NCBI GenBank assembly: GCA_046597705.1 | Contig: JBKJJZ010000510.1 | Coordinates: forward strand, 699-64,698 | Direction: 5' to 3' | Length of the DNA stretch: 64,000 nucleotides | DNA from: Vicinamibacterales bacterium | GTDB lineage: Bacteria > Acidobacteriota > Vicinamibacteria > Vicinamibacterales > SCN-69-37 | Part shown: piece after piece, positions 1 to 64,000 of the stretch | Layout of the letters: each line of letters starts with the position of its first letter | Position numbering within the stretch: the stretch's first letter is position 1 | Program-made: the position numbers and the translations under genes | Notes under the pieces: generated by a model | Told to the model about the DNA's origin: nothing | Seen by the model: the letters and a program-made list of their open reading frames with translations, nothing else | Databases searched by the model: none

Positions 1-1098
1 CGCGGGACGTTACGTGGCGCCTCGGTCCTGTCCACGCCGCCGGCCGCGGTGGATCGCACCAGGTTCAGCATCGGAGTGACACCCTACACCGCCGAAGAAC
101 TGAAAATCCTGGAATCGCCTGCGCCACCCGCGGCTCCTGCGGCACCCGCCGCCGCGCCCAATCCCAACGTGGTGCGTCCCGAAGAGAAGATGGCCTTCTA
201 CAAGGCCGAGGGTGTCGTCGCGGTGTTGCAATCCGAGAGCGGATGGCCCGGCGCGGTGCGCGGCTTCGCGCGCCCAGGCACCAGAACCGACAATTGGGGA
301 CGAGCCGAGACCCTGGCTTCGCCGCCCATCGTTGCGCTCACACCCGAACACTACAACCGGATGTTCCGCCTTCGGGAGCGCGGCATCGCGGTCACGATCG
401 AGATCGAGATCCGCAACCGGATTGGCGCCTCTGTCGAACAAGCCAGCAACGTGGTGGGAGAAATCACCGGCACCGATCTCGGTAATGAGCTGGTGATGAT
501 TGGCGCGCATCTGGACACGTGGCACGCGAGTCCGAATGCCAGCGACAACACGTCCGGGGTGGCAGTGGTCCTTGAAGCCATGAGGATCCTCCGCGCGGTT
601 GGCGCCAAACCCCGGCGTACGATTCGAGCGGCGCTGTGGGCCGGGGAAGAGCAGGGGCTCCACGGCTCGCGCGAGTACGTGCTGAAGCATTTCGGCGACC
701 CGGCCAGCCCGAAGGGCGTGACGCCCGCGTACGAGAAGCTGTCCGCCTATTTCAATCAGGATTACGGACCCGGTCAGTACCGCGGTATTTACCTGCAAGG
801 CAACGACAATGCTCACGCGATGATGCTGGCGTGGACGGTCCCATTCCGCGACCTCGGCATGACCACCGTGTCACCGCGCGGCGTGGGCAGCACCGATCAC
901 ATTTCATTCGACCGTGTCGGCCTGCCGGGCTTCCAGTTCATCCAGGATCGGGTTGGTGGCACGGGTGGGCACACGAATCTGGACTTTCTCGAGACACTTC
1001 CACCGGAAGACTTGATGAAGAACGCCGTCATCATGGCGTCCTTTGCGTATCATGCGGCGATGAGCGAGGACCGCGTGCCCAGAAAACCCGTGAAGTGA
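1..1098 (+). CDS. M28 family Zn-metallopeptidase (aminopeptidase), 5'-truncated by window edge
   Basis: The frame is open from base 1, with no stop upstream of the GTG at 49. Motifs MIGAHLDTWH, DNTSGVAVVLEAMRIL, EEQGLHGSREY and STDHISF are typical of the M28 peptidase core. Confidence 0.8.
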   Translation, partial: RGTLRGASVLSTPPAAVDRTRFSIGVTPYTAEELKILESPAPPAAPAAPAAAPNPNVVRPEEKMAFYKAEGVVAVLQSESGWPGAVRGFARPGTRTDNWGRAETLASPPIVALTPEHYNRMFRLRERGIAVTIEIEIRNRIGASVEQASNVVGEITGTDLGNELVMIGAHLDTWHASPNASDNTSGVAVVLEAMRILRAVGAKPRRTIRAALWAGEEQGLHGSREYVLKHFGDPASPKGVTPAYEKLSAYFNQDYGPGQYRGIYLQGNDNAHAMMLAWTVPFRDLGMTTVSPRGVGSTDHISFDRVGLPGFQFIQDRVGGTGGHTNLDFLETLPPEDLMKNAVIMASFAYHAAMSEDRVPRKPVK

Positions 1099-1142
1099 CC
1101 GAACCTGCCGGCGTGCAATCATCATCCGAGCTAGAATCCCCC

Positions 1143-1508
1143 GTGCTTGAACCACGATCAAAGCTGCAGATCATCGAGCGCCGGGTCGATGACGTCACCA
1201 TCCTCGAGCTGGTGGGTGAGATGACGCTCGACGATGGGGATCTGGTGTTCAGGCGGAAGATTCACGAACTATTGGAAGAGGGCCGGCTCAAGATCCTGCT
1301 CGACTTGGGCGGCGTCACGAAGATCGACAGCGCCGGCGTCGGCATGCTCGTGGCGAAGCTCAATACCGCGCATGAGAAGCACGGCGACATCAAGCTGCTG
1401 CACCTGACCTCGCGCAGCTCCCGCGTCTTCGGCATGATGAAGATCCTGACGGCCTTCGAGACGCTCGAGGACGAAGCCCAGGCGATTCAGAGCTTCGGGT
1501 ACAAATAG
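1143..1508 (+). CDS. STAS-domain anti-sigma-factor antagonist (SpoIIAA-like)
   Basis: Only the last ~121 aa of ORF 636..1508 look real: VTILELVGEMTLDDGD...LKILLDLGGVTKIDSAGVGMLV...MKILTAFE. GTG 1143 is the first plausible start after the upstream stop at 1098, so the start is uncertain. Confidence 0.65.
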   Translation: MLEPRSKLQIIERRVDDVTILELVGEMTLDDGDLVFRRKIHELLEEGRLKILLDLGGVTKIDSAGVGMLVAKLNTAHEKHGDIKLLHLTSRSSRVFGMMKILTAFETLEDEAQAIQSFGYK

Positions 1509-1509
1509 A

Positions 1510-1645
1510 TCGGCGCCCCTGAAGGGACGCCCTACGTAATGTCGCGAACAACCGTCTGCACGTAGGGCGTCCCTTCAGGGACCCCGTGCGTACCGTTGCG
1601 ACATCCATCGTTACGTAGGGCGTCCCTTCAGGGGCGCCAATTGTC
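1510..1645. repeat. Cluster of three REP-like hairpin elements (one reverse, two forward) between convergent genes
   Basis: Copies are ggcgcccctgaagggacgccctacgt (1512-1537, reverse), gcacgtagggcgtcccttcagggacccc (1558-1585, degenerate) and tacgtagggcgtcccttcaggggcgccaattg (1612-1643). The same unit recurs at 8 or more other loci. Confidence 0.9.
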
Positions 1646-2764
1646 TCAGCGCGTCTCGCGTGTGACGTTGCTGATCTGCAGATCGAACCCGTTCGGCGTC
1701 GTCGTGTGGTAGCTCTGGTACTTCGCCGTGCGCATCGCTTCGAGCGTGTTGGGCCCCCCGCCCATGTCCACTCGTGCGTTGAGGCCGCGCTTGTCGAGCT
1801 CAGCTTTAACAGCATCGGGATCGAACCCGGCGATGCCGAATGAGATGTGCCCAATTGCGGCGCGTCGCGCGGCCGGTGCCGGCGTGACCGCCGGTGTCGC
1901 GCCCGCTGCCGCACCACGCCCGCCGCCTCCACCGCGGATGATGATGCCGCCGATGTCGCCGATCTGGCACTCGCTCTGGCTGCCTTCATCGGCGCCCGGT
2001 GTCCAGCCCAGGAGCGCATGGTAGAACGCGATCTGCTCCTTGTAGTTCGACGTTTCGAATGAAATGTGATCGAGCCAGACTGTCTTCCAATTGGTGGCCG
2101 CGAACGGAGCCGGGTCAGACACCTTGCCGTTGGCGGCGTCGCGCCGACGAGTCCGTGTGCTCCCGTTGCTGATCTGAAGATTGAATCCGTCGGCATCCTT
2201 GATGCGGAAGCTCTGGAAGTCTTTACCGTCGTTGTCAGCCACCGGATCCAAACCGCGCTTGCGCAATTCGGCTTCGACCTTCTTCGCATCCCAGGGTTCG
2301 ATGCCCCAGCAGTACGAATCGAACGCGGCCGTGCGCGGCGTGCGCCCGCCGCGCCCGCCGGCGGCGGCCGGGGTTGTCGCCGGCGCCGGCGCTGGCGCCT
2401 GGTAACCACCACGAATGACGAGGCCTCCCCAGTCGCCGATGTCGAGCACCGCCTGCTTGCCGTCGTAGCTCCGGATCTTCCAGTTCATGAGGGCTGCGTA
2501 ATACGCCGCTTCCTTCTCGACGTCCGCCACCTGCACCGAAAAGTGATCGAGCAGCACGGTCTTCCATCCAGTGGACGCAAATGGCGGTTTCGCCGGCGTC
2601 GTCTCGCATCCCGGTGTGCCGGCGCGCGCGCCGCCGCACTGGCCCTGACCGAAGACGGAAAGTGGTCGAGCGGCCACGGCGAACCCTAACGCGGCCAACA
2701 ACTGCCGCCGGCTGATTCGGCCCAGGTCGTAGTCCTGAAAGAGAGTTGTTGGAACGTCACCCAT
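1646..2764 (-). CDS. Tat-exported VOC (glyoxalase/bleomycin-resistance/dioxygenase) family protein with repeated VOC modules
   Basis: Twin-arginine signal GRISRRQLLAALGFAVA. Repeated VOC strands LLDHFSVQVADVEKE, WLDHISFETSNYKEQ and IGHISFGIAGFDPD. Confidence 0.75.
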   Translation of the reverse strand: MGDVPTTLFQDYDLGRISRRQLLAALGFAVAARPLSVFGQGQCGGARAGTPGCETTPAKPPFASTGWKTVLLDHFSVQVADVEKEAAYYAALMNWKIRSYDGKQAVLDIGDWGGLVIRGGYQAPAPAPATTPAAAGGRGGRTPRTAAFDSYCWGIEPWDAKKVEAELRKRGLDPVADNDGKDFQSFRIKDADGFNLQISNGSTRTRRRDAANGKVSDPAPFAATNWKTVWLDHISFETSNYKEQIAFYHALLGWTPGADEGSQSECQIGDIGGIIIRGGGGGRGAAAGATPAVTPAPAARRAAIGHISFGIAGFDPDAVKAELDKRGLNARVDMGGGPNTLEAMRTAKYQSYHTTTPNGFDLQISNVTRETR

Positions 2765-2773
2765 CGGTGCTCC

Positions 2774-3970
2774 TCAGTTTGAAAACGCGGCGATCCCCGT
2801 CTGCGCGCGACCAAGAATCAGCGCGTGGACGTCGTGCGTGCCTTCGTACGTATTGACCACTTCCAGGTTGACCATGTGCCGGATCACGCCGAACTCGTCC
2901 GTGATGCCGTTGCCGCCCATCATGTCGCGCGCGACGCGTGCGATGTCGAGCGCCTTGCCGCACGAATTGCGCTTGAGCATGGACGTAATCTCGGGCGACG
3001 CAATCCCCTCATCCTTCATGCGGCCCAATCGCAGGACCGCTTGCAGGCCGAGCGCGATTTCGGTCTGCATGTCCGCAAGCTTCTTCTGGATGAGTTGATT
3101 CGCCGCCAAAGGCCGGCCGAACTGTTTACGCTCCAGGACGTACGTGCGTGCGCGGAGCCAGCAGTCCTCAGCCGCGCCAAGCGCGCCCCAGGAAATGCCG
3201 TACCGCGCGCTGTTCAAACACGTGAACGGCCCTTTCAGCCCTCGCACTTCCGGGAACGCATTCTCCTCAGGACAGAACACGTCGTCCATCACGATTTCAC
3301 CCGTGAGGCTCGTGCGCAATCCCACCTTGCCGTGAATCGGCGGCGCGCTCAATCCCTTCCAGCCCTTCTCGAGAATGAACCCCCGAATTTCATCCCCATC
3401 ATCTTTCGCCCACACGATGAAGACGTCGGCCAGTGGACTGCTGGTGATCCAGGACTTGGTGCCCGTGAGCGAGAAGCCGCCGTCAACTTTCCGGGCCCGT
3501 GTGGTCATGCCGCCGGGGTCGGAGCCGTGATTGGGTTCGGTGAGGCCGAAGCAACCGATCCACTCACCCGTGGCCAGCTTCGGAAGATACTTCTGCTTCT
3601 GCGCTTCGGTGCCGAATTCGTTGATCGGCACCATCACCAGGGAACCCTGCACGCTCATCATCGAACGGAAGCCGGAGTCCACGCGCTCCACTTCGCGCGC
3701 CACGAGGCCGTAGCTCACGTAGCTGAGCCCGGCCCCGCCATAGGCTTCCGGGATCACGAGGCCGAGCATGTCGAGCTCGCCCATTTCGCGAAAGATGGCG
3801 ACGTCGGTGTGTTCCTTGCGGAACGCCTCGAGCACGCGCGGCGCCAGTTTGTCCTGGCAATAGGCGCGCGCCGTCTCGCGCACCATTTGTTCCTCGTGTG
3901 TCAGTTGCTGTTCCAGGAGGAGAGGATCGTTCCAAGAGAAGGGTGTTCGGGACTTGTCGGCCATGTTCAA
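2774..3970 (-). CDS. gcdH: Glutaryl-CoA dehydrogenase (acyl-CoA dehydrogenase family)
   Basis: 398 aa. The N-terminus [36 protein letters not shown], plus [17 protein letters not shown] and [16 protein letters not shown], match the GcdH-type ACAD pattern as I remember it. Confidence 0.85.
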
Positions 3971-3997
3971 CCGAGGCTGATCATGACACGGAACGTG

Positions 3998-4037
3998 CCT
4001 ATTGCCTCATTGCCCATTTGCCTCAATGCCCCATTTC
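3998..4037 (-). repeat. (AATGGGGC)n-type octamer array, forward relative to the minus strand, ~28 nt upstream of the gcdH start
   Basis: The plus strand reads cctattgcctcattgcccatttgcctcaatgccccatttcc, which is the reverse complement of the array seen at 8796, 11826, 48450 and 60859. Confidence 0.85.
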
Positions 4038-6767
4038 CAAGACGGCTATAATCGCCGGGCTACCTTGCCCCTCGCCATCGGATCAAGACTCGGCCACTAC
4101 GAGATCGTGTCGCCCCTGGGTGCCGGAGGCATGGGAGAGGTGTATCGCGCGCGCGACACGAAGCTCGATCGAGACGTAGCGCTGAAGATCCTGCCCGAGT
4201 CGTTCGCGACGGATCCGGATCGGCTGATGCGCTTCACGCGCGAGGCGAAGACGCTTGCGTCGCTCAATCACCCCAACATCGCGGCGATCTATGGGATCGA
4301 AGATCGCGCGCTGGTCATGGAACTGGTCGAGGGCCAGGACCTGTCGGCGACGATTCCATCGGGAGCGGGATTGCCCCTGACCGATGCGCTCGCCATCGCG
4401 AAACAGATCGCCGACGCGCTCGAGGCCGCACATGAGGCGGGCATCATCCATCGCGATCTGAAGCCCGCGAACATCAAGGTGCGCGCGGACGGTACGGTGA
4501 AGGTGCTGGACTTCGGGTTGGCAAAGGCGATGGATCCAGGCGTCGCCGAAGGGACGCCCTACGTTCCGTCATCGGCCGCAACCATGACATCCCCCGCCAT
4601 GACCGCGATGGGACTGATCCTGGGGACCGCGGCGTACATGTCGCCGGAACAGGCACGCGGCAAGCCGGTGGACAAACGCGCGGACATCTGGTCGTTTGGC
4701 GTCGTGCTCCACGAAATGCTCACCGGCAGCCTGCTGTTTCAGGGCGAGACGGTCAGCGACGTGCTGGCCGCGGTGCTTCGCGCTGATATCGATCTCGCGC
4801 AACTGCCGGCCGCGGTGCCGCCGGGAATTCGGCACCTGCTGTCGCGATGCCTCGAAAAAGACCCACGTCGCCGCCTGCGTGACATCGGCGAAGCTCGCAT
4901 CTGGCTCGACCTTCCCATTGCGGTGACGGGCGCGGGCGGGCACACGCCGGGAATTGCGCAAGAAGCCGCTCGCGCGTCAGCGCCGGGTCGAATGACACGC
5001 GTATGGCCGGTGCTCGCCATCGCAAGCACTGTCGCCGCGGTGGGTCTTGCCGCATGGAGTGTTCGCGCCGCACCGGCGCAGTTGCCCATCATCCGTGCGT
5101 CGATACAGTTGCCGCCGGGCACCGAGTACGCCATCGAGGCCTCGAATCCGCCCAACGTCGCGGTTTCTCCGGACGGCACCACGATTGCCTTCGCCGCGAC
5201 CGAGCTTGGCGCGGCACCAACCGAGACCACGCTGTATCTCAGGAGACTTCAGGATGTGGCGGCTACGCCGGTGCCTGACAGTGCCGGCGCGCGCGTTCCG
5301 TTTTTTTCGTATGACGGCCGGTCGGTCGGGTTTATCGCCAAGGGCACTCTCAAGAGAGCCTCGCTCACCGGCGGCGCGCCCAGCGTCATCGCGACCGGCA
5401 TCGCCAACGTGTGGGGCACCGCCTGGCTGCCTGACAACACGATTGTGTTCGCAAATCCACTGCCGACAGGCGAGATGTTGTTTTCCGTTTCCGACACAGG
5501 CGGCAAGCCCGAACTGCTCAGCCGCGTCGAGCGCCTCGACCGCGACAACAGTTTTCCTCGCGCGCTCGATGCTGAACACCTGCTGGTGACCATGTGGACC
5601 GGTGGACTCTATACGGACGGCAACATCTTCAAGTACTCGCGCAAGACCAGGGCCGTGACCACGCAGTTGGTGGAAGGCGGCAGCCAGGGACACCTCGTCG
5701 GCGGCACGCACCTGGTATACGCCCGAGGCGCGGAACTGCTGGCGCAGCCATACCCCGGAGGCACTGGCCAGTCGGGCGCTGTGAAGATGCTGGATGGTGT
5801 GTTGACCGACTCCGCGTATGCCACGTCGCAATTCGATGTATCGAGCGCAGGCGCCCTGGTGTACGCGCCCGCGCCGCTTACGGCGTCGGCAGCTGCGATC
5901 GTGTGGGTGTCCACCGATGGAGCGACCGACGTTGTATTCGAGGATTCGCGCATTGAAACGCCGCGTGCTTCCGCTGACGGCCGGCACATCGTCTTCGTCA
6001 GCACGGATGCGAAACGCGAAAAAGAACTATGGACGTTCGACCTGACGGCGGGACGCCGCTCCCCGCTGACCAGCACCGGTGGCGAAGAATACGCTCCGAC
6101 GATTTCCACGGATGGGTCGCAGGTGTTCTTTTCGGCCTGGCGAGACAAACCGGGGTTGTACCTCACGTCTGTGCGCGGAGTCCTGGAGTCGCTGGTTGCA
6201 ATACCGCAGAACCGCGCGGTTCGGAGCTGGTCGCTGTCGGCCGGCAACCGGTGGCTGGCGGTCACCGACGATGTGCCCGGCGGTGCTGTGAACCGCAGCG
6301 GCGCCGATATCGGCGTCATCGACCTCACGTCGAAAACGCTGGAACCCCAATGGCTCACGGCCACACCTTTTCGTGAGGATCACCCCGCGTTTTCTCCAGA
6401 CGTCACCCTGCTTGCGTACACATCAACTCAACTGGGTGAGCCTGACATCTGGGTCATGCCGTTTCCGGCTGACCCGGCGCGGCCTGCCATGCCTGTGTCG
6501 AGGGTGGGGGGAAGCAACCCGTTCTGGTCATCAAATGGCCAGACGTTGTACTACCTGAACGGCCCTTCGGTGATGGCCTCCAGCGTCACGCGCGGTCCGT
6601 CAGTGATGTTTTCCGAGCCGCGCATCGTCTTCACACAGTCGAACCTGGCCGTCATCGGGGTCGCGCCAGACGGACGGTTTCTGGCCGTCCGCCGTACGCA
6701 CGAACCCGTGACACGGCTCGAGATGGTGTTGAACTGGGTCCGGGAGTTGAAGGACAAAGTCAGGTGA
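4026..6767 (+). CDS. Hanks-type Ser/Thr protein kinase with a TM segment and C-terminal TolB/WD40-like beta-propeller
   Basis: Kinase motifs GAGGMGEVYRA, ALKIL, HRDLKPANI, DFGLAK and YMSPEQ. TM segment VWPVLAIASTVAAVGLAAW. Repeated propeller signatures SPDGTTIAF, SYDGRSVGF, SADGRHIVF, STDGSQVFF and APDGRFLAV. The ORF opens at TTG 4002 inside the repeat array, so ATG 4026 was chosen; the start is uncertain. Confidence 0.85.
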   Translation: MPHFQDGYNRRATLPLAIGSRLGHYEIVSPLGAGGMGEVYRARDTKLDRDVALKILPESFATDPDRLMRFTREAKTLASLNHPNIAAIYGIEDRALVMELVEGQDLSATIPSGAGLPLTDALAIAKQIADALEAAHEAGIIHRDLKPANIKVRADGTVKVLDFGLAKAMDPGVAEGTPYVPSSAATMTSPAMTAMGLILGTAAYMSPEQARGKPVDKRADIWSFGVVLHEMLTGSLLFQGETVSDVLAAVLRADIDLAQLPAAVPPGIRHLLSRCLEKDPRRRLRDIGEARIWLDLPIAVTGAGGHTPGIAQEAARASAPGRMTRVWPVLAIASTVAAVGLAAWSVRAAPAQLPIIRASIQLPPGTEYAIEASNPPNVAVSPDGTTIAFAATELGAAPTETTLYLRRLQDVAATPVPDSAGARVPFFSYDGRSVGFIAKGTLKRASLTGGAPSVIATGIANVWGTAWLPDNTIVFANPLPTGEMLFSVSDTGGKPELLSRVERLDRDNSFPRALDAEHLLVTMWTGGLYTDGNIFKYSRKTRAVTTQLVEGGSQGHLVGGTHLVYARGAELLAQPYPGGTGQSGAVKMLDGVLTDSAYATSQFDVSSAGALVYAPAPLTASAAAIVWVSTDGATDVVFEDSRIETPRASADGRHIVFVSTDAKREKELWTFDLTAGRRSPLTSTGGEEYAPTISTDGSQVFFSAWRDKPGLYLTSVRGVLESLVAIPQNRAVRSWSLSAGNRWLAVTDDVPGGAVNRSGADIGVIDLTSKTLEPQWLTATPFREDHPAFSPDVTLLAYTSTQLGEPDIWVMPFPADPARPAMPVSRVGGSNPFWSSNGQTLYYLNGPSVMASSVTRGPSVMFSEPRIVFTQSNLAVIGVAPDGRFLAVRRTHEPVTRLEMVLNWVRELKDKVR

Positions 6768-8041
6768 CCCTTCGCCGGCACACCATTCCTCTGCTCAGGG
6801 ACCGCCATTCGCATCCGCTGCTGTACGCCGCGTTGATGGACGCGGTGGATTTGAATCGGCCTGGGGAATCCCGCGAATCCGCGATCGAACGCATTACCGC
6901 GGCCGCTGCCCGCGGCGGGACGGGCTGGACGATCGCCACCGGCTGGAACAGCGGCCGTTTCCCGCTCGAGAAATCCGACTTCGACGGCCTGCCTCCAATC
7001 GTCGTCCTCAGTCTGTCGATCCACGGGCTCATCGTGAATGACAACGGCCGGTTGCTTCTGCGAGAGCACGACGCGACGGTGGCCGAACATCTTGATGACC
7101 AGGACTGGATTGAGCGGAATCTTCGAAGAGTGCTCAATCTGTTTGCCCGGGCCGGTGCCTCAACGGAACGGTTGAGAACCTTCTTCCGCCGGCTGCGCGA
7201 GCTTGGCGTGCACAGCGCAGAGGAAATGCTGCTTGTCGGCGAGGAAGAGATTCACTTATTTGACGCGGCGGGTCTGGAGAGCCGCACGCAATTCTGGGCA
7301 GCGCCCGAGACCTACGAATCGGCGTCACTCGCGCATCGCGAACGCATTCGAGGCATCAAGCTGTTCACGGACGGGGCCATCGGCGTCACGACCGCAGCGT
7401 TGAACCACAAGTACAGGACGGCGGATCACCACGGAATGCTGTTGTATGGCGACGAGGAGCTGGAGTCGCTAATCGCGCGCTACTCGCCTGAGAAACCGAT
7501 GGCCATCCACGCCATTGGCGACGCCGCCATCGATCAGGTCGTGTCCGCCGTTGAAAGGGTACGGCGACAAGTCCCGTCGAGTCACGTGATTCGCATCGAG
7601 CACGCGCAATTCATCTCCGAGTCCACGGCCAGTCGCGCCAAGACGCTGGGTCTGCATCTCTCCATGCAGCCGAACTTCTCAGAGGATTCCGTCACCTACG
7701 CCGATCGGCTCCCGATTGGCTATCCGGCCAACAACAATCCATTCCGCATGCTCATCGATCGAGCTGGCTTCGCGCCCGGCGTTGATCTCTACTTCGGTTC
7801 AGACGGCATGCCGCATGGCGTGGAAGAGGCCTTGCGACAGTCACTCTTCCCCGACGGCGGATACGAAGGCCAGGTGCTCACGCTCGACGAATTCATCGCC
7901 GGCTACTGCCTTCCTGACTTGACTGAAGGCTCGATCGATCTGGAAATTGACTCACAAGCACGTCGCTTTCGCGCCACAGTCTCGCCGCGAGCGTCAGATC
8001 CTGGGCCGCCGGCGACGGATCGACGGCATCAAAGCGATTGA
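6764..8041 (+). CDS. Amidohydrolase family protein (YtcJ/Amidohydro_3-like metal-dependent hydrolase)
   Basis: Motifs DRHSHP, IHAIGDAAIDQV, IRIEHAQF, SMQPNF and FGSDGMP. The GTG start overlaps the kinase stop (GTGA at 6764-6767). Confidence 0.7.
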   Translation: MTLRRHTIPLLRDRHSHPLLYAALMDAVDLNRPGESRESAIERITAAAARGGTGWTIATGWNSGRFPLEKSDFDGLPPIVVLSLSIHGLIVNDNGRLLLREHDATVAEHLDDQDWIERNLRRVLNLFARAGASTERLRTFFRRLRELGVHSAEEMLLVGEEEIHLFDAAGLESRTQFWAAPETYESASLAHRERIRGIKLFTDGAIGVTTAALNHKYRTADHHGMLLYGDEELESLIARYSPEKPMAIHAIGDAAIDQVVSAVERVRRQVPSSHVIRIEHAQFISESTASRAKTLGLHLSMQPNFSEDSVTYADRLPIGYPANNNPFRMLIDRAGFAPGVDLYFGSDGMPHGVEEALRQSLFPDGGYEGQVLTLDEFIAGYCLPDLTEGSIDLEIDSQARRFRATVSPRASDPGPPATDRRHQSD

Positions 8042-8783
8042 AGTACCTGCCAGAGACATTCGTGAACTCCGGCTGCGATGCCAATGCGACGATCGGCGCG
8101 GCGCCCTCAGCGACCGGCATGAAACCGCGGCTGAGCCAGAACCTGATGAGCGGCTTCGACCACCACGGCGCACGCGACCAGATGTTCGTGGCCACTCTTC
8201 CGGGAGTCAGGCTGTTCGACGTCACACCAGAGTCCGCCACTCGCCTCGCCAGCTCCGAGGCGAACAGGACGTTCGCGAGTTTCGATCGCGCATAAGCACG
8301 GATGATTTGATAGCCGCGGGCAAGACCCAGATCATCGAAGTCCAGCGTGCCGCCGTAGTGCGCGCCGGATGCGACAGTCACGATGCGGGCGGGTGCGCTG
8401 GCGATGAGACGAGGCAGTAGCCGTTGCGTCAGCAGGAACGGCGCCAGATGGTTCACCGCAAACGTGGCTTCGACCCCATCAACGGTCATCGTGCGCCGCG
8501 CGAAGACACTCCCCGCATTGTTGATGAGCACGTGCAACTCCGGCACATCCCTCAACACATCGTCTGCAAGCTGGTTCACGCTCTTGAGCGACGCGAAGTC
8601 GCACAGGTAAGACGCCGCGTTCACGCCGGATCGGGCTTTCACCAGCGCAAGGGCCTTTTCGATGCGACCCGCGTCACGGCCAACGATGATGACGTTGGCG
8701 CCCATGCCGGCCAGGACCACGGCTGATTCCAGGCCGATGCCATTGGTGGCGCCGGTGATGAGAACGGTCTTGCCTTCGATCAT
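7893..8783 (-). CDS. SDR family oxidoreductase (retinol-dehydrogenase-like)
   Basis: Motifs TGATNGIGLE (TGxxxGxG), NNAG and YARSK (YxxxK). 296 aa. Confidence 0.85.
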   Translation of the reverse strand: MIEGKTVLITGATNGIGLESAVVLAGMGANVIIVGRDAGRIEKALALVKARSGVNAASYLCDFASLKSVNQLADDVLRDVPELHVLINNAGSVFARRTMTVDGVEATFAVNHLAPFLLTQRLLPRLIASAPARIVTVASGAHYGGTLDFDDLGLARGYQIIRAYARSKLANVLFASELARRVADSGVTSNSLTPGRVATNIWSRAPWWSKPLIRFWLSRGFMPVAEGAAPIVALASQPEFTNVSGRYFNRFDAVDPSPAAQDLTLAARLWRESDVLVSQFPDRSSLQSSQEGSSRR

Positions 8784-8795
8784 GACGGCTCAATA

Positions 8796-8853
8796 ATGAG
8801 GCAATTGGGCAATGGGGCAATGGGGCAATGGAATGGGGCAATGGGGCCAATGC
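8796..8853 (+). repeat. (AATGGGGC)n octamer array upstream of a PadR gene
   Basis: Sequence is aatgaggcaattgggcaatggggcaatggggcaatggaatggggcaatggggccaatg. Confidence 0.9.
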
Positions 8854-8869
8854 AGCGAACCGGAAGGCA

Positions 8870-8889
8870 ATCTACCACGTATAGTAGAT
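8870..8889. promoter_or_regulatory. Inverted repeat ATCTAC-N8-GTAGAT, candidate PadR operator
   Basis: atctaccacgtatagtagat lies 9 nt upstream of the PadR ATG (8898). PadR regulators usually autoregulate through palindromes next to their own gene. Confidence 0.4.
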
Positions 8890-8897
8890 TGCCTACC

Positions 8898-9248
8898 ATG
8901 GCCCCTATCGCGAAGAAGCCCGGCATCATTCAGGGCACCCTGGACCTCCTGATCCTGCGCACCCTGGTCTTCGGCCCGCTCCATGGTCATGGGATCGTCA
9001 AACATATCAAGTCCGTGTCGGGCGAGGTGCTCACGGTTGAGCATGGTTCGCTGTATCCGGCTCTGCAGCGGCTCGAAAAACTCGGCTGCATCACCTCGGG
9101 GTGGGAAGTCAGGGACACCGGCCGCGAGATGAAGCTGTACCGGCTGACCCCGAAGGGCCGGACTCAGTTGAAGGCTGAAGAGTCCAAGTGGGCGCAACTC
9201 ACGGAGGCCATGACGCGATTGCTGCGGCCCGGCCAGGTGAGGTCCTGA
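8898..9248 (+). CDS. PadR family transcriptional regulator
   Basis: QGTLDLLILRTLVFGPLHGHGIVKHI...GSLYPALQRLEKLGCI...YRLTPKG. ATG 8898 was chosen because the longer ORF from 8796 reads through the repeat array. Confidence 0.85.
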   Translation: MAPIAKKPGIIQGTLDLLILRTLVFGPLHGHGIVKHIKSVSGEVLTVEHGSLYPALQRLEKLGCITSGWEVRDTGREMKLYRLTPKGRTQLKAEESKWAQLTEAMTRLLRPGQVRS

Positions 9249-11815
9249 TGGGCACGCGCGATTCGCGTCGAGACGATGACCTCCAGCGCGAGATACGGCT
9301 GCATCTGGAACTCGAAGCCGAAGAACGAAAGGCCGAAGGCCTTTCCAAAGAAGACGCGCGCCGCGCCGCGGCCATAGCCTTCGGCAATGTCGGGAAGGTT
9401 CGTGAGGATGCACGCACGGTCTGGTTCCCGCTGTGGTTGCAACAGGCGGGGCAGGACCTGCGATACGCCCTGCGAGTGGCGCGCCGGACTCCGGCGTTCA
9501 CCCTCGGCGCGATCCTGATCCTTGCCATTGGGGTGAGTGCCAGCACCACCATCTTCGGCGCCCTCAAGGCCGTCGTCCTGGCGCCGATGCCGTTCGCACA
9601 GCCCGAACAACTGGTGCGCCTCGCACAGACGAATCAACAACGTGGGGTGAAGGCATTCAACGCATCACTGCCGCTCTACCGCGATTGGCAGGCAAGAAGC
9701 GGAAGCTTCAGCGCAGTCGCCGCCGAACGCGGCGGAGCCGTCACCGTGCAGGGGCTGGGTGATCCCAGGCATCTGGACGCCAGGTGGATCACGCACAACA
9801 TGTTTTCGCTGCTGGGGCTCACGCCCGTGCTCGGCCGCACGTTCCAGCAGGAAGACGACGTGCCTGGCGCCGGCCGGGTGGTGATGCTGTCGCATGGATT
9901 CTGGCGCAGCGCCTTTGGCGCAGATCCGGGCGTGCTGAATCGCGCCCTCACCATCGACGGCCGTGCCTGCACGATCATCGGTGTCGCTCCGCCCGATGCG
10001 CTGAACACGACCGATCATGTTTTGTTGCCCGTCGTGCCTGTCACAGAGGACCGCCGTGGATCCTCGGACCTGGACGTGTATGCCCGCCTGAAGCCCAATG
10101 TCACGATCGACCAGGCCTCCAGCGAGATGACCGCCATTGCGGCGCAACTGGGGCGCGAGCATCCGGAGAACCACGGTGGCTGGGGTGTCAGCGTGGTGCC
10201 GCTTGCAGAATCGGTGGTCGGGCCCGCAACGCCGCGACTGTTGTATCTGCTCCTCGTGGCCGTCGGTGTGCTCCTCCTGATTACCTGTGCGAATCTCTCG
10301 AGCCTGTTCCTGGTCCGAGCCTCGGCGCGTACTTCCGAAATTGCCATTCGTGCCGCAATCGGTGGAGGGCGTGGCCGCATTCTTCGCCAGTTGCTGACCG
10401 AGAGCCTTCTGCTTGCCGGCGCCGGCGGCGCATTGGGTGTGGTTCTGTCACTGAGCGGGATGCGGCTCTGGCGCAACCTCATGGCTGGCGATGTGCCGCG
10501 CGCAGGCGAAGTCACCGTGGACATCTGGGTGCTCGCGTTTGCATGCGCGGTGTCGGTGGCCGCGGGTGTGCTTGCCGGTCTTGCGCCCGCCCGGCAGATG
10601 GCCAGACTTGATGTGATTCAGGGCCTGCGCGACGGCTCTCGATCTGTGGCGGCAGGCACGAACCGGACACGCAACGCCATGGTGATTGGCCAGCTCGCGC
10701 TCTCCGTCATCCTGCTTGCCGCCGCCGGCGTGACCGTACAGACACTCGATCACCTGAGCCATGTTGATCCCGGCTTCACTGCTTCACTGGTCCTGACCGC
10801 GCGCATCGCGCCGCGAGATCGGCCAGAGAAGTTCTTCGCAGATTTGCTGGCACGTGTCCGCGCCATTCCCGACGTGGCGATGGCCGCCGCCGCCAGTCAC
10901 GCCCCGATGGCGCCAGGCAACCTCAGCCTCCATGTGTTCCCCGTGGGTGAAGCGCGAATTGCCGCCACCGAATCGGTCCAGGCAGACTGGCGCATCGTGA
11001 CCGACGGTTACTTCGGCGCGATGGAAACGCCGCTGCTTGCGGGCCGCGATTTTTCAGCGAGAGACGACGGCAATGCGCCGAAGGTGATCATCGTCAATCA
11101 GACTCTGGCACGGCTCGTGTGGGGCGAGCGCGAGCCAGTTGGCCGTCAGCTGGATCTGGGCGGCGGGGGCGGCACGCCCGCCACAGTTGTGGGCCTCGTG
11201 CGCGATATGCGCCACCACAATCCGGCAGTGGCGCCAGCGCCCACGTACTATGTGCCGGCGGCGGCAGGCGTCTGGGGCACGATGGCACTCGTGATTCGCA
11301 CGGACACCGACGCCGCCTCACTCATGCCGCGCATTCGCGCGCAGGTGGCCGCTCTCGATCCCGCGCTGCCGGTCTACGACATCAACACGATCGAGACACT
11401 GATGCGCCGGAAACTGGCGCCGCAGCGGCTGGTGGCAGGCGTCCTGACCGGATTTGGTGTGCTCGCGCTGCTGCTGGCGGTGCTGGGCATCTACGGCGTC
11501 ATGGCCTACGCCACGCGCCAGCGCGCGCGTGAGTCCGCGATCAGGCTCGCGCTTGGCGCCACGCGGAGGAACGTGATCTGGTCGCTGGTGCGTGAAGGCG
11601 GCTGGCTGGTTGCGGTGGGAGCAATTATCGGACTGGCCGGCGCGATTCCCGCGCTGCAACTGATCGATAGTCTGTTCACCGATGTGAGTCCCGGCGATCC
11701 ACTGACCCTGGCCGTTGCGGTCGGCGTGCTGGCGGTCGCCGCGCTGCTGGCCTGCTACGTGCCGGCGCACAGGACCGCGCGCATCAACCCGATTCAGACG
11801 CTGAGGGGTGACTAG
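9248..11815 (+). CDS. ADOP-family duplicated MacB/FtsX-type ABC permease
   Basis: N-terminal prefix helix DDDLQREIRLHLELEAEERKAEGLSKEDARRAA, followed by two MacB-periplasmic-domain + FtsX halves (~855 aa). ATG 9248 shares one base with the PadR stop (TGA 9246-9248). Confidence 0.85.
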   Translation: MGTRDSRRDDDLQREIRLHLELEAEERKAEGLSKEDARRAAAIAFGNVGKVREDARTVWFPLWLQQAGQDLRYALRVARRTPAFTLGAILILAIGVSASTTIFGALKAVVLAPMPFAQPEQLVRLAQTNQQRGVKAFNASLPLYRDWQARSGSFSAVAAERGGAVTVQGLGDPRHLDARWITHNMFSLLGLTPVLGRTFQQEDDVPGAGRVVMLSHGFWRSAFGADPGVLNRALTIDGRACTIIGVAPPDALNTTDHVLLPVVPVTEDRRGSSDLDVYARLKPNVTIDQASSEMTAIAAQLGREHPENHGGWGVSVVPLAESVVGPATPRLLYLLLVAVGVLLLITCANLSSLFLVRASARTSEIAIRAAIGGGRGRILRQLLTESLLLAGAGGALGVVLSLSGMRLWRNLMAGDVPRAGEVTVDIWVLAFACAVSVAAGVLAGLAPARQMARLDVIQGLRDGSRSVAAGTNRTRNAMVIGQLALSVILLAAAGVTVQTLDHLSHVDPGFTASLVLTARIAPRDRPEKFFADLLARVRAIPDVAMAAAASHAPMAPGNLSLHVFPVGEARIAATESVQADWRIVTDGYFGAMETPLLAGRDFSARDDGNAPKVIIVNQTLARLVWGEREPVGRQLDLGGGGGTPATVVGLVRDMRHHNPAVAPAPTYYVPAAAGVWGTMALVIRTDTDAASLMPRIRAQVAALDPALPVYDINTIETLMRRKLAPQRLVAGVLTGFGVLALLLAVLGIYGVMAYATRQRARESAIRLALGATRRNVIWSLVREGGWLVAVGAIIGLAGAIPALQLIDSLFTDVSPGDPLTLAVAVGVLAVAALLACYVPAHRTARINPIQTLRGD

Positions 11816-11825
11816 GCGCGCGTGG

Positions 11826-11977
11826 AAAATGGGGCAATGGGGCAATGAGGCAATGGGCCAATGGAATGGGGCAATGCAACGAATGAGGCAATTTCAATTG
11901 CGGCATTGTCACTGCCCCATTTGTTGCATTGCCCCATTCCATTGGCCCATTGCCTCATTGCCCAATTGCCTAATTCC
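11826..11977. repeat. Octamer arrays in inverted arrangement: perfect 40-bp inverted repeat (11841-11880 / 11923-11962) with a 42-nt spacer
   Basis: I reverse-complemented ggcaatgaggcaatgggccaatggaatggggcaatgcaac by hand. It is identical to gttgcattgccccattccattggcccattgcctcattgcc at 11923-11962. Confidence 0.95.
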
Positions 11978-12000
11978 TCCCGGATGCGCATAATCCGCGC

Positions 12001-12846
12001 ATGCGCAGACCCCTCTTTGTTCTCGCTCTGATCACCGCATGCCTCGTGCCGGCGACAGCGTCGGCCACGTGGTCGATTATCGCCGTTGACCTCTCCAACA
12101 AGCGCCTGGTCATTGCCTCGGCCACCTGCGTCAACAATGACGACAAGTTCCTGATGGGCGTGCAGGCCGTGGTGGTGCCGGGAATGGGAGTGGCGGCTTG
12201 CCAGGCCGGCGTGGACGGCACGCACCAGAATCAGATGCTGGTGTTTCGTGAATTGCAGAAGGGCACCGACCCGAAACAGATCATCGAGATGCTGAGTGCC
12301 GATCCGGCCTATCAATCGCGCCAGTTCGGCATCCTCGATTTTCAGGGACGGATGGCGGGACATTCAGGTCTCACCAATGGCTACGTCTCACAGGACATTC
12401 AAGGTCAGGTGCCAGGCACGCAGATTTACTACTCGATTCAAGGCAACATCCTGCGGCCCGGCCAGGTGGTGCCCAATGCCGTGGCGGCGTTCCTGGCCAC
12501 AAAAGGCGCGCTGACCGATCGCGTCATGGCGGCGATGGAAGCCGCCGATGGATCGGGCGGCGACAGCCGGTGCGTCTGCCCGCCGTGGCCCACCGACGGA
12601 TCGAAGCCCGCGTTTGCGTGCGACGGCAAGACCGCGCACGTGGCGTACATCCTGATGTCGGATCCGAAAGACACCAATGGTGATTCGCACAACAACGGCA
12701 AGTACTCGATGTACATCACCGTGGCGCAGCCCGGTGAGAATCGCGGCCCGGGCGTAATTGTGGCAGGGGAGAACCTGAACCCGGTCAAGACGCTGCGCGC
12801 GCGCTATGACGCGTGGCGCAAGACTCAACCGGCGACGTTCAAGTAG
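12001..12846 (+). CDS. DUF1028 family (Ntn-hydrolase-like) secreted protein
   Basis: Signal peptide, then ATWSIIAVD (the Thr-nucleophile context typical of DUF1028). Also YQSRQFGILD and GNILRPGQVV. Confidence 0.65.
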   Translation: MRRPLFVLALITACLVPATASATWSIIAVDLSNKRLVIASATCVNNDDKFLMGVQAVVVPGMGVAACQAGVDGTHQNQMLVFRELQKGTDPKQIIEMLSADPAYQSRQFGILDFQGRMAGHSGLTNGYVSQDIQGQVPGTQIYYSIQGNILRPGQVVPNAVAAFLATKGALTDRVMAAMEAADGSGGDSRCVCPPWPTDGSKPAFACDGKTAHVAYILMSDPKDTNGDSHNNGKYSMYITVAQPGENRGPGVIVAGENLNPVKTLRARYDAWRKTQPATFK

Positions 12847-12855
12847 AGAAGGCTG

Positions 12856-13530
12856 ATGCGAACCCTCCGAATCACGCTCGCGCTGATGCTGGTGTTTGCG
12901 GCCGTGGCACTGGTGCCGGCCCAGACACCGCCCCCGGCCACCACAACCGTTCAGACGCCGCCTCCCCCAGGCACGCCTGTGCAGACGCCCGCTCCGGGAC
13001 GCGGAGGCGGAGGTGGGCGCGGCCGCGGTGGCACGGTCATCATGACGCTCACCGCGCCCTGGGCGGCGGGCGCCGAGATTCCCGTCAAGTACACACAAGC
13101 CGGCGGCGAATTGTCGCCCGCATTGAACTGGGACAATCCGCCGGAAACGGTCGTCAGCTTCGCGCTGATTGTTCACGACGTATCCGCCCCGGTGAATCCG
13201 GGAACCGACGACATGTTGCACTGGATGGTGTGGAACATTCCCGCGGCATCGCGCGGGCTGCCCGAGGGCGTGCCCCGCGGATCGCAACTGACCGATGGCA
13301 CACGTCAGATCAGCGCGACGGGACCGAACTATCGCGGCCCCGGCGCCGCGGCATCGGGACCGCCGCATGTCTACGTGTTCGAGTTGTATGCGCTGGATGC
13401 GACGATCGATGTCCCCGCCCTGGGGCCGACCGGCGCCAGCGTGCCGCAGACGCGCGCCGCAGTCATGGCGGCCATGGCCACCCACGTGCGCGGCAAAGCC
13501 GTCACCGCGGGCGTCTTCAAGCGCCGCTGA
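12856..13530 (+). CDS. YbhB/YbcL family Raf-kinase-inhibitor-like (PEBP) protein, secreted
   Basis: Signal peptide and a Pro-rich linker. Motifs SPALNWDNPP, FALIVHDVSAP, HWMVWNIP and PPHVYVFELYALD. Confidence 0.8.
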   Translation: MRTLRITLALMLVFAAVALVPAQTPPPATTTVQTPPPPGTPVQTPAPGRGGGGGRGRGGTVIMTLTAPWAAGAEIPVKYTQAGGELSPALNWDNPPETVVSFALIVHDVSAPVNPGTDDMLHWMVWNIPAASRGLPEGVPRGSQLTDGTRQISATGPNYRGPGAAASGPPHVYVFELYALDATIDVPALGPTGASVPQTRAAVMAAMATHVRGKAVTAGVFKRR

Positions 13531-13634
13531 GTGGCGCCCCTCAAGGGACGCCCTACGTCCGGCGGCGTGGCGCCCCTCAAGGGACGCCAGTACGAGCAGC
13601 TTGCGTAGGGCGTCCCTTTAGGGGCGCCAAATCG
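13531..13634. repeat. Three REP-like hairpin elements (two reverse, one forward)
   Basis: Copies are gtggcgcccctcaagggacgccctacgtcc, gtggcgcccctcaagggacgccagtacg and gcgtagggcgtccctttaggggcgccaaatcg. Confidence 0.9.
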
Positions 13635-13660
13635 ATCGACGCCAATTACAGGATGCGTTC

Positions 13661-13689
13661 TTGACACGCCTCGCTGGCACCTGTATACC
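13661..13689 (+). promoter_or_regulatory. Sigma70-like promoter TTGACA-N17-TATACC
   Basis: ttgacacgcctcgctggcacctgtatacc lies ~45 nt upstream of the ATG at 13735. An AAGGAGA ribosome-binding site sits at 13722-13728. Confidence 0.4.
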
Positions 13690-13734
13690 CTCTGTCTCCC
13701 TTTCGCGGATGGGCATTTTTACAAGGAGACATGC

Positions 13735-13998
13735 ATGAGAAAACTGAAGATTGGACTGGTCGCGGCGGCGGCATTCTTGATCGCGGGCATCACGGCCCCG
13801 GCCCCGGCAAGCGCGCAGGGACCCGGCGGCAAAGTGGTGATCTGCCACACGCCTGGCCACCGCAATGATTCGCTGCAGCTCCGCGGCCAGTGTGGCGGAG
13901 GCCCTCAGGCTCCGACGAATAACAAGGTCATCGAGATCGAAGTCTCGACCAACGCCTGTTGGGCGCACCTGGGCGGGCCCTGCCAGCTCGGGACGTAG
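13735..13998 (+). CDS. Small secreted Cys-containing protein (87 aa precursor), unknown function
   Basis: Strong RBS and signal peptide MRKLKIGLVAAAAFLIAGITAPAPASA. The mature ~60 aa carries 4 Cys (VVICHTPG...GQCGG...STNACWAHLGGPCQLGT). Confidence 0.6.
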   Translation: MRKLKIGLVAAAAFLIAGITAPAPASAQGPGGKVVICHTPGHRNDSLQLRGQCGGGPQAPTNNKVIEIEVSTNACWAHLGGPCQLGT

Positions 13999-14017
13999 CG
14001 TCGGCGGTTTCCACAGA

Positions 14018-14101
14018 GGGGGACGGGTCTCGATCTGTGGAAAACTTTCCGGACATTGATGACTGAGTCCGGAAGTTTCCCACAGTTCGAGGCCCGTCCC
14101 C
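14018..14101. terminator. Long imperfect palindrome (~35-bp arms) between convergent genes; probable bidirectional terminator
   Basis: Left arm ggggacgggtctcgatctgtggaaaactttccggac, centre attgatgactga, right arm gtccggaagtttcccacagttcgaggcccgtcccc. There is also a local 10-bp hairpin tttccacaga/tctgtggaaa. Confidence 0.5.
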
Positions 14102-14105
14102 TTTG

Positions 14106-15527
14106 CTACTTCACCAGAAACAATTTGTCCTGGCGCCTGAGCGCCCAGCGCACTTTGCCGTCGGCGCCGATGATCATGTCTTCCTCCTGCGCCATGCGCA
14201 CCGGCTGGCCGCCCCACTCCGGCACGGGCGTCGTCGCCTGAAGTTCGATCGAAAACCACATCGACGGAATCACCCTGGCGTCGCCGCGGCCGGGCACGCC
14301 GTTCTGGTAATCCCACAAACCAATCAGCGGTCCCGCGCCGTGTCCGTTCACGCCAATCGGGTGTGAATACATCGTGCCGTCAATGCCTTTGGCCTTCATG
14401 CCTTCCAGCACCGACAGTAGAATCTCGTTGCCCGTACGGCCGGGACGAATTTCAGCCATCGCGATGTCCTGCATGGCGTTCGCATTCGCCAGCGCCTTCT
14501 TCAGACCGGCGGGCGCATCGGTCTCGCCGGGTTTCAGCACGTATGCGTTGTGTTGCGTGTCGGTGTTGAGCCGCGCGACCGTGATGCCGACATCGCAGTG
14601 CAACACGTCGCCGCGCTGGATGATCGGATCCGCGCCAAGCTGTTCGTCGGTCGCGCCCTGTCGCTGGACCTCAATGCTTGGCTGGAACCACGTGGCCATG
14701 CCTTGATCGTTCACGCGTTGCCGCCACCACCACACCAGGTCGCTCGCCCGGGTCTGGCCCGGCACGATCACCTTTTCGGAAAACATCGTCTGCGTCATCT
14801 GCCACACGTGCGCCGTCATCTTCTCGAAGAACGCTTCTTCATCCGGCAGTCGTGAGGCGATGAGTTCGAGCGGCAGACCCTCCGCGTCCTTGAACTTCGC
14901 CGACCACGTGGTGCCGAGCGCGGCGGTCATGCCTTGCAGCTCGCCGCTTGTCAGGCCGTCGGTAAAGGCAAACACGGTCGAACGATTGATGCCGATGACC
15001 GACGGCTTGCGCTCCTCGATCACTTGCTTGAGCGCCTGCCACTGTTCGTCACCCCAGAGTTCGGCCTGGCGGCCGCCCACCGCGGCCCGGACGGGCGCCG
15101 TGGACCTGCGCGCTTCGAACACGCCGCCCTGGGACGTTCCGCCCAACGCGATGCGATCGACGCAGGTCGCCGTTACCGGCGTCTTCGCGGCCGCGCACCT
15201 GTCGAAGAACACATATATCGTGCGGCGGCGCGCGGCGAAGGTTTCGGGCGCAACCAGCGAGGAGAAGACGGGATCCTCGTTGTATTCGCGCATCGGCACC
15301 ACCCACAGGTCGATGCCGTGTTTTCGCATCAATGCGGGCAGAAACGTGTCGAGACGCTGTTTCAGCCATGACTGTTGCATGACCGCCTGTTCCCGCAGCG
15401 TGCCAAACGGGCGTTCGGTAGTGGGCACCGCGTTGGGCGCGAGCCGTTCTTGAAAATCAGACGCAGCGATTACAGAAACGCTGAAGGCCAGCGCCGCGAA
15501 GGCTACCCGAAAAGTGCTAGATGACAC
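14106..15527 (-). CDS. M24 family metallopeptidase (Xaa-Pro aminopeptidase/creatinase-like), secreted
   Basis: VLHCDVGI, MYSHPIGVNGHGAGP and FSIELQ match the pita-bread fold pattern. GTG 15527 is preceded by GGGAGGA and followed by the signal peptide STFRVAFAALAFSVSVIAA. Confidence 0.75.
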   Translation of the reverse strand: MSSSTFRVAFAALAFSVSVIAASDFQERLAPNAVPTTERPFGTLREQAVMQQSWLKQRLDTFLPALMRKHGIDLWVVPMREYNEDPVFSSLVAPETFAARRRTIYVFFDRCAAAKTPVTATCVDRIALGGTSQGGVFEARRSTAPVRAAVGGRQAELWGDEQWQALKQVIEERKPSVIGINRSTVFAFTDGLTSGELQGMTAALGTTWSAKFKDAEGLPLELIASRLPDEEAFFEKMTAHVWQMTQTMFSEKVIVPGQTRASDLVWWWRQRVNDQGMATWFQPSIEVQRQGATDEQLGADPIIQRGDVLHCDVGITVARLNTDTQHNAYVLKPGETDAPAGLKKALANANAMQDIAMAEIRPGRTGNEILLSVLEGMKAKGIDGTMYSHPIGVNGHGAGPLIGLWDYQNGVPGRGDARVIPSMWFSIELQATTPVPEWGGQPVRMAQEEDMIIGADGKVRWALRRQDKLFLVK

Positions 15528-15576
15528 ATGTTCCTCCCTGAAATAGGTGCACCATGATAAAACAGGCACCACGCGA

Positions 15577-15924
15577 ATGACTGGCGCGCATTCTCTCGAA
15601 CGGATGGCCGACAACGCCCGCACGATTCAGGGTGTCTGGTCGGGCGATCTGAAGGCCGGCGACTGGGTCATCGTCCGCACGAAGAACTCCGTCTACTCGC
15701 TGGCCTCTCTTGGTGATGGCCGCTTTCAGGTATCGGGCGGATGGTTCCATTCACACGGCGGCCATGCGCGGCTCGTGCGTATTCTCGGCTGCACGTGGGG
15801 GGGCCGCGCGATCCTCACCGAAATGATCGCGGCGCCCGGCATGTTCATCGAGTTCGACAATGGCGTGCAGACTACGCGCGTGCAACATGTGCGCGTGCTG
15901 CGCAGTTCCGGCACCACGCACTAG
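15577..15924 (+). CDS. Hypothetical small protein
   Basis: The ORF has coding-like composition (…GDWVIVRTKNSVYSLASLGDGRFQVSGGWF…) but no motif I recognise. The start is ambiguous (GTG 15547, ATG 15577, ATG 15604). Confidence 0.4.
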   Translation: MTGAHSLERMADNARTIQGVWSGDLKAGDWVIVRTKNSVYSLASLGDGRFQVSGGWFHSHGGHARLVRILGCTWGGRAILTEMIAAPGMFIEFDNGVQTTRVQHVRVLRSSGTTH

Positions 15925-16012
15925 TTCCCGCGAACGTGCCGGACTTGAGCCGGCTCCGCCAACCCAGCTCGAAGCATGCCGGGGACCCTCTTCCCGGTGT
16001 AAACTGCGGGCC

Positions 16013-16702
16013 GTGCTGAAGATTTCAAACCTCGCGCTGATTGCTGCCGTGGGACTGGGCGCCTGCAACCCTTCGCCTGACCCGGTGGCCGCCCAGCCGG
16101 CCACCGCCGGCGCGGCCCAAGGTGGGCCACCGGCCATTGTTCAGCCCGGCGCGCCCGGCCAGGCCTCGACGGTCGTTTCGAGCGTCCCCAGGTTTTCTGA
16201 CAACAACTTCACGGACGGCGATGTGAAATTCATGCAGGGCATGATCCATCACCACAGTCAGGCGCTGGTGATGGTGGCGATGATCGGCACGCACACGAAG
16301 ACTCCAGAGCTGGTGGCGATGGGCCAGAAGATCCACCTCTCACAGAGCGGCGAGATTCAGGCGATGAAGGAATGGCTCACCGGCCGGAAACAGGAAGTGC
16401 CGATGATGATGCCCGATGGAACGGTGATGGACCACGGTGACATGGCTCCGATGCCCGGAATGCTCACGCCCGCGCAGATGAAGGCGCTCGACGCCGCGCG
16501 CGGCGCCACGTTCGACGAGCTGTTTCTCACCGGCATGATTCAGCATCACAAGGGCGCGCTGAAAATGGTGGCCGATCTGCGCGAAGCCGGGGGAGGGAAG
16601 GAGCCGAACATCGGCGGCTTCCTGAACGACGTCGACAACGATCAGCGGATGGAGATTGTTCGCATGTACGGACTCTTAGGGAGGCCAGTGGAATGGAAAT
16701 GA
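16013..16702 (+). CDS. DUF305 family lipoprotein (ferritin-like four-helix protein, often metal/copper associated)
   Basis: GTG 16013 gives VLKISNLALIAAVGLGAC (lipobox LGAC). Two half-repeats carry MIHHHSQAL and MIQHHKGAL. Confidence 0.75.
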   Translation: MLKISNLALIAAVGLGACNPSPDPVAAQPATAGAAQGGPPAIVQPGAPGQASTVVSSVPRFSDNNFTDGDVKFMQGMIHHHSQALVMVAMIGTHTKTPELVAMGQKIHLSQSGEIQAMKEWLTGRKQEVPMMMPDGTVMDHGDMAPMPGMLTPAQMKALDAARGATFDELFLTGMIQHHKGALKMVADLREAGGGKEPNIGGFLNDVDNDQRMEIVRMYGLLGRPVEWK

Positions 16703-18780
16703 ACTCGCGTACTCACGTTAGCCGCGTCATTGTTGGCGGCGCTCTTTTTCTGGCAGTGACCACGGTCTTCGCTCAGAATCCTCCGGTCGCGCCGCCTGCC
16801 GGCACCGCACCGCAGCAGCAGGGGCGCGGCGCCACCCCAACTGTCGGACAAATCCCGATTCCGCAGCCGTGCACGCCCGAGCAGATTGCAGCGGCCCAGG
16901 CGCCGGCCGACCCAGCCGCTGGCCGCGGTGGTCGTGGCGGTCGCGGCGGCGGCCCGGCCTGCCACATGCCCGATCCGCGCGAAGGCCTGAAGGCCGGCAA
17001 GTACGACGCCGGCGAGGCCGCGTTCAACATGAAGCTGGTCACCACGATGCGTCAGCCCGAGGGCATGTTCGATCCGAATGCCACAGGTCGCAGCCTCGAT
17101 TACGCCAATTCCGATATCGCCTTCGGCATGAACGGAAGGCTGGCGCTCCAAGGCAACTTTCACGGGTTGATCTTCTACAACATTGAGGACCCCGCGAAGA
17201 CCACGCTGCAGACGATCGTGGCTTGCCCCGGCGGCCAGGGCGATACTTCGATTTACGGCAACCTCGCGTTCATGTCCGTCGAGGGCTATGGACGGATCGA
17301 CTGTGGAGCGGAGGCCTCGCCGGCCGCGGCAGCGGCCGCGGCTCGCGGACGCGGAGCCGCGACGCCTCCCGCAGCGGGAGCGCCCGCTCCGACGGCTCCG
17401 GCCGCCGGACGCGGCGCGGCGCCTGCCGATCCGATGCGGATGTACGGCGTGCGGATTTTCGACATCTCGGATCCCCGGAAGCCGAAGCAGGTCGCGGCCG
17501 TGCAGACCTGCCGCGGCTCGCACACGCATTCGATCGTCACGGATCCCAACGACAAGCTGAACATCTACATCTACGTCTCCGGTAGCTCGGGTATTCGCTC
17601 GGCCGAGGAGAAGGCGGGCTGCGTCGCCGATCCGACTGCGCCGAACACATCGACCTACGGCATCGATGTGATCAAAGTGCCGCTCGCGCACCCGGAACAG
17701 GCCGCGGTGGTCAGCCACGCCTACATTTTCGCGGACGCCAACACCGGCCAGCTCGCCAGCCTCCACGGCCGTCGCCAGGGCACGGGCGAACCCAGCCCGA
17801 ACCCGACGTCCGGGTGCCACGACGTGACCAGCTATCCGTTCCACAATCTGCTGGGCGGCGCCTGCTCCGGCAACGGACTGTTGCTCGACACCAAGAATGT
17901 GACGAAACCCAAGCGCCTGGATGACGTGGCCGACCCCGCATTCGCGTTCTGGCACTCCGCGACGTTCAACAACGACGGCACGAAGCTGCTCTTCTCCGAC
18001 GAATGGGGCGGCGGCACGTCGCCAATGTGCCAGTCGATCCATCCGCCGATGTGGGGAGGCAACGCGATCTTCGACATTCAGGGAACCGGCGACAACCGGC
18101 GCATGAAGTTCGGCGGTTACTTCAAACCCGCCGCGTGGCAGACCGCGACCGAGAACTGCGTCGCGCACAACGGCAGCCTTGTCCCCGTTCCCGGGCGCGA
18201 CATCATGGCTCAGGCCTTCTATCAGGGCGGCGCCACGGTTTTCGATTTCACCAGCTCCGCCAACATCAAGGAAATCGCGTACTTCGATCGCGGTCCGATC
18301 GACGCGGACAACCTGGTCATCGGCGGCTACTGGTCGGTCTACTACTACAACGGGTTCCTCTACGGGTCCGAGATTGCGCGCGGCCTCGACATCTTCCAGT
18401 TGACGCCCAGTGAATTCCTCTCGCAGAACGAAATCGACGCGGCAAAGCTCGCCACGCGTGAGGGCTGTGGCGCATCTAATGATCTGAACGTGCAGTGCCA
18501 GCCGCACTACACCTGGCCGGCCAGCTACGTGGTCGCACGCGCGTATCTTGATCAGCTCGCGCGCGACAAGGCGCTGTCGCAGGAGCGCATCGACGCGCTC
18601 AACGCGGCCATGAAGGACGTCGAGGGCGGGACCGGCGCAAGCCGTACGGGCGCAGTTACGCGTCTGAACGGCCTGGCAGCCGCACTGGCGAAGGACGCCG
18701 CAGGCGCGATGGGCCTCAACGCCTCACGGATGAAGGCAGCCGCCTCGACGATTCAGAAGCGGAACCTGCAGCCGAAGTAA
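16693..18780 (+). CDS. Secreted beta-propeller protein, LVIVD-repeat-like
   Basis: Signal peptide. Motifs YGVRIFDISDPRKPK, GCHDVTSY, FWHSATFNNDGTKLLFSDEWGGG and GGYWSVYYYNGFLYGSEIARGLDIFQL. It overlaps the DUF305 stop, and an alternative ATG at 16699 would give an ATGA overlap. Confidence 0.6.
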   Translation: MEMNSRTHVSRVIVGGALFLAVTTVFAQNPPVAPPAGTAPQQQGRGATPTVGQIPIPQPCTPEQIAAAQAPADPAAGRGGRGGRGGGPACHMPDPREGLKAGKYDAGEAAFNMKLVTTMRQPEGMFDPNATGRSLDYANSDIAFGMNGRLALQGNFHGLIFYNIEDPAKTTLQTIVACPGGQGDTSIYGNLAFMSVEGYGRIDCGAEASPAAAAAAARGRGAATPPAAGAPAPTAPAAGRGAAPADPMRMYGVRIFDISDPRKPKQVAAVQTCRGSHTHSIVTDPNDKLNIYIYVSGSSGIRSAEEKAGCVADPTAPNTSTYGIDVIKVPLAHPEQAAVVSHAYIFADANTGQLASLHGRRQGTGEPSPNPTSGCHDVTSYPFHNLLGGACSGNGLLLDTKNVTKPKRLDDVADPAFAFWHSATFNNDGTKLLFSDEWGGGTSPMCQSIHPPMWGGNAIFDIQGTGDNRRMKFGGYFKPAAWQTATENCVAHNGSLVPVPGRDIMAQAFYQGGATVFDFTSSANIKEIAYFDRGPIDADNLVIGGYWSVYYYNGFLYGSEIARGLDIFQLTPSEFLSQNEIDAAKLATREGCGASNDLNVQCQPHYTWPASYVVARAYLDQLARDKALSQERIDALNAAMKDVEGGTGASRTGAVTRLNGLAAALAKDAAGAMGLNASRMKAAASTIQKRNLQPK

Positions 18781-18793
18781 AAGACTCCCGAGG

Positions 18794-19141
18794 TCAGTCC
18801 GCGCAGCCGGTCGCGATCGACAGCGCGCGGCACACCTCTCGGAGTTTCGCCGGGCCTAGATGGCCGACGCGTGTGGTGAGTCGCGATTGCTCCACGGTCT
18901 GAACGTGATCGAGGTTGATGGCCGAGTCGTGCTTCAGACCTTCGTCAGATCCAACGCGCACCTCGCTCGGTGCGCCGTAAATGGTCGATGTAATCGGCGC
19001 GACCATCACGGTGTGCAGCAATCCGATCACGTCCTGCCGGCTGATCACCAGCACCGGCCGCCGCTTGTCCGGCGGTTTGAAGGTGTAGTTCCAGATGTCT
19101 CCGCGCGCTATTTCCCGGGCCATGCGCCTTCGTCCGCCCAT
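18794..19141 (-). CDS. mazF: Type II toxin, PemK/MazF family endoribonuclease
   Basis: Motifs RGDIW, KRRPVLVISRQD, VMVAPITS, INLDHVQTV. An alternative ATG at 19123 is possible. Confidence 0.8.
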   Translation of the reverse strand: MGGRRRMAREIARGDIWNYTFKPPDKRRPVLVISRQDVIGLLHTVMVAPITSTIYGAPSEVRVGSDEGLKHDSAINLDHVQTVEQSRLTTRVGHLGPAKLREVCRALSIATGCAD

Positions 19142-19344
19142 CCGGTCAATTCGCGATCAAGGGTGGCCCGCCCGGTGCCGTAAGCCCGCTGGTACGCCTC
19201 GGCGGTGCGCGTGACCCTGCGCCGCTGGAGGTACTCGGCCGCCGCGCGTCGCAAGACCGCCGATCGGCCTGTTTGACGCACCTCCTCGTCTGCGTCGAGG
19301 CGCCGTAGCAACGCTTCGTCGAACATGACCTGTATAGGTTTCAT
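19108..19344 (-). CDS. Ribbon-helix-helix (CopG/MazE-like) antitoxin
   Basis: 78 aa. MKPIQVMFDEALLRRLD...GRSAVLRRAAAEYL is an RHH pattern. The 3' end overlaps the toxin gene. Confidence 0.7.
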   Translation of the reverse strand: MKPIQVMFDEALLRRLDADEEVRQTGRSAVLRRAAAEYLQRRRVTRTAEAYQRAYGTGRATLDRELTGWADEGAWPGK

Positions 19345-19374
19345 GTGGATATTTTATCACTACCAAATCCACAT
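19343..19374. promoter_or_regulatory. Perfect 8-bp inverted repeat ATGTGGAT-N16-ATCCACAT overlapping the antitoxin start codon; candidate TA operator
   Basis: The sequence is atgtggatattttatcactaccaaatccacat, and it sits in a locally AT-rich stretch. Confidence 0.45.
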
Positions 19375-19427
19375 TGCAGGAGACTCTTCGGGGGGCCGGA
19401 CCTCCAGGTCCGGTGCTCTACGTTTAC

Positions 19428-22098
19428 TTACTCCGCGAGCGTCAGTGAAGGCTGCACCCGCGCGGCTCGTCGCGCGGGCACATAACACCCCACGAACGTC
19501 GTCAGCAGGAGCAGGGCGGTGGCCGTGCCGAGTGTGGCCGGATCATAAGGACGCACCGAGTAGATCAGCGACTGCAGGACGCGCACGGCAAGCAGAGAGA
19601 CGGCCAGCCCGGCCGCCAGACCGATTGCCACCATCGTCGTGCCTTGACGCAGGACGAGCCAGAGAATGCTCGAGCCGCTCGCACCAAGCGCGACCCGGGT
19701 GCCGAATTCGCGCATGCGTTGTCGGACGGCGTACGACAGCACGCCGTAGACGCCAATGGTGGCCAGCGTCAGCGCGATGATGCCGAAGACGCCGAGCAGC
19801 CACATCAACAGGCGGGTCGAACCTGCCGACTCCTCGGCGATGTCGTCCAGCGACTCTCCGGGCTCGATGCGCGCGTTCGGCTCGATGCCACGGATCGCTC
19901 GGCGAACCTCGGCGAACGAAGTGGCGTCGCCGTTGCGGCTCCGAAGGAAGAACGTGGTCGCCGTTCCCTGCCCTTGTTCGAATGGCAGGTACATGTCGGC
20001 TCGGGGAGATTCGGTCAGCGCTCCCCGCCGGATGTCGCCCACGACGCCGATGATCTGCGCATCGCCATCGTTCACTTTCACGCGATGACCCACGGCCTGC
20101 TCACCCGCGTCGAAGAACTTCTGCGCGACGCTCTCGCTGATGACGACCACGGGCGGGCCCGTCGCATCCTGCGGTGTGAACACCCGGCCGGCTTTGACGG
20201 GAATGTGCAGCGCGGCAAAGTACCCTCCAGACGCCACCTGCCATCCGATGTCCGGTGCACGTTGCCCGGCAGCCAGCGGCCTGTCCGTACGGACGAACGG
20301 CACGGTCCAGTTGTTGCCCGTCAGCGGCACGACTGCCGCGGTGCCTACGGAATCGACGCCGGCGATTGCGCCCAGGGCCGGCATGAGCCGGTCATAGAAC
20401 GCCTTACGTGCCGGCGCCTGGCTGTAGCGGCCAGCCGGCAGCGACATGCCGACCACCGTCACACCGCGTCGATCGAATCCGGCGTCCACCCCGAGCAGTG
20501 CCGCGAACGACCGCAGGATCAAACCGGCGCCGACGAGCAGAATCACCGCGAGCGCCACTTCGACGACGACCATTGTGGAGGCCGTGCGCCTGGCGGCCCT
20601 CGACATCGATTGCCGCGTGCGCGACGTCAGCGCGCGGGCAGCGCCCTGGCCGTCGGAGTAACTGGCCGCGAAGAGGCTGAAGCCGACGGCGGCGACAAAC
20701 GACACGAGCAACGCAAAGCCAAGCACTGTGAGGTTCACGCCGACATCGGCGAGCGCAGGCACGGACACTGACTCGGGCACGAGCGTGACCAGCGCCGATG
20801 TGCACGAGCGTGACCAGCGCCGATGTGCCCCAGTGCGCGAAGAGCAATCCCACGATGCCGGACGTGACGGCCAGCAGCAGGTTCTCTGCCAGCAACTGGC
20901 CGAACAGCCGCGATCGCTCTGCGCCCAGCGCCACACGCAACGCCAGTTCGCCGCGTCTTGCCGTCGCGCGCACCAGCAGCAGGTTGCCGACGTTCACGAA
21001 CGCGATCAGCAGCACGACTGATACCGCGCTCATGAGCAACAGGAGCGGTTGCCGTGCATCGCCCACGAGCGCGTCCCGCACGGAGACGCCGAAGTATTCG
21101 GTGCCTTCGTTCGTCGCCGGGAACTCCACCGACAGTTGCGACGACAGCGCCTTCAGTTCGCTCACGGCGCCTTCCAGCGTTACGTTCGGTTTCAGCCGCG
21201 CCGCCCCGAGGATCCACGCGCCGGTCGATCGCGGCACAGGCGGGATACTCGGCGGAGTAAACGGCAGAATCACGTCCACGTGTGTCGCCGGCGGGAACTT
21301 GAAGTTCGGCGGTGCGACACCCACAATCTGTCGCGGCGTGGTGCCGAACGTGAACGTGCGCCCGAGGACGTTGTCGTCCGAGTCGAACTGCTTCTGCCAG
21401 AACTCGTACCCGAGTACGGCGACGGGCGCCGCGCCGAGTCGGCAATCGTCCGGCGTCACCCCGCGGCCCAGGTGTGGCTGCACGCTGGTGATGTCGAATA
21501 GCGCAGGTCCCGCCGCCAGAGCATAGGCGTCCACGGGTTCCGGGAAGCCGTACAGCGTGGTGCGTCCAGAGTTGTACGGCAACACAGCCTCGAAGCTCTG
21601 TTGCCGCGCGATGATGTCGTTCAGATCCGTAGAGCCGACGTTGCTCTTCGTCAGGCCGGTCCGCAGATCGTGGTGCCGCAGCAGCACGACGCGCTCGGCC
21701 GACGGGTAGGGGAGCGGCCGCAGCAACACCGCCTCGATGACGGAGAAGACAGCGGCGCTGGCGCCGATGCCGAGCGCGAGTGTCAACAACGCGGGCAGGG
21801 TGAAGGCCGGCTCGCGCACGAGCGCACGCAGGGCATAGCGAAACTGATCGAGCACGAGGCCACCTCTGTTGATTCGAGAATCGGGGACTGGCGGATGCCA
21901 TCGCAACCACCACGCGTGACGAACGGCGATGGCGAGCCGGCGCGCGGCCAGCTTGCGCCACGTCGCCGGGGCCATCTGATGCAGATGCACGAACTCGGCG
22001 TGCCACTCGTCGCGCCATTTCGCGCGGTCGCGTTTCGGCACGAGCGTCGCGGCCGCGTCTAGGCCCATGCGTAGCGGCCACGGCAGTTGATCGCCCAC
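19428..22098 (-). pseudogene. ADOP-family duplicated MacB/FtsX permease, frameshifted by a 25-bp tandem duplication
   Basis: ORF 20404..22098 carries the N-terminal prefix, the first MacB domain and the start of FtsX, ending ...FAHWGTSALVTLV. ORF 19428..20936 continues in another frame from ...TSALVTLVPESVSVPALADVG... through the second half. Removing one 25-bp copy fuses them into a ~881-aa protein. Confidence 0.85.
20777..20826. repeat. Perfect direct tandem duplication, 2 x 25 bp (GCACGAGCGTGACCAGCGCCGATGT)
   Basis: Read directly from the sequence: 20777-20801 is identical to 20802-20826. 25 is not a multiple of 3. Confidence 0.95.
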
Positions 22099-22413
22099 CT
22101 ATCGCTCGCTCCGTCGCGGCTTGCGAGACTTGACGAGGGCCATCGCGTGCATGCGCGACAGGGTTTCGTTCAGCGCACTTACACCGGCCGGCGTGAGCGC
22201 GTAGTACCGCCGCGGCGGCCGGCGCTCCTGACGCGCCACCTCAACGCCTTCCCAATCGGATGACAGGAGCCCGTCGCGTTCCATGCGCGTCAGTGCCGGA
22301 TAAACGGTGCCGCCCGGCGCGCCGCAGACGTCGATGATCTCGAACCCGTGCCGCGCGCCATTCGCGATGGCGTGCATCACGGCGACGCTCGTCACAGTCA
22401 GCTGTCTCGTCAT
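22099..22413 (-). CDS. PadR family transcriptional regulator
   Basis: VMHAIANGARHGFEIIDV...GTVYPALTRMERDGLL...YYALTPAG. Its stop directly abuts the permease start at 22098. Confidence 0.85.
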   Translation of the reverse strand: MTRQLTVTSVAVMHAIANGARHGFEIIDVCGAPGGTVYPALTRMERDGLLSSDWEGVEVARQERRPPRRYYALTPAGVSALNETLSRMHAMALVKSRKPRRSER

Positions 22414-22516
22414 TCTATATAGATAGATATTCTAACTAGCCAGGCGAACGCAACCCGTCCGGTTCCGGCCGGACCGAAGTGGTCGCGCCCGAGACGATGA
22501 CTATACTTGCCACGCA

Positions 22517-24058
22517 GTGACACCGGACCCCGGCCCCTTCGACTCGCGTTTGGCTCGCTCAGGGCAGGCTCTGGATGTCCTCGTTATCGGCGCCGGACCA
22601 GCAGGGTGCGCCGCCGCAACCGTGCTTGCGCAATGCGGCCATCGCGTTCTACTGGTCGATCGCCCATCCAACAGTCGACCGGCCCTTGCCGAATCGATCC
22701 CTCCAAGCGCGCGGCGCATTCTCGTGACCCTCGGGATGAAGAACGCCGTGGATGCCGCGGGCTTCCATCCCTGGCTGGGTAATACCGTCTGGTGGGGCAG
22801 CGCGGATGCGCGAGTGGAGTCTTTCGCGTCCGGCGACGTGGGCTATCAGGTGGAACGCGATCGTTTCGATGCGGTGCTGCGCGGCGTGGCCTTAAACGCC
22901 GGAGCCGAAGTAAGCGCCGGCGTCGTTCGCGACGTCACGATCCTCGGCCTCGACCCGTCGTTCTCGGAAACCTCGGTTGCCGCCCTCGTCGAAGCAACGG
23001 GAACAGCGATAGAGGTCACCGCGAAGATCGTCCTCGATTGTTCGGGCCGCGCGGGAGTCGTCGCGCGCAAAGGCTTTCGCGTGATCGAGGCATCACACCG
23101 AACGGTGGCGCTTGTGGGAGTGTGGCGCGCCGATGCCGCGTGGCCAGCCGGGCAACGTGGACACACTCTGGTTGCCTCGCATGCGGACGGCTGGGCGTGG
23201 TCCGTGCCGACGGCAGAGGACACGCGCTATGTCACTGTGATGGTGGATCCCGAGCGGAGCCACCTTTCACGCGGGGTGCCTTCGATTGATGTCTACCTCG
23301 CCGAACTCAGGAAGGTCCACGCGTTCGTGCCGCTGCTGGAACAGGCTGCTCTGATCGATGGGCCGTGGGGCGCTGATGCCTCGCTCTACAGCACCGAGCA
23401 TTACGCGGGCCCGGGCTTCCTGCTCGTGGGCGATGCCGCGTCGTTCATCGATCCGCTGTCGTCCTTCGGGGTGAAGAAGGCGCTCGCCTCCGGATGGCTG
23501 GCGGCCATCGCCGCGAACACGATTCTGAAGGCGCCCGACATGCGCGATGAGGCGCTGACATTCTACGCACGCCGCGAGCGCGCGGTTGTTGACAGCTTCC
23601 GCCAGCAGACCGCTCGATACGCCGCTGACACCATCAAGACATCCGGCCATCCGTTCTGGGAGGCGCGCGTGGATCGATTTGCCGACTTGGCGCCCCTGAA
23701 GGGACGTTCTACGCACGCCGAGGACGACTCCGTCCTCGCCGCCCTCGACGACATCCGTCGTCGCCCCGAGATCCACCTTGAGCGAAGTGACTGCGTGAGC
23801 ACAGGTCCTCGTGCCGCGATTCGAGGGCAGTTGATAGTGATGGAGGACCATCTATTCCTGCCGGCGTGGCCCGAGGGCATCCGCTACCTTCGCAATATCG
23901 ATCTCTTGATGCTGTTGCGGCTGGCACCCGACCATCGAGACGTCGGTGCCCTCTATGACGCGCTGTTCCAGGCACAGCCGGGTGTATCGTTACCGGACTT
24001 TCTCGGGGCCCTTTCGACGATGATCGCGCGAGGGGCCTTGAAACACACCGACACGTAG
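22517..24058 (+). CDS. qhpG: FAD-dependent monooxygenase, QhpG-like (Trp hydroxylation of QhpC)
   Basis: GxGxxG motif DVLVIGAGPAGCAAA, halogenase/monooxygenase-like fold signatures LVGDAASFIDPLSSFGV, and a position immediately upstream of qhpA-D-C-B. Confidence 0.7.
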   Translation: MTPDPGPFDSRLARSGQALDVLVIGAGPAGCAAATVLAQCGHRVLLVDRPSNSRPALAESIPPSARRILVTLGMKNAVDAAGFHPWLGNTVWWGSADARVESFASGDVGYQVERDRFDAVLRGVALNAGAEVSAGVVRDVTILGLDPSFSETSVAALVEATGTAIEVTAKIVLDCSGRAGVVARKGFRVIEASHRTVALVGVWRADAAWPAGQRGHTLVASHADGWAWSVPTAEDTRYVTVMVDPERSHLSRGVPSIDVYLAELRKVHAFVPLLEQAALIDGPWGADASLYSTEHYAGPGFLLVGDAASFIDPLSSFGVKKALASGWLAAIAANTILKAPDMRDEALTFYARRERAVVDSFRQQTARYAADTIKTSGHPFWEARVDRFADLAPLKGRSTHAEDDSVLAALDDIRRRPEIHLERSDCVSTGPRAAIRGQLIVMEDHLFLPAWPEGIRYLRNIDLLMLLRLAPDHRDVGALYDALFQAQPGVSLPDFLGALSTMIARGALKHTDT

Positions 24059-24083
24059 GGCGTGGCTTCAGCCGCGCCAAATG
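24052..24083 (+). repeat. REP-like hairpin, type-2 stem variant (GGCGTGGC/GCCGCGCC)
   Basis: cacgtagggcgtggcttcagccgcgccaaatg overlaps the qhpG stop codon and lies in the qhpG-qhpA spacer. Confidence 0.85.
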
Positions 24084-24103
24084 TGAGAAACTTCTGTCTC
24101 CAT

Positions 24104-25828
24104 ATGAAGCGTCTGTTGCTTTTGACACTCGGTGTCCTGACCCTCAGCACCGCGTTGGCCGCACGCATTCAGCAGGCGGCGACACCGCCCGCGGTGCCTA
24201 ACCAGCCCGGCGCGACACCCGACGAAGGCATCCCGATCACCAACGCGAAGGTGAAGACCGTGTGCGGCGACTGTCACAAGTCCGACGACAAGGGCCGCAT
24301 GTCGCGCATCTCGTATCGGCGCACGACGCCGGAAGGGTGGCAGGAAACGATCCGCCGCATGGTCACGCTCAACAAGGCCGAAATTGAACCGGCCGACGCG
24401 CGTGAAATCGTCAAGTACCTCTCGGACACGCTTGGCCTTGCGCCAGAGGAGACGAAGCCCGCGTACTTCGAGAGCGAGCGCCGCCTGATTGATTTCAAGT
24501 ACACGGCCAATAACGACACCGAGAACATCTGCGCCAGCTGCCACTCGATGGGCCGCGTGATGCTGCAGCGACGCACCGGCAAGGAATGGGACCTGGTCGT
24601 CGCCATGCATCGAGGCTGGTATCCGCTGGTCGATGGGCAGGTGTTCCGCCGCGGCGGGCCGGCCGGCACCGAGCCCGGTCCCGATGGTCGTCCACCCGAC
24701 AACCGTCATCCGATGGACAAGGCGCTCGCCCACCTCAAGCCCACGTTCCCTTTCACCACGCCCGACTGGACGTCATGGTCCGCCACCATGCGCAGCCCGC
24801 GCCTCGAGGGTTCGTGGCTGCTGAGTGGCTACGATCCTGGCGCCGGACCAATCTTCGGGACGGTGACGCTGAAGGCGAACCCGTCGGTGCCGGATGAGTT
24901 CACCACCGAGACCACGTATCAGTATGCGAGGTCGGGTCGCACGGTGACGCGCACTGGCCGGTCCGTGGTCTACACGGGGCACCAATGGCGTGGACGCACC
25001 ATGGTGAATGGCGATGCGGCCACGTCGCTGCGGGAAGTGATGGAAGTGGAGCGCGACTGGCAGTCCATGTCAGGCCGCTGGTTCAACGGCGACTACGACG
25101 AGCTTGGTCCCGACGTAACACTCACGCGAATTGCGAGTGCGCCGGTCGTGGCGGGCCTCGACAGGCCGTCTGCCCGTCGTGGCGGCACGGCACAAACGCT
25201 TCGCATCTTCGGCGCGAACTTCCCGTCTGGCATCGCGGCACGCGATGTGGACTTCGGCCCCGGAGTCACCGTCTCTCGCGTCGTCAATGCCACTCCCACG
25301 ATGGTCACGGTTGAGGTTGACGTGACGCAGACAGCAGCCGTCGGAGCGCGCGATCTCTTCCTGGCCGGCATGCTTCGCAAGGGCGCGCTGACGGTCTACG
25401 ACAAGGTGGATTTCATCAAGGTGACGCCGAGCTGGAACATGGCACGCGTGGGCGGCGTGGTCTTCCCGAAGATGGTGTCCCAGTTCGAAGCGTTTGCGTT
25501 TTCGATGGGACCTGACGGCAAGCCCGACACCAAAGACGACCTGCCGATCGGCCCCGTTGACGCCGCGTGGTCCGTCGAGGAATACACCGCGACGTTTGAT
25601 GATGACGACATGAAGTTTGTGGGTGAGGTCAATCCCTCAACCGGATTGTTCACGCCGGCACTGGACGGACCGAACCCCGCGCGGTCCGGCAACCGGAACA
25701 ACATCGGGGATGTGTGGGTGGTGGCGACTCACAAGGGAGCGGATGGCGCGCCGATGCGCGCGCGTGCGCATCTGGTGGTGACCGTGCCGCTCTATCTGCG
25801 GTGGGATTTTTCAACGGTGAACCGGTGA
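24104..25828 (+). CDS. qhpA: Quinohemoprotein amine dehydrogenase alpha subunit (di-haem cytochrome c)
   Basis: Signal peptide MKRLLLLTLGVLTLSTALA. Two CxxCH motifs (CGDCH, CASCH) sit in the characteristic N-terminal domain (RISYRRTTPEGWQETIRRM; GKEWDLVVAMHRGWYP). ~575 aa. ATG 24104 was chosen over GTG 24062, which lies in the REP element. Confidence 0.85.
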   Translation: MKRLLLLTLGVLTLSTALAARIQQAATPPAVPNQPGATPDEGIPITNAKVKTVCGDCHKSDDKGRMSRISYRRTTPEGWQETIRRMVTLNKAEIEPADAREIVKYLSDTLGLAPEETKPAYFESERRLIDFKYTANNDTENICASCHSMGRVMLQRRTGKEWDLVVAMHRGWYPLVDGQVFRRGGPAGTEPGPDGRPPDNRHPMDKALAHLKPTFPFTTPDWTSWSATMRSPRLEGSWLLSGYDPGAGPIFGTVTLKANPSVPDEFTTETTYQYARSGRTVTRTGRSVVYTGHQWRGRTMVNGDAATSLREVMEVERDWQSMSGRWFNGDYDELGPDVTLTRIASAPVVAGLDRPSARRGGTAQTLRIFGANFPSGIAARDVDFGPGVTVSRVVNATPTMVTVEVDVTQTAAVGARDLFLAGMLRKGALTVYDKVDFIKVTPSWNMARVGGVVFPKMVSQFEAFAFSMGPDGKPDTKDDLPIGPVDAAWSVEEYTATFDDDDMKFVGEVNPSTGLFTPALDGPNPARSGNRNNIGDVWVVATHKGADGAPMRARAHLVVTVPLYLRWDFSTVNR

Positions 25829-27282
25829 GCACCCTGCTGAACGCGTTGCAACCCGGTGACTGCCATGCGTTCGACGCAGGCGGGCAGCGCTTCCTCTACC
25901 TCGCGCCCAGCGCCGCGGTCATGGCCGTCGACGACGTGTCCGCAGCTGTGCTCGATGCGATCAAGGCGCGGCCAAGGTCCTCGGAAGAGATCGTGGCCGA
26001 CCTCGCCGATCGGTTCCCGGCGGAAGCCGTGGACGAGAGTCTTGATGAACTGGTGAGAGTGCGCGCGCTCCGCCGCGTCGACACTCCGGCCCGTCGTCCT
26101 CCCGTGGTGGTGCCGCTGACGCCGGTGCCGCTCAGCACGATGGTGCTCAACGTCACCAACCAGTGCAACCTCAGCTGCACGTATTGCTACGAGTACGGCG
26201 AAGACAAGATCGTCCAGACCGAAAACGGCAAGCAGCCGAAGATGATGACCGAGCAGACCGCCCGCGACAGCGTGGACTTCCTGCTGCGTGAGTCCGGCAA
26301 GGACGCGCACATGACGTTCTTCGGCGGTGAAACGCTGCTGAACTTCAGGGTGTTGAAGACGACGGTTGCGTACGCAACCGAGCAGGCTGCCGCACTGGGC
26401 AAGACCATCGACTTCAGCATGACGACGAACGCCACGCTTTTGAGTCCGGAGGTCATCGACTTCCTGGCGGAGCACAAGTTCGGCGTGACGATATCGATGG
26501 ACGGCCCGCCGGACCTGCAGAACAAGTTTCGCGTGTTTCACAACGGCACGGGCAGCTACGATGTGATGGCGCCGAAGGCGAAGGCGCTGATTGCGAAGCA
26601 CCGTTCGCGGCCGATTGGCGCGCGCGTGACGCTGACCAGAGAGACGCTGGATGTTCGGCGCATCTACGACCACCTGACGCAGGACATCGGTTTCTGGGAG
26701 GTGGGCTTCGCGCCAGTGACGGCATCACCGGAGCGCCCGCATGCATTCGGCGACGAAGGCTTCGAGCAGGTGTTGTCGGAGTTCCGGGCGCTGGCGCAGG
26801 ACTATCTGGCGGCCGCGCTCGAGAATCGGCATCACGGATTCAGTAACGTGCGCGAGACGCTCGGCGAGATTCACAAAGGCGCGAGCAAGGCGTGGCCATG
26901 CGGTGCCGGCTTCGGACTGCTTGGTGTTTCGACCGGAGGCGATGTGGGCCTCTGTCATCGTTTCGCCGGGTCGGACGACCACAAGTTCGGCACCGTCAAG
27001 GGCGGCATCGATCGGACGAAGCAGCACGATTTCCTCGAGTCGCATCACATCAGCAACAAGACCGATTGTCAGACGTGCTGGGCGCGGCCGCTGTGCGCGG
27101 GCGGGTGTTATCACGAGGCCCACACCAGATTCGGCACCACCAACCAGCCCAACCTGCACTACTGCGACTGGATTCGAGGATGGACCGATACCTGTCTCCA
27201 AATTTACGGAACAATTGCGCAACTCAACCCGGGATTCCTTCAACAGTTCGAGGACGCCAATGAAACACCTCAGCCCAGTTAA
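25825..27282 (+). CDS. qhpD: Radical SAM/SPASM peptide-modifying enzyme QhpD (thioether crosslinks in QhpC)
   Basis: CNLSCTYCY is the CxxxCxxC motif. The C-terminal Cys-rich SPASM region is CGAG...CHRF...CQTCWARPLCAGGCYHE. The GTG start overlaps the qhpA stop (GTGA). Confidence 0.85.
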   Translation: MSTLLNALQPGDCHAFDAGGQRFLYLAPSAAVMAVDDVSAAVLDAIKARPRSSEEIVADLADRFPAEAVDESLDELVRVRALRRVDTPARRPPVVVPLTPVPLSTMVLNVTNQCNLSCTYCYEYGEDKIVQTENGKQPKMMTEQTARDSVDFLLRESGKDAHMTFFGGETLLNFRVLKTTVAYATEQAAALGKTIDFSMTTNATLLSPEVIDFLAEHKFGVTISMDGPPDLQNKFRVFHNGTGSYDVMAPKAKALIAKHRSRPIGARVTLTRETLDVRRIYDHLTQDIGFWEVGFAPVTASPERPHAFGDEGFEQVLSEFRALAQDYLAAALENRHHGFSNVRETLGEIHKGASKAWPCGAGFGLLGVSTGGDVGLCHRFAGSDDHKFGTVKGGIDRTKQHDFLESHHISNKTDCQTCWARPLCAGGCYHEAHTRFGTTNQPNLHYCDWIRGWTDTCLQIYGTIAQLNPGFLQQFEDANETPQPS

Positions 27283-27607
27283 CGCCAAAGCCCGTCGCCT
27301 CTCACACGCGATTGCCGGGTCTGAAAACCCGGCAAACGACGTAGTGGCCCTTCACACCCCGCAGCAGCCGCAGGGCCCGCACATTCCGTTGGGATGTTCG
27401 ACCGTGTTCGCGCCCGGGTGGGAAGTGGACCGCACCGGCGGCACCGCTGGCCTGTGTCAGCCGGTCGAACGCGATCTGTTCGATTGCCATCTGGGCTGCT
27501 TCTGGCCCGCGCAGGTGCCGGACCAGTTGAACCACGCGCCTGACTGGACCAAGAAGTGCGCCGCCGCCCAGAAGGACTGGCGCCGCATTGACGTTATTTT
27601 CCCATGA
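27260..27607 (+). CDS. qhpC: Quinohemoprotein amine dehydrogenase gamma subunit precursor (CTQ-bearing crosslinked peptide)
   Basis: 115 aa. The core is GCSTVFAPGWE...GLCQPVERD...DCHLGCFWPAQVPD. Spacings C-x8-E, C-x5-D, C-x5-W and C-x7-D reproduce the Cys7-Glu16, Cys27-Asp33, Cys37-Trp43 (CTQ) and Cys41-Asp49 pattern I recall for Paracoccus QhpC. The gene overlaps the qhpD 3' end and the qhpB start (ATGA). Confidence 0.9.
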   Translation: MKHLSPVNAKARRLSHAIAGSENPANDVVALHTPQQPQGPHIPLGCSTVFAPGWEVDRTGGTAGLCQPVERDLFDCHLGCFWPAQVPDQLNHAPDWTKKCAAAQKDWRRIDVIFP

Positions 27608-28707
27608 AGATCCTTGCGCTTCTGTTGACGCTTGCCGTGGCTCAGGTCACGGTCAATAACCCGCGACCGAACCGGGCGGCCGCTCCAGCAACCGCCGTTC
27701 CCGGCACCGGCACGATCTATGTCGGCAACTACAAGGGCACGATCTCGGTGATCGACGAGGCTACTGAAAAAATCATCGGAGAGATTCCGCTGAAGGCCGG
27801 CATCCCCGGCCGCATCGCGTTTTCCAACGACCGGTCGCGTCTCTACGTGGCTGGCATCTCCTATGAAACCATCGAGGTCATCGATCGCGAGAATCGCCAG
27901 AGCCTCGAGGTGCACACGCTCAGCGAGGGCAAAACCAAGGTCCGCATCTGGGGCATGCAGCCGGACCCGTTCGACAAGTACCTGATCCTGGTCATCAAGA
28001 AGTACACGCTGAACGACGACTCCTGGGAAATCGGCCCCCCCACGCTGGTGCAGTACGACCTGGCGACGAAAAAGATCGCGCGCACGATTGCGTGGCCGAA
28101 GGATGAGGAGCGCGAGCGCGCGTCCGTGATTTTCTCGCCGGACGGCAAGCTCATGTACTTGTTCGGCGATGACATCCTCATCTACGAGACCGAAACGTTC
28201 AAGCAGGTGGACACGTGGAACCTCGCTCTGCCGCTGGAGCCTGGCGCCGGCCGCGTGACCTTTGGCGGCCTGGATCCGTTCACAGCGACGCCCGGAATCT
28301 ACACGGGCCTTCTGACCATGAACGACCCGCTGAACAACCGGCGGATGCTGGGCATCGGCACGGTCGATCTGGTGAAGAAGAAGGTGGACTTCCGGCCGAT
28401 TGGACCCACCAAGCCGCTGTCGTGGGCGCTGTCGCCGGACCGCAAGCGCATCTACGGCCTGTTCAGCGACATCGGCGAGTACGAGTTCTGGACGATTGAT
28501 GTGGAGGCTGGCACCGTGGTGGCCCGTGCCGCCATTGCGGGCCGGCCGCGCATGAGCAATCGCGTCAGCAGTAACGGCAACATCATCTACATCTACACGG
28601 CCGGCAACACGATCGACTACTACGACGTCAACACGCTCAAGAAGCTGCGCACGCTGACGCTCGACACGGACATGACGTCGTTCACGCTGGTGCCGCCCAA
28701 GCGGTGA
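27604..28707 (+). CDS. qhpB: Quinohemoprotein amine dehydrogenase beta subunit (7-bladed propeller)
   Basis: Signal peptide. ~365 aa of beta-rich repeats (YVGNYKGTISVID, LYVAG, MYLFG, IYGLF, IYIYT). The call also rests on its position after qhpC. Confidence 0.75.
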   Translation: MKILALLLTLAVAQVTVNNPRPNRAAAPATAVPGTGTIYVGNYKGTISVIDEATEKIIGEIPLKAGIPGRIAFSNDRSRLYVAGISYETIEVIDRENRQSLEVHTLSEGKTKVRIWGMQPDPFDKYLILVIKKYTLNDDSWEIGPPTLVQYDLATKKIARTIAWPKDEERERASVIFSPDGKLMYLFGDDILIYETETFKQVDTWNLALPLEPGAGRVTFGGLDPFTATPGIYTGLLTMNDPLNNRRMLGIGTVDLVKKKVDFRPIGPTKPLSWALSPDRKRIYGLFSDIGEYEFWTIDVEAGTVVARAAIAGRPRMSNRVSSNGNIIYIYTAGNTIDYYDVNTLKKLRTLTLDTDMTSFTLVPPKR

Positions 28708-28771
28708 GAAAAAGACGTCGGGAATCTTTTTGAAAGACGCAGGGCCAGAAAGACTCCCGACGTCTTTTTCT
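28707..28771 (+). terminator. Intrinsic-terminator-like hairpin (17-bp stem, A-tract/U-tract flanks) enclosing the qhpF start codon
   Basis: gaaaaagacgtcggga (28708-28723) is the perfect reverse complement of tcccgacgtctttttc (28755-28770). The 31-nt loop contains TTG 28730. It sits directly after the qhpB stop (28705-28707). Confidence 0.45.
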
Positions 28772-30487
28772 GTACTCCGCTACCTTCGTCCTTACCGGCC
28801 TCAACTGGCCGTCGTCGTGGTGATCAGCCTCGTCAGCACTGCGCTGTCGCTCTGGTTGCCGTACCTCACCAAGGATCTCGTCGATGAGGCGCTCATCGGA
28901 CGCAACAGCGCCGCCCTCTTCCGCATCGTCATTCTCTTTGCCGTCATCGGCGCGATTGGGTTCGTGCTCAACGTCGCGAGCGGCCTGGTCTACACGCGCG
29001 TCTCGGCGGATGTGCTGTTCGATATGCGGCGCGAGCTGTACGAACACCTGCAGCGCCTGTCACCGAGGTTCTACGCGGTTACTCGTCTGGGCGACATTGT
29101 CTCGCGCATCAACAGCGACATCAGCGAGATTCAGCGCGTCGCTGCGGAAGCGGCGCTTGCCTGGGTCGGGAATGTGCTTTTCCTTGTCGGCGGCATCGGT
29201 ATCCTCATCTGGCTCGACTGGCGCCTCTTCATCGTCGGTTTGACCACGCTGCCGCTGAGCGCGTGGGCGCTCGTAATTTATCGACGGCGACTGGACTCGC
29301 GCGTGACCGATCTTCGCGAGCGGAGTGCGGCCATCGGCAGCTTCCTGATCGAGACGCTTCAGGCTAATCGGACTGTAGTAACCTCCGGCGCCGAGAAGCG
29401 GGAAGTGAGCCGCTTCGGCACGCTCAATGGCGCCTTTGTTGAAACCGTGATGGGCTTGCAACGGGTGCATTACCTGGTGGGCGGCTTGCCGTCAATTCTT
29501 CTGGCAGGCGGCACCGCGGCCGTCTTCTTCTATGGCGGTTATCGCGTCGTTGACAACACGATGACAATGGGGACGTTGGCGGCGTTCATGGCGTATCAGG
29601 CGCGGGTGGTGGCGCCGGTCCAGGCGCTGATGGGTTTGTACGGAGCACTCGCGACTGCGAAGGTGTCGTGGCGGCGAGTAGCCGAGATCCTGGAGACCCC
29701 GGTGGAAGTGGTGGAGCGCACGAACCCGATCCCGTTGCCCACGGTGCGCGGTGAGATCGAGTTCGATAAAGTGACGCTCACTTACGGCCGGGGTGGTGCG
29801 GTGATTGAGGAGATCAGCTTCCGCGTCGCGCCGGGTGAGACATTAGCGATCGTCGGCGCCAGCGGCAGCGGCAAGTCAACGATTGCGGACGTACTGCTGC
29901 GCTTGCTCGATCCTGATTCCGGCACAGTGCGCCTCGATGGCCATGACCTCAGGGACGTGAGACTCGCAGACCTGCGAGAGCATGTGCAGGTGGTGGAGCA
30001 GGAGCCGCTGCTGTTTCACTCTTCAATCGCGGCGAACGTCCGTTATGCCAATCCCGATGCGAGTGACGACGAAGTGTGGCGCGCCCTTGAGGCGGCCGGC
30101 ATCTCGCGGTTTGTGGTTGCGCTGCCCGATGGTGTGAAGACAGTGGTGGGTGATCGCGGAGTCGCGTTGTCAGCGGGCGAGCGCCAACGCATCGCCTTGG
30201 CCCGAGCCCTCGTCACCAACCCGTCGGTGTTGATACTGGATGAACCAAGCGCGGCCCTCGATCCTGCGGCGGAGCGACAGGTGATCGAAGGCTATCGCGT
30301 TGCGATGAAGGGCAGGACGACGATCGTGATCTCGCACAGACTCGATGTGGTGCGCGCCGCAGATCATGTCGTGATGCTGGAGGGCGCACGCGTCGTAGAG
30401 CGCGGAACGCCGTCTGAATTGGCAGCGGCAGGGGGCCCCTTCGCGACATTGTTTGGCACGCAGTCCGTTGGAGGGCATGGCTCTTAG
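28730..30487 (+). CDS. qhpF: ABC exporter, fused permease/ATPase (QhpF-like)
   Basis: Six-TM domain. Walker A GASGSGKST, signature LSAGERQRIALARAL, Walker B LILDEPSAALD. TTG 28730 is the only in-frame start before the conserved LRYLRPYR region. Confidence 0.75.
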   Translation: MKDAGPERLPTSFSVLRYLRPYRPQLAVVVVISLVSTALSLWLPYLTKDLVDEALIGRNSAALFRIVILFAVIGAIGFVLNVASGLVYTRVSADVLFDMRRELYEHLQRLSPRFYAVTRLGDIVSRINSDISEIQRVAAEAALAWVGNVLFLVGGIGILIWLDWRLFIVGLTTLPLSAWALVIYRRRLDSRVTDLRERSAAIGSFLIETLQANRTVVTSGAEKREVSRFGTLNGAFVETVMGLQRVHYLVGGLPSILLAGGTAAVFFYGGYRVVDNTMTMGTLAAFMAYQARVVAPVQALMGLYGALATAKVSWRRVAEILETPVEVVERTNPIPLPTVRGEIEFDKVTLTYGRGGAVIEEISFRVAPGETLAIVGASGSGKSTIADVLLRLLDPDSGTVRLDGHDLRDVRLADLREHVQVVEQEPLLFHSSIAANVRYANPDASDDEVWRALEAAGISRFVVALPDGVKTVVGDRGVALSAGERQRIALARALVTNPSVLILDEPSAALDPAAERQVIEGYRVAMKGRTTIVISHRLDVVRAADHVVMLEGARVVERGTPSELAAAGGPFATLFGTQSVGGHGS

Positions 30488-30496
30488 CCGTGCCAG

Positions 30497-31207
30497 TTGC
30501 TCGTGATCGTATCTCCCCGTACTGTCCCGAGTCGCACCGGCCGCGGCGTGCGCATTGCCGTCGTTGACAGCGGCGTGCACGCCGAGCATCCGCATGTCGG
30601 CGGAGTCTCGGGCGGCATCGCAGTGGGCCCCACTGGCGAGTTGAGCCGCGACTTCGTCGACGCCCTGGGCCACGGCACTGCGGTAGCCGCCGCCATCCGC
30701 GAGAAGGCCCCCGAATGTGAACTGCTGGCTGTGCGCGTGTTCGACCGTACGCTCACGGCCACAGGGCAGGCACTGGTGGCCGCGATAGAGTGGTCCGCGC
30801 TGCAGGGCGTGCAACTGATCAACCTCAGTCTGGGCACTTCGAATCAGGACCACGCGTCCGCACTTGCCGCCGCTGTCGCGAGGGCCGCGGAAACTGGTGC
30901 GATCGTCGTCTCTGCCGCGCCGCAGGAGAACGCCGCGTGGTTGCCGGGCGGCCTTTCGGGCGTGGTGTCCGTGGATGTCGACTGGGACTGTCCTCGCGAC
31001 GAATGTCGCGTGACCACGACTGAGGATGGGCGTATCCGCCTTGCGGCGTCCGGCTACCCGCGCCCCATCCCCGGTGTGCCTCCAGAACGAAACTTCAGCG
31101 GCCTCAGCTTCGCCGTCGCGAACGCGGCCGGTCTGTTGGCGCTAATACTTCAGGAGCATCCAGCGAATAGCGTCGCTGCACTCGCGGAGCAACTGCGCGT
31201 CGAATGA
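30497..31207 (+). CDS. qhpE: Subtilisin-like S8 serine protease (QhpE-like leader peptidase)
   Basis: D/H/S triad contexts IAVVDSGV, LGHGTAVAAAI and SGLSFAVANAAG. Small size (~220-236 aa). The start is uncertain (TTG 30497 or GTG 30548). Confidence 0.7.
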   Translation: MLVIVSPRTVPSRTGRGVRIAVVDSGVHAEHPHVGGVSGGIAVGPTGELSRDFVDALGHGTAVAAAIREKAPECELLAVRVFDRTLTATGQALVAAIEWSALQGVQLINLSLGTSNQDHASALAAAVARAAETGAIVVSAAPQENAAWLPGGLSGVVSVDVDWDCPRDECRVTTTEDGRIRLAASGYPRPIPGVPPERNFSGLSFAVANAAGLLALILQEHPANSVAALAEQLRVE

Positions 31208-31244
31208 CGACTCACGCCGCTGTTATCCGCTGCACAATCCAAAC

Positions 31245-31325
31245 ACAGGTGCCAGAGAGTTCGCATTGCGCGATCCTGACGGGTACTACGTCATGGTCAG
31301 CGACGTGGGCGGATTGCAGCTCTAG
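31245..31325 (+). pseudogene. Remnant of the C-terminus of a VOC/glyoxalase gene
   Basis: The frame ending at TAG 31323-31325 reads ...GAREFALRDPDGYYVMVSDVGGLQL*, a typical last beta-hairpin of a VOC domain. No upstream domain or start is present. Confidence 0.35.
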
Positions 31326-31852
31326 CGGCGCGAACTTCCGCCCTCGTGTTCCAGCGTTGAGATTCGTTTTTCATGGTCCGCCAGAGTAGCGGCAAAGGCG
31401 CGGTCCGCGGCTTCTCCGGGAATCGCGTGGTCGTCGAGCCGCTTCAGGATCATCGCGAAACCGGCGCGCATTTCCTGCCGGAGGCTGTCATCTTCCCGGA
31501 TGCCGCGAATCCGGTCAATCACGTCTTCGTGAAGCACCCCCATATGTCGCCGCAAGTCCACCCCGCCGGTCTTCAAGTCCGCGACGTCGCCTTTGAGACT
31601 TGTGACATCGCCTTTGAGCCCTGCGACGTCGGCTTTGAGCCCTGTGACATCGCCTTTGAGACTTGTGACATCGCCTTTGAGCCCTGTGACGTCGGCTTTG
31701 AGCCCTGTGACATCGTCCCTGAGACTTGTGACATCGCCCCTGAGACTTGTGAGATCGCCCTGAAGGCCCGTCACATCGGCCGCCAAATGATCTAGTCGCA
31801 GATCGACCCGGTCGAATCGCCGGTCGATCTCGTCAAAGCGTTCCTCAGCCAT
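31322..31852 (-). CDS. Heptad-repeat (coiled-coil) protein with 10 tandem DVTxLKG units
   Basis: MAEERFDEIDRRFDRVDLRLDHL, then DVTGLQG DLTSLRG DVTSLRD DVTGLKA DVTGLKG DVTSLKG DVTGLKA DVAGLKG DVTSLKG DVADLKT, then a ~75-aa helical tail. ATG 31852 is preceded by GGAGGGG. Confidence 0.6.
   Translation of the reverse strand: MAEERFDEIDRRFDRVDLRLDHLAADVTGLQGDLTSLRGDVTSLRDDVTGLKADVTGLKGDVTSLKGDVTGLKADVAGLKGDVTSLKGDVADLKTGGVDLRRHMGVLHEDVIDRIRGIREDDSLRQEMRAGFAMILKRLDDHAIPGEAADRAFAATLADHEKRISTLEHEGGSSRR
31571..31780. repeat. 10 x 21-bp tandem repeat (with 63-bp higher-order unit) inside the heptad-repeat gene
   Basis: Units such as tttgagacttgtgacatcgcc and tttgagccctgtgacgtcggc are read directly. 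Units 2-4 nearly equal units 5-7. Confidence 0.9.
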
Positions 31853-31991
31853 CGCCCCTCCACTGCCGAACGACGACGATACCATCGTCTGGCAGAGCCA
31901 AGCAGGACTGGCTCCAGAATCGTGTACACGGCTCAATCCGGCGCCTCACGTGCGTTTCAAGGTCCGTTGCGCGAACGCGACGCCACTTCGT

Positions 31992-32021
31992 TTGACTATT
32001 GTATTAATACACTAGTACAAT
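31992..32021 (+). promoter_or_regulatory. Sigma70-like promoter TTGACT-N18-TACAAT overlapped by palindromes (TGTATTAATACA; ATTGTA...TACAAT)
   Basis: tttgactattgtattaatacactagtacaat is a sharply AT-rich island in a high-GC window, 13 nt upstream of ATG 32034. Confidence 0.4.
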
Positions 32022-32033
32022 AAGGCAGCTTCA

Positions 32034-32465
32034 ATGAAACCGGCGAAAATGGGAGGGGGACACATGGAGATGCTTTCGCTCATCGTCGTTGCTGGCGCAG
32101 TCGGAGGGGGCGTCGTGGCGCTTCTGCTTGCGGTTGCCCATCGTTGGCATGTCGGCCCAGTGCAGTTCGACGCCTTTGCGAGGGGAAGCGGGGCGGGCAG
32201 GACCGACGTGATCAACATTTCGTCCGTTCGGGTCGCGGGCGTTGGCGGCTTGGGTCTCGTCGCGATGGCGATGACTCTGGCGTGGTCCATACCGAGGATC
32301 GGACAGACGATGACGCTGGGAGCGATGCTGGGAACCGGGATGGCGGCGGTGCTGATTCTGCGGGCCCGACGTCTGGGTCCGATACCCACAAGTAGCGGTA
32401 GTCCCGGCGCGAACACCACGCTCTCAATTGACAGTAAGGGTAGAGGCGGAGAGCGGCGCGTTTGA
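32034..32465 (+). CDS. Small integral membrane protein, unknown function
   Basis: Three hydrophobic segments (LSLIVVAGAVGGGVVALLLAV; VAGVGGLGLVAMAMTLAW; LGAMLGTGMAAVLIL). The stop overlaps the start of the histidine kinase. Confidence 0.5.
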   Translation: MKPAKMGGGHMEMLSLIVVAGAVGGGVVALLLAVAHRWHVGPVQFDAFARGSGAGRTDVINISSVRVAGVGGLGLVAMAMTLAWSIPRIGQTMTLGAMLGTGMAAVLILRARRLGPIPTSSGSPGANTTLSIDSKGRGGERRV

Positions 32466-33628
32466 TACGATGGCCGGAGAGCCAGCAACAGATGACAATT
32501 GATGTTCTCGATGAACTTGCCCAGCTGATTGAGAACAAGCGCGATGCTCTGCTTTCCACGTGGCGCGCGCAGGTTCGGGAACTGCCGTCGGCGCAGAATC
32601 TGGACGCGCCTACACTCAACGATCACATACCGGACCTGCTGATGGAACTGGCCACGGCGCTCCGGGCGGGCCCCGGAGAAACCATTGCCGACGCCCTGCT
32701 CGACGACAGTCCGCCTGCGCATGGACTCCAGCGCGTCAAGGACGCATTCGACATCGAGGAGGTCGTTGCCGAGTACAACATCCTGCGCGGCTGCATCCAC
32801 GATCTGGCAGAGCAGCACGGTTTGAACATGCAGGGCAGCCCGTTTCGAGTCCTCAACCGCGTCCTCGATGGCGCGATTGGGTCGGCCGTAGAATCCTTCG
32901 CCACGCAAAAGGCGCTGGAGGTCCAGCATCGGCGAGAGGAATACCTGGCGTTCGTGGCCCACGACCTCCGCACGCCGTTGAACGCGATTGCGCTGTCAGG
33001 CCGGGCCCTGGCACTGGTCCTGACCCGGGACGAGACGGAAACGCCGCAGACCCGGCAGATGTTGAAGACGCTCAGCCGGAACGTGCACCATCTGGAGGCG
33101 CTGGTCAGCAAGGTCATCGAGGAGAACCAGAATCTCGAGACTGAAGTGGGCGTCAAGCTGGAACGCCGGGACTGCGATCTCTGGCCGCTGGTTGAAGCCC
33201 TCATTCATGACCTCCATCCAGTGGCCGGCACCCGCAGGACGCTCCTGACCAACGCCGTCAACGAAGACTGCGTCGTCTACGCCGATGCCAGCCTGTTGAG
33301 ACGGATACTGCAGAACCTCATCGCCAACGCCATTGCCTACACGCCACGAGGCGAAGTCATCATCGACGCGAGAGAGGCAGGTCCGTCCGGTGCTGTGGAG
33401 ATTGAAGTGCGTGATAACGGCGAGGGGATTCCGCCGGAACATCGGAGCACCGTCTTCGACAAGCACGAGACCGACCCCGATAAGGAGGGAGGTCTGGGGC
33501 TTGGCCTGGCCATCGTGAAGACGTTCGTCGAGGCCCACGACGGTGTGGTGACGTTCGACAGCCAACTTGGTGTGGGATCAACCTTCAGGTTTACATTTCC
33601 CGGCCGGCCCAAGACGCCGCAGCTTTGA
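32462..33628 (+). CDS. Cytoplasmic sensor histidine kinase (HisKA + HATPase_c)
   Basis: H-box FVAHDLRTPLNAI, N-box LQNLIANAIAYT, G-boxes RDNGEGIP and GGLGLGLAIV. The N-terminal helical sensor resembles an RsbRD-N-like domain. No TM segment is present. Confidence 0.85.
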   Translation: MIRWPESQQQMTIDVLDELAQLIENKRDALLSTWRAQVRELPSAQNLDAPTLNDHIPDLLMELATALRAGPGETIADALLDDSPPAHGLQRVKDAFDIEEVVAEYNILRGCIHDLAEQHGLNMQGSPFRVLNRVLDGAIGSAVESFATQKALEVQHRREEYLAFVAHDLRTPLNAIALSGRALALVLTRDETETPQTRQMLKTLSRNVHHLEALVSKVIEENQNLETEVGVKLERRDCDLWPLVEALIHDLHPVAGTRRTLLTNAVNEDCVVYADASLLRRILQNLIANAIAYTPRGEVIIDAREAGPSGAVEIEVRDNGEGIPPEHRSTVFDKHETDPDKEGGLGLGLAIVKTFVEAHDGVVTFDSQLGVGSTFRFTFPGRPKTPQL

Positions 33629-33638
33629 GAAAAGCCGC

Positions 33639-35000
33639 GTGCCCCGTTACCACTTCAACGATTTCGTCCTGTCGCCACGCCGCCGGCTGCTACTGCGCGG
33701 CGAGACGAAACAACCGCTGATTCCACGCTACTTCGATCTCCTGGTCTTTCTTGTCGAGCATCGCCACGAGGCCGTGCATCGGCGCGACATCTTTGATCGC
33801 GTCTGGACCGACGCCATCGTTTCTGACAGCGCGCTCAGCCAGGCGATCCGCACCATCCGCCGCGTCCTTGGCGACGACCACCGGGAGCCGAGATTTATCG
33901 GAACGGTCTCACGGCATGGATATCGCTTCGTCTTCGCCGAGGTTCGTGAAGAGGATGAAGATGCGGCGTGGCCGCCGGTGCAGGCGGTCGAGCCTGCGAT
34001 CGAAGTCGCGCTGCCGGCAACTGACCCGTTCGAGGTCCTCATAGCTCGTATCACACGGGTCGCAGCCGACGCCGCCGAGCAAGAAGATCAGCGCGAGGCC
34101 GCAGAGCTTCTTCATAGTCTTGGCACCGCGGAAGCGCTGCGACGCCTCGACCTGCGGCCAGGCCATGCACTCGGTCGTGCGCTGCTGCGCGATACCCGTT
34201 GGGATGCCGCCGAGGCGGGCAGCGTTCCGCTGATGGGGCAGCCCGCGCCGCTTGCGACGGCTCGCGCGCTGGTGCGGCTGCGCTTGCGGCGAGCATCGCG
34301 AGAAGTGGCTGCCAGGTGGCAAGGCGCGTCAGCCGGAGCCGCGGTGGCCGGAATGATTGGAGGTGCGCTGGGCGGCTTGCTGCTGGCCAGCGTTCCTGGA
34401 AGCGCAGCGTCGTTCGCGGTGGCTCCGGTGCTGGCTCTGATCGGTGCGGCCTGCGGCGCGCTCGGCGGCGCCGGTGTTGGCGCGGGATTGTCTGCAGCGG
34501 AGGCGGCGGCCCGCTCGCGGCGGACCCTTGCGCTGGTGTTCGGCGCTTCGGCCGGCGGCGGGCTGGCGGGCACCGCCGCCCAATGGCTGGGCCGATGGAG
34601 CCTGGCGGCGCTCGTTGGCGTACACCTTGATATCGGCGGAGCCCTGGAGGGCGTGATGATCGGCGCCGCCGCAGGACTGGGATATGGCCTGGCCACTTCC
34701 GGCACTGAGGCGGGCCTGGCCGCCCCACGGGGAGCACGCCGGTTTCGCGTGGCAATCGTGACCGCCATGTTCTGTGGCCTGGCCGCCCTCGTGTTGAGCA
34801 CCGCGGGCCGGCCGCTGGTCGGCGGCACGATTCACACGATTGCCACAGGCGCCACCGGGTCCCAGGCTGCGCTGACTCCGCTCAGCCGACTCATCGGCGA
34901 GCCGGACTTCGGTCCCGTATCAAGCGCCATCAGCGGCATCGTCGAAGGTGTGCTTTTCGGCCTTGGTCTCTCGTTCGGACTGACCCGGCGCCGCAAATAG
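33639..35000 (+). CDS. Membrane-anchored winged-helix (OmpR/CadC-type) transcriptional regulator without receiver domain
   Basis: The wHTH is FVLSPRRRLLLRGETKQPLIPRYFDLLVFLVEH...ALSQAIRTIRRVLGD...IGTVSRHGYRF. The C-terminal half holds Gly/Ala-rich TM segments. GTG 33639 follows the kinase stop. Confidence 0.7.
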   Translation: MPRYHFNDFVLSPRRRLLLRGETKQPLIPRYFDLLVFLVEHRHEAVHRRDIFDRVWTDAIVSDSALSQAIRTIRRVLGDDHREPRFIGTVSRHGYRFVFAEVREEDEDAAWPPVQAVEPAIEVALPATDPFEVLIARITRVAADAAEQEDQREAAELLHSLGTAEALRRLDLRPGHALGRALLRDTRWDAAEAGSVPLMGQPAPLATARALVRLRLRRASREVAARWQGASAGAAVAGMIGGALGGLLLASVPGSAASFAVAPVLALIGAACGALGGAGVGAGLSAAEAAARSRRTLALVFGASAGGGLAGTAAQWLGRWSLAALVGVHLDIGGALEGVMIGAAAGLGYGLATSGTEAGLAAPRGARRFRVAIVTAMFCGLAALVLSTAGRPLVGGTIHTIATGATGSQAALTPLSRLIGEPDFGPVSSAISGIVEGVLFGLGLSFGLTRRRK

Positions 35001-35127
35001 CGCCCGTCTCACCCACATCTCACGCGCTCCTCACCAATCGCTCAAGACTCGGGAGGCTCGAACCGGGATACTGCGCCAGAATGGCCGCTGACTGGACGAA
35101 GACCTGGCTTGCGCGGGTGCCGGTGCG

Positions 35128-35874
35128 ATGACATCCGCTTGGCACGATCCCGAACAACCTGCACCCGGAGGCCGGGACAGGTTCCATGTGGCAATCAACA
35201 TGGATGGGAATGGCCGATGGGCGATTCTTCGGGGTCAGCCAAGGGAGGCCGGCCACGTCGAGGGAGGCAGGGCGGTTCGACGAACAGTGCAGGCCGCGTC
35301 CTCGTTCGGCATCACCACCCTCACGCTCTACGCGTTCTCCTCGGACAATTGGCGACGGCCCCGCGGCGAAGTGGATAACCTGATGCTGCTGTTCCAGCAG
35401 TATTTGGACTCCGAGTGCGCGCGTCTCACTGACAGTGACGTGCGTTTCAGTGTCATCGGGCGCCGGGATCGAATCTCGGAAGGTCTTCGGCACAGCATCG
35501 AAACCGTCGAGGCCCGCACGCGTGATGGCGCCGCTCTTCATCTCAGGATTGCCATCGATTATTCGGCCCGGGAGGCGCTCCTGGCGGCGGCTGGCCATGT
35601 CACAGGGGGAACGCCGCCCACCCGTGAGGCATTCGAACGTTCCATGTATGAGGCGATTCACGCCGCGCCCGATACGCGCTACGTGGACTTGCTCATCCGC
35701 ACCGGTGGAGAAAAACGTCTGAGTGACTTCCTGCTGTGGGAGTCCGCTTACGCTGAGCTCTATTTCACCGACGTCATGTGGCCAGACTTTACTAAGGCCG
35801 ATCTTGCGGCCGCCGTTCAGGCATTCGCAGCCCGTGATCGGCGATACGGCGCAATACGGCAGGCCGCTCCATGA
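35128..35874 (+). CDS. uppS: Isoprenyl transferase (undecaprenyl-diphosphate synthase family, cis-prenyltransferase)
   Basis: Motifs HVAINMDGNGRWA, GHVEGG, LTLYAFSSDNWRRP and DLLIRTGGEKRLSDFLLWESAYAELYF. Confidence 0.9.
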   Translation: MTSAWHDPEQPAPGGRDRFHVAINMDGNGRWAILRGQPREAGHVEGGRAVRRTVQAASSFGITTLTLYAFSSDNWRRPRGEVDNLMLLFQQYLDSECARLTDSDVRFSVIGRRDRISEGLRHSIETVEARTRDGAALHLRIAIDYSAREALLAAAGHVTGGTPPTREAFERSMYEAIHAAPDTRYVDLLIRTGGEKRLSDFLLWESAYAELYFTDVMWPDFTKADLAAAVQAFAARDRRYGAIRQAAP

Positions 35875-36644
35875 ACAACCGGTTTCTCGTCTGCATCCAC
35901 GACGCCACGCCGGCCTACGCACGCGAGACTCAAGAGATGATCCGGGATCTCGCCCCGTTACTCGGGCGTCGTCTCTCGTTCGCGGTCGTCCCCGACTGGC
36001 ACGGCAACTGGCCGTTGGCGGCCGCTCCCGACTATTGCCGGCTGATCCTCGAGAACTCGGAGGAGCTACTCCTGCACGGCTACCTGCATCACCAACCTTC
36101 GCTAATCGCTCGCGACGCTCGCAGCTATGGTTGGCTTCGCCGGACCAGCGGTGCGTTCGTGTCGTTGTTGACGCAATCAGCTGACGAAATGAACGGCCTC
36201 ACTCCTGACGAAACACACTACGTCCTCGATTGCGGGCAGCGCGTTTTCATCGAGATGTTCGGAGCGCCTGCGCGTGGCTTCCTCGCGCCGGCGTGGCAGC
36301 CCGGCCATGTGCGTGCGGGCAGCAGTCACGCGCCAGGCATCGAACACGTCCTTGGATTCTTCTCGCTCGAGTCCAGCACGGGCCGAAACATTCCGCTGGC
36401 CACATGGGCGTGGGACTGCGGCCGGTGGGGCTGGCTGGGACACATCGGCCATGGCATCGGGCGGCTGTCACACTCACTCAATCGCGGTGTGCCGGTCCTG
36501 GCCATTCATCCCAGAGACGTGCAACGAGGCTTCTGGCCCACGATCCTCCGGCTCACCAACGAACTTCTCGAGCAAGGGTACGAACCAGGCACTCCGGCGC
36601 AGCTGTTGGCAGCGCAACGGGGTTCTCAGAGCCGCGCATGCTGA
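35871..36644 (+). CDS. DUF2334 / polysaccharide-deacetylase-like protein
   Basis: FLVCIHDATPAYARE...FAVVPDWHG...LLLHGYLH. The ATG overlaps the uppS stop (ATGA). Confidence 0.55.
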   Translation: MNNRFLVCIHDATPAYARETQEMIRDLAPLLGRRLSFAVVPDWHGNWPLAAAPDYCRLILENSEELLLHGYLHHQPSLIARDARSYGWLRRTSGAFVSLLTQSADEMNGLTPDETHYVLDCGQRVFIEMFGAPARGFLAPAWQPGHVRAGSSHAPGIEHVLGFFSLESSTGRNIPLATWAWDCGRWGWLGHIGHGIGRLSHSLNRGVPVLAIHPRDVQRGFWPTILRLTNELLEQGYEPGTPAQLLAAQRGSQSRAC

Positions 36645-37252
36645 AGCAGATCTTCGACCGAGTCATGGAGCGACGGGCTCGCGTGCTGATGGAGCAGGTT
36701 GGTGCGTGGCTCCCCAGCGACGGACCCTTGCTTGACTTCGGTTCAGGGACTGGGCATTTCGCCGCACTGCTTGAACAACAGCGGGCGCTCGAAGTGGTCA
36801 CCGTGGACGTGAGCGATATTCATGTGGTGGGCCGGCCCCCGGTCGTAATCGCCGAAGGCGCGCTGCCATTTCAGGACAACGCGTTCTCGGCCGCGATGCT
36901 CTTCTTCATGCTCGCGTACCCGAACAATCCAACGGCCGTGCTGATGGAAGTGGCTCGCGTCACCCGCGGTCCCATCATTCTGGTGCAGTCGATTCACTCG
37001 AGCCGGCTGGGCTACGCGTGGCTTCGCGCGCGCGAGTTCGTCTGGACCGTTGTGGCCTTCCGTGTGTCGAAGGCCCTTGGCTATGTGCCTGCAGGCGCCA
37101 GGTTCAGCATGAATACGCAGCGGTTCTATACCGCCGAGGCACTTCAGAAAGACGTGGCAGCCGCCGGCCTTCAGGTTCGGTCGCAGCGACACCGAACCGT
37201 GTTGCCGGGCGGAGCGTTGGTGATCGCCGGCTGGAGCCTGCAGGCGCGATGA
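36638..37252 (+). CDS. Class I SAM-dependent methyltransferase
   Basis: Motif I is LLDFGSGTGHFA. The ATG at 36638 overlaps the upstream stop. Confidence 0.7.
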   Translation: MLKQIFDRVMERRARVLMEQVGAWLPSDGPLLDFGSGTGHFAALLEQQRALEVVTVDVSDIHVVGRPPVVIAEGALPFQDNAFSAAMLFFMLAYPNNPTAVLMEVARVTRGPIILVQSIHSSRLGYAWLRAREFVWTVVAFRVSKALGYVPAGARFSMNTQRFYTAEALQKDVAAAGLQVRSQRHRTVLPGGALVIAGWSLQAR

Positions 37253-38019
37253 GCGAAACCCGGCTCTCCTTCGTGATACCGGCGCACAACGAGGAGGCGC
37301 TGATTGGCGAGACCCTACAGGCGATTCTCGAGAGCGTGGCTCGCGCAACAGACGTGTGCCGGCGCGATCTCTGGCTCCCCGATTCACCGTTCGAGGTGAT
37401 CGTGGCCGACGATGCGAGCGACGATGACACGGCGGCCGCAGTTGGGAAGTTCAGCGACGACAACGGTGTGCGCCTGGTTCGCTGCGTCGGCGGAACCTGC
37501 GCCGCGGCCCGCAACGCGGGGGCAGCCGCCAGCGTGGGGCGCGTGCTCTGTTTCGTTGACGCGGATACCCTGGTTCCGGAGTCCGCGGTCGTTCGCATCC
37601 TCAAGCTGCATGAAGATGAAGGGCGGTGCCTGGTGTTGTATCGGCTCGCCTCCAGGGAGCCCGGCGTCCGCGCGTGGTTCTGGTGGAGCTTCTGGGGCAT
37701 GGCTCGGCGCGTCCCTTTGGCCAGGGCCAAGTCCATGCCGGCGTTCATGAGCTGTGACCGCGCCCACTTCAAGCGCTACGGTCCCTTCAACGAGTCCTGC
37801 GCGATTGCCGAAGAGTGGCCCCTTACCGGCGCGGCGTATCGGCACCACCGCGAGCGATTCCTCTATGATCGAAGCATCACGGCTCGCACCTCCAGCCGTC
37901 GGATGGAACTCCAGCCGTTCGGATACCTTCGAACATACCTGAAGTGGATCTCGGTGGTCCTCTTCCCCTGGGCGCGAACCTCGCTTACCGATATTCGACA
38001 CGAGATTCATCGTGGCTGA
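37249..38019 (+). CDS. Family 2 glycosyltransferase
   Basis: Motifs SFVIPAHNEE, VIVADDASDDDT and CFVDADT (DxD). ATGA overlap with the methyltransferase gene. Confidence 0.8.
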   Translation: MSETRLSFVIPAHNEEALIGETLQAILESVARATDVCRRDLWLPDSPFEVIVADDASDDDTAAAVGKFSDDNGVRLVRCVGGTCAAARNAGAAASVGRVLCFVDADTLVPESAVVRILKLHEDEGRCLVLYRLASREPGVRAWFWWSFWGMARRVPLARAKSMPAFMSCDRAHFKRYGPFNESCAIAEEWPLTGAAYRHHRERFLYDRSITARTSSRRMELQPFGYLRTYLKWISVVLFPWARTSLTDIRHEIHRG

Positions 38020-38779
38020 ACGCGCATACTTTTTCGCGAGCCTTTCTCTGGGATGGCTGCTCCGATCTGCCACGTACTCGCGAATCCGGGTCATCAATGA
38101 CAACGGCAACCGGAAGGTGCGCAAACGCCGCGGCTTCCACGCGCCCGTCTTGATCTGGATGGGTGGACTGGTTGCACGGATTCTGAATACCGGTCAGCGT
38201 GTGCTCGGACAGAAGGACTGGGAGGAGCGGGAGCGGCTGATCTACCAGGAGGTGCGCGGGACCTCCATCCAGGTCGATGCCGATGGGACGCTCGTCCTGC
38301 CGTTCATCGAGGGAAGAACACTCGCCACCCTGCTGGAGGACCCGGCCCGCGATGAATCGATGCGGAAGGAGGCGATTGAATCAGCGGTCGTCGCCCTCGC
38401 CCAGTTCCATCGGCTCGGCTTCACCCATGGAGACGCCATGGCTGAGAACGTGCTGATCGATGATTCGCGCGTCGCCCACTGGCTCGACTTTGAGTGCGTT
38501 CATGATTCGAGGCACTCCGTGGTCTGGCGGCGCGCCGATGATCTGCGATCACTGCTGTTCACGTGTCTCGTCCGCACCGCTCCAGAGAAAGTCCCAGAAG
38601 CGCTCCAGGCCATCCTGGTTGCTTACGGAGACGCAGATGTCGCTCAGGAATTGACGACGAGCTTCACGTCGGTGTGGCGCCGCTCGCTTGCCTTCCATCT
38701 TGCGCAGGCGAGATTGTCTTTTCAGTCGTTCCAGCAAATCGGCCGGTTACTTCAGGCGTTCAGAGGGGGCCCGCACTAG
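38012..38779 (+). CDS. Protein-kinase-like fold protein, Kdo/WaaP lipopolysaccharide-kinase family-like
   Basis: The catalytic-loop-like segment is FTHGDAMAENVLID and the DFG-like segment is WLDFECV. The GTG overlaps the GT2 3' end. Confidence 0.55.
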   Translation: MAERAYFFASLSLGWLLRSATYSRIRVINDNGNRKVRKRRGFHAPVLIWMGGLVARILNTGQRVLGQKDWEERERLIYQEVRGTSIQVDADGTLVLPFIEGRTLATLLEDPARDESMRKEAIESAVVALAQFHRLGFTHGDAMAENVLIDDSRVAHWLDFECVHDSRHSVVWRRADDLRSLLFTCLVRTAPEKVPEALQAILVAYGDADVAQELTTSFTSVWRRSLAFHLAQARLSFQSFQQIGRLLQAFRGGPH

Positions 38780-39642
38780 TGGCAGCACCCGATTCGCTCC
38801 AGCGCCACCGCGACGCCGTGCGCGCGCGACTGATTCACTCCAACCACGTGCGGACGCGGCCCGGCAGCGTCACGTGGAAAGTCAACCGCGAAATGGTGGT
38901 TGTGGCTGGCTGGGGCCGGGCCATCCTGCTGCAGCTTGCGCATCCATCGGTCGCTGCCGGCGTGCACGGCCACAGCACATTCCGTGGCAGCCTGTGCTCC
39001 AGCTTCAAGCGCCTGCACTCAACCGCTGGCGCGATGCTGTCCCTCACCTTCGGTGATACAGAGCAGATGATCAGAGCCGCCGCCGGCATCAACGCTATTC
39101 ACGACCGGGTACGCGGCCACGTCCCGGGGCCGGCCCGGCAGGCGTACTCCGCCCACGATCCAGATCTGCAACGGTGGGTGCACGCCACAATGCTCGACAC
39201 GATTCCACTCACATACGAACGTCTCGTCGGCCCACTGACTCTGCGTGAGCGGGATCAGTACTGCGTGGAAGCCGCGATCATGGAACCGCTCATGGGGATG
39301 CCGGACGGATGGCTCCCGAGAGACTCAGCGCAACTCGACAGCTACATGCGCCAGATGCTGGCCGGAGGCACACTGGTTGTGACCGACAACAGCCGGGCGC
39401 TGGCACAAGCACTTCTGTACCCGCCGCGATGGTATCTGCTCTGGCCGGCCTTCCGGCCCATGCAGCTGTTGACGGTCGGCTCGCTTCCGGCATCGATCCG
39501 GCAGGCCTACGGATTCGAGTGGCGCCCACGCGACGAGCGAGCCCTCGCGCGATGGATCAGATTGCTGAAAGCCTCGCAGCGGCTGCTTCCGCCCGTTGCG
39601 CGCGAGTGGCCGGTCGCAAGGCCTTCGAGGAGTGACGATTGA
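38779..39642 (+). CDS. DUF2236 / MpaB-family oxygenase-like protein
   Basis: VNREMVVVAGWGRAILLQLAHPSVAAGV...INAIHDRV...DLQRWVHATM. GTG 38779 shares a base with the upstream TAG. Confidence 0.6.
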   Translation: MAAPDSLQRHRDAVRARLIHSNHVRTRPGSVTWKVNREMVVVAGWGRAILLQLAHPSVAAGVHGHSTFRGSLCSSFKRLHSTAGAMLSLTFGDTEQMIRAAAGINAIHDRVRGHVPGPARQAYSAHDPDLQRWVHATMLDTIPLTYERLVGPLTLRERDQYCVEAAIMEPLMGMPDGWLPRDSAQLDSYMRQMLAGGTLVVTDNSRALAQALLYPPRWYLLWPAFRPMQLLTVGSLPASIRQAYGFEWRPRDERALARWIRLLKASQRLLPPVAREWPVARPSRSDD

Positions 39643-40832
39643 CTAAGAAACAAACATGGCTCGCGGTGATCGTGCTGATCCCCGGGCTGCTGATTCTGTT
39701 CGTGATGGGTCTGTTTATCTGGATGTCCTCCACTCCGCCCCTGCACCCGAATCCTCAGGATGTGCCATCGTCAGCGCAGTCGGCCCCTGGCGTGGAATGG
39801 GCTGCCGCGGTAGAGCAGGGCAAGCAGATCGTCCGTGCGAGCCTCGTCGAGCAGAACCTGCCGGGACTTTCGGTGGCGGTGGGCGTTGGCGGCAGCATCG
39901 TCTGGGCCGAAGGCATTGGCTTTGCGGATCTCGAGAAGCGCGTGCCCGTGTCCCTGGATACGCGCTTCAGGATCGGCACCGCTTCCATGGCGCTCACCTC
40001 GGCCGCCGTCGGCTTGCTGCTGGAGAGGGACCGGCTGAAGCTCGACGACAAGATACAGACGTACGTGCCCGAGTTTCCGGAGAAGCAGTGGCCTGTGACG
40101 TTGCGCCAACTGATGGGGCATGTCGGCGGCGTCATGAGAGACAACGGGGATGAGGAACCTGTCACGGTGCGATGCGAGGGAACTCTCGATGCGCTCGGAC
40201 GTTTTTCAAAGGCGCCACTGCGGTTCGAGCCTGGCACTGAGTTCCGTGTTTCCACCTATGGCTGGATTCTGGTGAGCGGGGCCGTCGAGAAGGCCTCGGA
40301 CGACCCGTTCTTCACCTTCATGCGGAGGCAGGTGTTCGAGCCGCTGGGCATGGTCGACACGAAGGCGGACTCCGCAATGGAGCCAAGCACGGACGGGGCG
40401 GTTTTCTATTTCCCGCAGTTTGCAGGCGATCCTCGCTACGGCCCGCAGGAACCAGGCGACGTGGACTATTCCTGCTTCGCCGGAGCCGCCGCATTCCTTT
40501 CAACCCCATCGGACCTTGTGCGCTTCGGTATGGCAGTCAACAGCGGCAAGTTCCTGCAGCCCGCCACGGTCCAACTACTCCAGACGGGACAGCGATTGTC
40601 GTCGGGAGAAGAGACGGGTTACGGCCTCGGTTGGGACCTTGAAGTGGCCACGCTAATGGGTGAACAAACCACTCTGGTAGGTCACGACGGGGAAATGAGT
40701 GGCGGGATGGTGTCGTCGTTGATGACGTTTCCCAAGCAAGGCATCGTCGTCTCGGTACTGTCGAATACCGCGTACGCGGACACGTTTTCTCTTGGCGTGA
40801 AACTGGCGCAGACCTTCGCGCAGAAGCGATAG
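39639..40832 (+). CDS. Beta-lactamase-fold serine-hydrolase family protein, membrane-anchored, catalytic motifs apparently substituted
   Basis: N-terminal TM segment. Fold signatures LPGLSVAVGVGGSIVWAEGIGFADLE, LRQLMGH and GLGWDL. TASM sits where SxxK is expected and VST where YxN is expected. TTGA overlap with the upstream gene. Confidence 0.65.
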   Translation: MTKKQTWLAVIVLIPGLLILFVMGLFIWMSSTPPLHPNPQDVPSSAQSAPGVEWAAAVEQGKQIVRASLVEQNLPGLSVAVGVGGSIVWAEGIGFADLEKRVPVSLDTRFRIGTASMALTSAAVGLLLERDRLKLDDKIQTYVPEFPEKQWPVTLRQLMGHVGGVMRDNGDEEPVTVRCEGTLDALGRFSKAPLRFEPGTEFRVSTYGWILVSGAVEKASDDPFFTFMRRQVFEPLGMVDTKADSAMEPSTDGAVFYFPQFAGDPRYGPQEPGDVDYSCFAGAAAFLSTPSDLVRFGMAVNSGKFLQPATVQLLQTGQRLSSGEETGYGLGWDLEVATLMGEQTTLVGHDGEMSGGMVSSLMTFPKQGIVVSVLSNTAYADTFSLGVKLAQTFAQKR

Positions 40833-40837
40833 GGAGG

Positions 40838-40897
40838 TACGTAGGGCATCCCTTTAGGGGCGCCGAATTGGCGCGGCTGAAGCCACGCCCTACGTAC
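40838..40897. repeat. Head-to-head pair of REP-like elements, one type-1 and one type-2 stem
   Basis: Sequence is gtacgtagggcatccctttaggggcgccgaattggcgcggctgaagccacgccctacgtac. The ends GTACGTAGGGC/GCCCTACGTAC are mutually complementary. Confidence 0.9.
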
Positions 40898-40919
40898 TAT
40901 ACGGAAGTCAAAAGCGCTC

Positions 40920-43900
40920 TTAGCCCAGGTTGATGTAGGGGCTCTTGCCGTCGAGCACGGCGGCGCCTGGATGAGACCACGCGCCGATGTAGCAGAAGGC
41001 GGCCCAGTCGCGCGGTTGCGGGTAAGCGGCACGAACCGCAAGCTGCGCCCGGCGGAACGCTTCGAGGCGGGTTGCGCCCTGGGCGAGTTCACCATACAGC
41101 CTAGGGAAAAACGTCGCGGCTGCATCGTCCGATAATTCCCAGAGGGAGGCGACGATGGAGGAGACGCCTGCGGCCAGGAGAGCCGCGGGGAGTCCACTGA
41201 GGTTGTCGCCGGCGTCGAACCTTCCCAGGGCCGAGTCGCAACTCCCGAGTGAAAGCAGTTCGAGGCCGCGCAGATCGTGCCCGAAGATTTCGTACGCGCA
41301 GATGCGGCCGTCCGACTCCGCGTCGGGCGTCACGAACAGATGCTGAAACAGTGGCGAGCTTGCGTTGTTGGCACCATGCGCGCAGAGGTGAACCCACCGG
41401 TTCGATGTCAGGGCGATAAATATGCGCGCTTCCGTCACCTCGGCGTCCAGCAGCGGGTCCGTCTTGGTTGCCGCGGCAATTGCCTGCACCTCATGATGCG
41501 CGCCGGGTAGCTCGACGAGCGGAAATGGCTCTCCGTCTTTGTAGCTCAGGCCCAGGGCCTGCACCGCTCCCTCCCGAGTCTCAGGTGCCGGCTGCATAAG
41601 GCACTCCAGACTTGGAATTGTCGTCACGGTCCAGTGCTGGGCAAGGTCCTCGTCGCCAGGACCCAGAATGTGGAGCGGATAGTACCGAAGCGCGCCATAG
41701 GGGCGAATGCACAGGTGAGTCTTTCCAGCCTTTCGCAGCGTCTCCAGGTGCGTCCACGTGGGCATGCCGAGCAGGATGTTGAAATCGCTGGCCAGCGCCT
41801 CCCTGGCGTCAGCGTGCAGGAGTTGCACTGCGGGATCGAGAGGATCGAGGGGCAGCGAGTGGCGGAGGCGATACGTCTGCATGCCTATGTCATCAACCAC
41901 CGCCTGCGACCCTTCCTTGCCCACCAGGTATTCCTGATGGTCGCCAGGCACCAGGTTCTTGAAGCACAGAATCTCTTCGCGCGTGTACGCGAGGATATAC
42001 ACGGCGTATTGCTTCGCGTCGTGCGGGGCGTAGTAGTAGTCCAGCAGCACGGTGTCCGGACCCAGCAGCTGGCCGATGGCTTCGGGGTCGAGAATCGCGC
42101 TCGATCGAACGCCCTCGATCAGCAATTGAGTCAGGCGGCGATCGAGTGCGCGCTGCAGATTGGCCAGCCGGCTGGCCTCGGTGTCCCCGCTCTGCGGTTC
42201 GCCGGCGCTCGATGCGCTGACTAGCAGCACTTCGTCCATTGGTTCCAGGTCTTCGTCCAGCCCAACCGCATTCTGCAGTTGCACGATTGCGTTCGACATC
42301 TGGGCGGCAGCCTCGTCTTCACGCCAGTCGAATGCCGGGCCCTGTCGCAGCAGCGCGCTGAAGCGCGCGCCCTTGGCCAACTGAAGGAGCATCGCCACGG
42401 TGGCCGAGTTGATGGAGTCTCCCAGGTTTGCGAACGCATTCCGGTAGACGGCCTGAAGCGCCTCGTCGCCGGACGCACCGAGCTCGCGATCGATTTCGAA
42501 CGCGACGGGCGCAAGCGCGGCGAGGGCCGCGAACAACATGTCTTCGCCCGGCTTTCCGGCCATATCCGCAATGGCCGCGAGCAGGTCGAACACGGCCGAC
42601 GGCATGCCCAGCCGGAGCGTGGGTGCCAGCGCCTGGGCGTACGCCTGAACGGCGGCGCTTGCATCCCCAGCCTTCACCGCATTCTTCGCGATGCCGATGC
42701 AGAGATGCGCGTAAAGAAAAGAGAGCGGTTCCTGATACGCGGCGATGGAGGGAGACTTCTGGATGGCGGTCTTCAACAGGCGCAGTCCCGTTTCCTCGTC
42801 GTCAGTTGTTTCCGAGCGCATCGCCAGCCAGACCAGCGCGGCGCACGCGCGATCGATGGGCCAGTGCTCAGCGTCCGCCGTCTTCATGACGCGATCCACC
42901 GTCTCCTTGAAGGAACCCTCGATGGGTGAGTTCAGCGCGCCACCGTGTGCGAGGGGGATCAGCTGCATCATCGCGAGCAGTCGCTTTCGGCGAAGTGCTT
43001 CCGTTGCAGAGTCACGGAAAAGGGCCGCGGCGTCCACAAGAACGCTGAGGGCGCGTGCGGGGTCGGTGGCTTTCAAGGCCGCCTGCAGCTGAAGCGCTGC
43101 CTCCGGCGAATCGGGGTTGAAGTCGGCCGCGGGAGCCGGAGCGCCCTCCAACCCCAGTCTGGCCATCAGAGCGACAAGCGCGCGGTGTTGATATTCACCC
43201 GCCGGCAGAAGTGGCAGAGCCTCCGCGCAAAGCTTCGTCATGCGTGCGCGATCCGGTTCTTCGTTCCGGGCGCGTGCGAGGAATTCCAGCGTCTGCACCA
43301 TCGCCTTGAGCGTGATCCCCTGTTGTTCCCCGGCTCGATCCGGAAGGGCACGCTCGTAGTAGTCGATCGCGGTCTGCAAGGCGTCCTTCGCGCTGGGGAG
43401 CGGGTACGTGTCCAGATGTTGCCGCGCAAGCGCCGGGCCCTTCACCGCCTCGAGTTTGCGCAATTGCTGTCGCTGATTGATTTCGTCAACTCCCCAGCCG
43501 CTGGGTCCGGAGACAGGGTCCGAGTACAAAACACCCAGCGCGTGGAGCAGTGCACCGCGGCGGGGATCCGATTCGCTGGAGACCAGCCGCTCCAGTACGT
43601 TCCTGCCCAGCGCCTCCGCGGCCTGCAGCATTTCGCCATCCGGGAACGAGCCGAGACCTGCGCCCGCGATCTGGATGAATCCCGTTGCCGCGATCTCCAG
43701 CCTTTCGTTCATGGATTTCCCGGGACAGGTGGCCAGACACGCTTCGGACAACAGCCGCGTCCAGAGCATCGCCGTGGCAGCGTCCTTGCCTGTCACCAGT
43801 TGTTCGGCATGCCACGTCAGGGCGTGCACATAGATCGGCGCGAGCTGCACCAGGAACTCAGGACGCCGTACATGCTCCAGCGCCGCTTTGAGCGAGGTCT

Positions 43901-44177
43901 CGCCGTCGATCACGCGCGTGGCCTGGACCTCCACGGGTCCCAGGCCGGCTGGATATCGCGACGCGGCCTGCGCGATGGCCCGGCGAATGGCATCGAGCTC
44001 GGCAAACCGCTCCATTCGGCTCCGGGCCTCGGGGCCTTGATCGCTTTCAAACTCGCTAACGAGCGCTCGGAGGGTGTCGATCGAGATGAGCGCCGGATTC
44101 TGGCAGGCGAACCTGAACCGGTCCGGCGGATCCGCGATCTCCCGATACCTGGCGAACAGCGATTCGAAGGTGGTCAT
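40920..44177 (-). CDS. TPR-like helical repeat protein with C-terminal CHAT (caspase-fold) protease domain
   Basis: 1085 aa. ~750 aa are all-helical and repeat-like. The CHAT domain has candidate catalytic His in WVHLCAHG and Cys in LLSLGSCDSALG, followed by AGVSSIVASLWELSD. The ATG at 44177 shares a base with the upstream TAA. Confidence 0.8.
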   Translation of the reverse strand: MTTFESLFARYREIADPPDRFRFACQNPALISIDTLRALVSEFESDQGPEARSRMERFAELDAIRRAIAQAASRYPAGLGPVEVQATRVIDGETSLKAALEHVRRPEFLVQLAPIYVHALTWHAEQLVTGKDAATAMLWTRLLSEACLATCPGKSMNERLEIAATGFIQIAGAGLGSFPDGEMLQAAEALGRNVLERLVSSESDPRRGALLHALGVLYSDPVSGPSGWGVDEINQRQQLRKLEAVKGPALARQHLDTYPLPSAKDALQTAIDYYERALPDRAGEQQGITLKAMVQTLEFLARARNEEPDRARMTKLCAEALPLLPAGEYQHRALVALMARLGLEGAPAPAADFNPDSPEAALQLQAALKATDPARALSVLVDAAALFRDSATEALRRKRLLAMMQLIPLAHGGALNSPIEGSFKETVDRVMKTADAEHWPIDRACAALVWLAMRSETTDDEETGLRLLKTAIQKSPSIAAYQEPLSFLYAHLCIGIAKNAVKAGDASAAVQAYAQALAPTLRLGMPSAVFDLLAAIADMAGKPGEDMLFAALAALAPVAFEIDRELGASGDEALQAVYRNAFANLGDSINSATVAMLLQLAKGARFSALLRQGPAFDWREDEAAAQMSNAIVQLQNAVGLDEDLEPMDEVLLVSASSAGEPQSGDTEASRLANLQRALDRRLTQLLIEGVRSSAILDPEAIGQLLGPDTVLLDYYYAPHDAKQYAVYILAYTREEILCFKNLVPGDHQEYLVGKEGSQAVVDDIGMQTYRLRHSLPLDPLDPAVQLLHADAREALASDFNILLGMPTWTHLETLRKAGKTHLCIRPYGALRYYPLHILGPGDEDLAQHWTVTTIPSLECLMQPAPETREGAVQALGLSYKDGEPFPLVELPGAHHEVQAIAAATKTDPLLDAEVTEARIFIALTSNRWVHLCAHGANNASSPLFQHLFVTPDAESDGRICAYEIFGHDLRGLELLSLGSCDSALGRFDAGDNLSGLPAALLAAGVSSIVASLWELSDDAAATFFPRLYGELAQGATRLEAFRRAQLAVRAAYPQPRDWAAFCYIGAWSHPGAAVLDGKSPYINLG

Positions 44178-45058
44178 TAAAGCAGTGCGTCGTAGATGGT
44201 CTTCGCCACAACGGCATCGTCGAGATAGCCGCCAATTCCATGGCGGTTCTCGGTGTGATTCTGCACGTCCACCTTGTTCGTGATGGCCGGCGTGACTGAG
44301 AAGTGCGGCTTTTCCAGAGGGTAGAGCGCTACCACGTCACGGTCGTCAAAGGCGTTGAACCACCTGCGTGCGCACTCGGGATAGGTCGTGGGCGAAATGG
44401 ATTGCCGAATCTTCGTCACCCCCAGGGGCGAACCCAGCGTGACGAACAGCGGAATGTCCCACTGTCGTGCCACGCCCTCACGGCGCAGGATGTTGTAAGC
44501 AACCACGGTGCCGAGCGAATGCGAGACCACTACCGTCGGCTCATTCGGATGCACGGCCTGCAGCACGCCCGTTTCGATCGCGTCGCGAATTCCAATTTTC
44601 GTCAGGTATTCGAAAACATCCCTGGTGAAGAGGGCCACCGAGCTGCCGCTGCCGAAGGGAATTTTTCGATCGATGACTTTGAGTATGCCTTGGACCCAGC
44701 CCCAGTTCAGCGGACCCCGCTCCACGACCTCGGCCGGAATCTCTCCGTCAATCTCGGCCTCGGTGATGCCTGCTTTCTTGCGCACCTCTTCCAGCACGTC
44801 CTGAAGGAACGCACGTTCTGCCTGGCTTTGTGGTCCGCGGATGATCACCTTGGCCGCGTCCGCCAGCGAAGCGCCGGCGACGAGCTGATCGAGCGTGTCG
44901 CCGTAGTACGGAAACCGAATGTCCTGCTCGGGGATAGGGAGCTGGAGATTGTTCTTCGCGAGTCCTTGCCGAAACGCGGCAATCCATTCGCCTTTGAGCG
45001 CCAGCGAATCCTTCTTCTGTTGGGCGCGCCCGTGGATGAAGACCAGTTTCTTTGTCAT
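44177..45058 (-). CDS. Small alpha/beta hydrolase, lipase/esterase-like
   Basis: MTKKLVFIHGR, then nucleophile elbow VVVSHSLGTVVAY (GxSxG-type), then FDDRDVV and NRHGIGGY as candidate Asp/His. ATG 45058 overlaps the upstream TGA (ATGA). Confidence 0.7.
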   Translation of the reverse strand: MTKKLVFIHGRAQQKKDSLALKGEWIAAFRQGLAKNNLQLPIPEQDIRFPYYGDTLDQLVAGASLADAAKVIIRGPQSQAERAFLQDVLEEVRKKAGITEAEIDGEIPAEVVERGPLNWGWVQGILKVIDRKIPFGSGSSVALFTRDVFEYLTKIGIRDAIETGVLQAVHPNEPTVVVSHSLGTVVAYNILRREGVARQWDIPLFVTLGSPLGVTKIRQSISPTTYPECARRWFNAFDDRDVVALYPLEKPHFSVTPAITNKVDVQNHTENRHGIGGYLDDAVVAKTIYDALL

Positions 45059-46728
45059 GGCGATCCTTTCAACTCTGCGCGCAGGCGTTCGACGCCCGAC
45101 GCGGTGAACACGGTCCAAAGCGAACGGCTGGAAACGTGCGTCCGCAGCCCCCGCAGCAACGGCGTCTCGGCATCGAAGGCGCCAAGCAGCGACCAGCCCT
45201 GCGCGAGCAGCGGCACGAAGGGAACCGATTGTGAATGGCTGCCGGACTCACGGTCGGCCAGCATCGCAATGTCGAAGAAAGAAACGCCAAGTGTTGCGAG
45301 GAGTACGTCTTCCATTTCCCTGATTTGGTCCAGGTTGCCGAGCCGATGGTAGGAATACGCCGCGTACACGGCCAGGGTCGGATCAAGGGACTTGAGCTTC
45401 CGGATACGTTCGGTCAGCTTCGGCGCGTCGCCTCGCTCCAGCCTCAACTCGCCGCGATGTACCGAAGAAACCACCAGCCGGCGCAGCGTCTCGAGATACC
45501 CCCGCTGGGCCAGAAAGTCCTGTCGGCGCGATGCGTCCGTCGGCTCGTATGAGACCTTCACCAGCGCTCCGCCCTCGAACACGAGCGTGCCGACGAAGTC
45601 ACGGATGGCGGGCAACACCACCGCGCGTCCGTCGGCAAGTTCGATCAACACGGACGCGGCCTGGTGTTGAAGGTGAACCTGGGCAAGCCCCGCCGCCAGC
45701 AACTCGACGTTGCCGTTGGCGCCGGCCGAGGCCGCAACGATGTTCGCTCCCCGCACCCTGAATCCGCAGGGCATTTCGACCAGTTCGCTCTCGAACGGGA
45801 CCAGTCCGATGAAGCTTGCGCCCGGGACCGCGGTGTTCAGTACCTTTTGCGCGGCAGTCAGTTTCGATTCACCCACCCGCTTTCCACTGCGAACGGTCCG
45901 GGCCGGTGATATCGCAGGTGCGGCGGCCGGCCTGAACCTGGGGTCGGTTGCGTCGAACGCCTGCAGGAACGCGAATTCGTCCGACAGGATTTCGGCGTCA
46001 GGTGTTTGCGTATGCTCCGAAGCCGCCCCGAGCTTGGCTGCCACAAGCTTCGGCACCTCACTCATCAGGTGACGCTTGAGCGGCTGCGGCCGCAAGAACA
46101 CTTTGGACTTATCAGCACCGGGGCTGAGGATTGTGAGCCGCTCTCCCTGAAGCGCCGCCATCAGCTCGGACGTGAACAGCGAATCGTAGCGGAGCGACGA
46201 CGCCGACTTGTCCTGGATCTCCAGCGCCGGTTCGCCAAGGACGGAGGCAAAGAAGACATCGACGGCCTTCTGCGGTCCTCCCCGCGGTTGATTCGGGAAG
46301 ATGTAACTGCCGTTGATGGCCTGGAGTTGAATGCCATCAGGCGCCGTCCGGCACGCGTCGGAGATGAACACCACGTGCGGAATTCCAGAGCGCTTCGCCA
46401 GCTGCACGGAACCCGCCACATTGACCGCCTCGTTGGGATCCTCCGGCGCATCGCTCAGGAACCAGTACTCGCTGAAATGCAGATTCACGCCATGGCCGGC
46501 GAAATAGACGAACAATTGCTCCACGCTGTCAGTTGTCACCAAAGCCTTGATTGCATCTCTGATTGCCTTGGCCGAAACCGGTTCATTCTCGTCCGTAATG
46601 GTGACGACCGTCTCGAACTTCTCCTGGCGGGCCCAGGCCTCGAATCTGCGGGCGCCGTCCAGCGCCGCCTTCAGCTCGGGAAGCGTTCCAGCTTTCTTGA
46701 CCGCGACGACGACGGCTGCGCGATTCAC
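45055..46728 (-). CDS. Caspase-like (peptidase C14 fold) protein with ~300-aa unassigned C-terminal region
   Basis: His context is QLFVYFAGHG and Cys context is HVVFISDACRTAPDG, within the first ~200 aa. I recognise nothing in the remaining part. GTG start at 46728. Confidence 0.7.
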   Translation of the reverse strand: MNRAAVVVAVKKAGTLPELKAALDGARRFEAWARQEKFETVVTITDENEPVSAKAIRDAIKALVTTDSVEQLFVYFAGHGVNLHFSEYWFLSDAPEDPNEAVNVAGSVQLAKRSGIPHVVFISDACRTAPDGIQLQAINGSYIFPNQPRGGPQKAVDVFFASVLGEPALEIQDKSASSLRYDSLFTSELMAALQGERLTILSPGADKSKVFLRPQPLKRHLMSEVPKLVAAKLGAASEHTQTPDAEILSDEFAFLQAFDATDPRFRPAAAPAISPARTVRSGKRVGESKLTAAQKVLNTAVPGASFIGLVPFESELVEMPCGFRVRGANIVAASAGANGNVELLAAGLAQVHLQHQAASVLIELADGRAVVLPAIRDFVGTLVFEGGALVKVSYEPTDASRRQDFLAQRGYLETLRRLVVSSVHRGELRLERGDAPKLTERIRKLKSLDPTLAVYAAYSYHRLGNLDQIREMEDVLLATLGVSFFDIAMLADRESGSHSQSVPFVPLLAQGWSLLGAFDAETPLLRGLRTHVSSRSLWTVFTASGVERLRAELKGSP

Positions 46729-46769
46729 GGGATGGATTCTAGATTAAACCGGTCGTGTTAGTCTCTCGC

Positions 46770-47171
46770 ATGACCAACGTTCAACTTGCGAAAGACATCT
46801 ACGCAGCATTCGGTAAGGGCGACATTCCCACTGTGCTGGCGGCGTTCCACCCTGAGATCGAGTGGCGACAAGCCGAAGGCCATCCGATTCAGTTCGATGG
46901 GGCCGCCTGGATAGGGCCACAGGCCGTGCTCGATAACCTTTTCATGTCGATTGGTGCGGACTGGGACGGTTTCACCATCACGGTACGGAGGCTTCACGAC
47001 GCGGGTGAATCCGTCGTCATGGAAGGCCGCTACAACGGTACTTACAAACCCTCTGGCAAGAGCCTGAATTCGCAGGTGTGCCACGTGCTGAAGTTTCAGG
47101 ACGGCAAGCTCCGGAGTTTCCAGCAGTATCTCGATACGGGACAGCTGCAGAAGGTCATGGCCACCGCCTGA
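46770..47171 (+). CDS. SnoaL-like / NTF2-fold protein
   Basis: MTNVQLAKDIYAAFGKGDIPTVLAAFHPEIEW...VMEGRYNGTYKPSGKS...HVLKFQDGKL. Confidence 0.7.
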   Translation: MTNVQLAKDIYAAFGKGDIPTVLAAFHPEIEWRQAEGHPIQFDGAAWIGPQAVLDNLFMSIGADWDGFTITVRRLHDAGESVVMEGRYNGTYKPSGKSLNSQVCHVLKFQDGKLRSFQQYLDTGQLQKVMATA

Positions 47172-47203
47172 CGTCGTAACCCCGGGCCACTACGGCGTCG
47201 TTG

Positions 47204-48058
47204 ATGGTGTTTAGAAACGCTCTACTGCTGGCCCTCGCCGCACTCGCCCTGCTCTTCATCGTCAAATGGAGGCGGGCGGCTGCGGGGACCCGTCGGCCTT
47301 CGCTGGTGCAGATCGCGATTGGCTTCGTCACGGACTTCTTCGATACGCTCGGCATCGGCTCGTTTGCGACGACCACAACTGCGTACAAGGTGCTGAAGGT
47401 GGTCCCCGACGAGAAGATTGTCGGCACCATGCTCATCGGCCACTCGTTGCCGGTTGTCACGCAGGCGTTCATTTTCATCGTTGCGGTGCAGGTGGATCCG
47501 GTGGTGCTCGTCTCACTGGTTGCCGTGTCCGTTCTGGGCAGCTGGCTGGGGGCCGGTGTGGCATCCAGACTTCCCAGGCGGCCGATACAGATCTTCATCG
47601 GCATCGGCCTGTTCGCCGCGGCGTTCTTCATGCTGCTGAGTCAGCTCGGCCTGTTTCCGAGCGGGGGAACCGCCCTCACACTCACGCCGGGAAAACTGGT
47701 CATTGCCCTGGTCGTGAATTTCATCCTTGGCGGCTTGCTGATGCTTGGCATCGGCAGCTACGCGCCGTCGCTGATTCTCATCAGCGTACTCGGCATGGAT
47801 CCGCGCGCCGCATTCCCCATCATGATGAGCTCTGGCGCGATGATGGCTATGGTTGGCAGCTTCCAATTCATGAAAGCCGGCCGCTTTGACAAGAATGCCG
47901 CGCTGGGCTTGGCGATTGGCGGCATTCCAGGGGTGCTTGTAGCAGGACTGCTGGTGCAGTCGCTACCGTTGAACGTGCTCCGTTGGACGGTTGTGCTGGT
48001 CGTCGTCTATGCGGCCACGATGATGCTGCGGTCCGCGTTGACCGCACGTCGAGTCTAA
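47204..48058 (+). CDS. TauE/SafE (DUF81) family anion exporter
   Basis: Polytopic membrane protein with GFVTDFFDTLGIGSFATT and GIGSYAPSLILISVLG. ~284 aa. Confidence 0.7.
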   Translation: MVFRNALLLALAALALLFIVKWRRAAAGTRRPSLVQIAIGFVTDFFDTLGIGSFATTTTAYKVLKVVPDEKIVGTMLIGHSLPVVTQAFIFIVAVQVDPVVLVSLVAVSVLGSWLGAGVASRLPRRPIQIFIGIGLFAAAFFMLLSQLGLFPSGGTALTLTPGKLVIALVVNFILGGLLMLGIGSYAPSLILISVLGMDPRAAFPIMMSSGAMMAMVGSFQFMKAGRFDKNAALGLAIGGIPGVLVAGLLVQSLPLNVLRWTVVLVVVYAATMMLRSALTARRV

Positions 48059-48074
48059 GCTGCGAGAGACTGGC

Positions 48075-48488
48075 GTGCGAAATCGGCTGCTGTACCTCGC
48101 CGGCGTCTGCTTTGTCGTGGCATTGGGTCTGGCCAGCCGGCGGTACGCTGCGGCTCTGCCATCCTTTATCGCGCAGTACGCTGGCGACACGCTGTGGGCC
48201 GTGATGGTTTTCGGGATCATCGGCGTGATCGCAGCCCGTTGGTCAACGGCTCGCGTGGCGATCGCGGCCTTGCTCGTCTCCTACAGCGTAGAAATCAGTC
48301 AGCTCTATCACGCGCCGTGGATCGACAGCATCCGCGCCACCCGACTCGGCGGGCTGATATTGGGATACGGATTTCTCTGGTCCGACATCGTGTGCTACTC
48401 GGCAGGCGTGGGCGTGTGCGTGGCGCTCGAGCAATTCGCACGCGGCGATAAATGGGGCAATGGGGCAATGAGGCAATTCCACAATTAA
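48075..48488 (+). CDS. DUF2809 family membrane protein
   Basis: LGLASRRY...YAGDTLWAVMVF...VEISQLYH...IRATRLGGLILGYGFLWSDIVCY. The last ~12 codons run into the octamer array. Confidence 0.6.
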   Translation: MRNRLLYLAGVCFVVALGLASRRYAAALPSFIAQYAGDTLWAVMVFGIIGVIAARWSTARVAIAALLVSYSVEISQLYHAPWIDSIRATRLGGLILGYGFLWSDIVCYSAGVGVCVALEQFARGDKWGNGAMRQFHN

Positions 48489-48553
48489 TTGCCAAATTGG
48501 TTGCATTGCCTCACTCCACTGCCTCATTGCCCCATCGCCTCATTGCCCAATTC
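48450..48553. repeat. Octamer arrays in imperfect inverted arrangement between convergent genes
   Basis: The left part is aaatggggcaatggggcaatgaggcaattcc. The right part is ttgcattgcctcactccactgcctcattgccccatcgcctcattgcccaattc. Confidence 0.85.
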
Positions 48554-48564
48554 TTCCCCCGCGC

Positions 48565-51348
48565 CTACTTGACCGCCCTGACCTTCCGCGCATCGGTGAT
48601 CCACATTCCTCGACCGTAGGTGGCAACCACAATGAGGTGATCGCGCGGATGGACCTGCAGGTCGGACACCTGCACTGACGGCAGGTTGGCACCCAGCACG
48701 TCCCAACGCCGGCCTCCATCGCGTGACACATACACGCCGAAGTCGTTACCGGCGTACAGCACGTCCTTTACCGCCGGGTCTTCGCGGACCACGTTGATCG
48801 ACCCGGATGGAATGTTGCCAACGAGGCTGGTCCACGTCACGCCGTAGTCGGTGGACTTGAACAGGTAGGGCGCGAAGTCGTCGTCTTCCCGGCCGCGCAG
48901 AGCGACGAATGCCGTGCCCGCGTCGAATTTCGACGGCACGATGCGCGAGACCCATTTCTTGAGCGCCATCGGCAGGTTCGTGCCAATGCCGGTCCACGTC
49001 CGGCCATCATCTCTGGTCACATGCAGGTTGCCGTCATCCGTGCCGGCGTAGATGACGCCCCTGGTCAGCGGCGATTCAGCGATGTGTGTGAGGGTCTGAT
49101 ACGGGATTGCAGACGGGTTGATACCCATCTGGCGGGGATTCTGATCGGTAAGGTCGTTGCTGATGCGCTGCCACGTGTCGCCGCGATCGCGCGATCGGTA
49201 GACATACTGATAGCCGGCATAGATCGTGTTGGGATCGAACGGTGAGATGACAATCGGCGCCATCCACTGCGCGCGTTGCGGCGGTTCTCCGTCGATGGTC
49301 TTCGGACGGATGTTCGTCGACTTTCCCGCCCCGCCCGCAGCAGGCGCATTGCCGCCGCGGCCGGCACGGCCACGACCGGCCGGTGCCGGCGTCACGTCCG
49401 TCCGTGAGAAATTCCCGTAGAAGCCATGGGAGTAGACGATGTTCGGATGCACGGGATCAATCGCGTGCATGCTGCCCTCGCCGCCCGGGGCGCCCTGCCA
49501 CGGCATGGGCGCGAACATCCGGCGCCCCGCGCGCGCGTCCACCGCCACACGAAAGCTTCCGGCGTCCTGCACCGATCCGTAGGCCCGGAATGGCATCGCC
49601 ATGTCGAGTTCCACGTTGTAAAACTGCGTGCCGTGAATACCGGTGGCCTCGCGCTTCGTCCGCCCGCCGTCATTGGTCATCGTGAACCCCTGATCGTGCG
49701 CGGTGTAGACCACCTTCGGATTGATCGGGTCGATCCACATCCGGTGATTGTCGCCGCCGCCTGCGGCAAACCGCTTGAACGTGGCACCCGCGTCGTCAGA
49801 CACACTGACCTCCAACGCGAGGACGTAGACACGGTTCTCGTTCTTCGTATCAACGCGAATCTGTGTGAAGACCCAGTTGTAGGTGTTGCCCAGGCCCATC
49901 ATCTGACTCGCGGTCTCGGGGGTCTGGCCGCTGGTCTTGCGCCAGGTGGCGCCTTTGTCATCGCTCCGGTAAATCTCCATGCCGCGAATGATGCCGCTGC
50001 TCGGCGGCAGGGGCCGTCCGTACGCGTCGTTCTCGCCCGGCATGGCGGGGCGGCCCGTGTCGTAGTTGTCAATCACGGCATAGACGACATTTGGATTGGA
50101 TCGCGCGATGTCGAGGCCGATTCGTCCGCGGAACCTCGGCTCGGGCAAACCGGTGTTTGTGGGCGCCCACGTGGCGCCTCCATCAGTGGTCTTCCACACC
50201 CCGCCTTCGGTGTAGGTGGGTTCCACGCGCGGGTCGCTCCACTTTCGACGCACCCGCTGCCACATGCCGGCATACAGAGTGTTGGGATCCTTCGGGTCCA
50301 TGACCAGATCAACCGCGCCGGTATTCGGGCTGCGATACAGCGACTTCGTCCAGGTCGCACCGCCATTCGTCGTCTTGAACACACCGCGCATGTCATTGGG
50401 CGTCCACTCATGTCCCGACGCCGCGACGTAGACGATATCGGGATTGGTCGGATGAACCAGGACCCGGCCGATGGTGCCGGTGTCGGTGAGACCCATGTGC
50501 TGCCAGGTCCTGCCGGCATCGCTGGACTTGTAGACGCCGGTGCCCGATACGCTTGCGCGGAAGAGATTGGATTCGCCGGTGCCCACCCAGACAATGGCCG
50601 GGCTCGACGGCGCCACCGCCACATCACCGATGCTGGCAGTCGCTTCGTGTTCGAAGATCGGCCGCCACGTCAGGCCACGGTTCGCGGACTTCCAGACGCC
50701 GCCGGTGGCCGCGCCCACGTAGATGGTCCGTTGGCCCTGCACATCGGCGACCGCAATCGACGTCATTCGCCCGGTGTGGTTCGATGGACCAATCGACTGC
50801 CATGGAATGAGCTTGTACGGCGATGCCGTCGTCATCGCTTTGTGAGTGCCGTAGGCGATAGCGTGTGCCTCGGCTCCCGTGGGCGTCGTGAATTCGAAGA
50901 GTTCGACGTCGAACACCAGGTTGCCTCGTGGGGCGCCCGGTCTGGGGTTTTCGCCATACGCAAGCGCCGACGGAATCCAGAAGCGGCGCTTCTCGCCCTT
51001 CACCATGAGCTGCACGCCTTCAGTCCATCCCCGAATGACGCGGGTCACGCCGAACGACGACGGCTCTCCGCGCACCACAGAGCTATCGAACATCCGTCCG
51101 TCGGGGGTCCATCCCGAGTAGTGAACCTTCACCGTGGACGCGAGCGTGGGATGTTCGGTGCCATTGCCGGGTGTGATCACTTTCGACGCCAGACCCGATG
51201 CGGTCACGATGGCGTCAGGTGGCACGGCCGCAACATCTGGCGGCGCCGGCAGTTGGGCTGGTGGGCCTTGTGGTGCGCCGGAAGCGACCACCGTGAGTGT
51301 CACGATTGCCGTCAGCATCAGCGCGGGGAGAAATGGGCGCGTTGTCAT
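48565..51348 (-). CDS. Secreted FKBP-type peptidyl-prolyl isomerase fused to a BNR/Asp-box (sortilin/VPS10-like) double propeller
   Basis: The FKBP part is YSGWTPDGRMFDSS...VIRGWTEGVQLMVKGEKRRFWIPSALAYG...LVFDVELFEF. There are at least 8 Asp-box motifs (SxDxGxTW), including SDAGRTW, TNGGATW, TDGGATW, DDKGATW, RDRGDTW, RDDGRTW and TDYGVTW. Confidence 0.8.
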   Translation of the reverse strand: MTTRPFLPALMLTAIVTLTVVASGAPQGPPAQLPAPPDVAAVPPDAIVTASGLASKVITPGNGTEHPTLASTVKVHYSGWTPDGRMFDSSVVRGEPSSFGVTRVIRGWTEGVQLMVKGEKRRFWIPSALAYGENPRPGAPRGNLVFDVELFEFTTPTGAEAHAIAYGTHKAMTTASPYKLIPWQSIGPSNHTGRMTSIAVADVQGQRTIYVGAATGGVWKSANRGLTWRPIFEHEATASIGDVAVAPSSPAIVWVGTGESNLFRASVSGTGVYKSSDAGRTWQHMGLTDTGTIGRVLVHPTNPDIVYVAASGHEWTPNDMRGVFKTTNGGATWTKSLYRSPNTGAVDLVMDPKDPNTLYAGMWQRVRRKWSDPRVEPTYTEGGVWKTTDGGATWAPTNTGLPEPRFRGRIGLDIARSNPNVVYAVIDNYDTGRPAMPGENDAYGRPLPPSSGIIRGMEIYRSDDKGATWRKTSGQTPETASQMMGLGNTYNWVFTQIRVDTKNENRVYVLALEVSVSDDAGATFKRFAAGGGDNHRMWIDPINPKVVYTAHDQGFTMTNDGGRTKREATGIHGTQFYNVELDMAMPFRAYGSVQDAGSFRVAVDARAGRRMFAPMPWQGAPGGEGSMHAIDPVHPNIVYSHGFYGNFSRTDVTPAPAGRGRAGRGGNAPAAGGAGKSTNIRPKTIDGEPPQRAQWMAPIVISPFDPNTIYAGYQYVYRSRDRGDTWQRISNDLTDQNPRQMGINPSAIPYQTLTHIAESPLTRGVIYAGTDDGNLHVTRDDGRTWTGIGTNLPMALKKWVSRIVPSKFDAGTAFVALRGREDDDFAPYLFKSTDYGVTWTSLVGNIPSGSINVVREDPAVKDVLYAGNDFGVYVSRDGGRRWDVLGANLPSVQVSDLQVHPRDHLIVVATYGRGMWITDARKVRAVK

Positions 51349-51358
51349 GGCCTAGAGT

Positions 51359-52636
51359 ATGCTCCCGGGCATGACGCGAACCAAAGTCACCTTCACAGCG
51401 ATGGCGCTCACGGCCGTGCTGTTCTTCCTGGCCCCGAGGCCCGACGCGGCTCAGCCGCAGGCGCAGGTCACGGCGATTCGAGCGGGCCGCCTTGTCGATC
51501 CAGATGCGGGTACGGCGGCGACCGATCAGGTGATTCTGATCACCGGTGGAAGGATCACCGCCATGGGTCGCGACGTGGCCATCCCGGCTGGTGCAAGTGT
51601 CATCGACTTGTCGAAGGCCAGCGTGATGCCGGGTCTGGTTGATGCGCACACGCACCTGTGCATGCAAGTGGTCGCGGAGCGCGACCACGGCAGCTACTAC
51701 TACACGACGCTCAACGATCCCGATGCTTTTCGGGCCGTTGAAGGCACGGCCAATGCCAGGGCCATGCTCGAAGCCGGATTCACGTCGGTCCGCGACGTGG
51801 GCAACGAGGGCAACTTCGCCTGTGTGCAGGTCCGAAAGGGGATCATGCAGGGGTTGATTCCCGGCCCGACGATGATCACGGCCGGCCGGATTATCGCGCC
51901 GTATGGGGGGCAGTTCCACCTGCAGCCGGACAAACCGGCGCTGGCGGAGCCCGAATACTTTTTCGCCGATACCCGCGATGAAATGATCAAGGCCGTCCGG
52001 CAGAATGCGCACTACGGCGCCACGGTGATCAAGATCGTCGTGGACGATCAGCGCTACATCTACTCGGTTGAGGACATCCGGTTCATCAAAGCGGAGGCCG
52101 CTCGAGCCGGGCTCAAGCTTGCGGCACACGCGTGGACTCGCGAAGGCGCGCAGAATGCGGCCGAGGCCGGTGTGGACTCAATTGAACACGGCATCGACAT
52201 GACCGACGAGATCCTGGCGCTGGCCAAGAAGAATAACGTGACGCTTGTGGGCACGGAGTTCCTGGTGGCCACCGATTTATTTGACGGGGCGTTCCACAAG
52301 CAGGTGGTGGATCGCCTGAAGCGCGCGTTCAAGATTGGCGTGACGCTTGTCTACGGCACTGACGCGATCGAGGCTGTAGCGGGCAAGACCCGAGGCGAAG
52401 TGGCCATCAGCGGCGTCGACGCGTGGGTGGAAGCCGGCGTTCCCGCGCCTGCAATTCTCAAGGCCATGACCACTCAAGCGCATCGCCTGCTGGGCCTCGA
52501 CGGGCAACGCGGTGCGATCAAGGTGGGCCAGGCCGCCGACCTCATCGCGACCATGGGAGACCCGCTCGCAAACATCGCGGCGCTGAAACAGGTCCTGTTC
52601 GTCATGAAAGACGGACAGGTCGTCCGGCAGCGGTAA
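51359..52636 (+). CDS. Secreted amidohydrolase family protein (imidazolonepropionase/prolidase-like)
   Basis: Signal peptide. Motifs MPGLVDAHTHL, AAHAW, IEHG, GTDA. Confidence 0.75.
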   Translation: MLPGMTRTKVTFTAMALTAVLFFLAPRPDAAQPQAQVTAIRAGRLVDPDAGTAATDQVILITGGRITAMGRDVAIPAGASVIDLSKASVMPGLVDAHTHLCMQVVAERDHGSYYYTTLNDPDAFRAVEGTANARAMLEAGFTSVRDVGNEGNFACVQVRKGIMQGLIPGPTMITAGRIIAPYGGQFHLQPDKPALAEPEYFFADTRDEMIKAVRQNAHYGATVIKIVVDDQRYIYSVEDIRFIKAEAARAGLKLAAHAWTREGAQNAAEAGVDSIEHGIDMTDEILALAKKNNVTLVGTEFLVATDLFDGAFHKQVVDRLKRAFKIGVTLVYGTDAIEAVAGKTRGEVAISGVDAWVEAGVPAPAILKAMTTQAHRLLGLDGQRGAIKVGQAADLIATMGDPLANIAALKQVLFVMKDGQVVRQR

Positions 52637-52641
52637 TTGGG

Positions 52642-52706
52642 GACGTAGGGCGTCCCTGCAGGGGCGCCAAATTGCGGACGTAGGGCGTCCCTTCAGGGGC
52701 GCCAAA

Positions 52707-52708
<2 letters not shown>
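52642..52708 (+). repeat. Two tandem forward REP-like hairpin elements
   Basis: Copies are gacgtagggcgtccctgcaggggcgccaaattg and gacgtagggcgtcccttcaggggcgccaaatc. They lie between convergent genes and abut the MFS stop codon. Confidence 0.9.
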
Positions 52709-54008
<1,300 letters not shown>

Positions 54009-54020
54009 GGTCCGGGGATT

Positions 54021-56336
54021 CTACTCCCCCGCGCGACTGAATGATCGCGCGGCATCTTCCCCCAGAATGCGATCGAGAGTTTCGATAAATCGGGCGACGT
54101 TGGCGTCCGAGAACACGAGCGGCGGCTTGATCTTCAGCACATTGCGCCGAGGCCCGTCCACGCTGACCAGAATGCCCAGCTCCCTCAGCCGGTTGCACAC
54201 ATACGTCGTCGCATCCGGAGCAGGCGCGTGGGTTGTCCGGTCTGACACGAACTCCACGCCAACGAAGAGACCGAGGCCGCGAACGTCGCCGATGAGCTGG
54301 TAGTGCGTCGCGAGTTCGCGGAAGCCCTGGCGCAGATGTTCGCCCACGTGCAGCGCTTTCTCCTGCAGGCCCTCATCCCGAATGACATCCAGCACGGCAA
54401 GGCCGATTGCGCAGGAGACGGGATTTCCGCCAAACGTGCTGAAGTACTCCATGCCGTTGTTGAACGAGGCCGCGATCTCGGCTGTGGTCACTACGGCGCC
54501 AATGGGATGGCCATTGCCCATCGGTTTGCCCATCACGACGATGTCCGGCACGACGTCCTGTGTTTCGAATCCCCAGAAGTGCGTGCCCACGCGGCCAAAT
54601 CCCACCTGCACTTCATCAGCGATACACACGCCGCCGGCAGCGCGCGTATGCCGGTACGCGCCCTCCAGGAAACCGTTGGGAAGAACAATCTGACCGCACG
54701 AGCCCAGCAGTGACTCCGCTATGAACGCCGGCTTCGAATGACCGGCCAGTGCGAGGTCAGCAATCGCGCCTTCAACTCCAGCGTTACCATCCCAGCCAAG
54801 GTAGGCATCCGGAGTGGCAACCTTGCGGACGTAATCCGGCTGGCCGGCGCCTCCAGGTCCGTCGTACTTATAGGGGCTGATGTGAACCAGCTCACTGCTG
54901 TTGCCATGGTAAGCGCCGTCGATGACGACCGTGGCGAGGCTCCGGGTGTGCGTGCGGGCCAGTCTCAAAGCCAGGTCACACGCCTCGCTGCCTGAATTCA
55001 CAAAGAAACAGACGCGCAATGGTTCAGGCAGCATGGCGCAGAGACGCTCGGCGTATCGGACGATGTGGCTGTGCAGGTAGTGCGAGTTGGTGTTCAGCAC
55101 GGCCATCTGCCACTGTCCGGCCTGAACGACGCGGGGATGGCAGTGGCCCACGTGAGCCACGTTGTTGACGGCGTCGATGTACTCACGACCGTCGGCGTCG
55201 TAGAGATATTGCAGGTGACCGCGGACGATGTGCAGGGGGTTCTGGTAGGCGAGGCTCAGATTGGGGCTGAGGTGATGTTGCCGCGCCGAAAGGACGGCCG
55301 CGTCCGGGAGCCACGGCGTGAAGCCGGATGCTGTGCGAAACGCGTCAACCGCCTCGCGCGGCTGGATGCGGTCCAGAGCCTCCAGCAAAATCCACGCGGC
55401 CTGATCGCTGACTTGCAGGTACGCATTCTCGGGTGCGGCCTGTCGTTGATAGGCGGAATTGGTGACGCTCACACACAGTCGCGCACAGAGGAGCGGAAAC
55501 AGCACCTCCAGCTCAGCTTCAGAAAGGGGCCGCGCGAGGTGATAGCCCGCCACCACCTCTGCCGCGCTGGCGAGCACATCGGACGAGCCCATGATGGCGT
55601 AGGCGATGCCAATCGCCAGGTCACAGACATGCGGCCCGTGAACCATGTCGCCAAAATCGATCAGGCTCACCACGCGGCCGTCGGCCACCAGGACGTTGTG
55701 GTCGTTGGCGTCGTTGTAAAGCAGACCGGACGGCAGGCAGGCAAGTCGAGTCTCGGCGTGCGACTCGAACCGGGCGAAGAGGCGTTCGACCAGGTCCCGC
55801 CGGTCAGCGGGCAGGTGGTGGAAGTAGTCACGAATCCAGCTTGCTTGCGTCAGGTCCCACTTGAGATCGCCGAACGCGTCGGAGGCGGGGAAGTCAGTGA
55901 GCGCGTCGTCCACCAACGCGAGCGCGCGCCCCAGGCTTCGCAGTAATCCGAGGGAGTGTTCGTGCACGTTTGCCCAGACATCTCCGGGAACGAATGTCAC
56001 CATGCGAAGGAGGTGTTCGTCGCCTTCGGCGCCCGTCATTGTCGTCAGCGTCTCTTCGGAAAGGGTAGGTACCACGCGCGGCATCATGAGTTCGGGAACG
56101 CTGGTGCCGAGGTGAGTCAAGACGCGTTCCTGCAGCTCCACGCTGGCGCGCGATTCGTCCTTGTGTGAAATCTTCAAGACGAAGGACTCCGGGCCATTCG
56201 TGACGACATGAAAATTCTGATCGCGCTCGCTGGGCAAGGGCTCGATGGCGGCGTCGTTCAGTCCGTAGCGATTCGTAGCCACTCTGGCGGCGTCAGCAGA
56301 CGTGAACGTTGGCGCCTGATAGCGCACCTGAACCAT
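54021..56336 (-). CDS. Fusion protein: APH/choline-kinase-like phosphotransferase (N) + class-III PLP aminotransferase-fold enzyme (C)
   Basis: The N half has [13 protein letters not shown] and SLIDFGDM (kinase Brenner/DFG-like motifs). The C half has [19 protein letters not shown] and [11 protein letters not shown] (PLP-Lys). ATG 56336 was chosen because the longer ORF to 56507 would overlap the divergent gene. Confidence 0.8.
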
Positions 56337-56404
56337 GCAGCCTATTATCGCCGGGCCAAAGGATCTCGGAGGCGAATTGAGCTCTGCGGTAGACTCTGGG
56401 CGCC

Positions 56405-58258
56405 ATGATGTTCGTACTCCTCTTCCTGCTGCTCCAGTCGCCTCCGCCATCAATCGAGCGAAGCCTTCTGGAGATTGAACACGCGCGGGCCGATGACGTG
56501 TCGGCACTCCTGGCTGCGCTCAAGAGCCCCAACCCGGCGGTGCAGCGTCTTGCCGTGCGAACAGCGGGCCGCCTCGAGCGGGCCTCTCTGAAAGATGCGA
56601 TCGTGCCGCTGTTGCTAGCAACAGATCCCGGCGTCCGCGCGGAGGCCGCAAATGCCATGGGGCAGATTCGGGCAGGCTACGACTACGGCGCGCTGCTGCG
56701 CGACGAGAAGGCCGGTCAAGTACGAGCCGTACTGTTCGAGACGATTGGCAGAGTCGCACCGGTGGCCGGTGAGAGCGAGCGGCTGCTGGCGGCCGGCCTG
56801 ACCGATCCCGATCCGGCGGCGCGACTGGGTGCTGCCGGCGGACTCGAGTCGCTGTTTCGGATGAACCGCACGCTCAAGCCCGTGGCGGAGACCGTGACCG
56901 CGCTGAGGCAGGCCTTCCGCGCCAACACCGCAGGACTCTTTCGTGAACTCGTGCTCCTGACACTCAACGCAGCCGGTGACAAGGATCCGGACACGTTCGC
57001 GCTGGCGCTCCGCGACGCGGAACCGCAAGTGCGACGGCTGGCGGTCCTCGGCTCGAGACAGTGGGTTGACGATGCGTCGCCGATGGTTCGGTATGAGGCG
57101 ATGCGGCTGGCTGGCACCTGCGAGCGCGCGACTGCCGCGCTGACTGACAAGAGCGAACTGGTGGCTCTGGCGGCCATCGATTTCGCCGGCACACATTCGT
57201 GCGCGCCTGGGGCGATTGAGCCTCTCGTGAAGAGTGGCGCATCCTGGCGCATTCGCGCGCATGCGCTGGTGTCGCTTTCGCGCCTGGCGCCCGACTCCGC
57301 TCGACCGCTGCTGCCCGCGCTTGCGGCTGAGCCGATCTGGCAGGCGCGCACGTACGCGGCGACTGCCGCCAGGCTTCTCGAGGACACGTCCACGCTCGCG
57401 ACGCTGGCGGCGGACAAACAGCCGAACGTCGCGATTGCCGCGATGACGACCGGCGCCGACGCGGTCCGGGCACTCTCGAGCAACCACGCCGGCCTGCTGC
57501 TGGCGGCCGCCCAGAAACTGAAGGGCGCGCCTGAGCTTCCGGCCGCAATGCCTCAGGTGGTGGCCGCGCTCAAGCGCCTGAGCAGTACCGGTCACGCCAC
57601 CGTCCGCGATCCCAAAATGGAACTGCTCGAACGCGTGCGGGAAAACGGCAATCCCGGGAGCATCGTTGAAATCGGGAGCCTGCTGGGGGACCGTGATCCG
57701 GCTGTGGCGGCGCGCGTGGCCGAGATCGTAAATTCAAGAGGCCCCAGCAGCCCAGCGGTCGCAAAGACCACCGTGTACGTGGGCGATCCTCTCCCTTCGG
57801 CGCAGACGATCGCGGCCCTGCGAGGCGCCCGGGCAGTCATCACGATGAAGAACCTGGGTTCATTCACCTTGGAACTGCTGACCGAGGACGCACCGGTGAC
57901 GGTGGCGGCGTTTGCAGCGCTGGCTGACAAGGGCCAGTACAACGGCACCACGTTCCACCGCTTCGCGGCGAACTTCGTGATCCAGGGGGGAAGCCCGGGC
58001 GCGGATGAAGTGGACGGGGCGACCACTCAGTTTCTGCGCGATGAGGTCGGGCTTGTGCGCCACCTTCGAGGCACGTTGGGCATCTCGACACGCGGGCACG
58101 ATACGGGCGACGGCCAGATCTTCGTGAACCTGGTGGATAACGTGCGCCTCGACGACCAGTACACCGTCTTCGCGCGCGTGGTTCAGGGCATGGACGTTGT
58201 CGATCGCGTGCTCGAAGGCGACCTCATCACGTCGATCGCGATTCAGCGAAGAAAGTAG
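56405..58258 (+). CDS. HEAT-repeat protein fused to a C-terminal cyclophilin-type peptidyl-prolyl isomerase
   Basis: ~440 aa are Ala/Leu-rich HEAT-like repeats (VRAEAANAMG, VRRLAVLG, VRYEAMRLAG). The cyclophilin core follows: GTTFHRFAANFVIQGG...GTLGISTRGHDTGDGQIFVNL...TVFARVVQGMDVVDRV. Confidence 0.8.
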   Translation: MMFVLLFLLLQSPPPSIERSLLEIEHARADDVSALLAALKSPNPAVQRLAVRTAGRLERASLKDAIVPLLLATDPGVRAEAANAMGQIRAGYDYGALLRDEKAGQVRAVLFETIGRVAPVAGESERLLAAGLTDPDPAARLGAAGGLESLFRMNRTLKPVAETVTALRQAFRANTAGLFRELVLLTLNAAGDKDPDTFALALRDAEPQVRRLAVLGSRQWVDDASPMVRYEAMRLAGTCERATAALTDKSELVALAAIDFAGTHSCAPGAIEPLVKSGASWRIRAHALVSLSRLAPDSARPLLPALAAEPIWQARTYAATAARLLEDTSTLATLAADKQPNVAIAAMTTGADAVRALSSNHAGLLLAAAQKLKGAPELPAAMPQVVAALKRLSSTGHATVRDPKMELLERVRENGNPGSIVEIGSLLGDRDPAVAARVAEIVNSRGPSSPAVAKTTVYVGDPLPSAQTIAALRGARAVITMKNLGSFTLELLTEDAPVTVAAFAALADKGQYNGTTFHRFAANFVIQGGSPGADEVDGATTQFLRDEVGLVRHLRGTLGISTRGHDTGDGQIFVNLVDNVRLDDQYTVFARVVQGMDVVDRVLEGDLITSIAIQRRK

Positions 58259-58280
58259 GGAAGCGGAGAGGTTGGGAAAT

Positions 58281-58313
58281 GTACGTAGGGCGTGGCTTTA
58301 GCCGCGCCAATTG
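58281..58313 (+). repeat. REP-like hairpin, type-2 stem variant
   Basis: Sequence is gtacgtagggcgtggctttagccgcgccaattg. Confidence 0.85.
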
Positions 58314-58321
58314 CCGATTGT

Positions 58322-59161
58322 TCAGGCCCGTCGGTGCGCTTTCTTGAACCGCACCCTGCGCCAGGCCTCCCAGGCGTTACACACCAGCAGCCCGCCAAGA
58401 AGGAAATAGACCACCCCGGCGGCTTCGTAGATCGCGTAACTCACCAGAGCCACGAGCACGCCGGCGAGCATCTGATCCCGATTCGTGATGGGGACGGTTG
58501 GCGGATCGGTGAGCATGAAGAACGCGAAGAAGAGCACCGCGTGCAGATCGGGCGCTCGAAAAATACCGGCCACGGTGTGCGGGTCGCCGGCAAAGGCCGT
58601 CGCCGTGAAGAGGGCGTAGTAGACGCCGAGGAACGCAAGGACGATCGGCATCTTGTTGACCCGATCCGTGATGAACACGCCGGTGGCCAACAGCGTCAGG
58701 ATCGCCCACGGTGACAACGCCGGCAGTGCGCCCCACCAGCTGTGTCCCGAGCCGAAGGCGTAGAAGGACACCACCAGCGCAAGCGCCGCCGGATTGAAGA
58801 TATTGCCGGCTTTCGTGCGAATGACGTACTTGCTGAGGACTGCGATCGCGGACGTGACCGGCGGCACATACCAGGGTTCGAACGGGCTCAGCACCATGGC
58901 AACGAAGAGGCCCGTGAGGATGCCACCCGCGGGGAACTCCCAGCGCGGATGACGGACGCGAAGGAGCAGGACGTCCAGGACGCCGGCCGCGGCCGCGGCG
59001 CTCAGGACGCCCGTCATGACGCTGTTCGCGTTCTCGAATGGAGCCGCCGCGATCGCCAGCGCGACCAGCACGAGCAGCAGAAGGCCTTTTGGCGTCCGGA
59101 CGAACTTCAACACTGGCTGCCCTCTACTCTCGCCGCAGGCCTGGCGTTTCACGCCGATCAA
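58322..59161 (-). CDS. RnfD/NqrB-family-like integral membrane protein
   Basis: Motifs GNIFNPAALAL and FFMLTDPPT resemble RnfD/NqrB signatures. An alternative GTG at 59113 avoids overlap with apbE. Confidence 0.6.
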   Translation of the reverse strand: MIGVKRQACGESRGQPVLKFVRTPKGLLLLVLVALAIAAAPFENANSVMTGVLSAAAAAGVLDVLLLRVRHPRWEFPAGGILTGLFVAMVLSPFEPWYVPPVTSAIAVLSKYVIRTKAGNIFNPAALALVVSFYAFGSGHSWWGALPALSPWAILTLLATGVFITDRVNKMPIVLAFLGVYYALFTATAFAGDPHTVAGIFRAPDLHAVLFFAFFMLTDPPTVPITNRDQMLAGVLVALVSYAIYEAAGVVYFLLGGLLVCNAWEAWRRVRFKKAHRRA

Positions 59162-60017
59162 GGCTGGTCGTGAAAATCAACGCCATGAGCCCAAGCTCTT
59201 CGCACAGTGCCAGACCCTCGTCAGGGCCAAGGACAAACGCGGCAGTGGCCACTGCGTCGGCGAGCATTGCGGTGGGGGCGACGACCGTGGCGCTGGCCAC
59301 ACGGTCAGCGGGCCGGCCGGTTCGCGGATCCACGATGTGATGTCCGCTGCCGGTCTGGCGTTCATAGTCACCCGACGTGCACACCGCTTCGTCAGACGCA
59401 CGCAGCACGTCGATCAATGCGCCGTCGATCCGTGGATGCCGTATGCCGACCGACCATGGTTCGCCCGACGGGTTCGTGCCGCCGAGATAGAGATCGCCAC
59501 CGGCATCGATGCCGAAGTCGTGAAGGGGCCGCAGCTGGCGGGCGGCCATGTCGATCGCAAGGCCCTTGGCCACTGCGCCGAGGTCGAGAATCAGCGGCCG
59601 TTTCAGGGTGATGGTCCTGGCATCGGCATCGCACTCCACGTCACGAAAGCTCACGTCGCTGGGCGAAACGATGTCTGTTCGCACGATGACACCGCTGCGG
59701 TGCTCCCGGTTGAAGCCCCGCGCCTCCATCGTGCGACCCACCGTGGGATCAAACGCGCCGTTCGTGTGCGCGGCCATTTCGATGACGAACCGCACCGCTT
59801 CAAACAGCAGATCGCTTACCACGACGGCCATGCCCGGCTGCGCAGACAGACGCATCAGTTCGCTTGCGGGATCAAAGCGACTGCATCGCGCTTCAACGTC
59901 GCGGAACCACTGAAACGCACGGTCAACGCTTTCCAGGGCCTCAGGCTGATCGCGGACCGAGATCGTCACGATGGTCCCGAGATGGACTTCGCTTCGGGAC
60001 GCCGTGCCGTGGTTCAC
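59124..60017 (-). CDS. apbE: FAD:protein FMN transferase (ApbE family)
   Basis: Motifs FDPASELMRL, GAFDPTVG, LDLGAVAKGLAIDMA, GGDLYLGG and HHIVDPRTGRPA. The GTG start overlaps the upstream stop (GTGA). Confidence 0.85.
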   Translation of the reverse strand: MNHGTASRSEVHLGTIVTISVRDQPEALESVDRAFQWFRDVEARCSRFDPASELMRLSAQPGMAVVVSDLLFEAVRFVIEMAAHTNGAFDPTVGRTMEARGFNREHRSGVIVRTDIVSPSDVSFRDVECDADARTITLKRPLILDLGAVAKGLAIDMAARQLRPLHDFGIDAGGDLYLGGTNPSGEPWSVGIRHPRIDGALIDVLRASDEAVCTSGDYERQTGSGHHIVDPRTGRPADRVASATVVAPTAMLADAVATAAFVLGPDEGLALCEELGLMALIFTTSLDRRETPGLRRE

Positions 60018-60739
60018 TTGGCCTTGTTGAGTGCGTCCACGACGGCCCAGTAGAGGGCGTTCGCGCTTTGCGTGGCGCCGCTGACGTAGTCCACGTCGGG
60101 ACCCTGGCGCGTCACCACCTGCGCGGGGAGATGGTTAATCCACGAACAGGAGTAGTTCGTCCAGCACTGCGCGATGGCCACGTTCACGATGCGGCCGTTC
60201 TCGATCTTGACGGACGCCTGGATTTCTCCATGGCGCGAGGTGCCCCAGCCCAGGTATGTGCCGTCGGCGTAGACCTCCTTCGGCATGCGCAAAGCAGGCG
60301 CGGGGGTCTCTTCAGGTTTTGTCACGGGCGCAGAGGCCGGCGTTGAAGTCACCACGACAGCCGGTGAGGGCACGGGCGTCGGCGGTACGTAGGGCGTCCC
60401 TTCAGGGGCGCCGGGTACGTAGGGCGTCCCTTTAGGGGCGCCGGGTACATAGGGCGTCCCTTCAGGGGCGCCACCAGAGACTCCGGTTTCACGTACAGCA
60501 ACCGCCGCAGGAGGCTCGACAGGTACCGGCGACGTCAATTCCCCTGCTGTAGCACGTGCCGGCATCGCCGGAGGTCGATCGTTGGTGGCGTCCTCGATGC
60601 GTTGCGCGGCCGCGCGCGTCTTCATGAACCCCGCGGCGTAGACCACCAGGATGGCCGCGGAACTCAGCGTGACGAGGCTGTTGGCGATCTTCTTGTTCGC
60701 AGCGGCACCGGGGGCCATGTGATGGCCGGCATTATACAA
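60014..60739 (-). CDS. Membrane-anchored FMN-binding-domain protein (ApbE flavinylation substrate)
   Basis: N-terminal TM anchor, Pro-rich linker, and FMN_bind-like domain YADGTYLGWGTSRHGEIQASVKIENGRIV...DVDYVSGATQSANAL (the SGAT flavinylation motif). Confidence 0.75.
   Translation of the reverse strand: MYNAGHHMAPGAAANKKIANSLVTLSSAAILVVYAAGFMKTRAAAQRIEDATNDRPPAMPARATAGELTSPVPVEPPAAVAVRETGVSGGAPEGTPYVPGAPKGTPYVPGAPEGTPYVPPTPVPSPAVVVTSTPASAPVTKPEETPAPALRMPKEVYADGTYLGWGTSRHGEIQASVKIENGRIVNVAIAQCWTNYSCSWINHLPAQVVTRQGPDVDYVSGATQSANALYWAVVDALNKAK
60385..60472 (+). repeat. Three tandem 30-bp REP-like units lying in-frame inside the FMN-binding-protein gene
   Basis: gtacgtagggcgtcccttcaggggcgccgg occurs three times (period 30 bp). 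On the coding (minus) strand it translates as GAPEGTPYVP GAPKGTPYVP GAPEGTPYVP. Confidence 0.9.
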
Positions 60740-60858
60740 TCCGGATCATGACTGTCAGAGAACTGCTGGCCACGGTGGCTGAGGTGATGCGCCTCATGTA
60801 CCGCGACCCGCCAGCCGCTTGACTGCCCGCGCCAAGGTCTCCGGTCGGAGACCATAAG

Positions 60859-60893
60859 AAATTGGGCAATGGGGCAATGGGGCAATGAGGCGA
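60859..60893 (+). repeat. (AATGGGGC)n octamer array ~40 nt upstream of the peptidase gene
   Basis: Sequence is aaattgggcaatggggcaatggggcaatgaggcga. Confidence 0.85.
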
Positions 60894-60930
60894 GCATCCG
60901 CAGCTTCCGCCAACGCGAAGATCGCGCACA

Positions 60931-63114
60931 ATGTCCCATATGTTCCGACCTTCAGCCCTCGTCCTCCCGTCCCTCGTTGTTGCCTCATGTTTCGCGGCGT
61001 CGCTGGCCGCGCAGGACGAGGCCAAACCTCCCGTCGGTTTTTCGAAAGCCTCCGCTGATGCGATGGCCAGGTATGAGCGGATTGTGCTCGACACTCCGCT
61101 GGCCGAGAACACACGCAAGTGGCTGGAGGCGCTGACCGAGCAGCCGCACGTCGCAGGCACACCGGCGGAGAAGAAGGTGGCCGATTACGTCAGGGACCGC
61201 CTGACCGAGTTCGGTCTCTCTGTCGAGACGGTCAAGTACGACGTCTTTCTCAACCACCCCAGGCTGGTATCGTTGACGATGACCTCGCCGTCTCGGGAGG
61301 AACTGTCGCTCAAGGAAGACGTGTATCCGCAGGATACGGCGGCCAGCTCGCGCGGGCAGTTCCCGGCATTTCACGGCTATGGGGCATCGGGCGTCGCCAG
61401 CGGTCAAGTCATCTATGTCAACTACGGCTCGCCCGCCGATCACGAGCGCCTGAAGGCGCTGGGACTTTCAGTGGAAGGCAAGATCGCCCTGGTCCGATAT
61501 GGCGGGGCGTTCCGCGGCCTGAAGGTGAAGGAAGCCCAGGAGCATGGCGCGATCGGCGTGTTGATCTATTCGGATCCCGCGGATGACGGCTACATGCGAG
61601 GCGACGTTTACCCGAACGGCCCGATGCGTCCGCCGTCGGCAATCCAGCGCGGGTCTGTGCAGTATCTGTCCATCCAGCCCGGTGACCCATCAACACCTGG
61701 CGGCATCCCGTCCACCGACGGCGCAAAGCGCATTACGCGCGACCAGATGAACAACGTTCCGAAGATTCCATCGCTGCCGATCGCGTATCGCGAGGCGGAG
61801 AAGCTGCTGCGCAATCTCGGTGGACCTCGCGTGCCGAATGAGTGGCAGGGTGGATTGCCGTTTTCCTATCACGTCGGCCCGGGTGGCGCATCGGTTGAGA
61901 TGAAGGTTGAGATGGACGAGGGACTCAAGCCCATCTACAACGTGATGGCCACCATTCCTGGCACCACCGATCAGGTACTCGTGGTCGGCAATCACCGCGA
62001 TGCGTGGACGCCAGGCGCCATTGATCCAAATTCGGGAACGGCCACCATGCTGGAAGTGGCGCGGTCCTTTGGCCTTGCTCTGAAGGCGGGCTGGAAACCA
62101 AAGCGCACGATCATTCTCGGGTCATGGGACGCCGAAGAGTACGGTCTGGTGGGCTCCACGGAGTGGGCAGAGGCCAATGCGGCGATGCTGTCGCAGAAGG
62201 CCGTGGCGTACCTGAACCTCGACTCGGCCGTGTCGGGGCCGGACTTCAGTGCGTCAGGTGTGCCTTCGCTGCGTGATGTCATGCGTGAAGTCGCCAGGGC
62301 GATTCCCAGTCCAGCCAAAACCGGCAGTGTGGGCAGCGTGTGGGAGGGCAAGGCAAAGTCCGCATGGGCGCTCAGAACGCCCGTCACCGTCGGTAGTCCC
62401 GACCGTGAGTTCGACCAGCAACTGGACCGCCTCGGCTCGGGTTCCGACTACACCGCGTTCCTCGACTTCCTGGGTGTGCCTGCCACCGACATGGGTTTCG
62501 GCGGCAGCTCCGGTGTGTATCACTCGGTCTACGACAACTTCCGCTGGATGTCGCTCTACGGCGATCCGGACTTTCTCTACCACCAGGCAGCCGCCCGGTT
62601 GATGGGGTTGCTCACGATGAGAATCGCGTCGGCGGATGTGGCGCCGCTGCGCTTCTCGAGTTATTCGCGCGCGTTGCGCGAAGATCTCGATGAAATACGC
62701 ACAGATGTCACGAGGCGGGCACGCACGGCGGCAGGCACTCCATTCCTTCCTGACTTCGCGCCGATCGTAACCGCGCTGACTGAACTTGAAGTGGCGGGCG
62801 TCGCGGCTGATGCTGCGTCCGATCGCGTGGCCGCGTCAGGCAATGCGGCGGCCGCCGTGCGGATCAGCGACGCGCTCAGTCAGGTGGAACGCGCGTTCCT
62901 GCATCCGGACGGACTGCCGGGGCGTCCGTGGTTCAAGCATCAGCTGATTGGACCCGGACTCACCACCGGATACGCACCGTGGCCATACCCGGCGTTACGC
63001 GAGGCCGTTGAAAAGAAAGACCTCGCGATGTTCGGTGCTGAATTGAAGAAGGTGGTGGTCGCCATTCAAGCCGGGACGGCCAGGCTGAAACTGGCTGCCG
63101 CGGTTCGTCCTTGA
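60931..63114 (+). CDS. M28 family peptidase, glutamate-carboxypeptidase-II/transferrin-receptor-like (PA + M28 + dimerisation domains)
   Basis: Signal peptide. Motifs PHVAGTPAEKKVADYV, GKIALVRYGG, GNHRDAW, SWDAEEYGLVGSTEW, SDYTAFL and YHSVYD, plus a C-terminal helical domain. Confidence 0.85.
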   Translation: MSHMFRPSALVLPSLVVASCFAASLAAQDEAKPPVGFSKASADAMARYERIVLDTPLAENTRKWLEALTEQPHVAGTPAEKKVADYVRDRLTEFGLSVETVKYDVFLNHPRLVSLTMTSPSREELSLKEDVYPQDTAASSRGQFPAFHGYGASGVASGQVIYVNYGSPADHERLKALGLSVEGKIALVRYGGAFRGLKVKEAQEHGAIGVLIYSDPADDGYMRGDVYPNGPMRPPSAIQRGSVQYLSIQPGDPSTPGGIPSTDGAKRITRDQMNNVPKIPSLPIAYREAEKLLRNLGGPRVPNEWQGGLPFSYHVGPGGASVEMKVEMDEGLKPIYNVMATIPGTTDQVLVVGNHRDAWTPGAIDPNSGTATMLEVARSFGLALKAGWKPKRTIILGSWDAEEYGLVGSTEWAEANAAMLSQKAVAYLNLDSAVSGPDFSASGVPSLRDVMREVARAIPSPAKTGSVGSVWEGKAKSAWALRTPVTVGSPDREFDQQLDRLGSGSDYTAFLDFLGVPATDMGFGGSSGVYHSVYDNFRWMSLYGDPDFLYHQAAARLMGLLTMRIASADVAPLRFSSYSRALREDLDEIRTDVTRRARTAAGTPFLPDFAPIVTALTELEVAGVAADAASDRVAASGNAAAAVRISDALSQVERAFLHPDGLPGRPWFKHQLIGPGLTTGYAPWPYPALREAVEKKDLAMFGAELKKVVVAIQAGTARLKLAAAVRP

Positions 63115-63134
63115 TGCGCCTTCCCGTCAACACC

Positions 63135-64000
63135 TCATTTCACCTCGTCCCAAATCTTGTGCTGGTGGGTCTCCTTCAGGAGCAGAGAGCCCACGATGAA
63201 CGTGATGAGCGCCACTCCGATCGGGTAGTAGAGCCCCGCGTAAATGTTGCCGGTGCTCGCAACGATGGAGAGACCGATGAGCGGGAGCAGTCCGCCGAAG
63301 ACGCCGTTGCCGATGTGGTAGGGCAGCGAGAGCGCGGTGTATCGAATCCTTGCAGGGAACGCTTCAACCAGGTACGCCGCAATAGGACCGTAGACCATGG
63401 TCACGAACACGACCTGCAGGAAGACCAGGCCGATCAGCTTCCAGGCGGCGGGCGTCGAGGCCAGCTCCGGCAGGCTTCGGAACGTCAGGACCTCGGCCGC
63501 CGGCGCCAGTGCGCCATTCACCATCGCCTGAGGCGTGAGGCTCAGCGCACCCGTGACCGGATGGCGCTGCGAAAGCACGCTGACGACCCCGGATCCGGCC
63601 ACGCGTTGCATCGCGTGATAGATGGGGATGTAGGAAACCGCCGCGAGGAGGCAGCCGGCCATCATCAACCGTTTGCGGCCGAAGCGATCCGACAGACTGC
63701 CCATCACCACGAACAGCGGCATGCCCAGCAAGAGGGCGCCCGCGACAATATAGTTGGCGGACGTCGAGTGCACCTTGAGAATCGTCTGCAGGTAGAAGAG
63801 CGCGTAAAACTGGCCCGTATACCAGATCACGCCCTGGCCCGCGGTAGCGCCGAAGAGGGAAATGAGCACGCGCTTGAGATTGGTCCACTCGGTGAAGGCT
63901 TCCTTGAGCGGCGTCACTGAGCGCATGCCCGTGCTCTTGATGTGGTTGAAGATGGGGGACTCTTCCATCCGCAGGCGGATATAGAGCGAGATGCCGACGA
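63135..64000 (-). CDS. MFS transporter, MHS (ProP-like metabolite:H+ symporter) family; N-terminal part lies beyond the window
   Basis: The frame stays open upstream of the M at 63968 up to base 64000 (…VGISLYIRLRMEESPIF…). Motifs LSDRFGRKRLMMAG and PARIRYTALSLPYHIGNGVFGG. Confidence 0.8.
   Translation of the reverse strand, partial: VGISLYIRLRMEESPIFNHIKSTGMRSVTPLKEAFTEWTNLKRVLISLFGATAGQGVIWYTGQFYALFYLQTILKVHSTSANYIVAGALLLGMPLFVVMGSLSDRFGRKRLMMAGCLLAAVSYIPIYHAMQRVAGSGVVSVLSQRHPVTGALSLTPQAMVNGALAPAAEVLTFRSLPELASTPAAWKLIGLVFLQVVFVTMVYGPIAAYLVEAFPARIRYTALSLPYHIGNGVFGGLLPLIGLSIVASTGNIYAGLYYPIGVALITFIVGSLLLKETHQHKIWDEVK

Follow-up and report, generated by a model that had tools for sequence, protein, structure and literature searches.

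To our knowledge, REP/RAYT systems have been studied almost only in Proteobacteria. The GTAG-tagged REP superfamily, and especially the SMAG repeats of Stenotrophomonas maltophilia, consists of short near-perfect palindromes, and the text of the paper that describes it reports that GTAG families often have sub-families with alternative complementary stem residues, as well as G:T pairs (Di Nocera et al., 2013, PMC3733652). Such hairpins are recognised by a transposase called TnpA-REP or RAYT, which reads folded single-stranded DNA (ssDNA) strand-specifically through the GTAG, the loop and the stem irregularities (Corneloup et al., 2021, PMC8266576). In the group 3 REPtrons, GTAG is decisive in strand discrimination and certain loop positions are intolerant of change (PMC8266576). 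Cleavage and rejoining of the cognate ssDNA hairpin are known for the E. coli, Stenotrophomonas and Marinomonas enzymes (PMC8266576).

Here we describe a hairpin family in a 64-kb window, the whole stretch of DNA analysed, from the genome of a member of the Vicinamibacterales (Acidobacteriota). The units are very probably GTAG-tagged REPs that are spread and maintained by a RAYT, with the two stem versions, types 1 and 2, as subtypes of one system. The element belongs to a known kind, the REP family, for which two stem versions are normal subtypes, and no new kind of system is revealed.

The hairpin family and its place among the genes

A sequence-only reading of the window had claimed a repeated hairpin family, which proved to be real, with 16/16 listed copies present where they had been placed. 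In all, 17 copies of a 28-30 nt unit were found in the window (Table 1). The unit is composed of (GT)ACGTAG, an 8-bp GC stem, a TTYA loop and a second arm; length, stem and 4-nt loop are those of a REP, and GTAG stands directly 5' of the stem in 14/17 copies. Type 1 stems, GGCGTCCC/GGGGCGCC, are carried by 13 intact or lightly mutated copies, and type 2 stems, GGCGTGGC/GCCGCGCC, by three. The four loops listed earlier (TTCA, TTTA, TGCA, TTGA) were all seen, and the T:G position that had been called conserved is present in 15/17 copies, the remaining two having T-A. A core pattern allowing up to two mismatches gave 26 strand-matches in the window, as compared with 0.35 expected from shuffles. 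A covariance model (R1) made from the family returned 15 strong copies at 39-49 bits and also recovered 13567-13593(-) at 27 bits. Its weakest two matches, 23687-23716(-) at 24 bits and 4537-4566(-) at 21.6 bits, had been left out of the model seed; the former is a copy absent from the earlier list, and the latter was on it.

Table 1. REP units in the 64-kb window, with coordinates counted from the first letter of the window and scores from the covariance model.
Feature	Position	Strand	Remarks
REP unit, type 1 stem GGCGTCCC/GGGGCGCC, loop TTCA	1510..1539	-	47.7 bits; starts 2 nt past stop of STAS-domain gene (gene end 1508)
REP unit, type 1 5' arm, decayed 3' arm GGGACCCC	1558..1587	+	39.5 bits; T-A at wobble position, one C-C mismatch
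REP unit, type 1, loop TTCA, tail AATTG	1611..1640	+	47.8 bits; ends 5 nt short of stop of convergent gene 1646..2764(-)
Degenerate REP unit in Ser/Thr kinase CDS 4026..6767(+)	4537..4566	-	21.6 bits; encodes GVAEGTPYVP, extended activation loop
REP unit, type 1, loop TTGA	13531..13560	-	44.9 bits; directly past stop of gene 12856..13530(+)
REP unit, type 1 stem, loop TTGA, decayed head CGTACTGGCG in place of ACGTAGGGCG	13567..13593	-	27 bits
REP unit, type 1, loop TTTA, tail AAATC	13601..13630	+	41.5 bits
Degenerate REP unit AACGTCCC/GGGGCGCC in CDS of halogenase-like FAD oxidoreductase	23687..23716	-	24 bits; read as APLKGRST
REP unit, type 2 stem GGCGTGGC/GCCGCGCC, loop TTCA	24051..24080	+	43.6 bits; TAG of GTAG head is stop codon of gene 22724..24058
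REP unit, type 1, one A.C mismatch GGCATCCC, loop TTTA	40837..40866	+	42.6 bits; left half of head-outside inverted dimer
REP unit, type 2, loop TTCA	40868..40897	-	47.9 bits; right half of heterotypic inverted dimer (REPIN-like, 61 nt)
REP unit, type 1, loop TGCA	52641..52670	+	42.3 bits
REP unit, type 1, loop TTCA	52676..52705	+	47.2 bits; together with 52641..52670 fills 70-nt convergent spacer
REP unit, type 2, loop TTTA, tail AATTG	58281..58310	+	46.3 bits; in convergent spacer
REP unit, type 1	60385..60414	+	49.1 bits; first of 3 tandem 30-bp units, in frame, linker of FMN_bind protein CDS 60014..60739(-)
REP unit, type 1, loop TTTA	60415..60444	+	47.5 bits; second tandem unit, FMN_bind protein CDS
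REP unit, type 1, head ACATAG	60445..60474	+	44.8 bits; third tandem unit, FMN_bind protein CDS

Most copies had been said to sit at gene ends, and this holds, with 12/17 lying in the approximately 9% of the window that is non-coding. They form six intergenic clusters, each beginning 0-22 nt past a stop codon. REPs occupy 4/9 convergent junctions, 2/34 co-directional junctions and 0/8 divergent junctions (Fisher p = 0.006), so that the family is largely extragenic and avoids promoters.

The other 5/17 copies lie inside coding sequence at three loci, which the earlier finding had omitted. The three tandem units in the FMN-binding protein are antisense to the CDS, and their 30-nt unit encodes GAPEGTPYVP. 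The possibility that the copy at 4537 is a chance match to the kinase GTPxYM motif was considered and rejected, since the kinase has its canonical motif (GTAAYM) farther downstream and since the peptide GVAEGTPYVP is nearly identical to the GAPEGTPYVP of the FMN-binding protein units.

Both the start of every intergenic cluster just past a stop codon and the enrichment at convergent junctions would also suit hairpins selected mainly as RNA, that is, as 3'-end structures blocking exonucleases or terminating transcription, in which case the U.G pair would mark the strand that is transcribed. REPs of E. coli stabilise upstream mRNA. The RNA hairpin of the GTAG strand is the more stable, at -16.5 kcal/mol versus -11.4 and -12.4 kcal/mol for the complement, and G:T pairs in GTAG REPs have been so interpreted, according to the text of PMC3733652. 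However, the first unit past the upstream stop is sense at four loci and antisense at two, the clusters contain both orientations, and the three units of the FMN-binding protein run antisense within one CDS. No T-tract of an intrinsic terminator follows the stem on either strand, the tails being AATTG, AAATC, GGG or ACC, and a search of the whole window against Rfam 15 at gathering threshold gave no match. Moreover, the conservation of the 5' foot and the position of the hairpins on either side of RAYT genes, described below, are explained at the DNA level. Selection mainly as RNA is thus unlikely, although an RNA role is compatible with the REP/RAYT reading as a secondary effect.

RAYT genes in relatives and in the soil sample

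The RAYT predicted to accompany the hairpins was found in related genomes, whereas for the sample containing the window the link is indirect; the 64-kb window itself holds no RAYT gene that we could find. Two loci of relatives, L098 and L105, have Y1 transposase genes next to such REPs or between them. The NCBIfam model NF047646 ('REP-associated tyrosine transposase'; cut-off 80) gives 103-192 bits for L098, L105, L129 and L182, while the NCBIfam IS200 model stays under its own cut-off. The relatives' transposases match TnpA-REP 4ER8, distantly (E = 1.7e-6), and the IS200/IS605-family Y1 transposase chains 2XM3/2XMA. A Pfam Y1_Tnp match and the motifs HVH/HLH and YxxxNP are also present, which places these enzymes in the HUH-Y1 RAYT family.

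The flanks of RAYT genes were surveyed in 78 soil-metagenome homologues reading without stops, over 250 nt on each side and with GTAG not imposed. A perfect GT[AG]G hairpin in + orientation was found within 250 nt upstream of the RAYT in 65/73 cases, and one in - orientation downstream in 60/70. Such a hairpin is thus seen at about 88% of RAYT loci, as compared with 29/1036 (3%) of control windows. The RAYT flanked by inverted hairpins in relatives is a canonical REPtron, and foot and outer stem of the REPs vary in step with the RAYT tree. Exact type 1 or type 2 stems were found at 0/80 RAYT loci.

A closer candidate came from the soil metagenome run X1, which contains 96% of the window's words. 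Comparison of RAYT locus L182 with X1 gave a single 34-nt match, which led to the RAYT P0243; locus L188 gave no match with X1. P0243 scores 109.6 bits on NF047646. An X1 contig of 594 nt, at a depth of 8.3 where the window's own pieces have 5.9-11.1, has translated flanks that agree with P0243 over 20/20 residues. P0243 ends in WRP-stop, as encoded by the reverse complement of type 1 (TGG CGC CCC TGA). The contig extends 17 nt beyond this stop, exactly the remainder of a type 1 unit, and its start is 67 nt upstream of the ATG, as is usual between REP and RAYT. The stop codon of P0243 therefore fits a type 1 REP, and the protein end together with the contig arithmetic suggests REP flanks. P0243 is absent from the gene-position index, in which the window's own protein is also absent and a control RAYT from NCBI is present.

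The units are abundant in the same run. Against a summed depth of about 9.5 for unique DNA, the type 1 unit has about 630-920 and the type 2 unit at 40837-40897 has about 2200-2370, and 554 X1 contigs stack on the REPs of one 12-kb stretch. These REP-unit depths, 65-250 times the unique depth, sum all organisms of the soil sample and do not give the copy number of this genome. This material showed no presence/absence polymorphism and nothing else that would point directly to recent movement.

An orphan family, once RAYT-dependent and now maintained and multiplied solely by host processes, among them slippage, local duplication and recombination, would account for the tandem arrays with exact 30- or 35-36-nt periods (52641/52676, 60385-60474, 13531/13567), for the decayed copies at 1558, 13567, 4537 and 23687, and for a 64-kb window without a RAYT. 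This reading is set against P0243, a RAYT in the same soil run and at the same depth, with a 3' end fitting a type 1 REP. Most copies are also near-identical, which suggests recent turnover. We regard loss of the enzyme as slightly less probable still than selection mainly as RNA.

Stem types and compensated change

Type 2 had been assigned to the copies at 24051, 40868(-) and 58281, and this was confirmed, with both altered positions compensated. The two types differ at two stem positions adjoining the loop-closing pair, and no half-compensated or mixed arm combinations occur among the 17 window copies. As ssDNA, the GTAG strand folds at -7.8 (type 1) and -8.8 (type 2) kcal/mol, versus -7.1 and -6.3 kcal/mol for the complement. 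The T:G is a lineage-specific irregularity common to both subtypes and favours the hairpin on the GTAG strand; it may also aid strand or substrate discrimination.

Relatives were sought in 185,579 species genomes with a pattern of 16 fixed bases that allowed any letters in the three inner pairs and in the loop. The scan gave many chance matches in unrelated GC-rich genomes, and these were used as an internal control. Among the matches listed, those with a TTYA-type loop come nearly all from Vicinamibacterales/Acidobacteriota MAGs, have all three inner pairs complementary in 35/38 cases, and carry more than 13 different inner triplets. In alignment A1, paired cells make up 98.6% (shuffles, 78.9%), and the covariation score reaches 0.454 (shuffles, 0.092). 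Copies outside the seed pattern, obtained as covariance-model matches, also have GTAG, and in them compensation extends to the outer stem positions. It was thus found that the GTAG head and the TTYA loop are fixed in the relatives' copies, while every stem position varies with compensation.

These compensated changes across related genomes bear out the earlier proposal, made from covariation, that the stem is kept as a structure, and because of them types 1 and 2 are regarded as subtypes of one family. The evidence favours selection on ssDNA recognised by a RAYT. The palindromes could instead be double-stranded sites of a regulatory or nucleoid protein, conserved for sequence and not for folding; they are palindromic, they lie in intergenic DNA, and E. 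coli BIMEs bind IHF and gyrase, as set out in part in PMC2817692. Yet the stem sequence varies freely while pairing stays, which a sequence-reading protein would forbid, the asymmetric foot and the T:G position break the dyad symmetry, and none of the eight promoter spacers carries a copy. Such binding sites are therefore a very improbable explanation. That types 1 and 2 are unrelated repeat families alike by chance, which the sequence-only reading had held out as the contrary case and to which the mere three type 2 copies in the window might point, can be practically dismissed, since the two types have the same foot, outer stem, T:G position, loop and tail, the dimer 40837-40897 unites them, and the compensated stems of relatives form a continuum on this scaffold.

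Inverted pairs and comparison with known systems

Close inverted REP pairs are homotypic in 0/35 cases, as compared with 18/29 close direct pairs and 41/159 distant inverted pairs (p = 1e-8 and 1.4e-4), many of the counted heterotypic pairs being from related loci and not independent. The head-outside pair of the window, 40837-40897, likewise combines type 1 with type 2. The exceptions are the tail-to-tail pairs 1510/1558 and 13567/13601, which are homotypic (type 1 5' arm) and in each of which one partner is decayed. A single RAYT is often flanked on its two sides by stems that are each fully paired but differ in sequence; between GAGGC/GCCTC and GACCC/GGGTC, for example, the difference is the CC/GG swap that also separates type 1 from type 2. 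A fixed side for each subtype, with one always upstream of the RAYT, was rejected, as both arrangements occur. Inverted neighbours of different subtype are BIME-like, and the coexistence of two stem types is explained by close inverted pairs being heterotypic, like the Y/Z BIMEs of E. coli.

In the mechanism proposed, each unit would form an ssDNA hairpin with the 5' foot (TA)CGTAG, an 8-bp stem and a TTYA loop, and a RAYT/TnpA-REP (an HUH-Y1 enzyme) would recognise this foot together with the folded hairpin, on one of the strands. If it acts like the TnpA-REP of E. coli, the enzyme may cut and rejoin DNA at the hairpin, so that copies spread and persist. One system would serve both types, as for the Y and Z REPs of E. 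coli. If the enzyme reads foot, loop and shape, the stem need only pair and would therefore drift by compensated changes; and since the types differ at two stem positions, close inverted REPs would be unable to zip into a long perfect palindrome. Copies would build up where they are tolerated, past stop codons, chiefly in convergent spacers, and occasionally in frame in disordered linkers.

We also raise, tentatively and as somewhat doubtful, the possibility that, in this large REPtron clade of Acidobacteria, the compensated stem subtypes reflect a selected design rule rather than drift. Neighbours in close inverted order would have to differ in their loop-proximal pairs, each then folding by itself without a long perfect palindrome being formed, and the 30-nt unit would also spread in frame into disordered protein segments as the 10-residue module GAPEGTPYVP (three tandem copies in the FMN-binding protein linker and one in the kinase activation loop). 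If so, REPs would generate variation in protein linkers, as the palindromic elements of Rickettsia do.

These data extend the REP/RAYT (REPtron) system to the Vicinamibacterales, an abundant group of soil Acidobacteria. They provide a very clean natural covariation set, in which a fixed foot and loop with a freely compensating stem predict the parts read by the enzyme, and the strict heterotypy of close inverted pairs offers a simple reason for keeping at least two stem flavours. The family is also of use in annotation, as it accounts for assembly breaks, for palindromes that look like terminators and for odd Pro-rich protein repeats in these MAGs.

Among known systems, the IS200/IS605 elements (IS608, ISDra2) are alike in that an HUH-Y1 enzyme acts on subterminal ssDNA hairpins with mismatched or loop bases as recognition points; unlike them, the hairpins here are scattered as numerous copies that lack the gene. 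The Rickettsia palindromic elements (RPEs) are short palindromic repeats that are sometimes in frame and translated, as here. RPEs are about 100-150 nt long and belong to another phylum, whereas the translated unit GAPEGTPYVP is encoded by 30 nt, and we know of no RAYT for RPEs.

The GTAG superfamily, as far as the text of PMC3733652 describes it, shares with the window family a 5' GTAG tag, a 6-9 bp GC stem, a short loop, and the grouping of units as singles, head-head, tail-tail and in tandem. The host phylum differs here, and in that text Acidobacteria are named solely for TIR-associated Y1 transposases. The foot (TA)CGTAG is also longer and conserved, the TTYA tetraloop is conserved clade-wide, and the window's stem family does not appear among the 24 families as given in the text of PMC3733652. 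The group 3 REPtrons of Stenotrophomonas and Marinomonas have perfect or near-perfect palindromes, as here, and the invariant TTYA loop fits their change-intolerant loop positions (PMC8266576).

The E. coli REPs are longer (29-37 nt) and have an AA-GC bulge, in contrast to the 8-bp stem with a single T:G found here, and the acidobacterial RAYTs, known here from sequence alone, are only distantly related to the E. coli enzyme (RayT, PDB 4ER8; REPtron, RAYT group 2). Nevertheless, the likenesses are several. TnpA-REP requires a stem irregularity for recognition and reads ssDNA strand-specifically on the basis of GTAG; its gene is flanked by inverted REPs, as in the relatives studied here; and the E. 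coli subtypes Y, Z1 and Z2 share one enzyme and pair heterotypically when inverted, resembling types 1 and 2.

Copies of the REP unit and their position relative to genes

A pattern search of the window for the core GGCGTCCC-N4-GGGGCGCC, allowing up to two mismatches, returned 26 matches over both strands against 0.35 expected; (T)ACGTAGGGCG marks the start of oriented REP units. A covariance model (R1), built from 15 window copies and 38 copies of other genomes, scores 15 copies in the window at 39-49 bits and 13567-13593(-) at 27 bits. It also scores two copies that were not in its seed, 23687-23716(-) at 24 bits and 4537-4566(-) at 21.6 bits, and the next match lies at 13 bits. The 16 copy positions named in the sequence-only reading are all real, and its estimate of at least 15 copies becomes 17 REP units. 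The two stems it described are present as stated: type 1 is GGCGTCCC/GGGGCGCC, type 2 occurs at three sites (see table), and none of the window copies combines one arm of type 1 with one arm of type 2. The T:G position it called conserved is kept in 15 of the 17 copies, with T-A in the other two.

REP units of the window, with the genes beside or around them
Feature	Position	Gene context	Encoded peptide
Three REP units	1510-1645	Spacer of two convergent genes, from the STAS-domain gene stop at 1508 to the opposing stop at 1646	
Type 2 stem, GGCGTGGC/GCCGCGCC	24051, 40868(-), 58281		
Degenerate REP unit	4537-4566	Kinase CDS 4026..6767	GVAEGTPYVP
Degenerate REP unit	23687-23716	CDS 22724..24058, halogenase-like FAD oxidoreductase	Different frame, APLKGRST
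Three tandem 30-bp REP units	60385-60474	CDS 60014..60739(-)	Minus-strand reading (GAPEGTPYVP)x3, one E to K change

A gene map of the window made with self-trained codon usage holds 52 genes and is 91% coding; 12 of the 17 REP units lie in non-coding DNA. The claim that most copies sit at gene ends is borne out, since all six intergenic clusters start 0-22 nt past a stop codon. Within the window, REPs occupy 4 of 9 convergent spacers, 2 of 34 co-directional ones and 0 of 8 divergent ones (p = 0.006). Both orientations occur with respect to the gene upstream (4 sense, 2 antisense), no T-tract follows the REP hairpin, and a search of Rfam gave no match. At unit 24051, the halogenase-like gene uses the TAG of the REP GTAG head (24056-24058) as its stop codon. 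Two convergent spacers, 13998-14106 and 48488-48565, have no REPs and carry other repeats, namely a long palindrome that follows a gene for a small secreted peptide, and a AATGGGGC octamer array.

The remaining five units lie inside coding sequence, at three loci. The tandem triple sits in the linker that joins the TM helix of its protein to the FMN_bind domain; homologues of this protein keep anchor and domain and have a hypervariable Pro/Ala linker. Among 120 homologues listed, the GAPEGTPYVP triple is found only in the window protein, and another of them, P0126, carries one degenerate GAPKGTPS at this linker position. The unit in the kinase gene falls within an unusually long Ser/Thr kinase activation loop, between DFGLAK and the canonical GTAAYM, and looks like an old in-frame REP insertion. 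The unit in the halogenase-like gene, absent from the earlier list of copies, lies downstream of the Pfam domain of its protein.

Compensated stem changes and the T:G position

A set of 185,579 species genomes was scanned with ACGTAGGGCG-NNN-C-NNNN-G-NNN-CGCC, a pattern that leaves the three inner pairs and the loop free. The scan yielded at least 108 loci, and the 111 matches listed fall into two groups. In the first (38 matches listed), the loop is TTCA, TTTA or TTGA and the sources are mostly MAGs labelled Vicinamibacterales, Vicinamibacteria or Acidobacteriota; the three free pairs are all complementary in 35 of the 38, and more than 13 distinct triplets achieve this, including GAC/GTC, GGG/CCC, GAA/TTC, CGG/CCG and CAA/TTG. 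The second (73 matches listed) has arbitrary loops in unrelated GC-rich genomes; 15 are fully paired, several of which are REPs of other loop classes. The matches listed include exact type 1 in one locus (L029) and exact type 2 in two (L011 and L080).

In the alignment used for scoring (A1), which is uninformative on the five outer pairs because the search pattern presets them, 98.6% of cells are paired against 78.9% after shuffling, with a covariation score of 0.454 against 0.092, and pairing drops to about 40% in slid registers. Compensated changes at outer positions appear in copies that R1 found elsewhere in the loci (GGCAGAGC/GCTCTGCC, GGCCGAAC/GTTCGGCC and GCCGGCCC/GGGCCGGC), and GTAG and TTYA are constant in those copies. 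These compensated inner and outer changes, with GTAG and TTYA fixed, argue that the stem is kept as structure and the foot and loop as sequence, which upholds the covariation proposed from the window copies.

Perfect hairpins headed by GTAGGGCG, with other loops, were seen in L041 and L060 (Hymenobacteraceae MAG) and in L048 and L040 (Chloroflexota MAGs), for example GGCGAAGC-TCCT-GCTTCGCC and GGCGACCC-GGCC-GGGTCGCC followed by CCTAC, which indicates same-foot REP families in other phyla.

The T:G pair is common to both window subtypes and to L011, L029, L037 and L080, and a Watson-Crick C:G takes its place on the same stems in other MAGs (L034 for type 1, L003 and L097 for type 2). Its presence in both subtypes and several loci argues that it is a lineage-wide feature of the system, not the decay of single copies. 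The predicted RNA fold is -16.5 kcal/mol for the GTAG strand versus -11.4 and -12.4 kcal/mol for the complement, and the predicted DNA folds are -7.8 and -8.8 versus -7.1 and -6.3 kcal/mol. This predicted advantage of the GTAG strand is compatible with RNA and ssDNA alike and does not discriminate between them. E. coli TnpA-REP needs a bulge, and stem irregularities act in strand discrimination (PMC8266576); by analogy, T:G may be a recognition feature.

RAYT genes in relatives and in the soil run

A motif search of all loci identified two Y1 transposase-like ORFs, in L105 and L098. Both match Pfam Y1_Tnp and score above the cut-off of NF047646, the NCBIfam equivalog for 'REP-associated tyrosine transposase' (RAYT); the L098 protein has further matches to E. 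coli TnpA-REP 4ER8 and to chains 2XM3/2XMA, Y1 transposases of the IS200/IS605 family. The L105 ORF lies between inverted, heads-outward GTAGGGCGGAC(T/C)TTCAGGTCCGCC units, and L098, an Acidobacteriota MAG, has two units immediately upstream of the ORF. Directly downstream of the L098 RAYT, at the place expected for the second REP, is an rve-type integrase ORF of an IS element (7308-8000), which may have inserted into or beside the REPtron. L105 (4970 bp, labelled Aquisalimonas sp.) carries its RAYT with eight REPs whose stems, GGCGGACC/GGTCCGCC, are those of several Vicinamibacterales MAGs. Identity between this RAYT and the acidobacterial clade is only about 28%, so that either the contig has been put in the wrong bin or a distant RAYT acts on a similar REP.

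A metagenome scan with the L098 protein recovered 80 homologous loci at 42-99% identity. Flanks were counted in the 78 loci reading without stops, using perfect-stem GT[AG]G hairpins and control windows more than 600 nt away. An upstream hairpin in + orientation lies within 250 nt in 65 of the 73 loci with enough upstream DNA, and a downstream hairpin in - orientation within 280 nt in 60 of 70, compared with 29 of 1036 control windows. Inverted REPs flanking a RAYT are the REPtron arrangement known for these genes (PMC6006769). Grouping in the RAYT tree follows the foot and outer stem of the flanking REPs. Opposite flanks of one RAYT gene often differ in the stem next to the loop, both being fully paired (TGCGAGGC/GCCTCGTG vs TGCGACCC/GGGTCGTG; GCAGCCC vs GCAGGGC; GTCCGGC vs GTCCGCC), and the type 1/type 2 dimorphism of the window is the same phenomenon.

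Beyond the window and the loci of other assemblies, the genome-wide evidence draws on one public soil metagenome, X1 (Logan contigs), which contains 96% of the words sampled from a 9-kb part of the window; no RNA run containing the window was found. Mapped on 12 kb of the window, X1 covers unique parts at a depth of 5.9-11.1, and the REPs gather 554 stacked contigs, whose loose ends at the REP borders are many and varied. Summed depth, about 9.5 in unique DNA, reaches about 630-920 on the type 1 half of the dimer 40837-40897 and about 2200-2370 on its type 2 half. This points to hundreds of REP copies, in sums that may include other organisms and are not proof of copy number. X1 gave no match to RAYT locus L188; to L182 it matched with one 594-nt contig (depth 8.3), through a 34-nt conserved block. 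The loose ends of this contig translate to AFEKSEGRRL and (A)DEDALTVIA, and both peptides are exact in P0243, a 169-aa NCBI protein from one 6375-bp contig, retrieved by a search with a chimera of P0009 into which this fragment had been placed. P0243 scores 109.6 bits on NF047646. Its C-terminus is W-R-P-stop, and the reverse-complemented type 1 unit reads T-GG CGC CCC TGA. The X1 contig ends 17 nt past the P0243 stop, a length that equals the remainder of a type 1 unit up to GTAC. Its other end lies 67 nt ahead of the start codon, within the usual distance of the upstream GTAG in relatives (about 61-67 nt). The protein end and this contig-end arithmetic are suggestive, and the window organism probably possesses a RAYT with type 1 REPs on its borders. 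As in the halogenase-like gene, the P0243 stop codon would come from a REP, here the loop TGA of a type 1 unit in reverse orientation.

Inverted pairs and known REP systems

In the window and all loci, perfect-stem GT[AG]G hairpins were paired with neighbours when no more than 40 nt separated them. Close inverted pairs are all heterotypic (17 head-outside and 18 head-inside), compared with 18 homotypic among 29 tandem direct pairs (p = 1e-8) and 41 among 159 inverted pairs that share a locus at greater distance (p = 1.4e-4); related loci contribute several of the pairs, which lowers the effective numbers. The head-outside dimer of the window, type 1 with type 2, conforms to this rule and is predicted to fold into an 11-bp outer stem from both feet and separate small hairpins, with no single long helix. 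The two tail-to-tail pairs of the window that share the common type 1 5' arm have one decayed partner each (1558, 13567). Purging of long perfect palindromes, or an enzyme that needs independently folded hairpins, would fit the heterotypy.

The repeats form a GTAG-tagged REP family in a Vicinamibacterales genome and belong to a large superfamily flanking a RAYT clade in soil Acidobacteriota; the initial reading, a REP-like family with a structurally maintained stem, agrees with the covariation and RAYT flanking in relatives. No published description of this family in Acidobacteriota was found in the literature searched. The compensated stem variant and the G:T pair are general, already published REP properties, as GTAG REP families commonly have G:T pairs and compensated sub-families (PMC3733652). 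The heterotypic inverted pairs resemble both the way Y and Z alternate in E. coli BIMEs and the make-up of the E. coli REPtron from Y plus Z2 (PMC8266576, PMC6006769).

Follow-up and report, generated by a model that had tools for sequence, protein, structure and literature searches.

The locus lies in a 64,000-nucleotide stretch of contig JBKJJZ010000510.1 (hereafter the window) from an uncultured soil bacterium of the Vicinamibacterales, and comprises seven forward-strand open reading frames, g1 to g7, between positions 35128 and 40832. An ORF check found all seven where the original prediction had placed them. Neighbouring genes overlap at all six junctions, by 4, 7, 4, 8, 1 and 4 nt from g1 to g7, which confirms the proposed seven-gene, fully overlapped operon, and Pfam searches reproduced all seven domain assignments (Table 1). 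The genes thus form a real, tightly packed operon. Their arrangement is not due to chance, since more than 40 genomic and metagenomic loci have g2, g3, g4 and g5 in this order, and the 4-nt overlap of g1 and g2 is found at 34 of 82 junctions.

Table 1. Features of the g1–g7 locus and its borders (window positions).
Feature	Position	Strand	Evidence or remark
g0, CadC/ToxR-like one-component regulator	33567..35000	+	Pfam Trans_reg_C 58.8 bits; NCBIfam CadC/HilA-like matches
g1, UppS-type cis-prenyltransferase (polyprenyl diphosphate synthase)	35128..35874	+	Pfam PF01255 Prenyltransf 232.6 bits
g2, DUF2334/COG3233 deacetylase-fold protein, cytoplasmic	35871..36644	+	Pfam DUF2334 30.9 bits (cut-off 26)
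g3, small class-I SAM-dependent methyltransferase, 204 aa	36638..37252	+	Pfam Methyltransf_23 46.5 bits, Methyltransf_11 35.9 bits
g4, family-2 glycosyltransferase (GT2, GT-A fold), 256 aa	37249..38019	+	Pfam Glycos_transf_2 81.2 bits
g5, minimal protein-kinase-like kinase, 255 aa, N-terminal amphipathic helix	38012..38779	+	Pfam Kdo/WaaP 23.3 bits
g6, MpaB/Lcp-family (former DUF2236) putative oxygenase	38779..39642	+	Pfam MPAB_Lcp_cat 182.1 bits
g7, membrane-anchored beta-lactamase/PBP-fold protein	39639..40832	+	Pfam Beta-lactamase 205 bits
Junction g1/g2	stop 35874 / ATG 35871	+	4 nt overlap
Junction g2/g3	stop 36644 / ATG 36638	+	7 nt overlap
Junction g3/g4	stop 37252 / ATG 37249	+	4 nt overlap
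Junction g4/g5	stop 38019 / GTG 38012	+	8 nt overlap
Junction g5/g6	stop 38779 / GTG 38779	+	1 nt overlap
Junction g6/g7	stop 39642 / TTG 39639	+	4 nt overlap
Composite GC-rich hairpin	40837..40897		between convergent g7 and CHAT genes

The regulator gene g0 lies 127 nt upstream of g1 and encodes an N-terminal winged-helix DNA-binding domain followed by a multi-pass membrane C-terminus (hydrophobic segments at residues 255–308, 392–415 and 454–472). Its orthologues (63–86% identity) adjoin the prenyltransferase gene in L001, L010, L031, L039 and L044, and g0 is a lineage-specific companion of the operon that is confined to the closest relatives. At the other end, the hairpin (outer stem GUACGUAGGGC/GCCCUACGUAC) is likely to mark the 3′ boundary; the RNA from 40825 to 40925 folds with −41.8 kcal/mol (z = −2.72), a stability reached by none of 200 shuffled sequences. 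Because there is no U-tract, we only infer a terminator function. A sequence scan revealed no hydrophobic segments in g1–g6, g7 alone having a membrane anchor (residues 3–35), and the chemistry of the first six proteins would therefore be cytoplasmic or peripheral.

We compared 45 loci in genomes from the Acidobacteriota and Gemmatimonadota, and added further loci from metagenomes. The g2-g5 order was kept in every well-flanked related locus, with g3 after g2 in all related loci, and about half of these encode an EamA-like membrane protein of ∼120 aa between g4 and g5; the window lacks this gene. Across many soil Acidobacteriota and Gemmatimonadota, what is conserved is a cassette of four to five genes, g2–g5 with or without the EamA-like gene. 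A literature search returned no published description of the cassette and hardly any mention of DUF2334 itself, in agreement with the expectation that the system is undescribed.

The prenyltransferase is joined to this core only in one Acidobacteriota clade, to which the window belongs, and there the link is strong. Of the 69 metagenome loci that could be evaluated, 52 have g2 directly after a g1-type gene, and five more have a MacB gene between the two (52–57/69, or 75–83%, overall). Judged from the reading frames, which overlap at 46 of 82 g1/g2 junctions, most of these links would be translationally coupled. Divergence of g1 also co-varies with that of the core (Mantel r 0.72, reached by 0/2000 permutations), and the predicted coupling of a cis-prenyltransferase to tailoring enzymes is thus borne out. 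In a concatenated-core tree, the prenyltransferase-linked loci fall nearly all into a single derived clade (the exception is L024), and the basal Gemmatimonadota/Longimicrobiales branches have no prenyltransferase; 13 of 32 well-flanked loci, mainly from Gemmatimonadota, carry the core without any adjacent prenyltransferase gene. The last two genes are rarer still, g6 being present in 4 and g7 in 2 of the ∼45 genome loci, and ∼90% of core-bearing loci have neither. Orthologues of g6 were confined to L001, L010, L039 and L044, at shifting positions round the cluster, and those of g7 occurred in L001 and L044 (two copies each), L049 and L112. Both are lineage-specific accessories limited to the closest relatives. 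Hence, co-occurrence holds for g2–g5 and, within one clade, for g1, but the seven genes are not a single co-conserved set.

By sequence, g1 looks like a UppS with standard catalysis. It exceeds the cut-off of the TIGR00055 equivalog (227.5 versus 109.6 bits), scores 325 bits on NF011412 (cut-off 334) and finds E. coli UPPS as its top PDB match (188.8 bits). Aligned to E. coli IspU (43% identity), it keeps D26, GNGRWA, R39, H43, S71, N74, W75, R77, R194, E198, R200, E213 and the C-terminal RxG; helix 3 has the same length, without a gap, and the product is probably of medium chain length (C50–C55). The context of g1 differs from that of the housekeeping E. coli gene (b0174), which lies in the order frr-dxr-ispU-cdsA-rseP, in that g1 sits after a regulator and before tailoring enzymes. 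Neither frr, dxr, cdsA nor rseP was found in the window, which holds a single UppS homologue, and none of them adjoins uppS in any of the 119 UppS-bearing loci fetched. The nearest clades, UppS of Terriglobia and Gemmatimonadota (50–55% identity), are likewise encoded outside the frr-cdsA context, and their p204-HTH_34 synteny upstream is shared by some g1-type loci. Moreover, ∼12 of 69 g1-type loci have no core, and in L051–L054 an intact g1 stands beside a 24-residue remnant of g2, the core having been deleted. Given the UppS-like sequence, the sister genes that are also out of context and the survival of g1 after core deletion, g1 may be the ordinary uppS of this lineage. We consider it somewhat probable that g1 is the resident, perhaps the only, uppS and that the cassette was inserted downstream of it; this is more likely than a dedicated extra copy, which we regard as doubtful, and there is a small chance that g1 can be assigned to neither class.

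These findings bear on the idea that g1 is a second, dedicated cis-prenyltransferase and that all seven genes make a polyprenyl lipid, not described before, that is glycosylated, methylated, phosphorylated and oxidised. Gene overlap throughout the operon and the frequent linkage of core and g1 would fit such a pathway, as would a regulator right upstream of g1 (CadC-like in five relatives, HTH_34 in others), which is unusual for a housekeeping gene. The Lcp and MpaB′ enzymes, the two characterised branches of the g6 family, cleave isoprenoid double bonds, and MpaB and beta-lactamase-fold genes stay near the cluster in four relatives despite their changes of position. However, the rarity of g6 and g7, the loci with a core and no g1, the persistence of g1 where the core is lost, and its ordinary sequence, catalytic residues and equally displaced sister genes make a dedicated seven-gene pathway unlikely. 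A PDB sequence search found no match for g6, and g7 is probably non-catalytic; its SxxK motif is degenerate (G-T-A-S-M in the window versus xxSK in relatives).

Among the core proteins, g2 is a predicted N-deacetylase of lipid-linked HexNAc; GpgD, the only characterised DUF2334 relative, takes the acetyl group off GlcNAc-phosphatidylglycerol. Its residues H10-D11, H69...H73, H213 and D216, invariant in 15 orthologues, match the His/Asp set expected of a metal-dependent deacetylase. The match to the GpgD family model NF053788 is full-length but weak, and with a score of 58 bits (cut-off 280), g2 is not a GpgD orthologue. The protein collection held 1365 g2 homologues; a Sphingomonas plasmid carries a distant DUF2334 gene with glycosyltransferase genes next downstream. 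For g3, only generic methyltransferases were matched in the PDB. The most conserved core gene is g4 (72–87% identity in 28 loci from both phyla sampled; invariant D55 and D104-A-D106, the DxD motif). All its matches to named GT2 families are weak (TIGR04283, 67 bits, cut-off 182; PgfS, 21.5 bits), and its AlphaFold model (pLDDT 49) was too poor for structure comparison. The kinase-like g5 has invariant kinase catalytic residues, K38, E74, H139-G-D141...N146 and D159-F-E161 (24 orthologues), and its confident model (pLDDT 87) gave a generic kinase fold in Foldseek (TM ∼0.4). Its Kdo/WaaP assignment is marginal, the cut-off being 21.3 bits; Pkinase and APH matches stayed below their cut-offs, and NCBIfam returned weak matches to Bud32 and Kdo kinase, the latter failing its equivalog (29.8 versus 142 bits).

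Our preferred, though tentative, reading of these sequences is a pathway at the cytoplasmic face that would yield a deacetylated, further tailored amino-sugar envelope lipid, probably on polyprenyl phosphate, with g1 as the resident uppS. At the inner membrane, g4 would use a UDP-sugar to attach an N-acetylhexosamine to a membrane lipid, most likely polyprenyl phosphate, and g2 would then remove the acetyl group to leave a free amine. Next, g3 and g5 would tailor the head group by N- or O-methylation and phosphorylation, and an ArnE/F-like EamA protein, where encoded, would flip the product outward. Undecaprenyl-phosphate amino-sugar routes serve lipid A in several bacteria (ArnC/ArnD/ArnE-F/ArnT; FlmF2/NaxD/FlmK in Francisella; LgmA-D in Bordetella). 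In these routes, a GT2 attaches a sugar to polyprenyl phosphate, the amine is freed by a de-N-acylase in the cytoplasm, and small subunits of the EamA/SMR-like kind serve as the flippase; the same logic would explain the coupling of the cassette to UppS. Unlike these routes, which use another deacetylase family, the cassette has a methyltransferase and a kinase as extras. These two may add a methyl-phosphate cap such as that placed on the E. coli O9a O-antigen by WbdD, a bifunctional kinase-methyltransferase (PDB 4AZS and others) in which a protein-kinase-like sugar kinase and a SAM methyltransferase likewise act together on a glycan linked to polyprenyl. WbdD, however, is one protein with a coiled-coil ruler, whereas g3 and g5 are separate, small and without a ruler, and the similarity is marginal: the g5 kinase core matches at E 0.008, and g3 does not match the WbdD methyltransferase domain (PDB).

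Several observations count against this reading, among them the low GpgD score of g2 and the lack of an EamA-like gene in the window. ArnC-type enzymes have membrane helices, but g4 lacks the C-terminal helices of polyprenyl-phosphate GT2s and is no nearer to these than to other GT2s (20 bits on the ArnC model; cut-off 529). No ArnT-like GT-C transferase is conserved near the cassette, a weak PMT_2 match in L050 being the single instance, and Gemmatimonadota cassettes stand without an adjacent prenyltransferase. Moreover, canonical uppS adjoins cdsA without a common pathway, so the coupling to uppS is no proof of the acceptor. Since the best family of g5 consists of LPS kinases, decoration of the LPS core or lipid A would fit instead. 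Here the GT2 would add GlcNAc, the deacetylase would convert it to GlcN (as Klebsiella WabH and WabN do), the WaaP/Kdo-kinase-like protein would phosphorylate and the methyltransferase would cap, all at the cytoplasmic face, and the uppS adjacency would reflect a general envelope-gene neighbourhood only. Acidobacteriota and Gemmatimonadota are diderm phyla, the enzymes are all soluble or peripheral, g5 exceeds the Pfam cut-off for Kdo/WaaP alone and has Kdo kinase among its NCBIfam matches, and its weak match to WbdD points the same way. Nevertheless, no lpx, waa or kds genes occur in any annotated neighbourhood, the g5 matches are marginal, and enzymes of the LPS core would not be expected to come with a small EamA-like gene of flippase type or to be tightly coupled to uppS; we regard LPS decoration as rather improbable.

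Least probable, and in our view very unlikely, is a soluble amino-sugar metabolite (a compatible solute, a low-molecular-weight thiol precursor or an aminoglycoside-like compound), with the kinase serving activation or self-resistance and an incidental uppS link. Mycothiol and bacillithiol synthesis also begin with a glycosyltransferase and a deacetylase, and the membrane-free g1–g6 and the weak APH match of g5 would agree with such a product. Against this, the sole characterised DUF2334 enzyme has a lipid substrate, half of the loci encode the EamA-like membrane protein, translational coupling to uppS recurs, and ligase, cyclase and further sugar-pathway genes are absent.

The amino-sugar lipid reading has its closest counterpart in GpgSDF, which makes glucosaminyl-phosphatidylglycerol in Pseudomonas aeruginosa; GpgD deacetylates GlcNAc-PG and is encoded beside its glycosyltransferase and flippase (Khan, Palmer and Guan, 2025; PMC12713373). 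Both systems combine a glycosyltransferase with a neighbouring cytoplasmic deacetylase of the DUF2334/COG3233 type and a flippase candidate, and share the logic of adding HexNAc to a membrane lipid and deacetylating it to a cationic amino sugar. They differ in that the GpgSDF synthase is a GT4 and g4 a GT2, and that its flippase is of the UPF0104/AglD2 type, the cassette's candidate being the small EamA-like protein. GpgSDF also has no methyltransferase, kinase or cis-prenyltransferase; the cassette adds the first two, and the clade of the window the third. HexSDF of Clostridioides difficile makes aminohexosyl-hexosyl-diradylglycerol, an amino-sugar glycolipid that alters antibiotic susceptibility (Pannullo et al., 2023; PMC10128005). 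It too is a synthase-deacetylase-flippase operon with a dedicated envelope-responsive regulator, but its enzymes belong to other families (an MGDG-synthase-like glycosyltransferase, a CE4 polysaccharide deacetylase and an MprF-like flippase), there is no counterpart of the methyltransferase, the kinase or the prenyltransferase, and its regulator is a two-component system, in contrast to the CadC-like or HTH_34 proteins of the cassette loci. In the closest relatives of the window, the gain of the CadC-like g0 together with g6 and g7 suggests that surface charge or composition is remodelled under the control of envelope stress.

The seven plus-strand ORFs of the operon, g1 to g7, are all present in the sequence as predicted, and successive pairs overlap by 4, 7, 4, 8, 1 and 4 nt. 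Pfam likewise reproduced every domain call, that of g5 (Kdo/WaaP) marginally. Thus, g1 is a UppS-type prenyltransferase, followed by a DUF2334 deacetylase (g2), a SAM methyltransferase (g3), a GT2 glycosyltransferase (g4), a protein-kinase-like kinase (g5), a putative oxygenase of the MpaB/Lcp family (g6) and a beta-lactamase-fold protein (g7). A membrane anchor was found in g7 alone, and g1–g6 are without hydrophobic segments. The gene upstream of g1, at a distance of 127 nt, encodes a CadC/ToxR-like regulator whose tail spans the membrane several times; a histidine kinase gene lies ahead of it. The hairpin that follows g7 carries no U-tract, and the GC content of the window is uniform (∼63%).

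Features of the operon and of related loci (Pfam scores for g1–g7; folding energy for the hairpin)
Feature	Location	Assignment or description	Score
Operon g1–g7	35128-40832, + strand
g1		Prenyltransf (PF01255)	232.6 bits (cut-off 27)
g2		DUF2334	30.9 bits
g3		Methyltransf_23	46.5 bits
g4		Glycos_transf_2	81.2 bits
g5		Kdo/WaaP (PF06293), C-lobe only	23.3 bits (cut-off 21.3), marginal
g6		MPAB_Lcp_cat (PF09995)	182.1 bits (cut-off 23)
g7		Beta-lactamase (PF00144)	205 bits
Composite GC-rich hairpin	40837-40897	directly after g7 stop, between convergent g7 and CHAT genes	-41.8 kcal/mol, z = -2.72
p204-HTH_34-UppS trio	L057:3758-5750
p204-HTH_34-UppS trio	L058:4113-5726
p204-HTH_34-UppS trio	L060:4589-6448
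Deletion scar	L051:8001-8878	39-codon ORF with 24-residue g2 remnant
MacB/FtsX-type permease	L023:670-3204
MacB/FtsX-type permease	L031:7386-9986
Kinase and g7-type gene	L049:12138-14397	294-aa Pkinase/Kdo-like kinase directly upstream of g7-type gene
DUF2334-like deacetylase set	L142:228126-232322	Sphingomonas sp. FARSPH plasmid p01

Homologues of g2 (n = 1365) are nearly all metagenomic. When one genome per prokaryotic species was scanned, 45 loci emerged, all of them in MAGs of Acidobacteriota (Vicinamibacterales, Thermoanaerobaculia, unclassified) and Gemmatimonadota (Gemmatimonadaceae, Longimicrobiales). The window proteins were mapped by tblastn on these loci and on contigs found through individual proteins; a cruder clustering by ORFs suffered from over-extended and antisense frames in GC-rich DNA. 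Order and strand of g2-g3-g4-g5 are constant in all loci with sufficient flank. About half of the related loci bear an additional ∼120-aa EamA-like gene between g4 and g5, which is absent from the window, where the two genes overlap. The prenyltransferase gene g1 lies upstream of this core in 19 of 32 well-flanked loci, while g6 was mapped in four loci and g7 in two; these loci and one more (L031) also bear a CadC-like regulator. On the basis of this distribution, the seven genes are a conserved four- to five-gene core, an often-linked prenyltransferase and lineage-specific accessories. Chance adjacency of g1–g5 is ruled out because their order was found again in dozens of loci. The original prediction of a dedicated seven-gene pathway for a modified polyprenyl lipid thus holds in part: the order of g2–g5 recurs, but a single seven-gene unit is at odds with the rarity of g6 and g7 and is rejected.

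A tree of the concatenated core places nearly all loci linked to the prenyltransferase in one derived clade with Acidobacteriota labels. Within this clade the window clusters with loci L001 and L115, a position that makes an acidobacterial (Vicinamibacteria-like) genome probable. The basal Gemmatimonadota/Longimicrobiales branches have no prenyltransferase, and the gene upstream of their core encodes a BD-FAE hydrolase, an M1 peptidase or a MacB permease. One MAG, CAVREM01 (MFD05176.bin.2.265), carries two different whole g1-plus-core clusters on two contigs (L005 and L015), the latter nearly identical in layout to L018, a locus of another MAG. A genuine duplication would explain this, as would a mixed bin. 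In long-read ENA/NCBI MAG contigs (L039, L041, L044, L050, L059), g2 and at times g3 and g4 are split over two or three frames, probably by homopolymer errors of nanopore assemblies rather than as pseudogenes. Such splits make gene callers miss or fuse genes, e.g. a 445-aa ‘GT2’ in L050.

By sequence, g1 appears to be an ordinary medium-chain UppS. It scores above the TIGR00055 equivalog cut-off (227.5 bits versus 109.55) and slightly below that of NF011412 (325 bits; cut-off 334); among PDB sequences E. coli UPPS matches it best, and its identity to E. coli IspU is 43%. In an alignment with IspU and nine relatives, all catalytic and substrate-binding residues are invariant, g1 keeping D26, G27–A32, R39, H43, S71, N74, W75, R77, R194, E198, R200, E213 and the C-terminal RxG (E. 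coli numbering). Helix 3 shows no deletion relative to E. coli UPPS, which is compatible with a medium or long chain.

The link between g1 and the core is real and old within this clade, yet g1 does not depend on the core. A metagenome scan with an alignment of g1-type proteins gave 80 loci, 69 of them evaluable, in which the next gene after g1 is g2 (52 loci), a MacB permease (5) or an unrelated gene (12). Where g1 and g2 are both present, the two genes overlap at 46 of 82 junctions, in 34 cases by exactly 4 nt, and at another 26 they are within 60 nt of each other. Pairwise divergences of g1 and the core are correlated (Mantel r 0.72, reached in 0 of 2000 permutations). Nevertheless, g1 also occurs without the pathway genes. 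The core is missing downstream in 12–17 of the 69 loci; longer contigs place the MacB permease between g1 and g2. Among five long contigs with g1 orthologues, three bear the core, in part with the kind of frameshift that is typical of assemblies from long reads, and one (L049) has g1 alone. In L051–L054, which represent one population, g1 is intact, only the first 24 residues of g2 remain, and two unrelated esterase genes follow; here the core cassette was lost and uppS retained. This population was present in several JGI samples (3300045977, 3300045978, 3300045884 and 3300045920). The permease, an 850-aa protein of the MacB/FtsX type, is inserted between g1 and g2 in one sub-clade, and in some loci that lack g1 it immediately precedes g2 (74–84% identity; L016, L027, L041, L072 and L073 in addition to those in the table).

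The premise that g1 is an extra, out-of-context uppS is doubtful. No second UppS homologue was found in the 64-kb window, and the best 120 matches to g1 are all orthologues (75–87% identity). Among the 1.8 billion representatives searched, one cluster at 405 bits made up the g1 family; the next matches (≤ 244 bits, 50–55% identity) were UppS proteins of Terriglobia, Ca. Acidoferrum, Gemmatimonadota and Gemmatimonas. These sister uppS genes likewise lie outside a frr-cdsA context, which, together with the single g1 cluster, tends to speak against an extra copy. Long UppS ‘fusions’ among the representatives had LytB, DnaJ or nothing recognisable as partners, and none was to Frr or CdsA. UppS family P0271, tried as a candidate second uppS, proved to be alphaproteobacterial. 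In two of three cases the sister uppS is preceded by a ∼200-aa protein (p204) and an HTH_34 regulator, and this pair is also found ahead of g1-type genes in L041, L060, L118, L137 and L138. This trio of p204 (without a Pfam family), an ArsR/PadR-like HTH_34 regulator and UppS is shared by Terriglobia, Gemmatimonadota and the g1-type clade; we know of no description of a regulated uppS unit of this kind.

In the simplest history, p204-HTH_34-uppS would be the resident arrangement in these phyla, the cassette would have inserted behind uppS in an acidobacterial ancestor, and the CadC-like regulator would have taken the place of HTH_34 in the sub-lineage of the window. The cassette itself branches more basally in Gemmatimonadota, and its similarity between phyla is high. 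A conserved upstream regulator is unusual for a housekeeping gene. We lean towards g1 being the resident or general uppS; that it is a dedicated paralogue seems rather unlikely.

As to the core enzymes, g2 aligns over its full length with the model of the deacetylase GpgD (NF053788) at 58.4 bits, far below the equivalog cut-off of 280, and has invariant His/Asp residues typical of metal-dependent deacetylases; a PDB sequence search with g2 gave no match. The methyltransferase g3 is a generic small SAM enzyme with generic PDB matches only. In g4, the nucleotide-sugar and DxD residues are kept, identity is 72–87% across the sampled loci of both phyla, and PDB sequence matches are again generic; it scores 20.2 bits against the ArnC model (cut-off 529), and its AlphaFold model, from a shallow alignment, has a pLDDT of 49. 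All catalytic residues of a protein-kinase-like enzyme (K, E, HGDxxxxN, DFE) are invariant in g5, which reaches 29.8 bits against the 142 of the Kdo-kinase equivalog. Its structural model is confident, Foldseek matches are generic protein kinases (TM ∼0.4), and neither sequence nor fold placed it in a subfamily. Weak g5 matches include LPS kinases and the WbdD kinase domain. Decoration of the LPS core by the cassette would agree with this kinase family, but no LPS genes lie nearby.

In all loci, g2 and g4 share one operon, i.e. a glycosyltransferase is adjacent to a DUF2334/COG3233-type deacetylase. The sole characterized enzyme of this family that we found is GpgD of Pseudomonas aeruginosa, which deacetylates the GlcNAc-phosphatidylglycerol made by an adjacent glycosyltransferase and is followed by a putative flippase (PMC12713373). 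HexSDF of Clostridioides difficile follows the same logic with other families and a dedicated envelope-responsive regulator (PMC10128005). The evidence on the core enzymes and their lack of membrane segments, taken with the EamA-like gene found in half of the loci and the coupling to UppS, suggest a pathway for an amino-sugar lipid at the cytoplasmic face. By analogy, a HexNAc would be placed there on a membrane lipid, most likely polyprenyl phosphate, then deacetylated, and then methylated and/or phosphorylated, before the modified lipid is flipped outward. Alternatively, the cassette could make a soluble amino-sugar metabolite, which is at odds with the EamA-like membrane protein and the lipid precedent.

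As an amino-sugar lipid pathway, the cassette fits with the GpgSDF and HexSDF modules and with Arn-type polyprenyl-phosphate pathways. It differs from all three in its enzyme families and is extended by a methyltransferase, by a minimal kinase of a new family and, in a single clade, by UppS itself. Specifically, g2 is not a GpgD equivalog, the EamA-like gene of the relatives belongs to another family than GpgF and HexF and can be likened to ArnE/F, and g4 lacks the C-terminal membrane helices of ArnC/GtrB-type GT2 enzymes of the Arn/Lgm/Flm pathways. No GT-C (ArnT-like) transferase was found in the annotated neighbourhoods, except for a weak PMT_2 match in L050, 6.5 kb away on the other strand. 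We found no description of the cassette in the literature. A cultured strain (L142) encodes a ‘polysaccharide deacetylase’ that is distantly DUF2334-like (25% identity to g2), followed by two glycosyltransferases and a DUF2141 protein in an uncharacterized set.

Characterized MpaB/Lcp members cleave isoprenoid double bonds, so the position of g6 beside a poly-cis-prenyl synthase is suggestive, though found in four relatives only. A PDB sequence search with g6 gave no match. In g7, the SxxK position reads T-A-S-M (Ser to Thr, Lys to Met), and its paralogues and orthologues in L001, L044 and L049 read T/H-x-S-K; the whole subfamily thus lacks the canonical nucleophile, and g7 is probably a binding protein rather than a hydrolase. 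L001 and L044 each have two copies of a g7-type gene around the cluster. In L049, where the core is absent, a g7-type gene (67% identity to g7) stands with a kinase gene that is not a g5 orthologue, and this pairing may be a unit of its own.

A far more speculative, and improbable, reading is that g1 is dedicated and that the operon makes a new class of free membrane lipid, a polyprenyl-phospho-glucosamine with N-methylated amine and phosphorylated sugar, so that an isoprenoid tail would bear a zwitterionic or cationic head. In the lineage of the window, the MpaB/Lcp-family oxygenase would cut the poly-cis chain, and the dead beta-lactamase-fold protein would be a periplasmic binder or sensor. 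If g6 did so, this would be the first physiological, biosynthetic role of a ‘rubber-oxygenase-like’ enzyme on a bacterial polyprenyl lipid.

In soil, Acidobacteriota and Gemmatimonadota belong to the most abundant bacteria, and to our knowledge little is known of their envelope chemistry. Because it is widespread and strongly conserved, with no cultured organism among its 45 genome loci, the cassette marks an unstudied envelope trait. The amino-sugar lipid pathway, if true, would provide the second functional assignment in DUF2334 and the first role for a new minimal-kinase family. Should the product be a cationic or zwitterionic amino-sugar lipid, the charge-remodelling principle of GpgSDF/HexSDF would extend to new enzyme families, with additional tailoring by methylation and phosphorylation and possibly a polyprenyl acceptor.

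Follow-up and report, generated by a model that had tools for sequence, protein, structure and literature searches.

A caspase-like protease and α/β-hydrolase pair joined by a translationally coupled CHAT gene in a bacterium of the Vicinamibacterales

Organization of the Locus

The ORF listing of the window, i.e., the whole analyzed stretch of 64,000 nucleotides, contains three minus-strand ORFs of 557, 293, and 1085 aa, which we refer to as genes 1, 2, and 3 (Table 1). The initial annotation had joined them by the stop/start overlaps ATGA and TAATG, and both overlaps read exactly so. Gene 1 starts with GTG, in agreement with the N-termini of its aligned homologs, and gene 2 starts with ATG. 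For gene 2, the ORF listing offers a longer alternative of 313 aa starting from TTG. It was rejected in favor of the 293 aa form, because the ATG at 45058 agrees with the N-termini of all aligned homologs.

Table 1. Features of the locus, with positions in the window.
Feature	Position	Strand	Basis
Gene 1, caspase-like C14-type cysteine protease, LcCaspase ortholog, 557 aa	45055..46728	-	ORF, Pfam, homologs
Caspase domain, aa 1-250	45979..46728	-	H79/C126 invariance, AF2 model, Foldseek
Catalytic H79	46492-46494	-	codon verified
D124, two residues ahead of C126	46357-46359	-	codon verified
Catalytic C126	46351-46353	-	codon verified
Variable, largely disordered linker, ~aa 251-315	45784..45978	-	pLDDT, alignment
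Conserved C-terminal module	45058..45783	-	DSSP, pLDDT, conserved motifs
Gene 1/gene 2 stop/start overlap ATGA	45055..45058	-	sequence read
Gene 2, α/β-hydrolase zymogen, LcHydrolase ortholog, 293 aa	44177..45058	-	ORF, homologs, AF2 model
Predicted cleavage site 1, R74↓G75	44834..44839	-	RG codons verified; = Arg73 of LcHydrolase
Predicted cleavage site 2, R114↓G115	44714..44719	-	RG codons verified; = Arg117 of LcHydrolase
Catalytic triad region	44240..44518	-	family alignment, codons verified
S181 (SHSLG)	44516-44518	-	invariant 81/81
D238	44345-44347	-	80/81 sequences
D241	44336-44338	-	invariant 81/81
H273	44240-44242	-	invariant 81/81
Gene 2/gene 3 stop/start overlap TAATG	44175..44179	-	sequence read
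Gene 3, long helical N-terminal region and C-terminal CHAT protease, accessory, 1085 aa	40920..44177	-	ORF, orthologs
N-terminal region, aa 1-800, predicted helical	41778..44177	-	defines own family
CHAT protease domain, aa 814-1065	40983..41738	-	Pfam CHAT
H934 (LCAHG)	41376-41378	-	invariant among orthologs, codon verified
C980 (LGSCDS)	41238-41240	-	invariant among orthologs, codon verified

The trio is flanked by GT2, Kdo-kinase-like, MpaB, and beta-lactamase-family genes on one side and by SnoaL, TauE, DUF2809, and FKBP-sortilin genes on the other. These are metabolic and envelope-type neighbors, and their earlier description as unrelated was upheld. Neither a defense island nor a visibly mobile context surrounds the trio in this genome's window, and a run of PADLOC (2023) called no defense system. 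No CRISPR array, cas genes, SAVED domain, gRAMP/Cas7-11, or Csx30 were found in the window, and no MoxR, vWA, or VMAP genes near the trio.

The Caspase-Like Protease

In all three proteins, the catalytic motifs pointed out by the initial annotation are present and conserved in homolog alignments. Gene 1 matches Peptidase_C14 over the gathering score of Pfam (E 5.5e-7). H79 (VYFAGHG) and C126 (FISDACR) both lie within this match and are invariant in 24 homologs, and the His aligns to the catalytic His motif of Arabidopsis metacaspase-4. Full-length homologs with about 40% identity are found across phyla; the protein of Lysobacter sp. Root690, whose catalytic Cys is residue 129, shares 36% identity over residues 1-554. 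The AF2 model of the caspase domain reaches a pLDDT of mostly >90, and in Foldseek, MALT1, metacaspases, and caspases match the gene 1 model with E-values between 1e-8 and 1e-4. The D-x-C-R context around the Cys presumably forms a basic-P1 pocket, as in MALT1.

The linker behind this domain is Pro/Ala-rich, varies in length among homologs, and falls below a pLDDT of 50 at residues 276-290, 292-294, and 300-314. In the subsequent C-terminal module, DSSP on the AF2 model delineates a beta-rich region of eight strands (approximately aa 320-396, pLDDT 84-97), which can be read as a beta-sandwich in the model, and a closing helical domain (approximately aa 399-555). Conserved motifs of the module are C321-G-F, LPA, and YEP. 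The best PDB matches of the gene 1 model are MALT1 caspase-Ig3 chains, with about 440 aligned columns. At the sequence level, the module has no match in Pfam, NCBIfam, or PDB; it possibly serves sensing or oligomerization.

The Hydrolase and Its Cleavage Sites

The family of gene 2 counts 2693 matches and is strongly conserved, at about 60% identity between phyla; gene 2 shares 53% identity with its Root690 ortholog. Its Ser, Asp, and His are conserved as proposed, but the nucleophile elbow of the family reads [S/G/A]-H-S-L-G and is not a strict GxSxG. The label of a lipase-like enzyme was not confirmed, since only weak matches to the nucleophile elbow and the fold were obtained. Those of the AF2 model (pLDDT 84.9) point to the Nir2 DDHD domain, B. 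subtilis LipA, RavL, and cutinases. Our best guess is that the substrate would be an ester or lipid.

For the ortholog of Lysobacter capsici AZ78, LcHydrolase, Evans et al. 2025 (bioRxiv 2025.11.14.688446) describe a zymogen that is activated by double R↓G cleavage at Arg73 and Arg117, with fragments of 8.1, 4.7, and 19.8 kDa. N- plus C-terminal fragments are toxic to the cell, and the partner protease LcCaspase (catalytic Cys129) cleaves its substrate constitutively in vitro. Cuts of gene 2 at both corresponding RG sites would yield fragments of 8.25, 4.41, and 19.85 kDa. Site 1 has R or K in 73 and G in 72 of the 81 family sequences, site 2 in 74 and 77, respectively, and the Root690 hydrolase carries K73/R117. 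Both sites of gene 2 fall into lower-confidence loops of the model, with pLDDT <50 at residues 113-115. Hydrolase homologs without a protease neighbor (L067, L075, L078) have lost both R-G sites.

Distribution of the Caspase-Hydrolase Pair

We surveyed the pair at 80 species-level loci of gene 2 hydrolase homologs. A caspase-like gene lies directly upstream and co-oriented in 69 of them, with hosts in Acidobacteriota, Pseudomonadota, Actinomycetota, Bacteroidota, Planctomycetota, Gemmatimonadota, Nitrospirota, and others. The 4-nt overlap of genes 1 and 2 is shared by 34 of these 69 homologous pairs, and the gap is within 30 nt in 55. Natural single-chain caspase-hydrolase fusions also exist (P0235, 878 aa; an ORF of 907 aa in L024). 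Apart from the caspase-like partner, no gene recurs at the hydrolase in more than about five loci. The assumption that no described system has this composition was wrong for the core pair: Kaur et al. 2020 (eLife e52696) noted the pairing of caspase and α/β-hydrolase, and Evans et al. 2025 characterized LcCaspase-LcHydrolase biochemically.

The distribution of the pair is patchy and its neighborhoods keep changing among loci. The hydrolase family is present on 55 plasmid records; the pair is carried by a conjugative pTi plasmid and by a 62-kb Hymenobacter plasmid, and in Opitutaceae TAV5 it is located in an integrase/transposase/RES-Xre island. One locus combines a subtilase and an MBL gene with the hydrolase (L003), another holds tandem modules (L162). 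In Massilia (L026, L030) and Saprospiraceae (L060, L062), the hydrolase has a single partner, which is a CHAT protease instead of the C14 protease; L026, L030, and L062 retain both R-G sites, and L060 has R-S at site 1.

The CHAT Protein and Its Linkage to the Pair

The CHAT domain proposed for gene 3 was recovered by Pfam at E 2.9e-42 (residues 814-1065), and in an alignment with Csx29 TPR-CHAT chains of solved structure, H934 and C980 coincide with the His and Cys motifs (cHGE and GACET). The TPR part of the proposal found no such counterpart: in residues 1-800, Pfam detects neither TPR repeats nor any family over threshold, though a helical, TPR-like architecture is plausible. This region is a candidate sensor or scaffold. 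Its family comprises at least 312 representative clusters (228 at E ≤ 1e-10), nearly all of approximately 1000-1130 aa, and the C-terminal CHAT domain is present in 8/8 members sampled. Orthologs of gene 3 show identities of 66%, 50%, 51%, 31%, 29%, and 25%. The family is coherent and unnamed.

Any CHAT protein is found near the hydrolase in only about 13 of the 80 loci; these are phylogenetically scattered, with CHAT-linked hydrolases interspersed among non-linked ones. Conservation as a unit is a property of the pair and not of the trio. About 87% of the pairs have no CHAT neighbor and, therefore, gene 3 is dispensable for the module in general. Close relatives of the gene 1/gene 2 pair (hydrolase identity 77%, 75%, 67%, and 64%) are all devoid of it.

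The trio recurs, in different surroundings, in L081. The sandwiching of the hydrolase between two proteases is specific to this lineage: in L092 the order is CHAT-caspase-hydrolase with a 6-nt gap, and in L009, L015, L048, and L093 a gene 3-like gene is divergent from the pair (hosts including Thiodiazotropha, Amycolatopsis, and Knoellia). The association spans at least three phyla and three arrangements, and gene 3 is a facultative, recurrent partner of the pair. Further family members lie beside a module of a DUF7379/LCAT-type α/β-hydrolase and TCAD7-CHAT (L085, L086, L095); apart from the nucleophile elbow, the hydrolases of this module show no detectable relation to gene 2. Many others stand alone (L096-L100, L110, L116), some of them adjoining a transposase or relaxase. 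Other CHAT partners of the hydrolase carry TPR_12 or FGE-sulfatase-type domains, which are typical of recognition modules. No description of gene 3 as a partner of the pair was found in the accessible literature. Of the trio formerly regarded as undescribed, genes 1 and 2 are hence a known module, and the three-gene arrangement with gene 3 is plausibly new relative to the published pair.

Proposed Mechanism and Alternatives

We consider it fairly probable that genes 1 and 2 form a protease-effector death module as in L. capsici, with gene 3 as a facultative extra sensing input. Genes 1 and 2 would be co-translated, their products probably residing in a complex. Once activated, the presumably Arg-specific gene 1 protease (H79/C126) would cut latent gene 2 at R74↓G75 and R114↓G115, a fragment of approximately 4.4 kDa would be removed, and the N- and C-terminal pieces would reassemble to an active Ser181-Asp-His273 hydrolase toxic to the cell. 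Abortive infection or mobile-element exclusion would be the likely outcome. Cleavage at two sites and fragment toxicity were demonstrated for the ortholog in the preprint and are expected here from the sequence. In the preferred reading of gene 3, a trigger would be sensed by the helical region, whereupon the CHAT domain would license the module by proteolysis. It may cut gene 1, e.g., in the disordered linker, resulting in a cascade, or cut gene 2 directly as a second activator, resulting in an OR gate. The present analysis itself shows homology, conserved motifs, linkage of the genes, and natural fusions, while trigger, substrate, any anti-phage role, and the direction in which gene 3 acts are what we infer for this locus. 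For genes 1 and 2, the earlier notion of a protease-gated death or immunity module was correct in its logic.

Gene 3 might instead be an independent, stand-alone CHAT sensor-protease in defense or regulation, such that two systems adjoin without biochemical cross-talk. Conflict genes often cluster, most pairs do without CHAT, CHAT-linked hydrolases are scattered, and several metagenome loci show family members without protease or hydrolase neighbor, some beside a transposase or relaxase; moreover, stand-alone caspase-like proteases can defend alone according to Evans et al. 2025 (bioRxiv 2025.11.14.688446). We nevertheless regard such independence as rather unlikely, given the TAATG overlap here, the 6-nt gap in another gene order in L092, and the recurrence in at least three phyla and three arrangements. 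The family also joins a second, non-homologous module of hydrolase and caspase-fold protease, and some members of the gene 2 family are partnered by a CHAT protease alone.

A reversed order of events, in which the CHAT protease is a second effector that gene 1 activates by cleavage, with broad proteolysis alongside the hydrolase, appears distinctly improbable. Two-effector arrangements do occur at the hydrolase (the subtilase and MBL locus L003, the tandem modules of L162), and the activation of one protease by another has a precedent in type III-B CRISPR, where SAVED-CHAT acts on PCaspase. However, the 800-aa non-catalytic N-terminus of gene 3 resembles a sensor or scaffold more than an inhibitory prodomain, in line with the recognition domains of the other CHAT partners. 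We attach still less weight, and very little overall, to a housekeeping role, e.g., during development or stress in the regulated processing of an enzyme that modifies lipids or peptides, the toxicity in E. coli being an expression artefact. The ordinary metabolic and envelope genes around the trio and the absence of mobile or defense genes nearby would suit it, as would the link that Kaur et al. draw between such systems and multicellular habits, and the accessible text of Evans et al. reports no phage-defense phenotype of the module. Patchy distribution, ever-changing neighborhoods, and the location on plasmids and in integrative islands argue against it; zymogen, precise double cleavage, and fragment toxicity, as described in the preprint, fit the architecture of known abortive-infection effectors.

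Comparison with Known Systems

MALT1 paracaspase (caspase-Ig3) is the best structural match of gene 1, with a caspase domain followed by a beta-rich domain and the D-x-C-R active-site context in common. Judging from the R↓G sites of the ortholog, gene 1 would also share the Arg-specific cleavage of MALT1. In contrast, sequence identity is only 12-15%, the relative domain orientation differs (rmsd ~23 Å), and a long disordered linker and an additional helical domain set gene 1 apart, as does the lack of a death domain and of N-terminal Ig domains.

Gene 3 resembles Csx29 TPR-CHAT of the type III-E Craspase in its repeat or helical N-terminus followed by CHAT, with motifs aligning at E ~1e-4. 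However, it scores 10 bits on the NCBIfam Csx29 model (cut-off 300), the N-terminal regions have no detectable homology, and the Craspase partners are missing here. Type III-B CRISPR systems likewise encode CHAT and a caspase-like protease together; Steens and colleagues reportedly showed in 2024 that SAVED-CHAT cleaves and activates PCaspase, a precedent for CHAT-to-caspase activation. The trio differs by the lack of SAVED, cyclic-oligoadenylate signaling, CRISPR array, and cas genes in the window, by the unrelated 800-aa helical region of gene 3, and by its dedicated hydrolase zymogen. In the VMAP/MoxR-vWA systems (Kaur et al. 2020), a caspase-superfamily peptidase always occurs with an α/β-hydrolase and sometimes with a second caspase-like domain; the likeness lies in the pairing, and the proteins studied here are stand-alone.

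The closest counterpart of genes 1 and 2 is LcCaspase-LcHydrolase, which corresponds in families, gene order, and coupling (36% and 53% identity via the Root690 orthologs), in the His/Cys and Ser/Asp/His residues, in the two R↓G sites, and in fragment sizes. The description by Evans et al. is a preprint that is not peer-reviewed, and its accessible text does not demonstrate anti-phage activity of the module. Among sensors fused to the protease, this text names β-transducin repeats and a STAND NTPase, with no mention of a CHAT partner. The locus studied here adds a translationally coupled CHAT gene. Genes 1 and 2 are already described as a module, and gene 3 is the plausibly new addition.

The three genes and their surroundings

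The trio consists of gene 1, encoding a caspase-like protease of the C14 type, gene 2, encoding a putative α/β-hydrolase zymogen, and gene 3, encoding a helical region of about 800 aa followed by a CHAT domain. The initial annotation had described three overlapping genes on the minus strand, and this observation is confirmed: the open reading frames (ORFs) as well as the ATGA junction between genes 1 and 2 and the TAATG junction between genes 2 and 3 can be read from the window sequence. In the mechanical ORF listing, gene 2 starts with a TTG located 20 codons upstream of the ATG at 45058; we assigned the start to this ATG, because the N-termini of homologues fix that position. The catalytic residues proposed for the three proteins are all invariant, H79 and C126 in gene 1 and S181, D241 and H273 in gene 2 in homologue alignments, H934 and C980 of gene 3 in an alignment of orthologues. 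Coordinates are collected in the table below.

Coordinates of the trio, of the gene 1 domains, and of three hydrolase genes without a protease neighbour (loci L067, L075 and L078).
Feature	Position	Strand	Remark
Gene 1	45055-46728	minus	ORF, 557 aa
Gene 2	44177-45058	minus	ORF, 293 aa
Gene 3	40920-44177	minus	ORF, 1085 aa
Gene 1, caspase fold	residues 1-250		AF2 model
Gene 1, linker	residues ~251-315		AF2 model; disordered, variable length
Gene 1, eight-strand beta-rich region	residues ~320-396		AF2 model; read as β-sandwich
Gene 1, helical domain	residues ~399-555		AF2 model
Hydrolase, L067	~10001-10900		
Hydrolase, L078	~10001-10900		
Hydrolase, L075	617-1519		

The genes on both flanks are ordinary and bear no relation to the trio, as had been supposed; the gene upstream of gene 1 is SnoaL-like and divergently transcribed. 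An array search of the window found no CRISPR, in agreement with the initial annotation, and no cas genes occur among the neighbours of the trio. A scan of 40500-47300 revealed neither promoters nor terminators, which is uninformative because the organism is so GC-rich.

Several short repeats were noted elsewhere in the window. The octamer AATGGGGC forms short arrays at 8795-8852, 11828-11876 and 60860-60891, and its complement at 4002-4036 and 11940-11975. At 31562-31792, a 21-nt unit (GACATCGCCTTTGAGACCTGT-like) is repeated eight times in tandem; if the region is coding, the unit would match a repeat of 7 residues in phase. Two small tandem arrays built from a related GC-rich unit of 30-35 nt (…ACGTAGGGCGTCCCT[G/T]CAGGGGCGCC…) are located at 52635-52707 and 60384-60472, with 2.1 and 3.0 copies, respectively, about 8 kb apart.

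Gene 1: a caspase-like protease with a C-terminal module

Pfam places Peptidase_C14 at residues 3-196 of gene 1 (E 5.5e-7), and the catalytic His aligns with the His of metacaspase-4. Beyond the linker, no match was found in Pfam, NCBIfam or PDB sequences; this part is nevertheless kept across the family, as the alignment reveals by the motifs C321-G-F, LPA and YEP. In a structure search with the AF2 model (pLDDT 81.8, pTM 0.84), MALT1 caspase-Ig3 chains ranked first, aligned over about 440 columns, ahead of metacaspases and caspases. For the approximately 300 residues that the initial annotation could not assign, the model domains and the MALT1 matches now account for the structure, but not for the function; sensing or oligomerisation are our guesses. 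The D124-x-C126-R context presumably resembles the MALT1 active site, which is consistent with LcCaspase, the orthologue from Lysobacter capsici AZ78, having been shown to cut after Arg.

Gene 2: fold and predicted cleavage sites

Sequence searches with gene 2 gave little beyond the nucleophile elbow: Pfam gave sub-threshold matches to PGAP1, Abhydrolase_6 and LCAT there only, and the PDB sequence search gave matches at chance level, elbow matches to lipases, and nothing else. The AF2 model of gene 2 (pLDDT 84.9) shows a compact α/β-hydrolase in which a helical insertion, about 110 residues long, bears both predicted cleavage sites. The nearest solved folds are weak (TM ~0.4) and comprise the Nir2 DDHD domain, B. 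subtilis lipase A, Legionella RavL and cutinases. Of the earlier assignment as lipase/esterase-like, the α/β-hydrolase with its invariant catalytic residues holds, while the lipase or esterase identity is a best guess from these modelled folds. HHpred took Evans et al. (bioRxiv 2025.11.14.688446) to the same point.

The dipeptide RG occurs exactly twice in gene 2, at positions 74/75 and 114/115. Across 81 members of the hydrolase family, site 1 has R or K in 73 and G in 72, and site 2 has R or K in 74 and G in 77. Both sites lie within the least confident segments of the model, as expected for exposed loops. The sites seem to follow the presence of a protease. A CHAT protease takes the place of the C14 protease as sole partner of the hydrolase in Massilia (L026, L030) and in Saprospiraceae (L060, L062), in the latter as an EAD11-CHAT protein; of these four hydrolases, all but that of L060, which has R-S at site 1, keep R-G at both sites. 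In L067, L075 and L078, where no protease lies next to the hydrolase, the (R/K)-G motif has disappeared from both sites and Ser-Asp-His is kept; judged by sequence, these copies might be active constitutively or have been repurposed. Sites that are kept with a CHAT partner and lost without a protease provide a simple sequence marker of hydrolases that are still protease-gated.

Distribution of the pair

The hydrolase family amounts to 2693 scored matches and is unusually conserved, with about 60% identity between phyla. From a hydrolase profile scan with one genome per species, the best 80 of 508 confirmed loci were analysed, two of which end at a contig edge; flanking genes were placed by tblastn coordinates and GC3-filtered ORFs. 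In 69 of these best 80 loci a gene 1 homologue is located directly upstream on the same strand. Genes of these 69 pairs overlap by 4 nt in 34 cases and are spaced by at most 30 nt in 55. Clustering of all flanking ORFs revealed no further gene common to more than about five of the 80 loci. Thus, the trio as a whole, which the initial annotation had proposed as a unit, is not what is co-conserved: the unit is the pair of genes 1 and 2, and a CHAT protein is found within 10 kb in about 13 of the best 80 loci (raw count).

The pair is a self-contained, horizontally mobile two-gene module. 55 plasmid records carry the hydrolase family. The pair itself occurs on a 62-kb Hymenobacter plasmid, on the conjugative Agrobacterium plasmid pTiAF1_95 (L089), beside ParB-like, ArdC-like and large helicase genes, and in Opitutaceae TAV5 (L082) inside an integrase/transposase/RES-Xre island. 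Since it sits among typical accessory genes of plasmids and ICEs, these settings hint at a role in plasmid/ICE conflicts, beyond phage defence alone. The accessory genes seen around the pair in L089 and L082 are ParB-like, an ArdC-like zincin, a helicase of 1700 aa, DUF932, integrase and RES-Xre. Carriage of the hydrolase by phages was also considered: the only candidates are distant lone matches on one record, 'Acinetobacter phage MD-2021a' (CAKLQH020000003.1). There, ftsI, ftsL, mraW, gltX, tRNAs and czc efflux genes surround the hydrolase, and because the record looks like a bacterial chromosome, we do not count it as evidence of phage carriage.

Occasionally, caspase and hydrolase form a single chain, as in an ENA metagenome protein of 878 aa (P0235) and in an ORF of 907 aa (L024:8162-10885). 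Each may be a genuine Rosetta-stone fusion or an artefact of a frameshift; genuine fusions could assist structural studies of the complex in its inhibited state. Two further arrangements were observed. In the MAG of an uncultured betaproteobacterium (L003:7201-10879), genes for a Peptidase_S8 subtilase, an MBL-fold protein and a hydrolase of the gene 2 type, with the two R-G sites intact, are joined by 4-nt overlaps; a single protease might here serve two effectors of the zymogen type. On an ENA metagenome contig (L162:213-5932; its hydrolase shares 75% identity with gene 2), the caspase-hydrolase pair is preceded by a 408-aa MBL-like protein and, before that, by a protein of 596 aa lacking Pfam matches, an arrangement resembling two protease-effector modules in tandem.

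The gene 3 family and its link to the pair

The CHAT domain of gene 3 spans residues 814-1065 (Pfam, E 2.9e-42), and residues 1-800 contain neither SAVED nor any other Pfam domain. A word-indexed search found few full-length orthologues; an exhaustive HMMER search with residues 1-800 yielded at least 312 representative clusters, of which 228 reach E <= 1e-10. The members are nearly all 1000-1130 aa long, and every sampled one has a C-terminal CHAT and no other Pfam domain. Given this uniformity, gene 3 belongs to a coherent, unnamed family. A gene 1-like N-terminus, checked for on the long family member P0361, is absent.

The trio is repeated in different surroundings in L081 (hydrolase 81% identity), and L092 has the order gene 3, gene 1, gene 2 with a 6-nt gap and a 4-nt overlap. 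Genes like gene 3 are in divergent orientation to the pair in Thiodiazotropha (L009), Amycolatopsis (L015), Knoellia (L048) and L093. Other CHAT proteins adjoin the pair as well, namely TPR_12-CHAT in L025 and L029, CHAT-FGE-sulfatase in L004 and others in L001, L070 and L076. The L004 gene (4614-7043), just upstream of the pair, fuses CHAT to an FGE-sulfatase-type domain. In L085, L095 and L086, genes of the gene 3 family adjoin a different α/β-hydrolase of the DUF7379/LCAT type, which is fused or adjacent to a TCAD7-CHAT protease. Kinship of gene 2 with these hydrolases was examined by hhalign and discarded, as nothing beyond the elbow is related; the two modules are therefore analogous, not homologous.

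Taken together, the link of gene 3 to the pair is recurrent but optional, and the rival reading of gene 3 as an independent neighbour has to be weighed against it. Several genes of the family stand alone, some adjoining a transposase or relaxase, and in relatives whose hydrolases show 77%, 75%, 67% and 64% identity the pair occurs by itself; hydrolases linked to CHAT are interspersed with unlinked ones. Against an independent neighbour stand the recurrence in L081 and, in L092, the 6-nt gap under another gene order. It is plausible that a CHAT gene of this family translationally coupled to the pair represents a new, three-gene version of the module. Other rival readings are that gene 3 is a downstream substrate or second effector, or that the trio has a non-conflict role; we favour gene 3 as an added sensing input that licenses the module via its CHAT domain.

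Proposed mechanism

That genes 1 and 2 constitute a licensing protease and a latent death effector is well supported. The predicted cuts at R74 and R114 would remove a 40-residue piece of gene 2, and the cleaved protein would be an active, toxic Ser-Asp-His hydrolase. The trigger would be read by the C-terminal module of gene 1 or by a partner protein, and the outcome is probably abortive infection or exclusion of mobile elements.

Gene 3 would add its sensing input by one of two routes. It might cut gene 1, for which a cascade precedent exists in type III-B CRISPR, where SAVED-CHAT reportedly acts on PCaspase. Alternatively, it might cut gene 2 directly, since CHAT proteases are the sole partners of the same hydrolase family elsewhere. 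More broadly, we tentatively propose, as a reading that is somewhat doubtful, that the gene 3 family is an unnamed portable sensor-protease able to attach to zymogen modules in which a caspase-fold protease is paired with an α/β-hydrolase, the hydrolases belonging to at least two families unrelated to each other. A single death effector would then be controlled either by a two-tier proteolytic cascade (CHAT, caspase-like protease, hydrolase) or by a gate with two inputs, with neither CRISPR nor an NTPase involved. A concrete, testable lead is that large CHAT proteins of one defined family attach promiscuously, time and again and in varied orders, to the pair and to an analogous, non-homologous module, which makes protease-to-protease wiring testable outside CRISPR.

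Comparison with known systems

Gene 3 resembles the TPR-CHAT protein Csx29 of the type III-E Craspase in that its His/Cys motifs align with solved Csx29 CHAT chains, but it scores 10 bits on NF041237 against a cut-off of 300. It differs from the SAVED-CHAT/PCaspase system of type III-B CRISPR by lacking SAVED (Pfam) and by a locus without CRISPR-Cas context. The EACC1-caspase system of Kaur et al. 2020 (eLife e52696) is distinguished by the score on NF047832 (25 bits, cut-off 140) and by the SnoaL-like gene upstream here. Unlike the VMAP/MoxR-vWA ternary system, the trio has no MoxR, vWA or VMAP among four genes on each side, nor do such genes recur in the 80 related loci; unlike gasdermin-protease systems, it has no gasdermin (PADLOC), and its neighbours are unrelated.

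PADLOC (2023 database, predating the preprint of Evans et al.) and NCBIfam yielded nothing above cut-off for the three proteins, and the sole PADLOC match was a weak 'caspase' (E 1.8e-5). Of the checks proposed initially, PADLOC thus pointed to no system, while the fold searches matched the gene 1 model to MALT1 and caspases and gave weak folds for gene 2.

The initial annotation knew of no named system of this composition, which is wrong for the core. Kaur et al. 2020 found the caspase-superfamily peptidases of their conflict systems always accompanied by an α/β-hydrolase gene, and Evans et al. studied a representative of the pair from Lysobacter capsici in their preprint. The proposal of an undescribed protease-gated death or immunity trio hence retains its logic for genes 1 and 2 but not its novelty: the discovery hoped for has largely been made already, and the pair, as one further, distant member of a known module, probably from a soil metagenome-assembled genome, is a modest contribution.

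According to the preprint, LcCaspase (catalytic Cys129) cuts LcHydrolase after Arg73 and Arg117, at R↓G motifs conserved in 161 homologues, into fragments of 8.1, 4.7 and 19.8 kDa; its N- and C-terminal fragments together are reported to be toxic, and the substrate of LcHydrolase is not nucleic acid. For the comparison, loci of Lysobacter sp. Root690, Luteimonas and Lysobacterales, clearly homologous to genes 1 and 2, served as stand-ins for the L. capsici AZ78 proteins. The Root690 orthologues share 36% identity with gene 1 and 53% with gene 2; counting from the start MNRAVLL puts the caspase Cys at position 129, and the hydrolase carries K73 and R117, a numbering in agreement with what the preprint reports. 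Here as there, the caspase-like and α/β-hydrolase genes are adjacent and co-oriented, with an ATGA overlap in our case, and the protease dyad is intact (H79/C126, C14 match). Cleavage of gene 2 after R74 and R114, its two R-G sites, is predicted to yield 8.25, 4.41 and 19.85 kDa, close to the masses reported in the preprint. We take genes 1 and 2 to be a new member of the module already characterised biochemically in that preprint.
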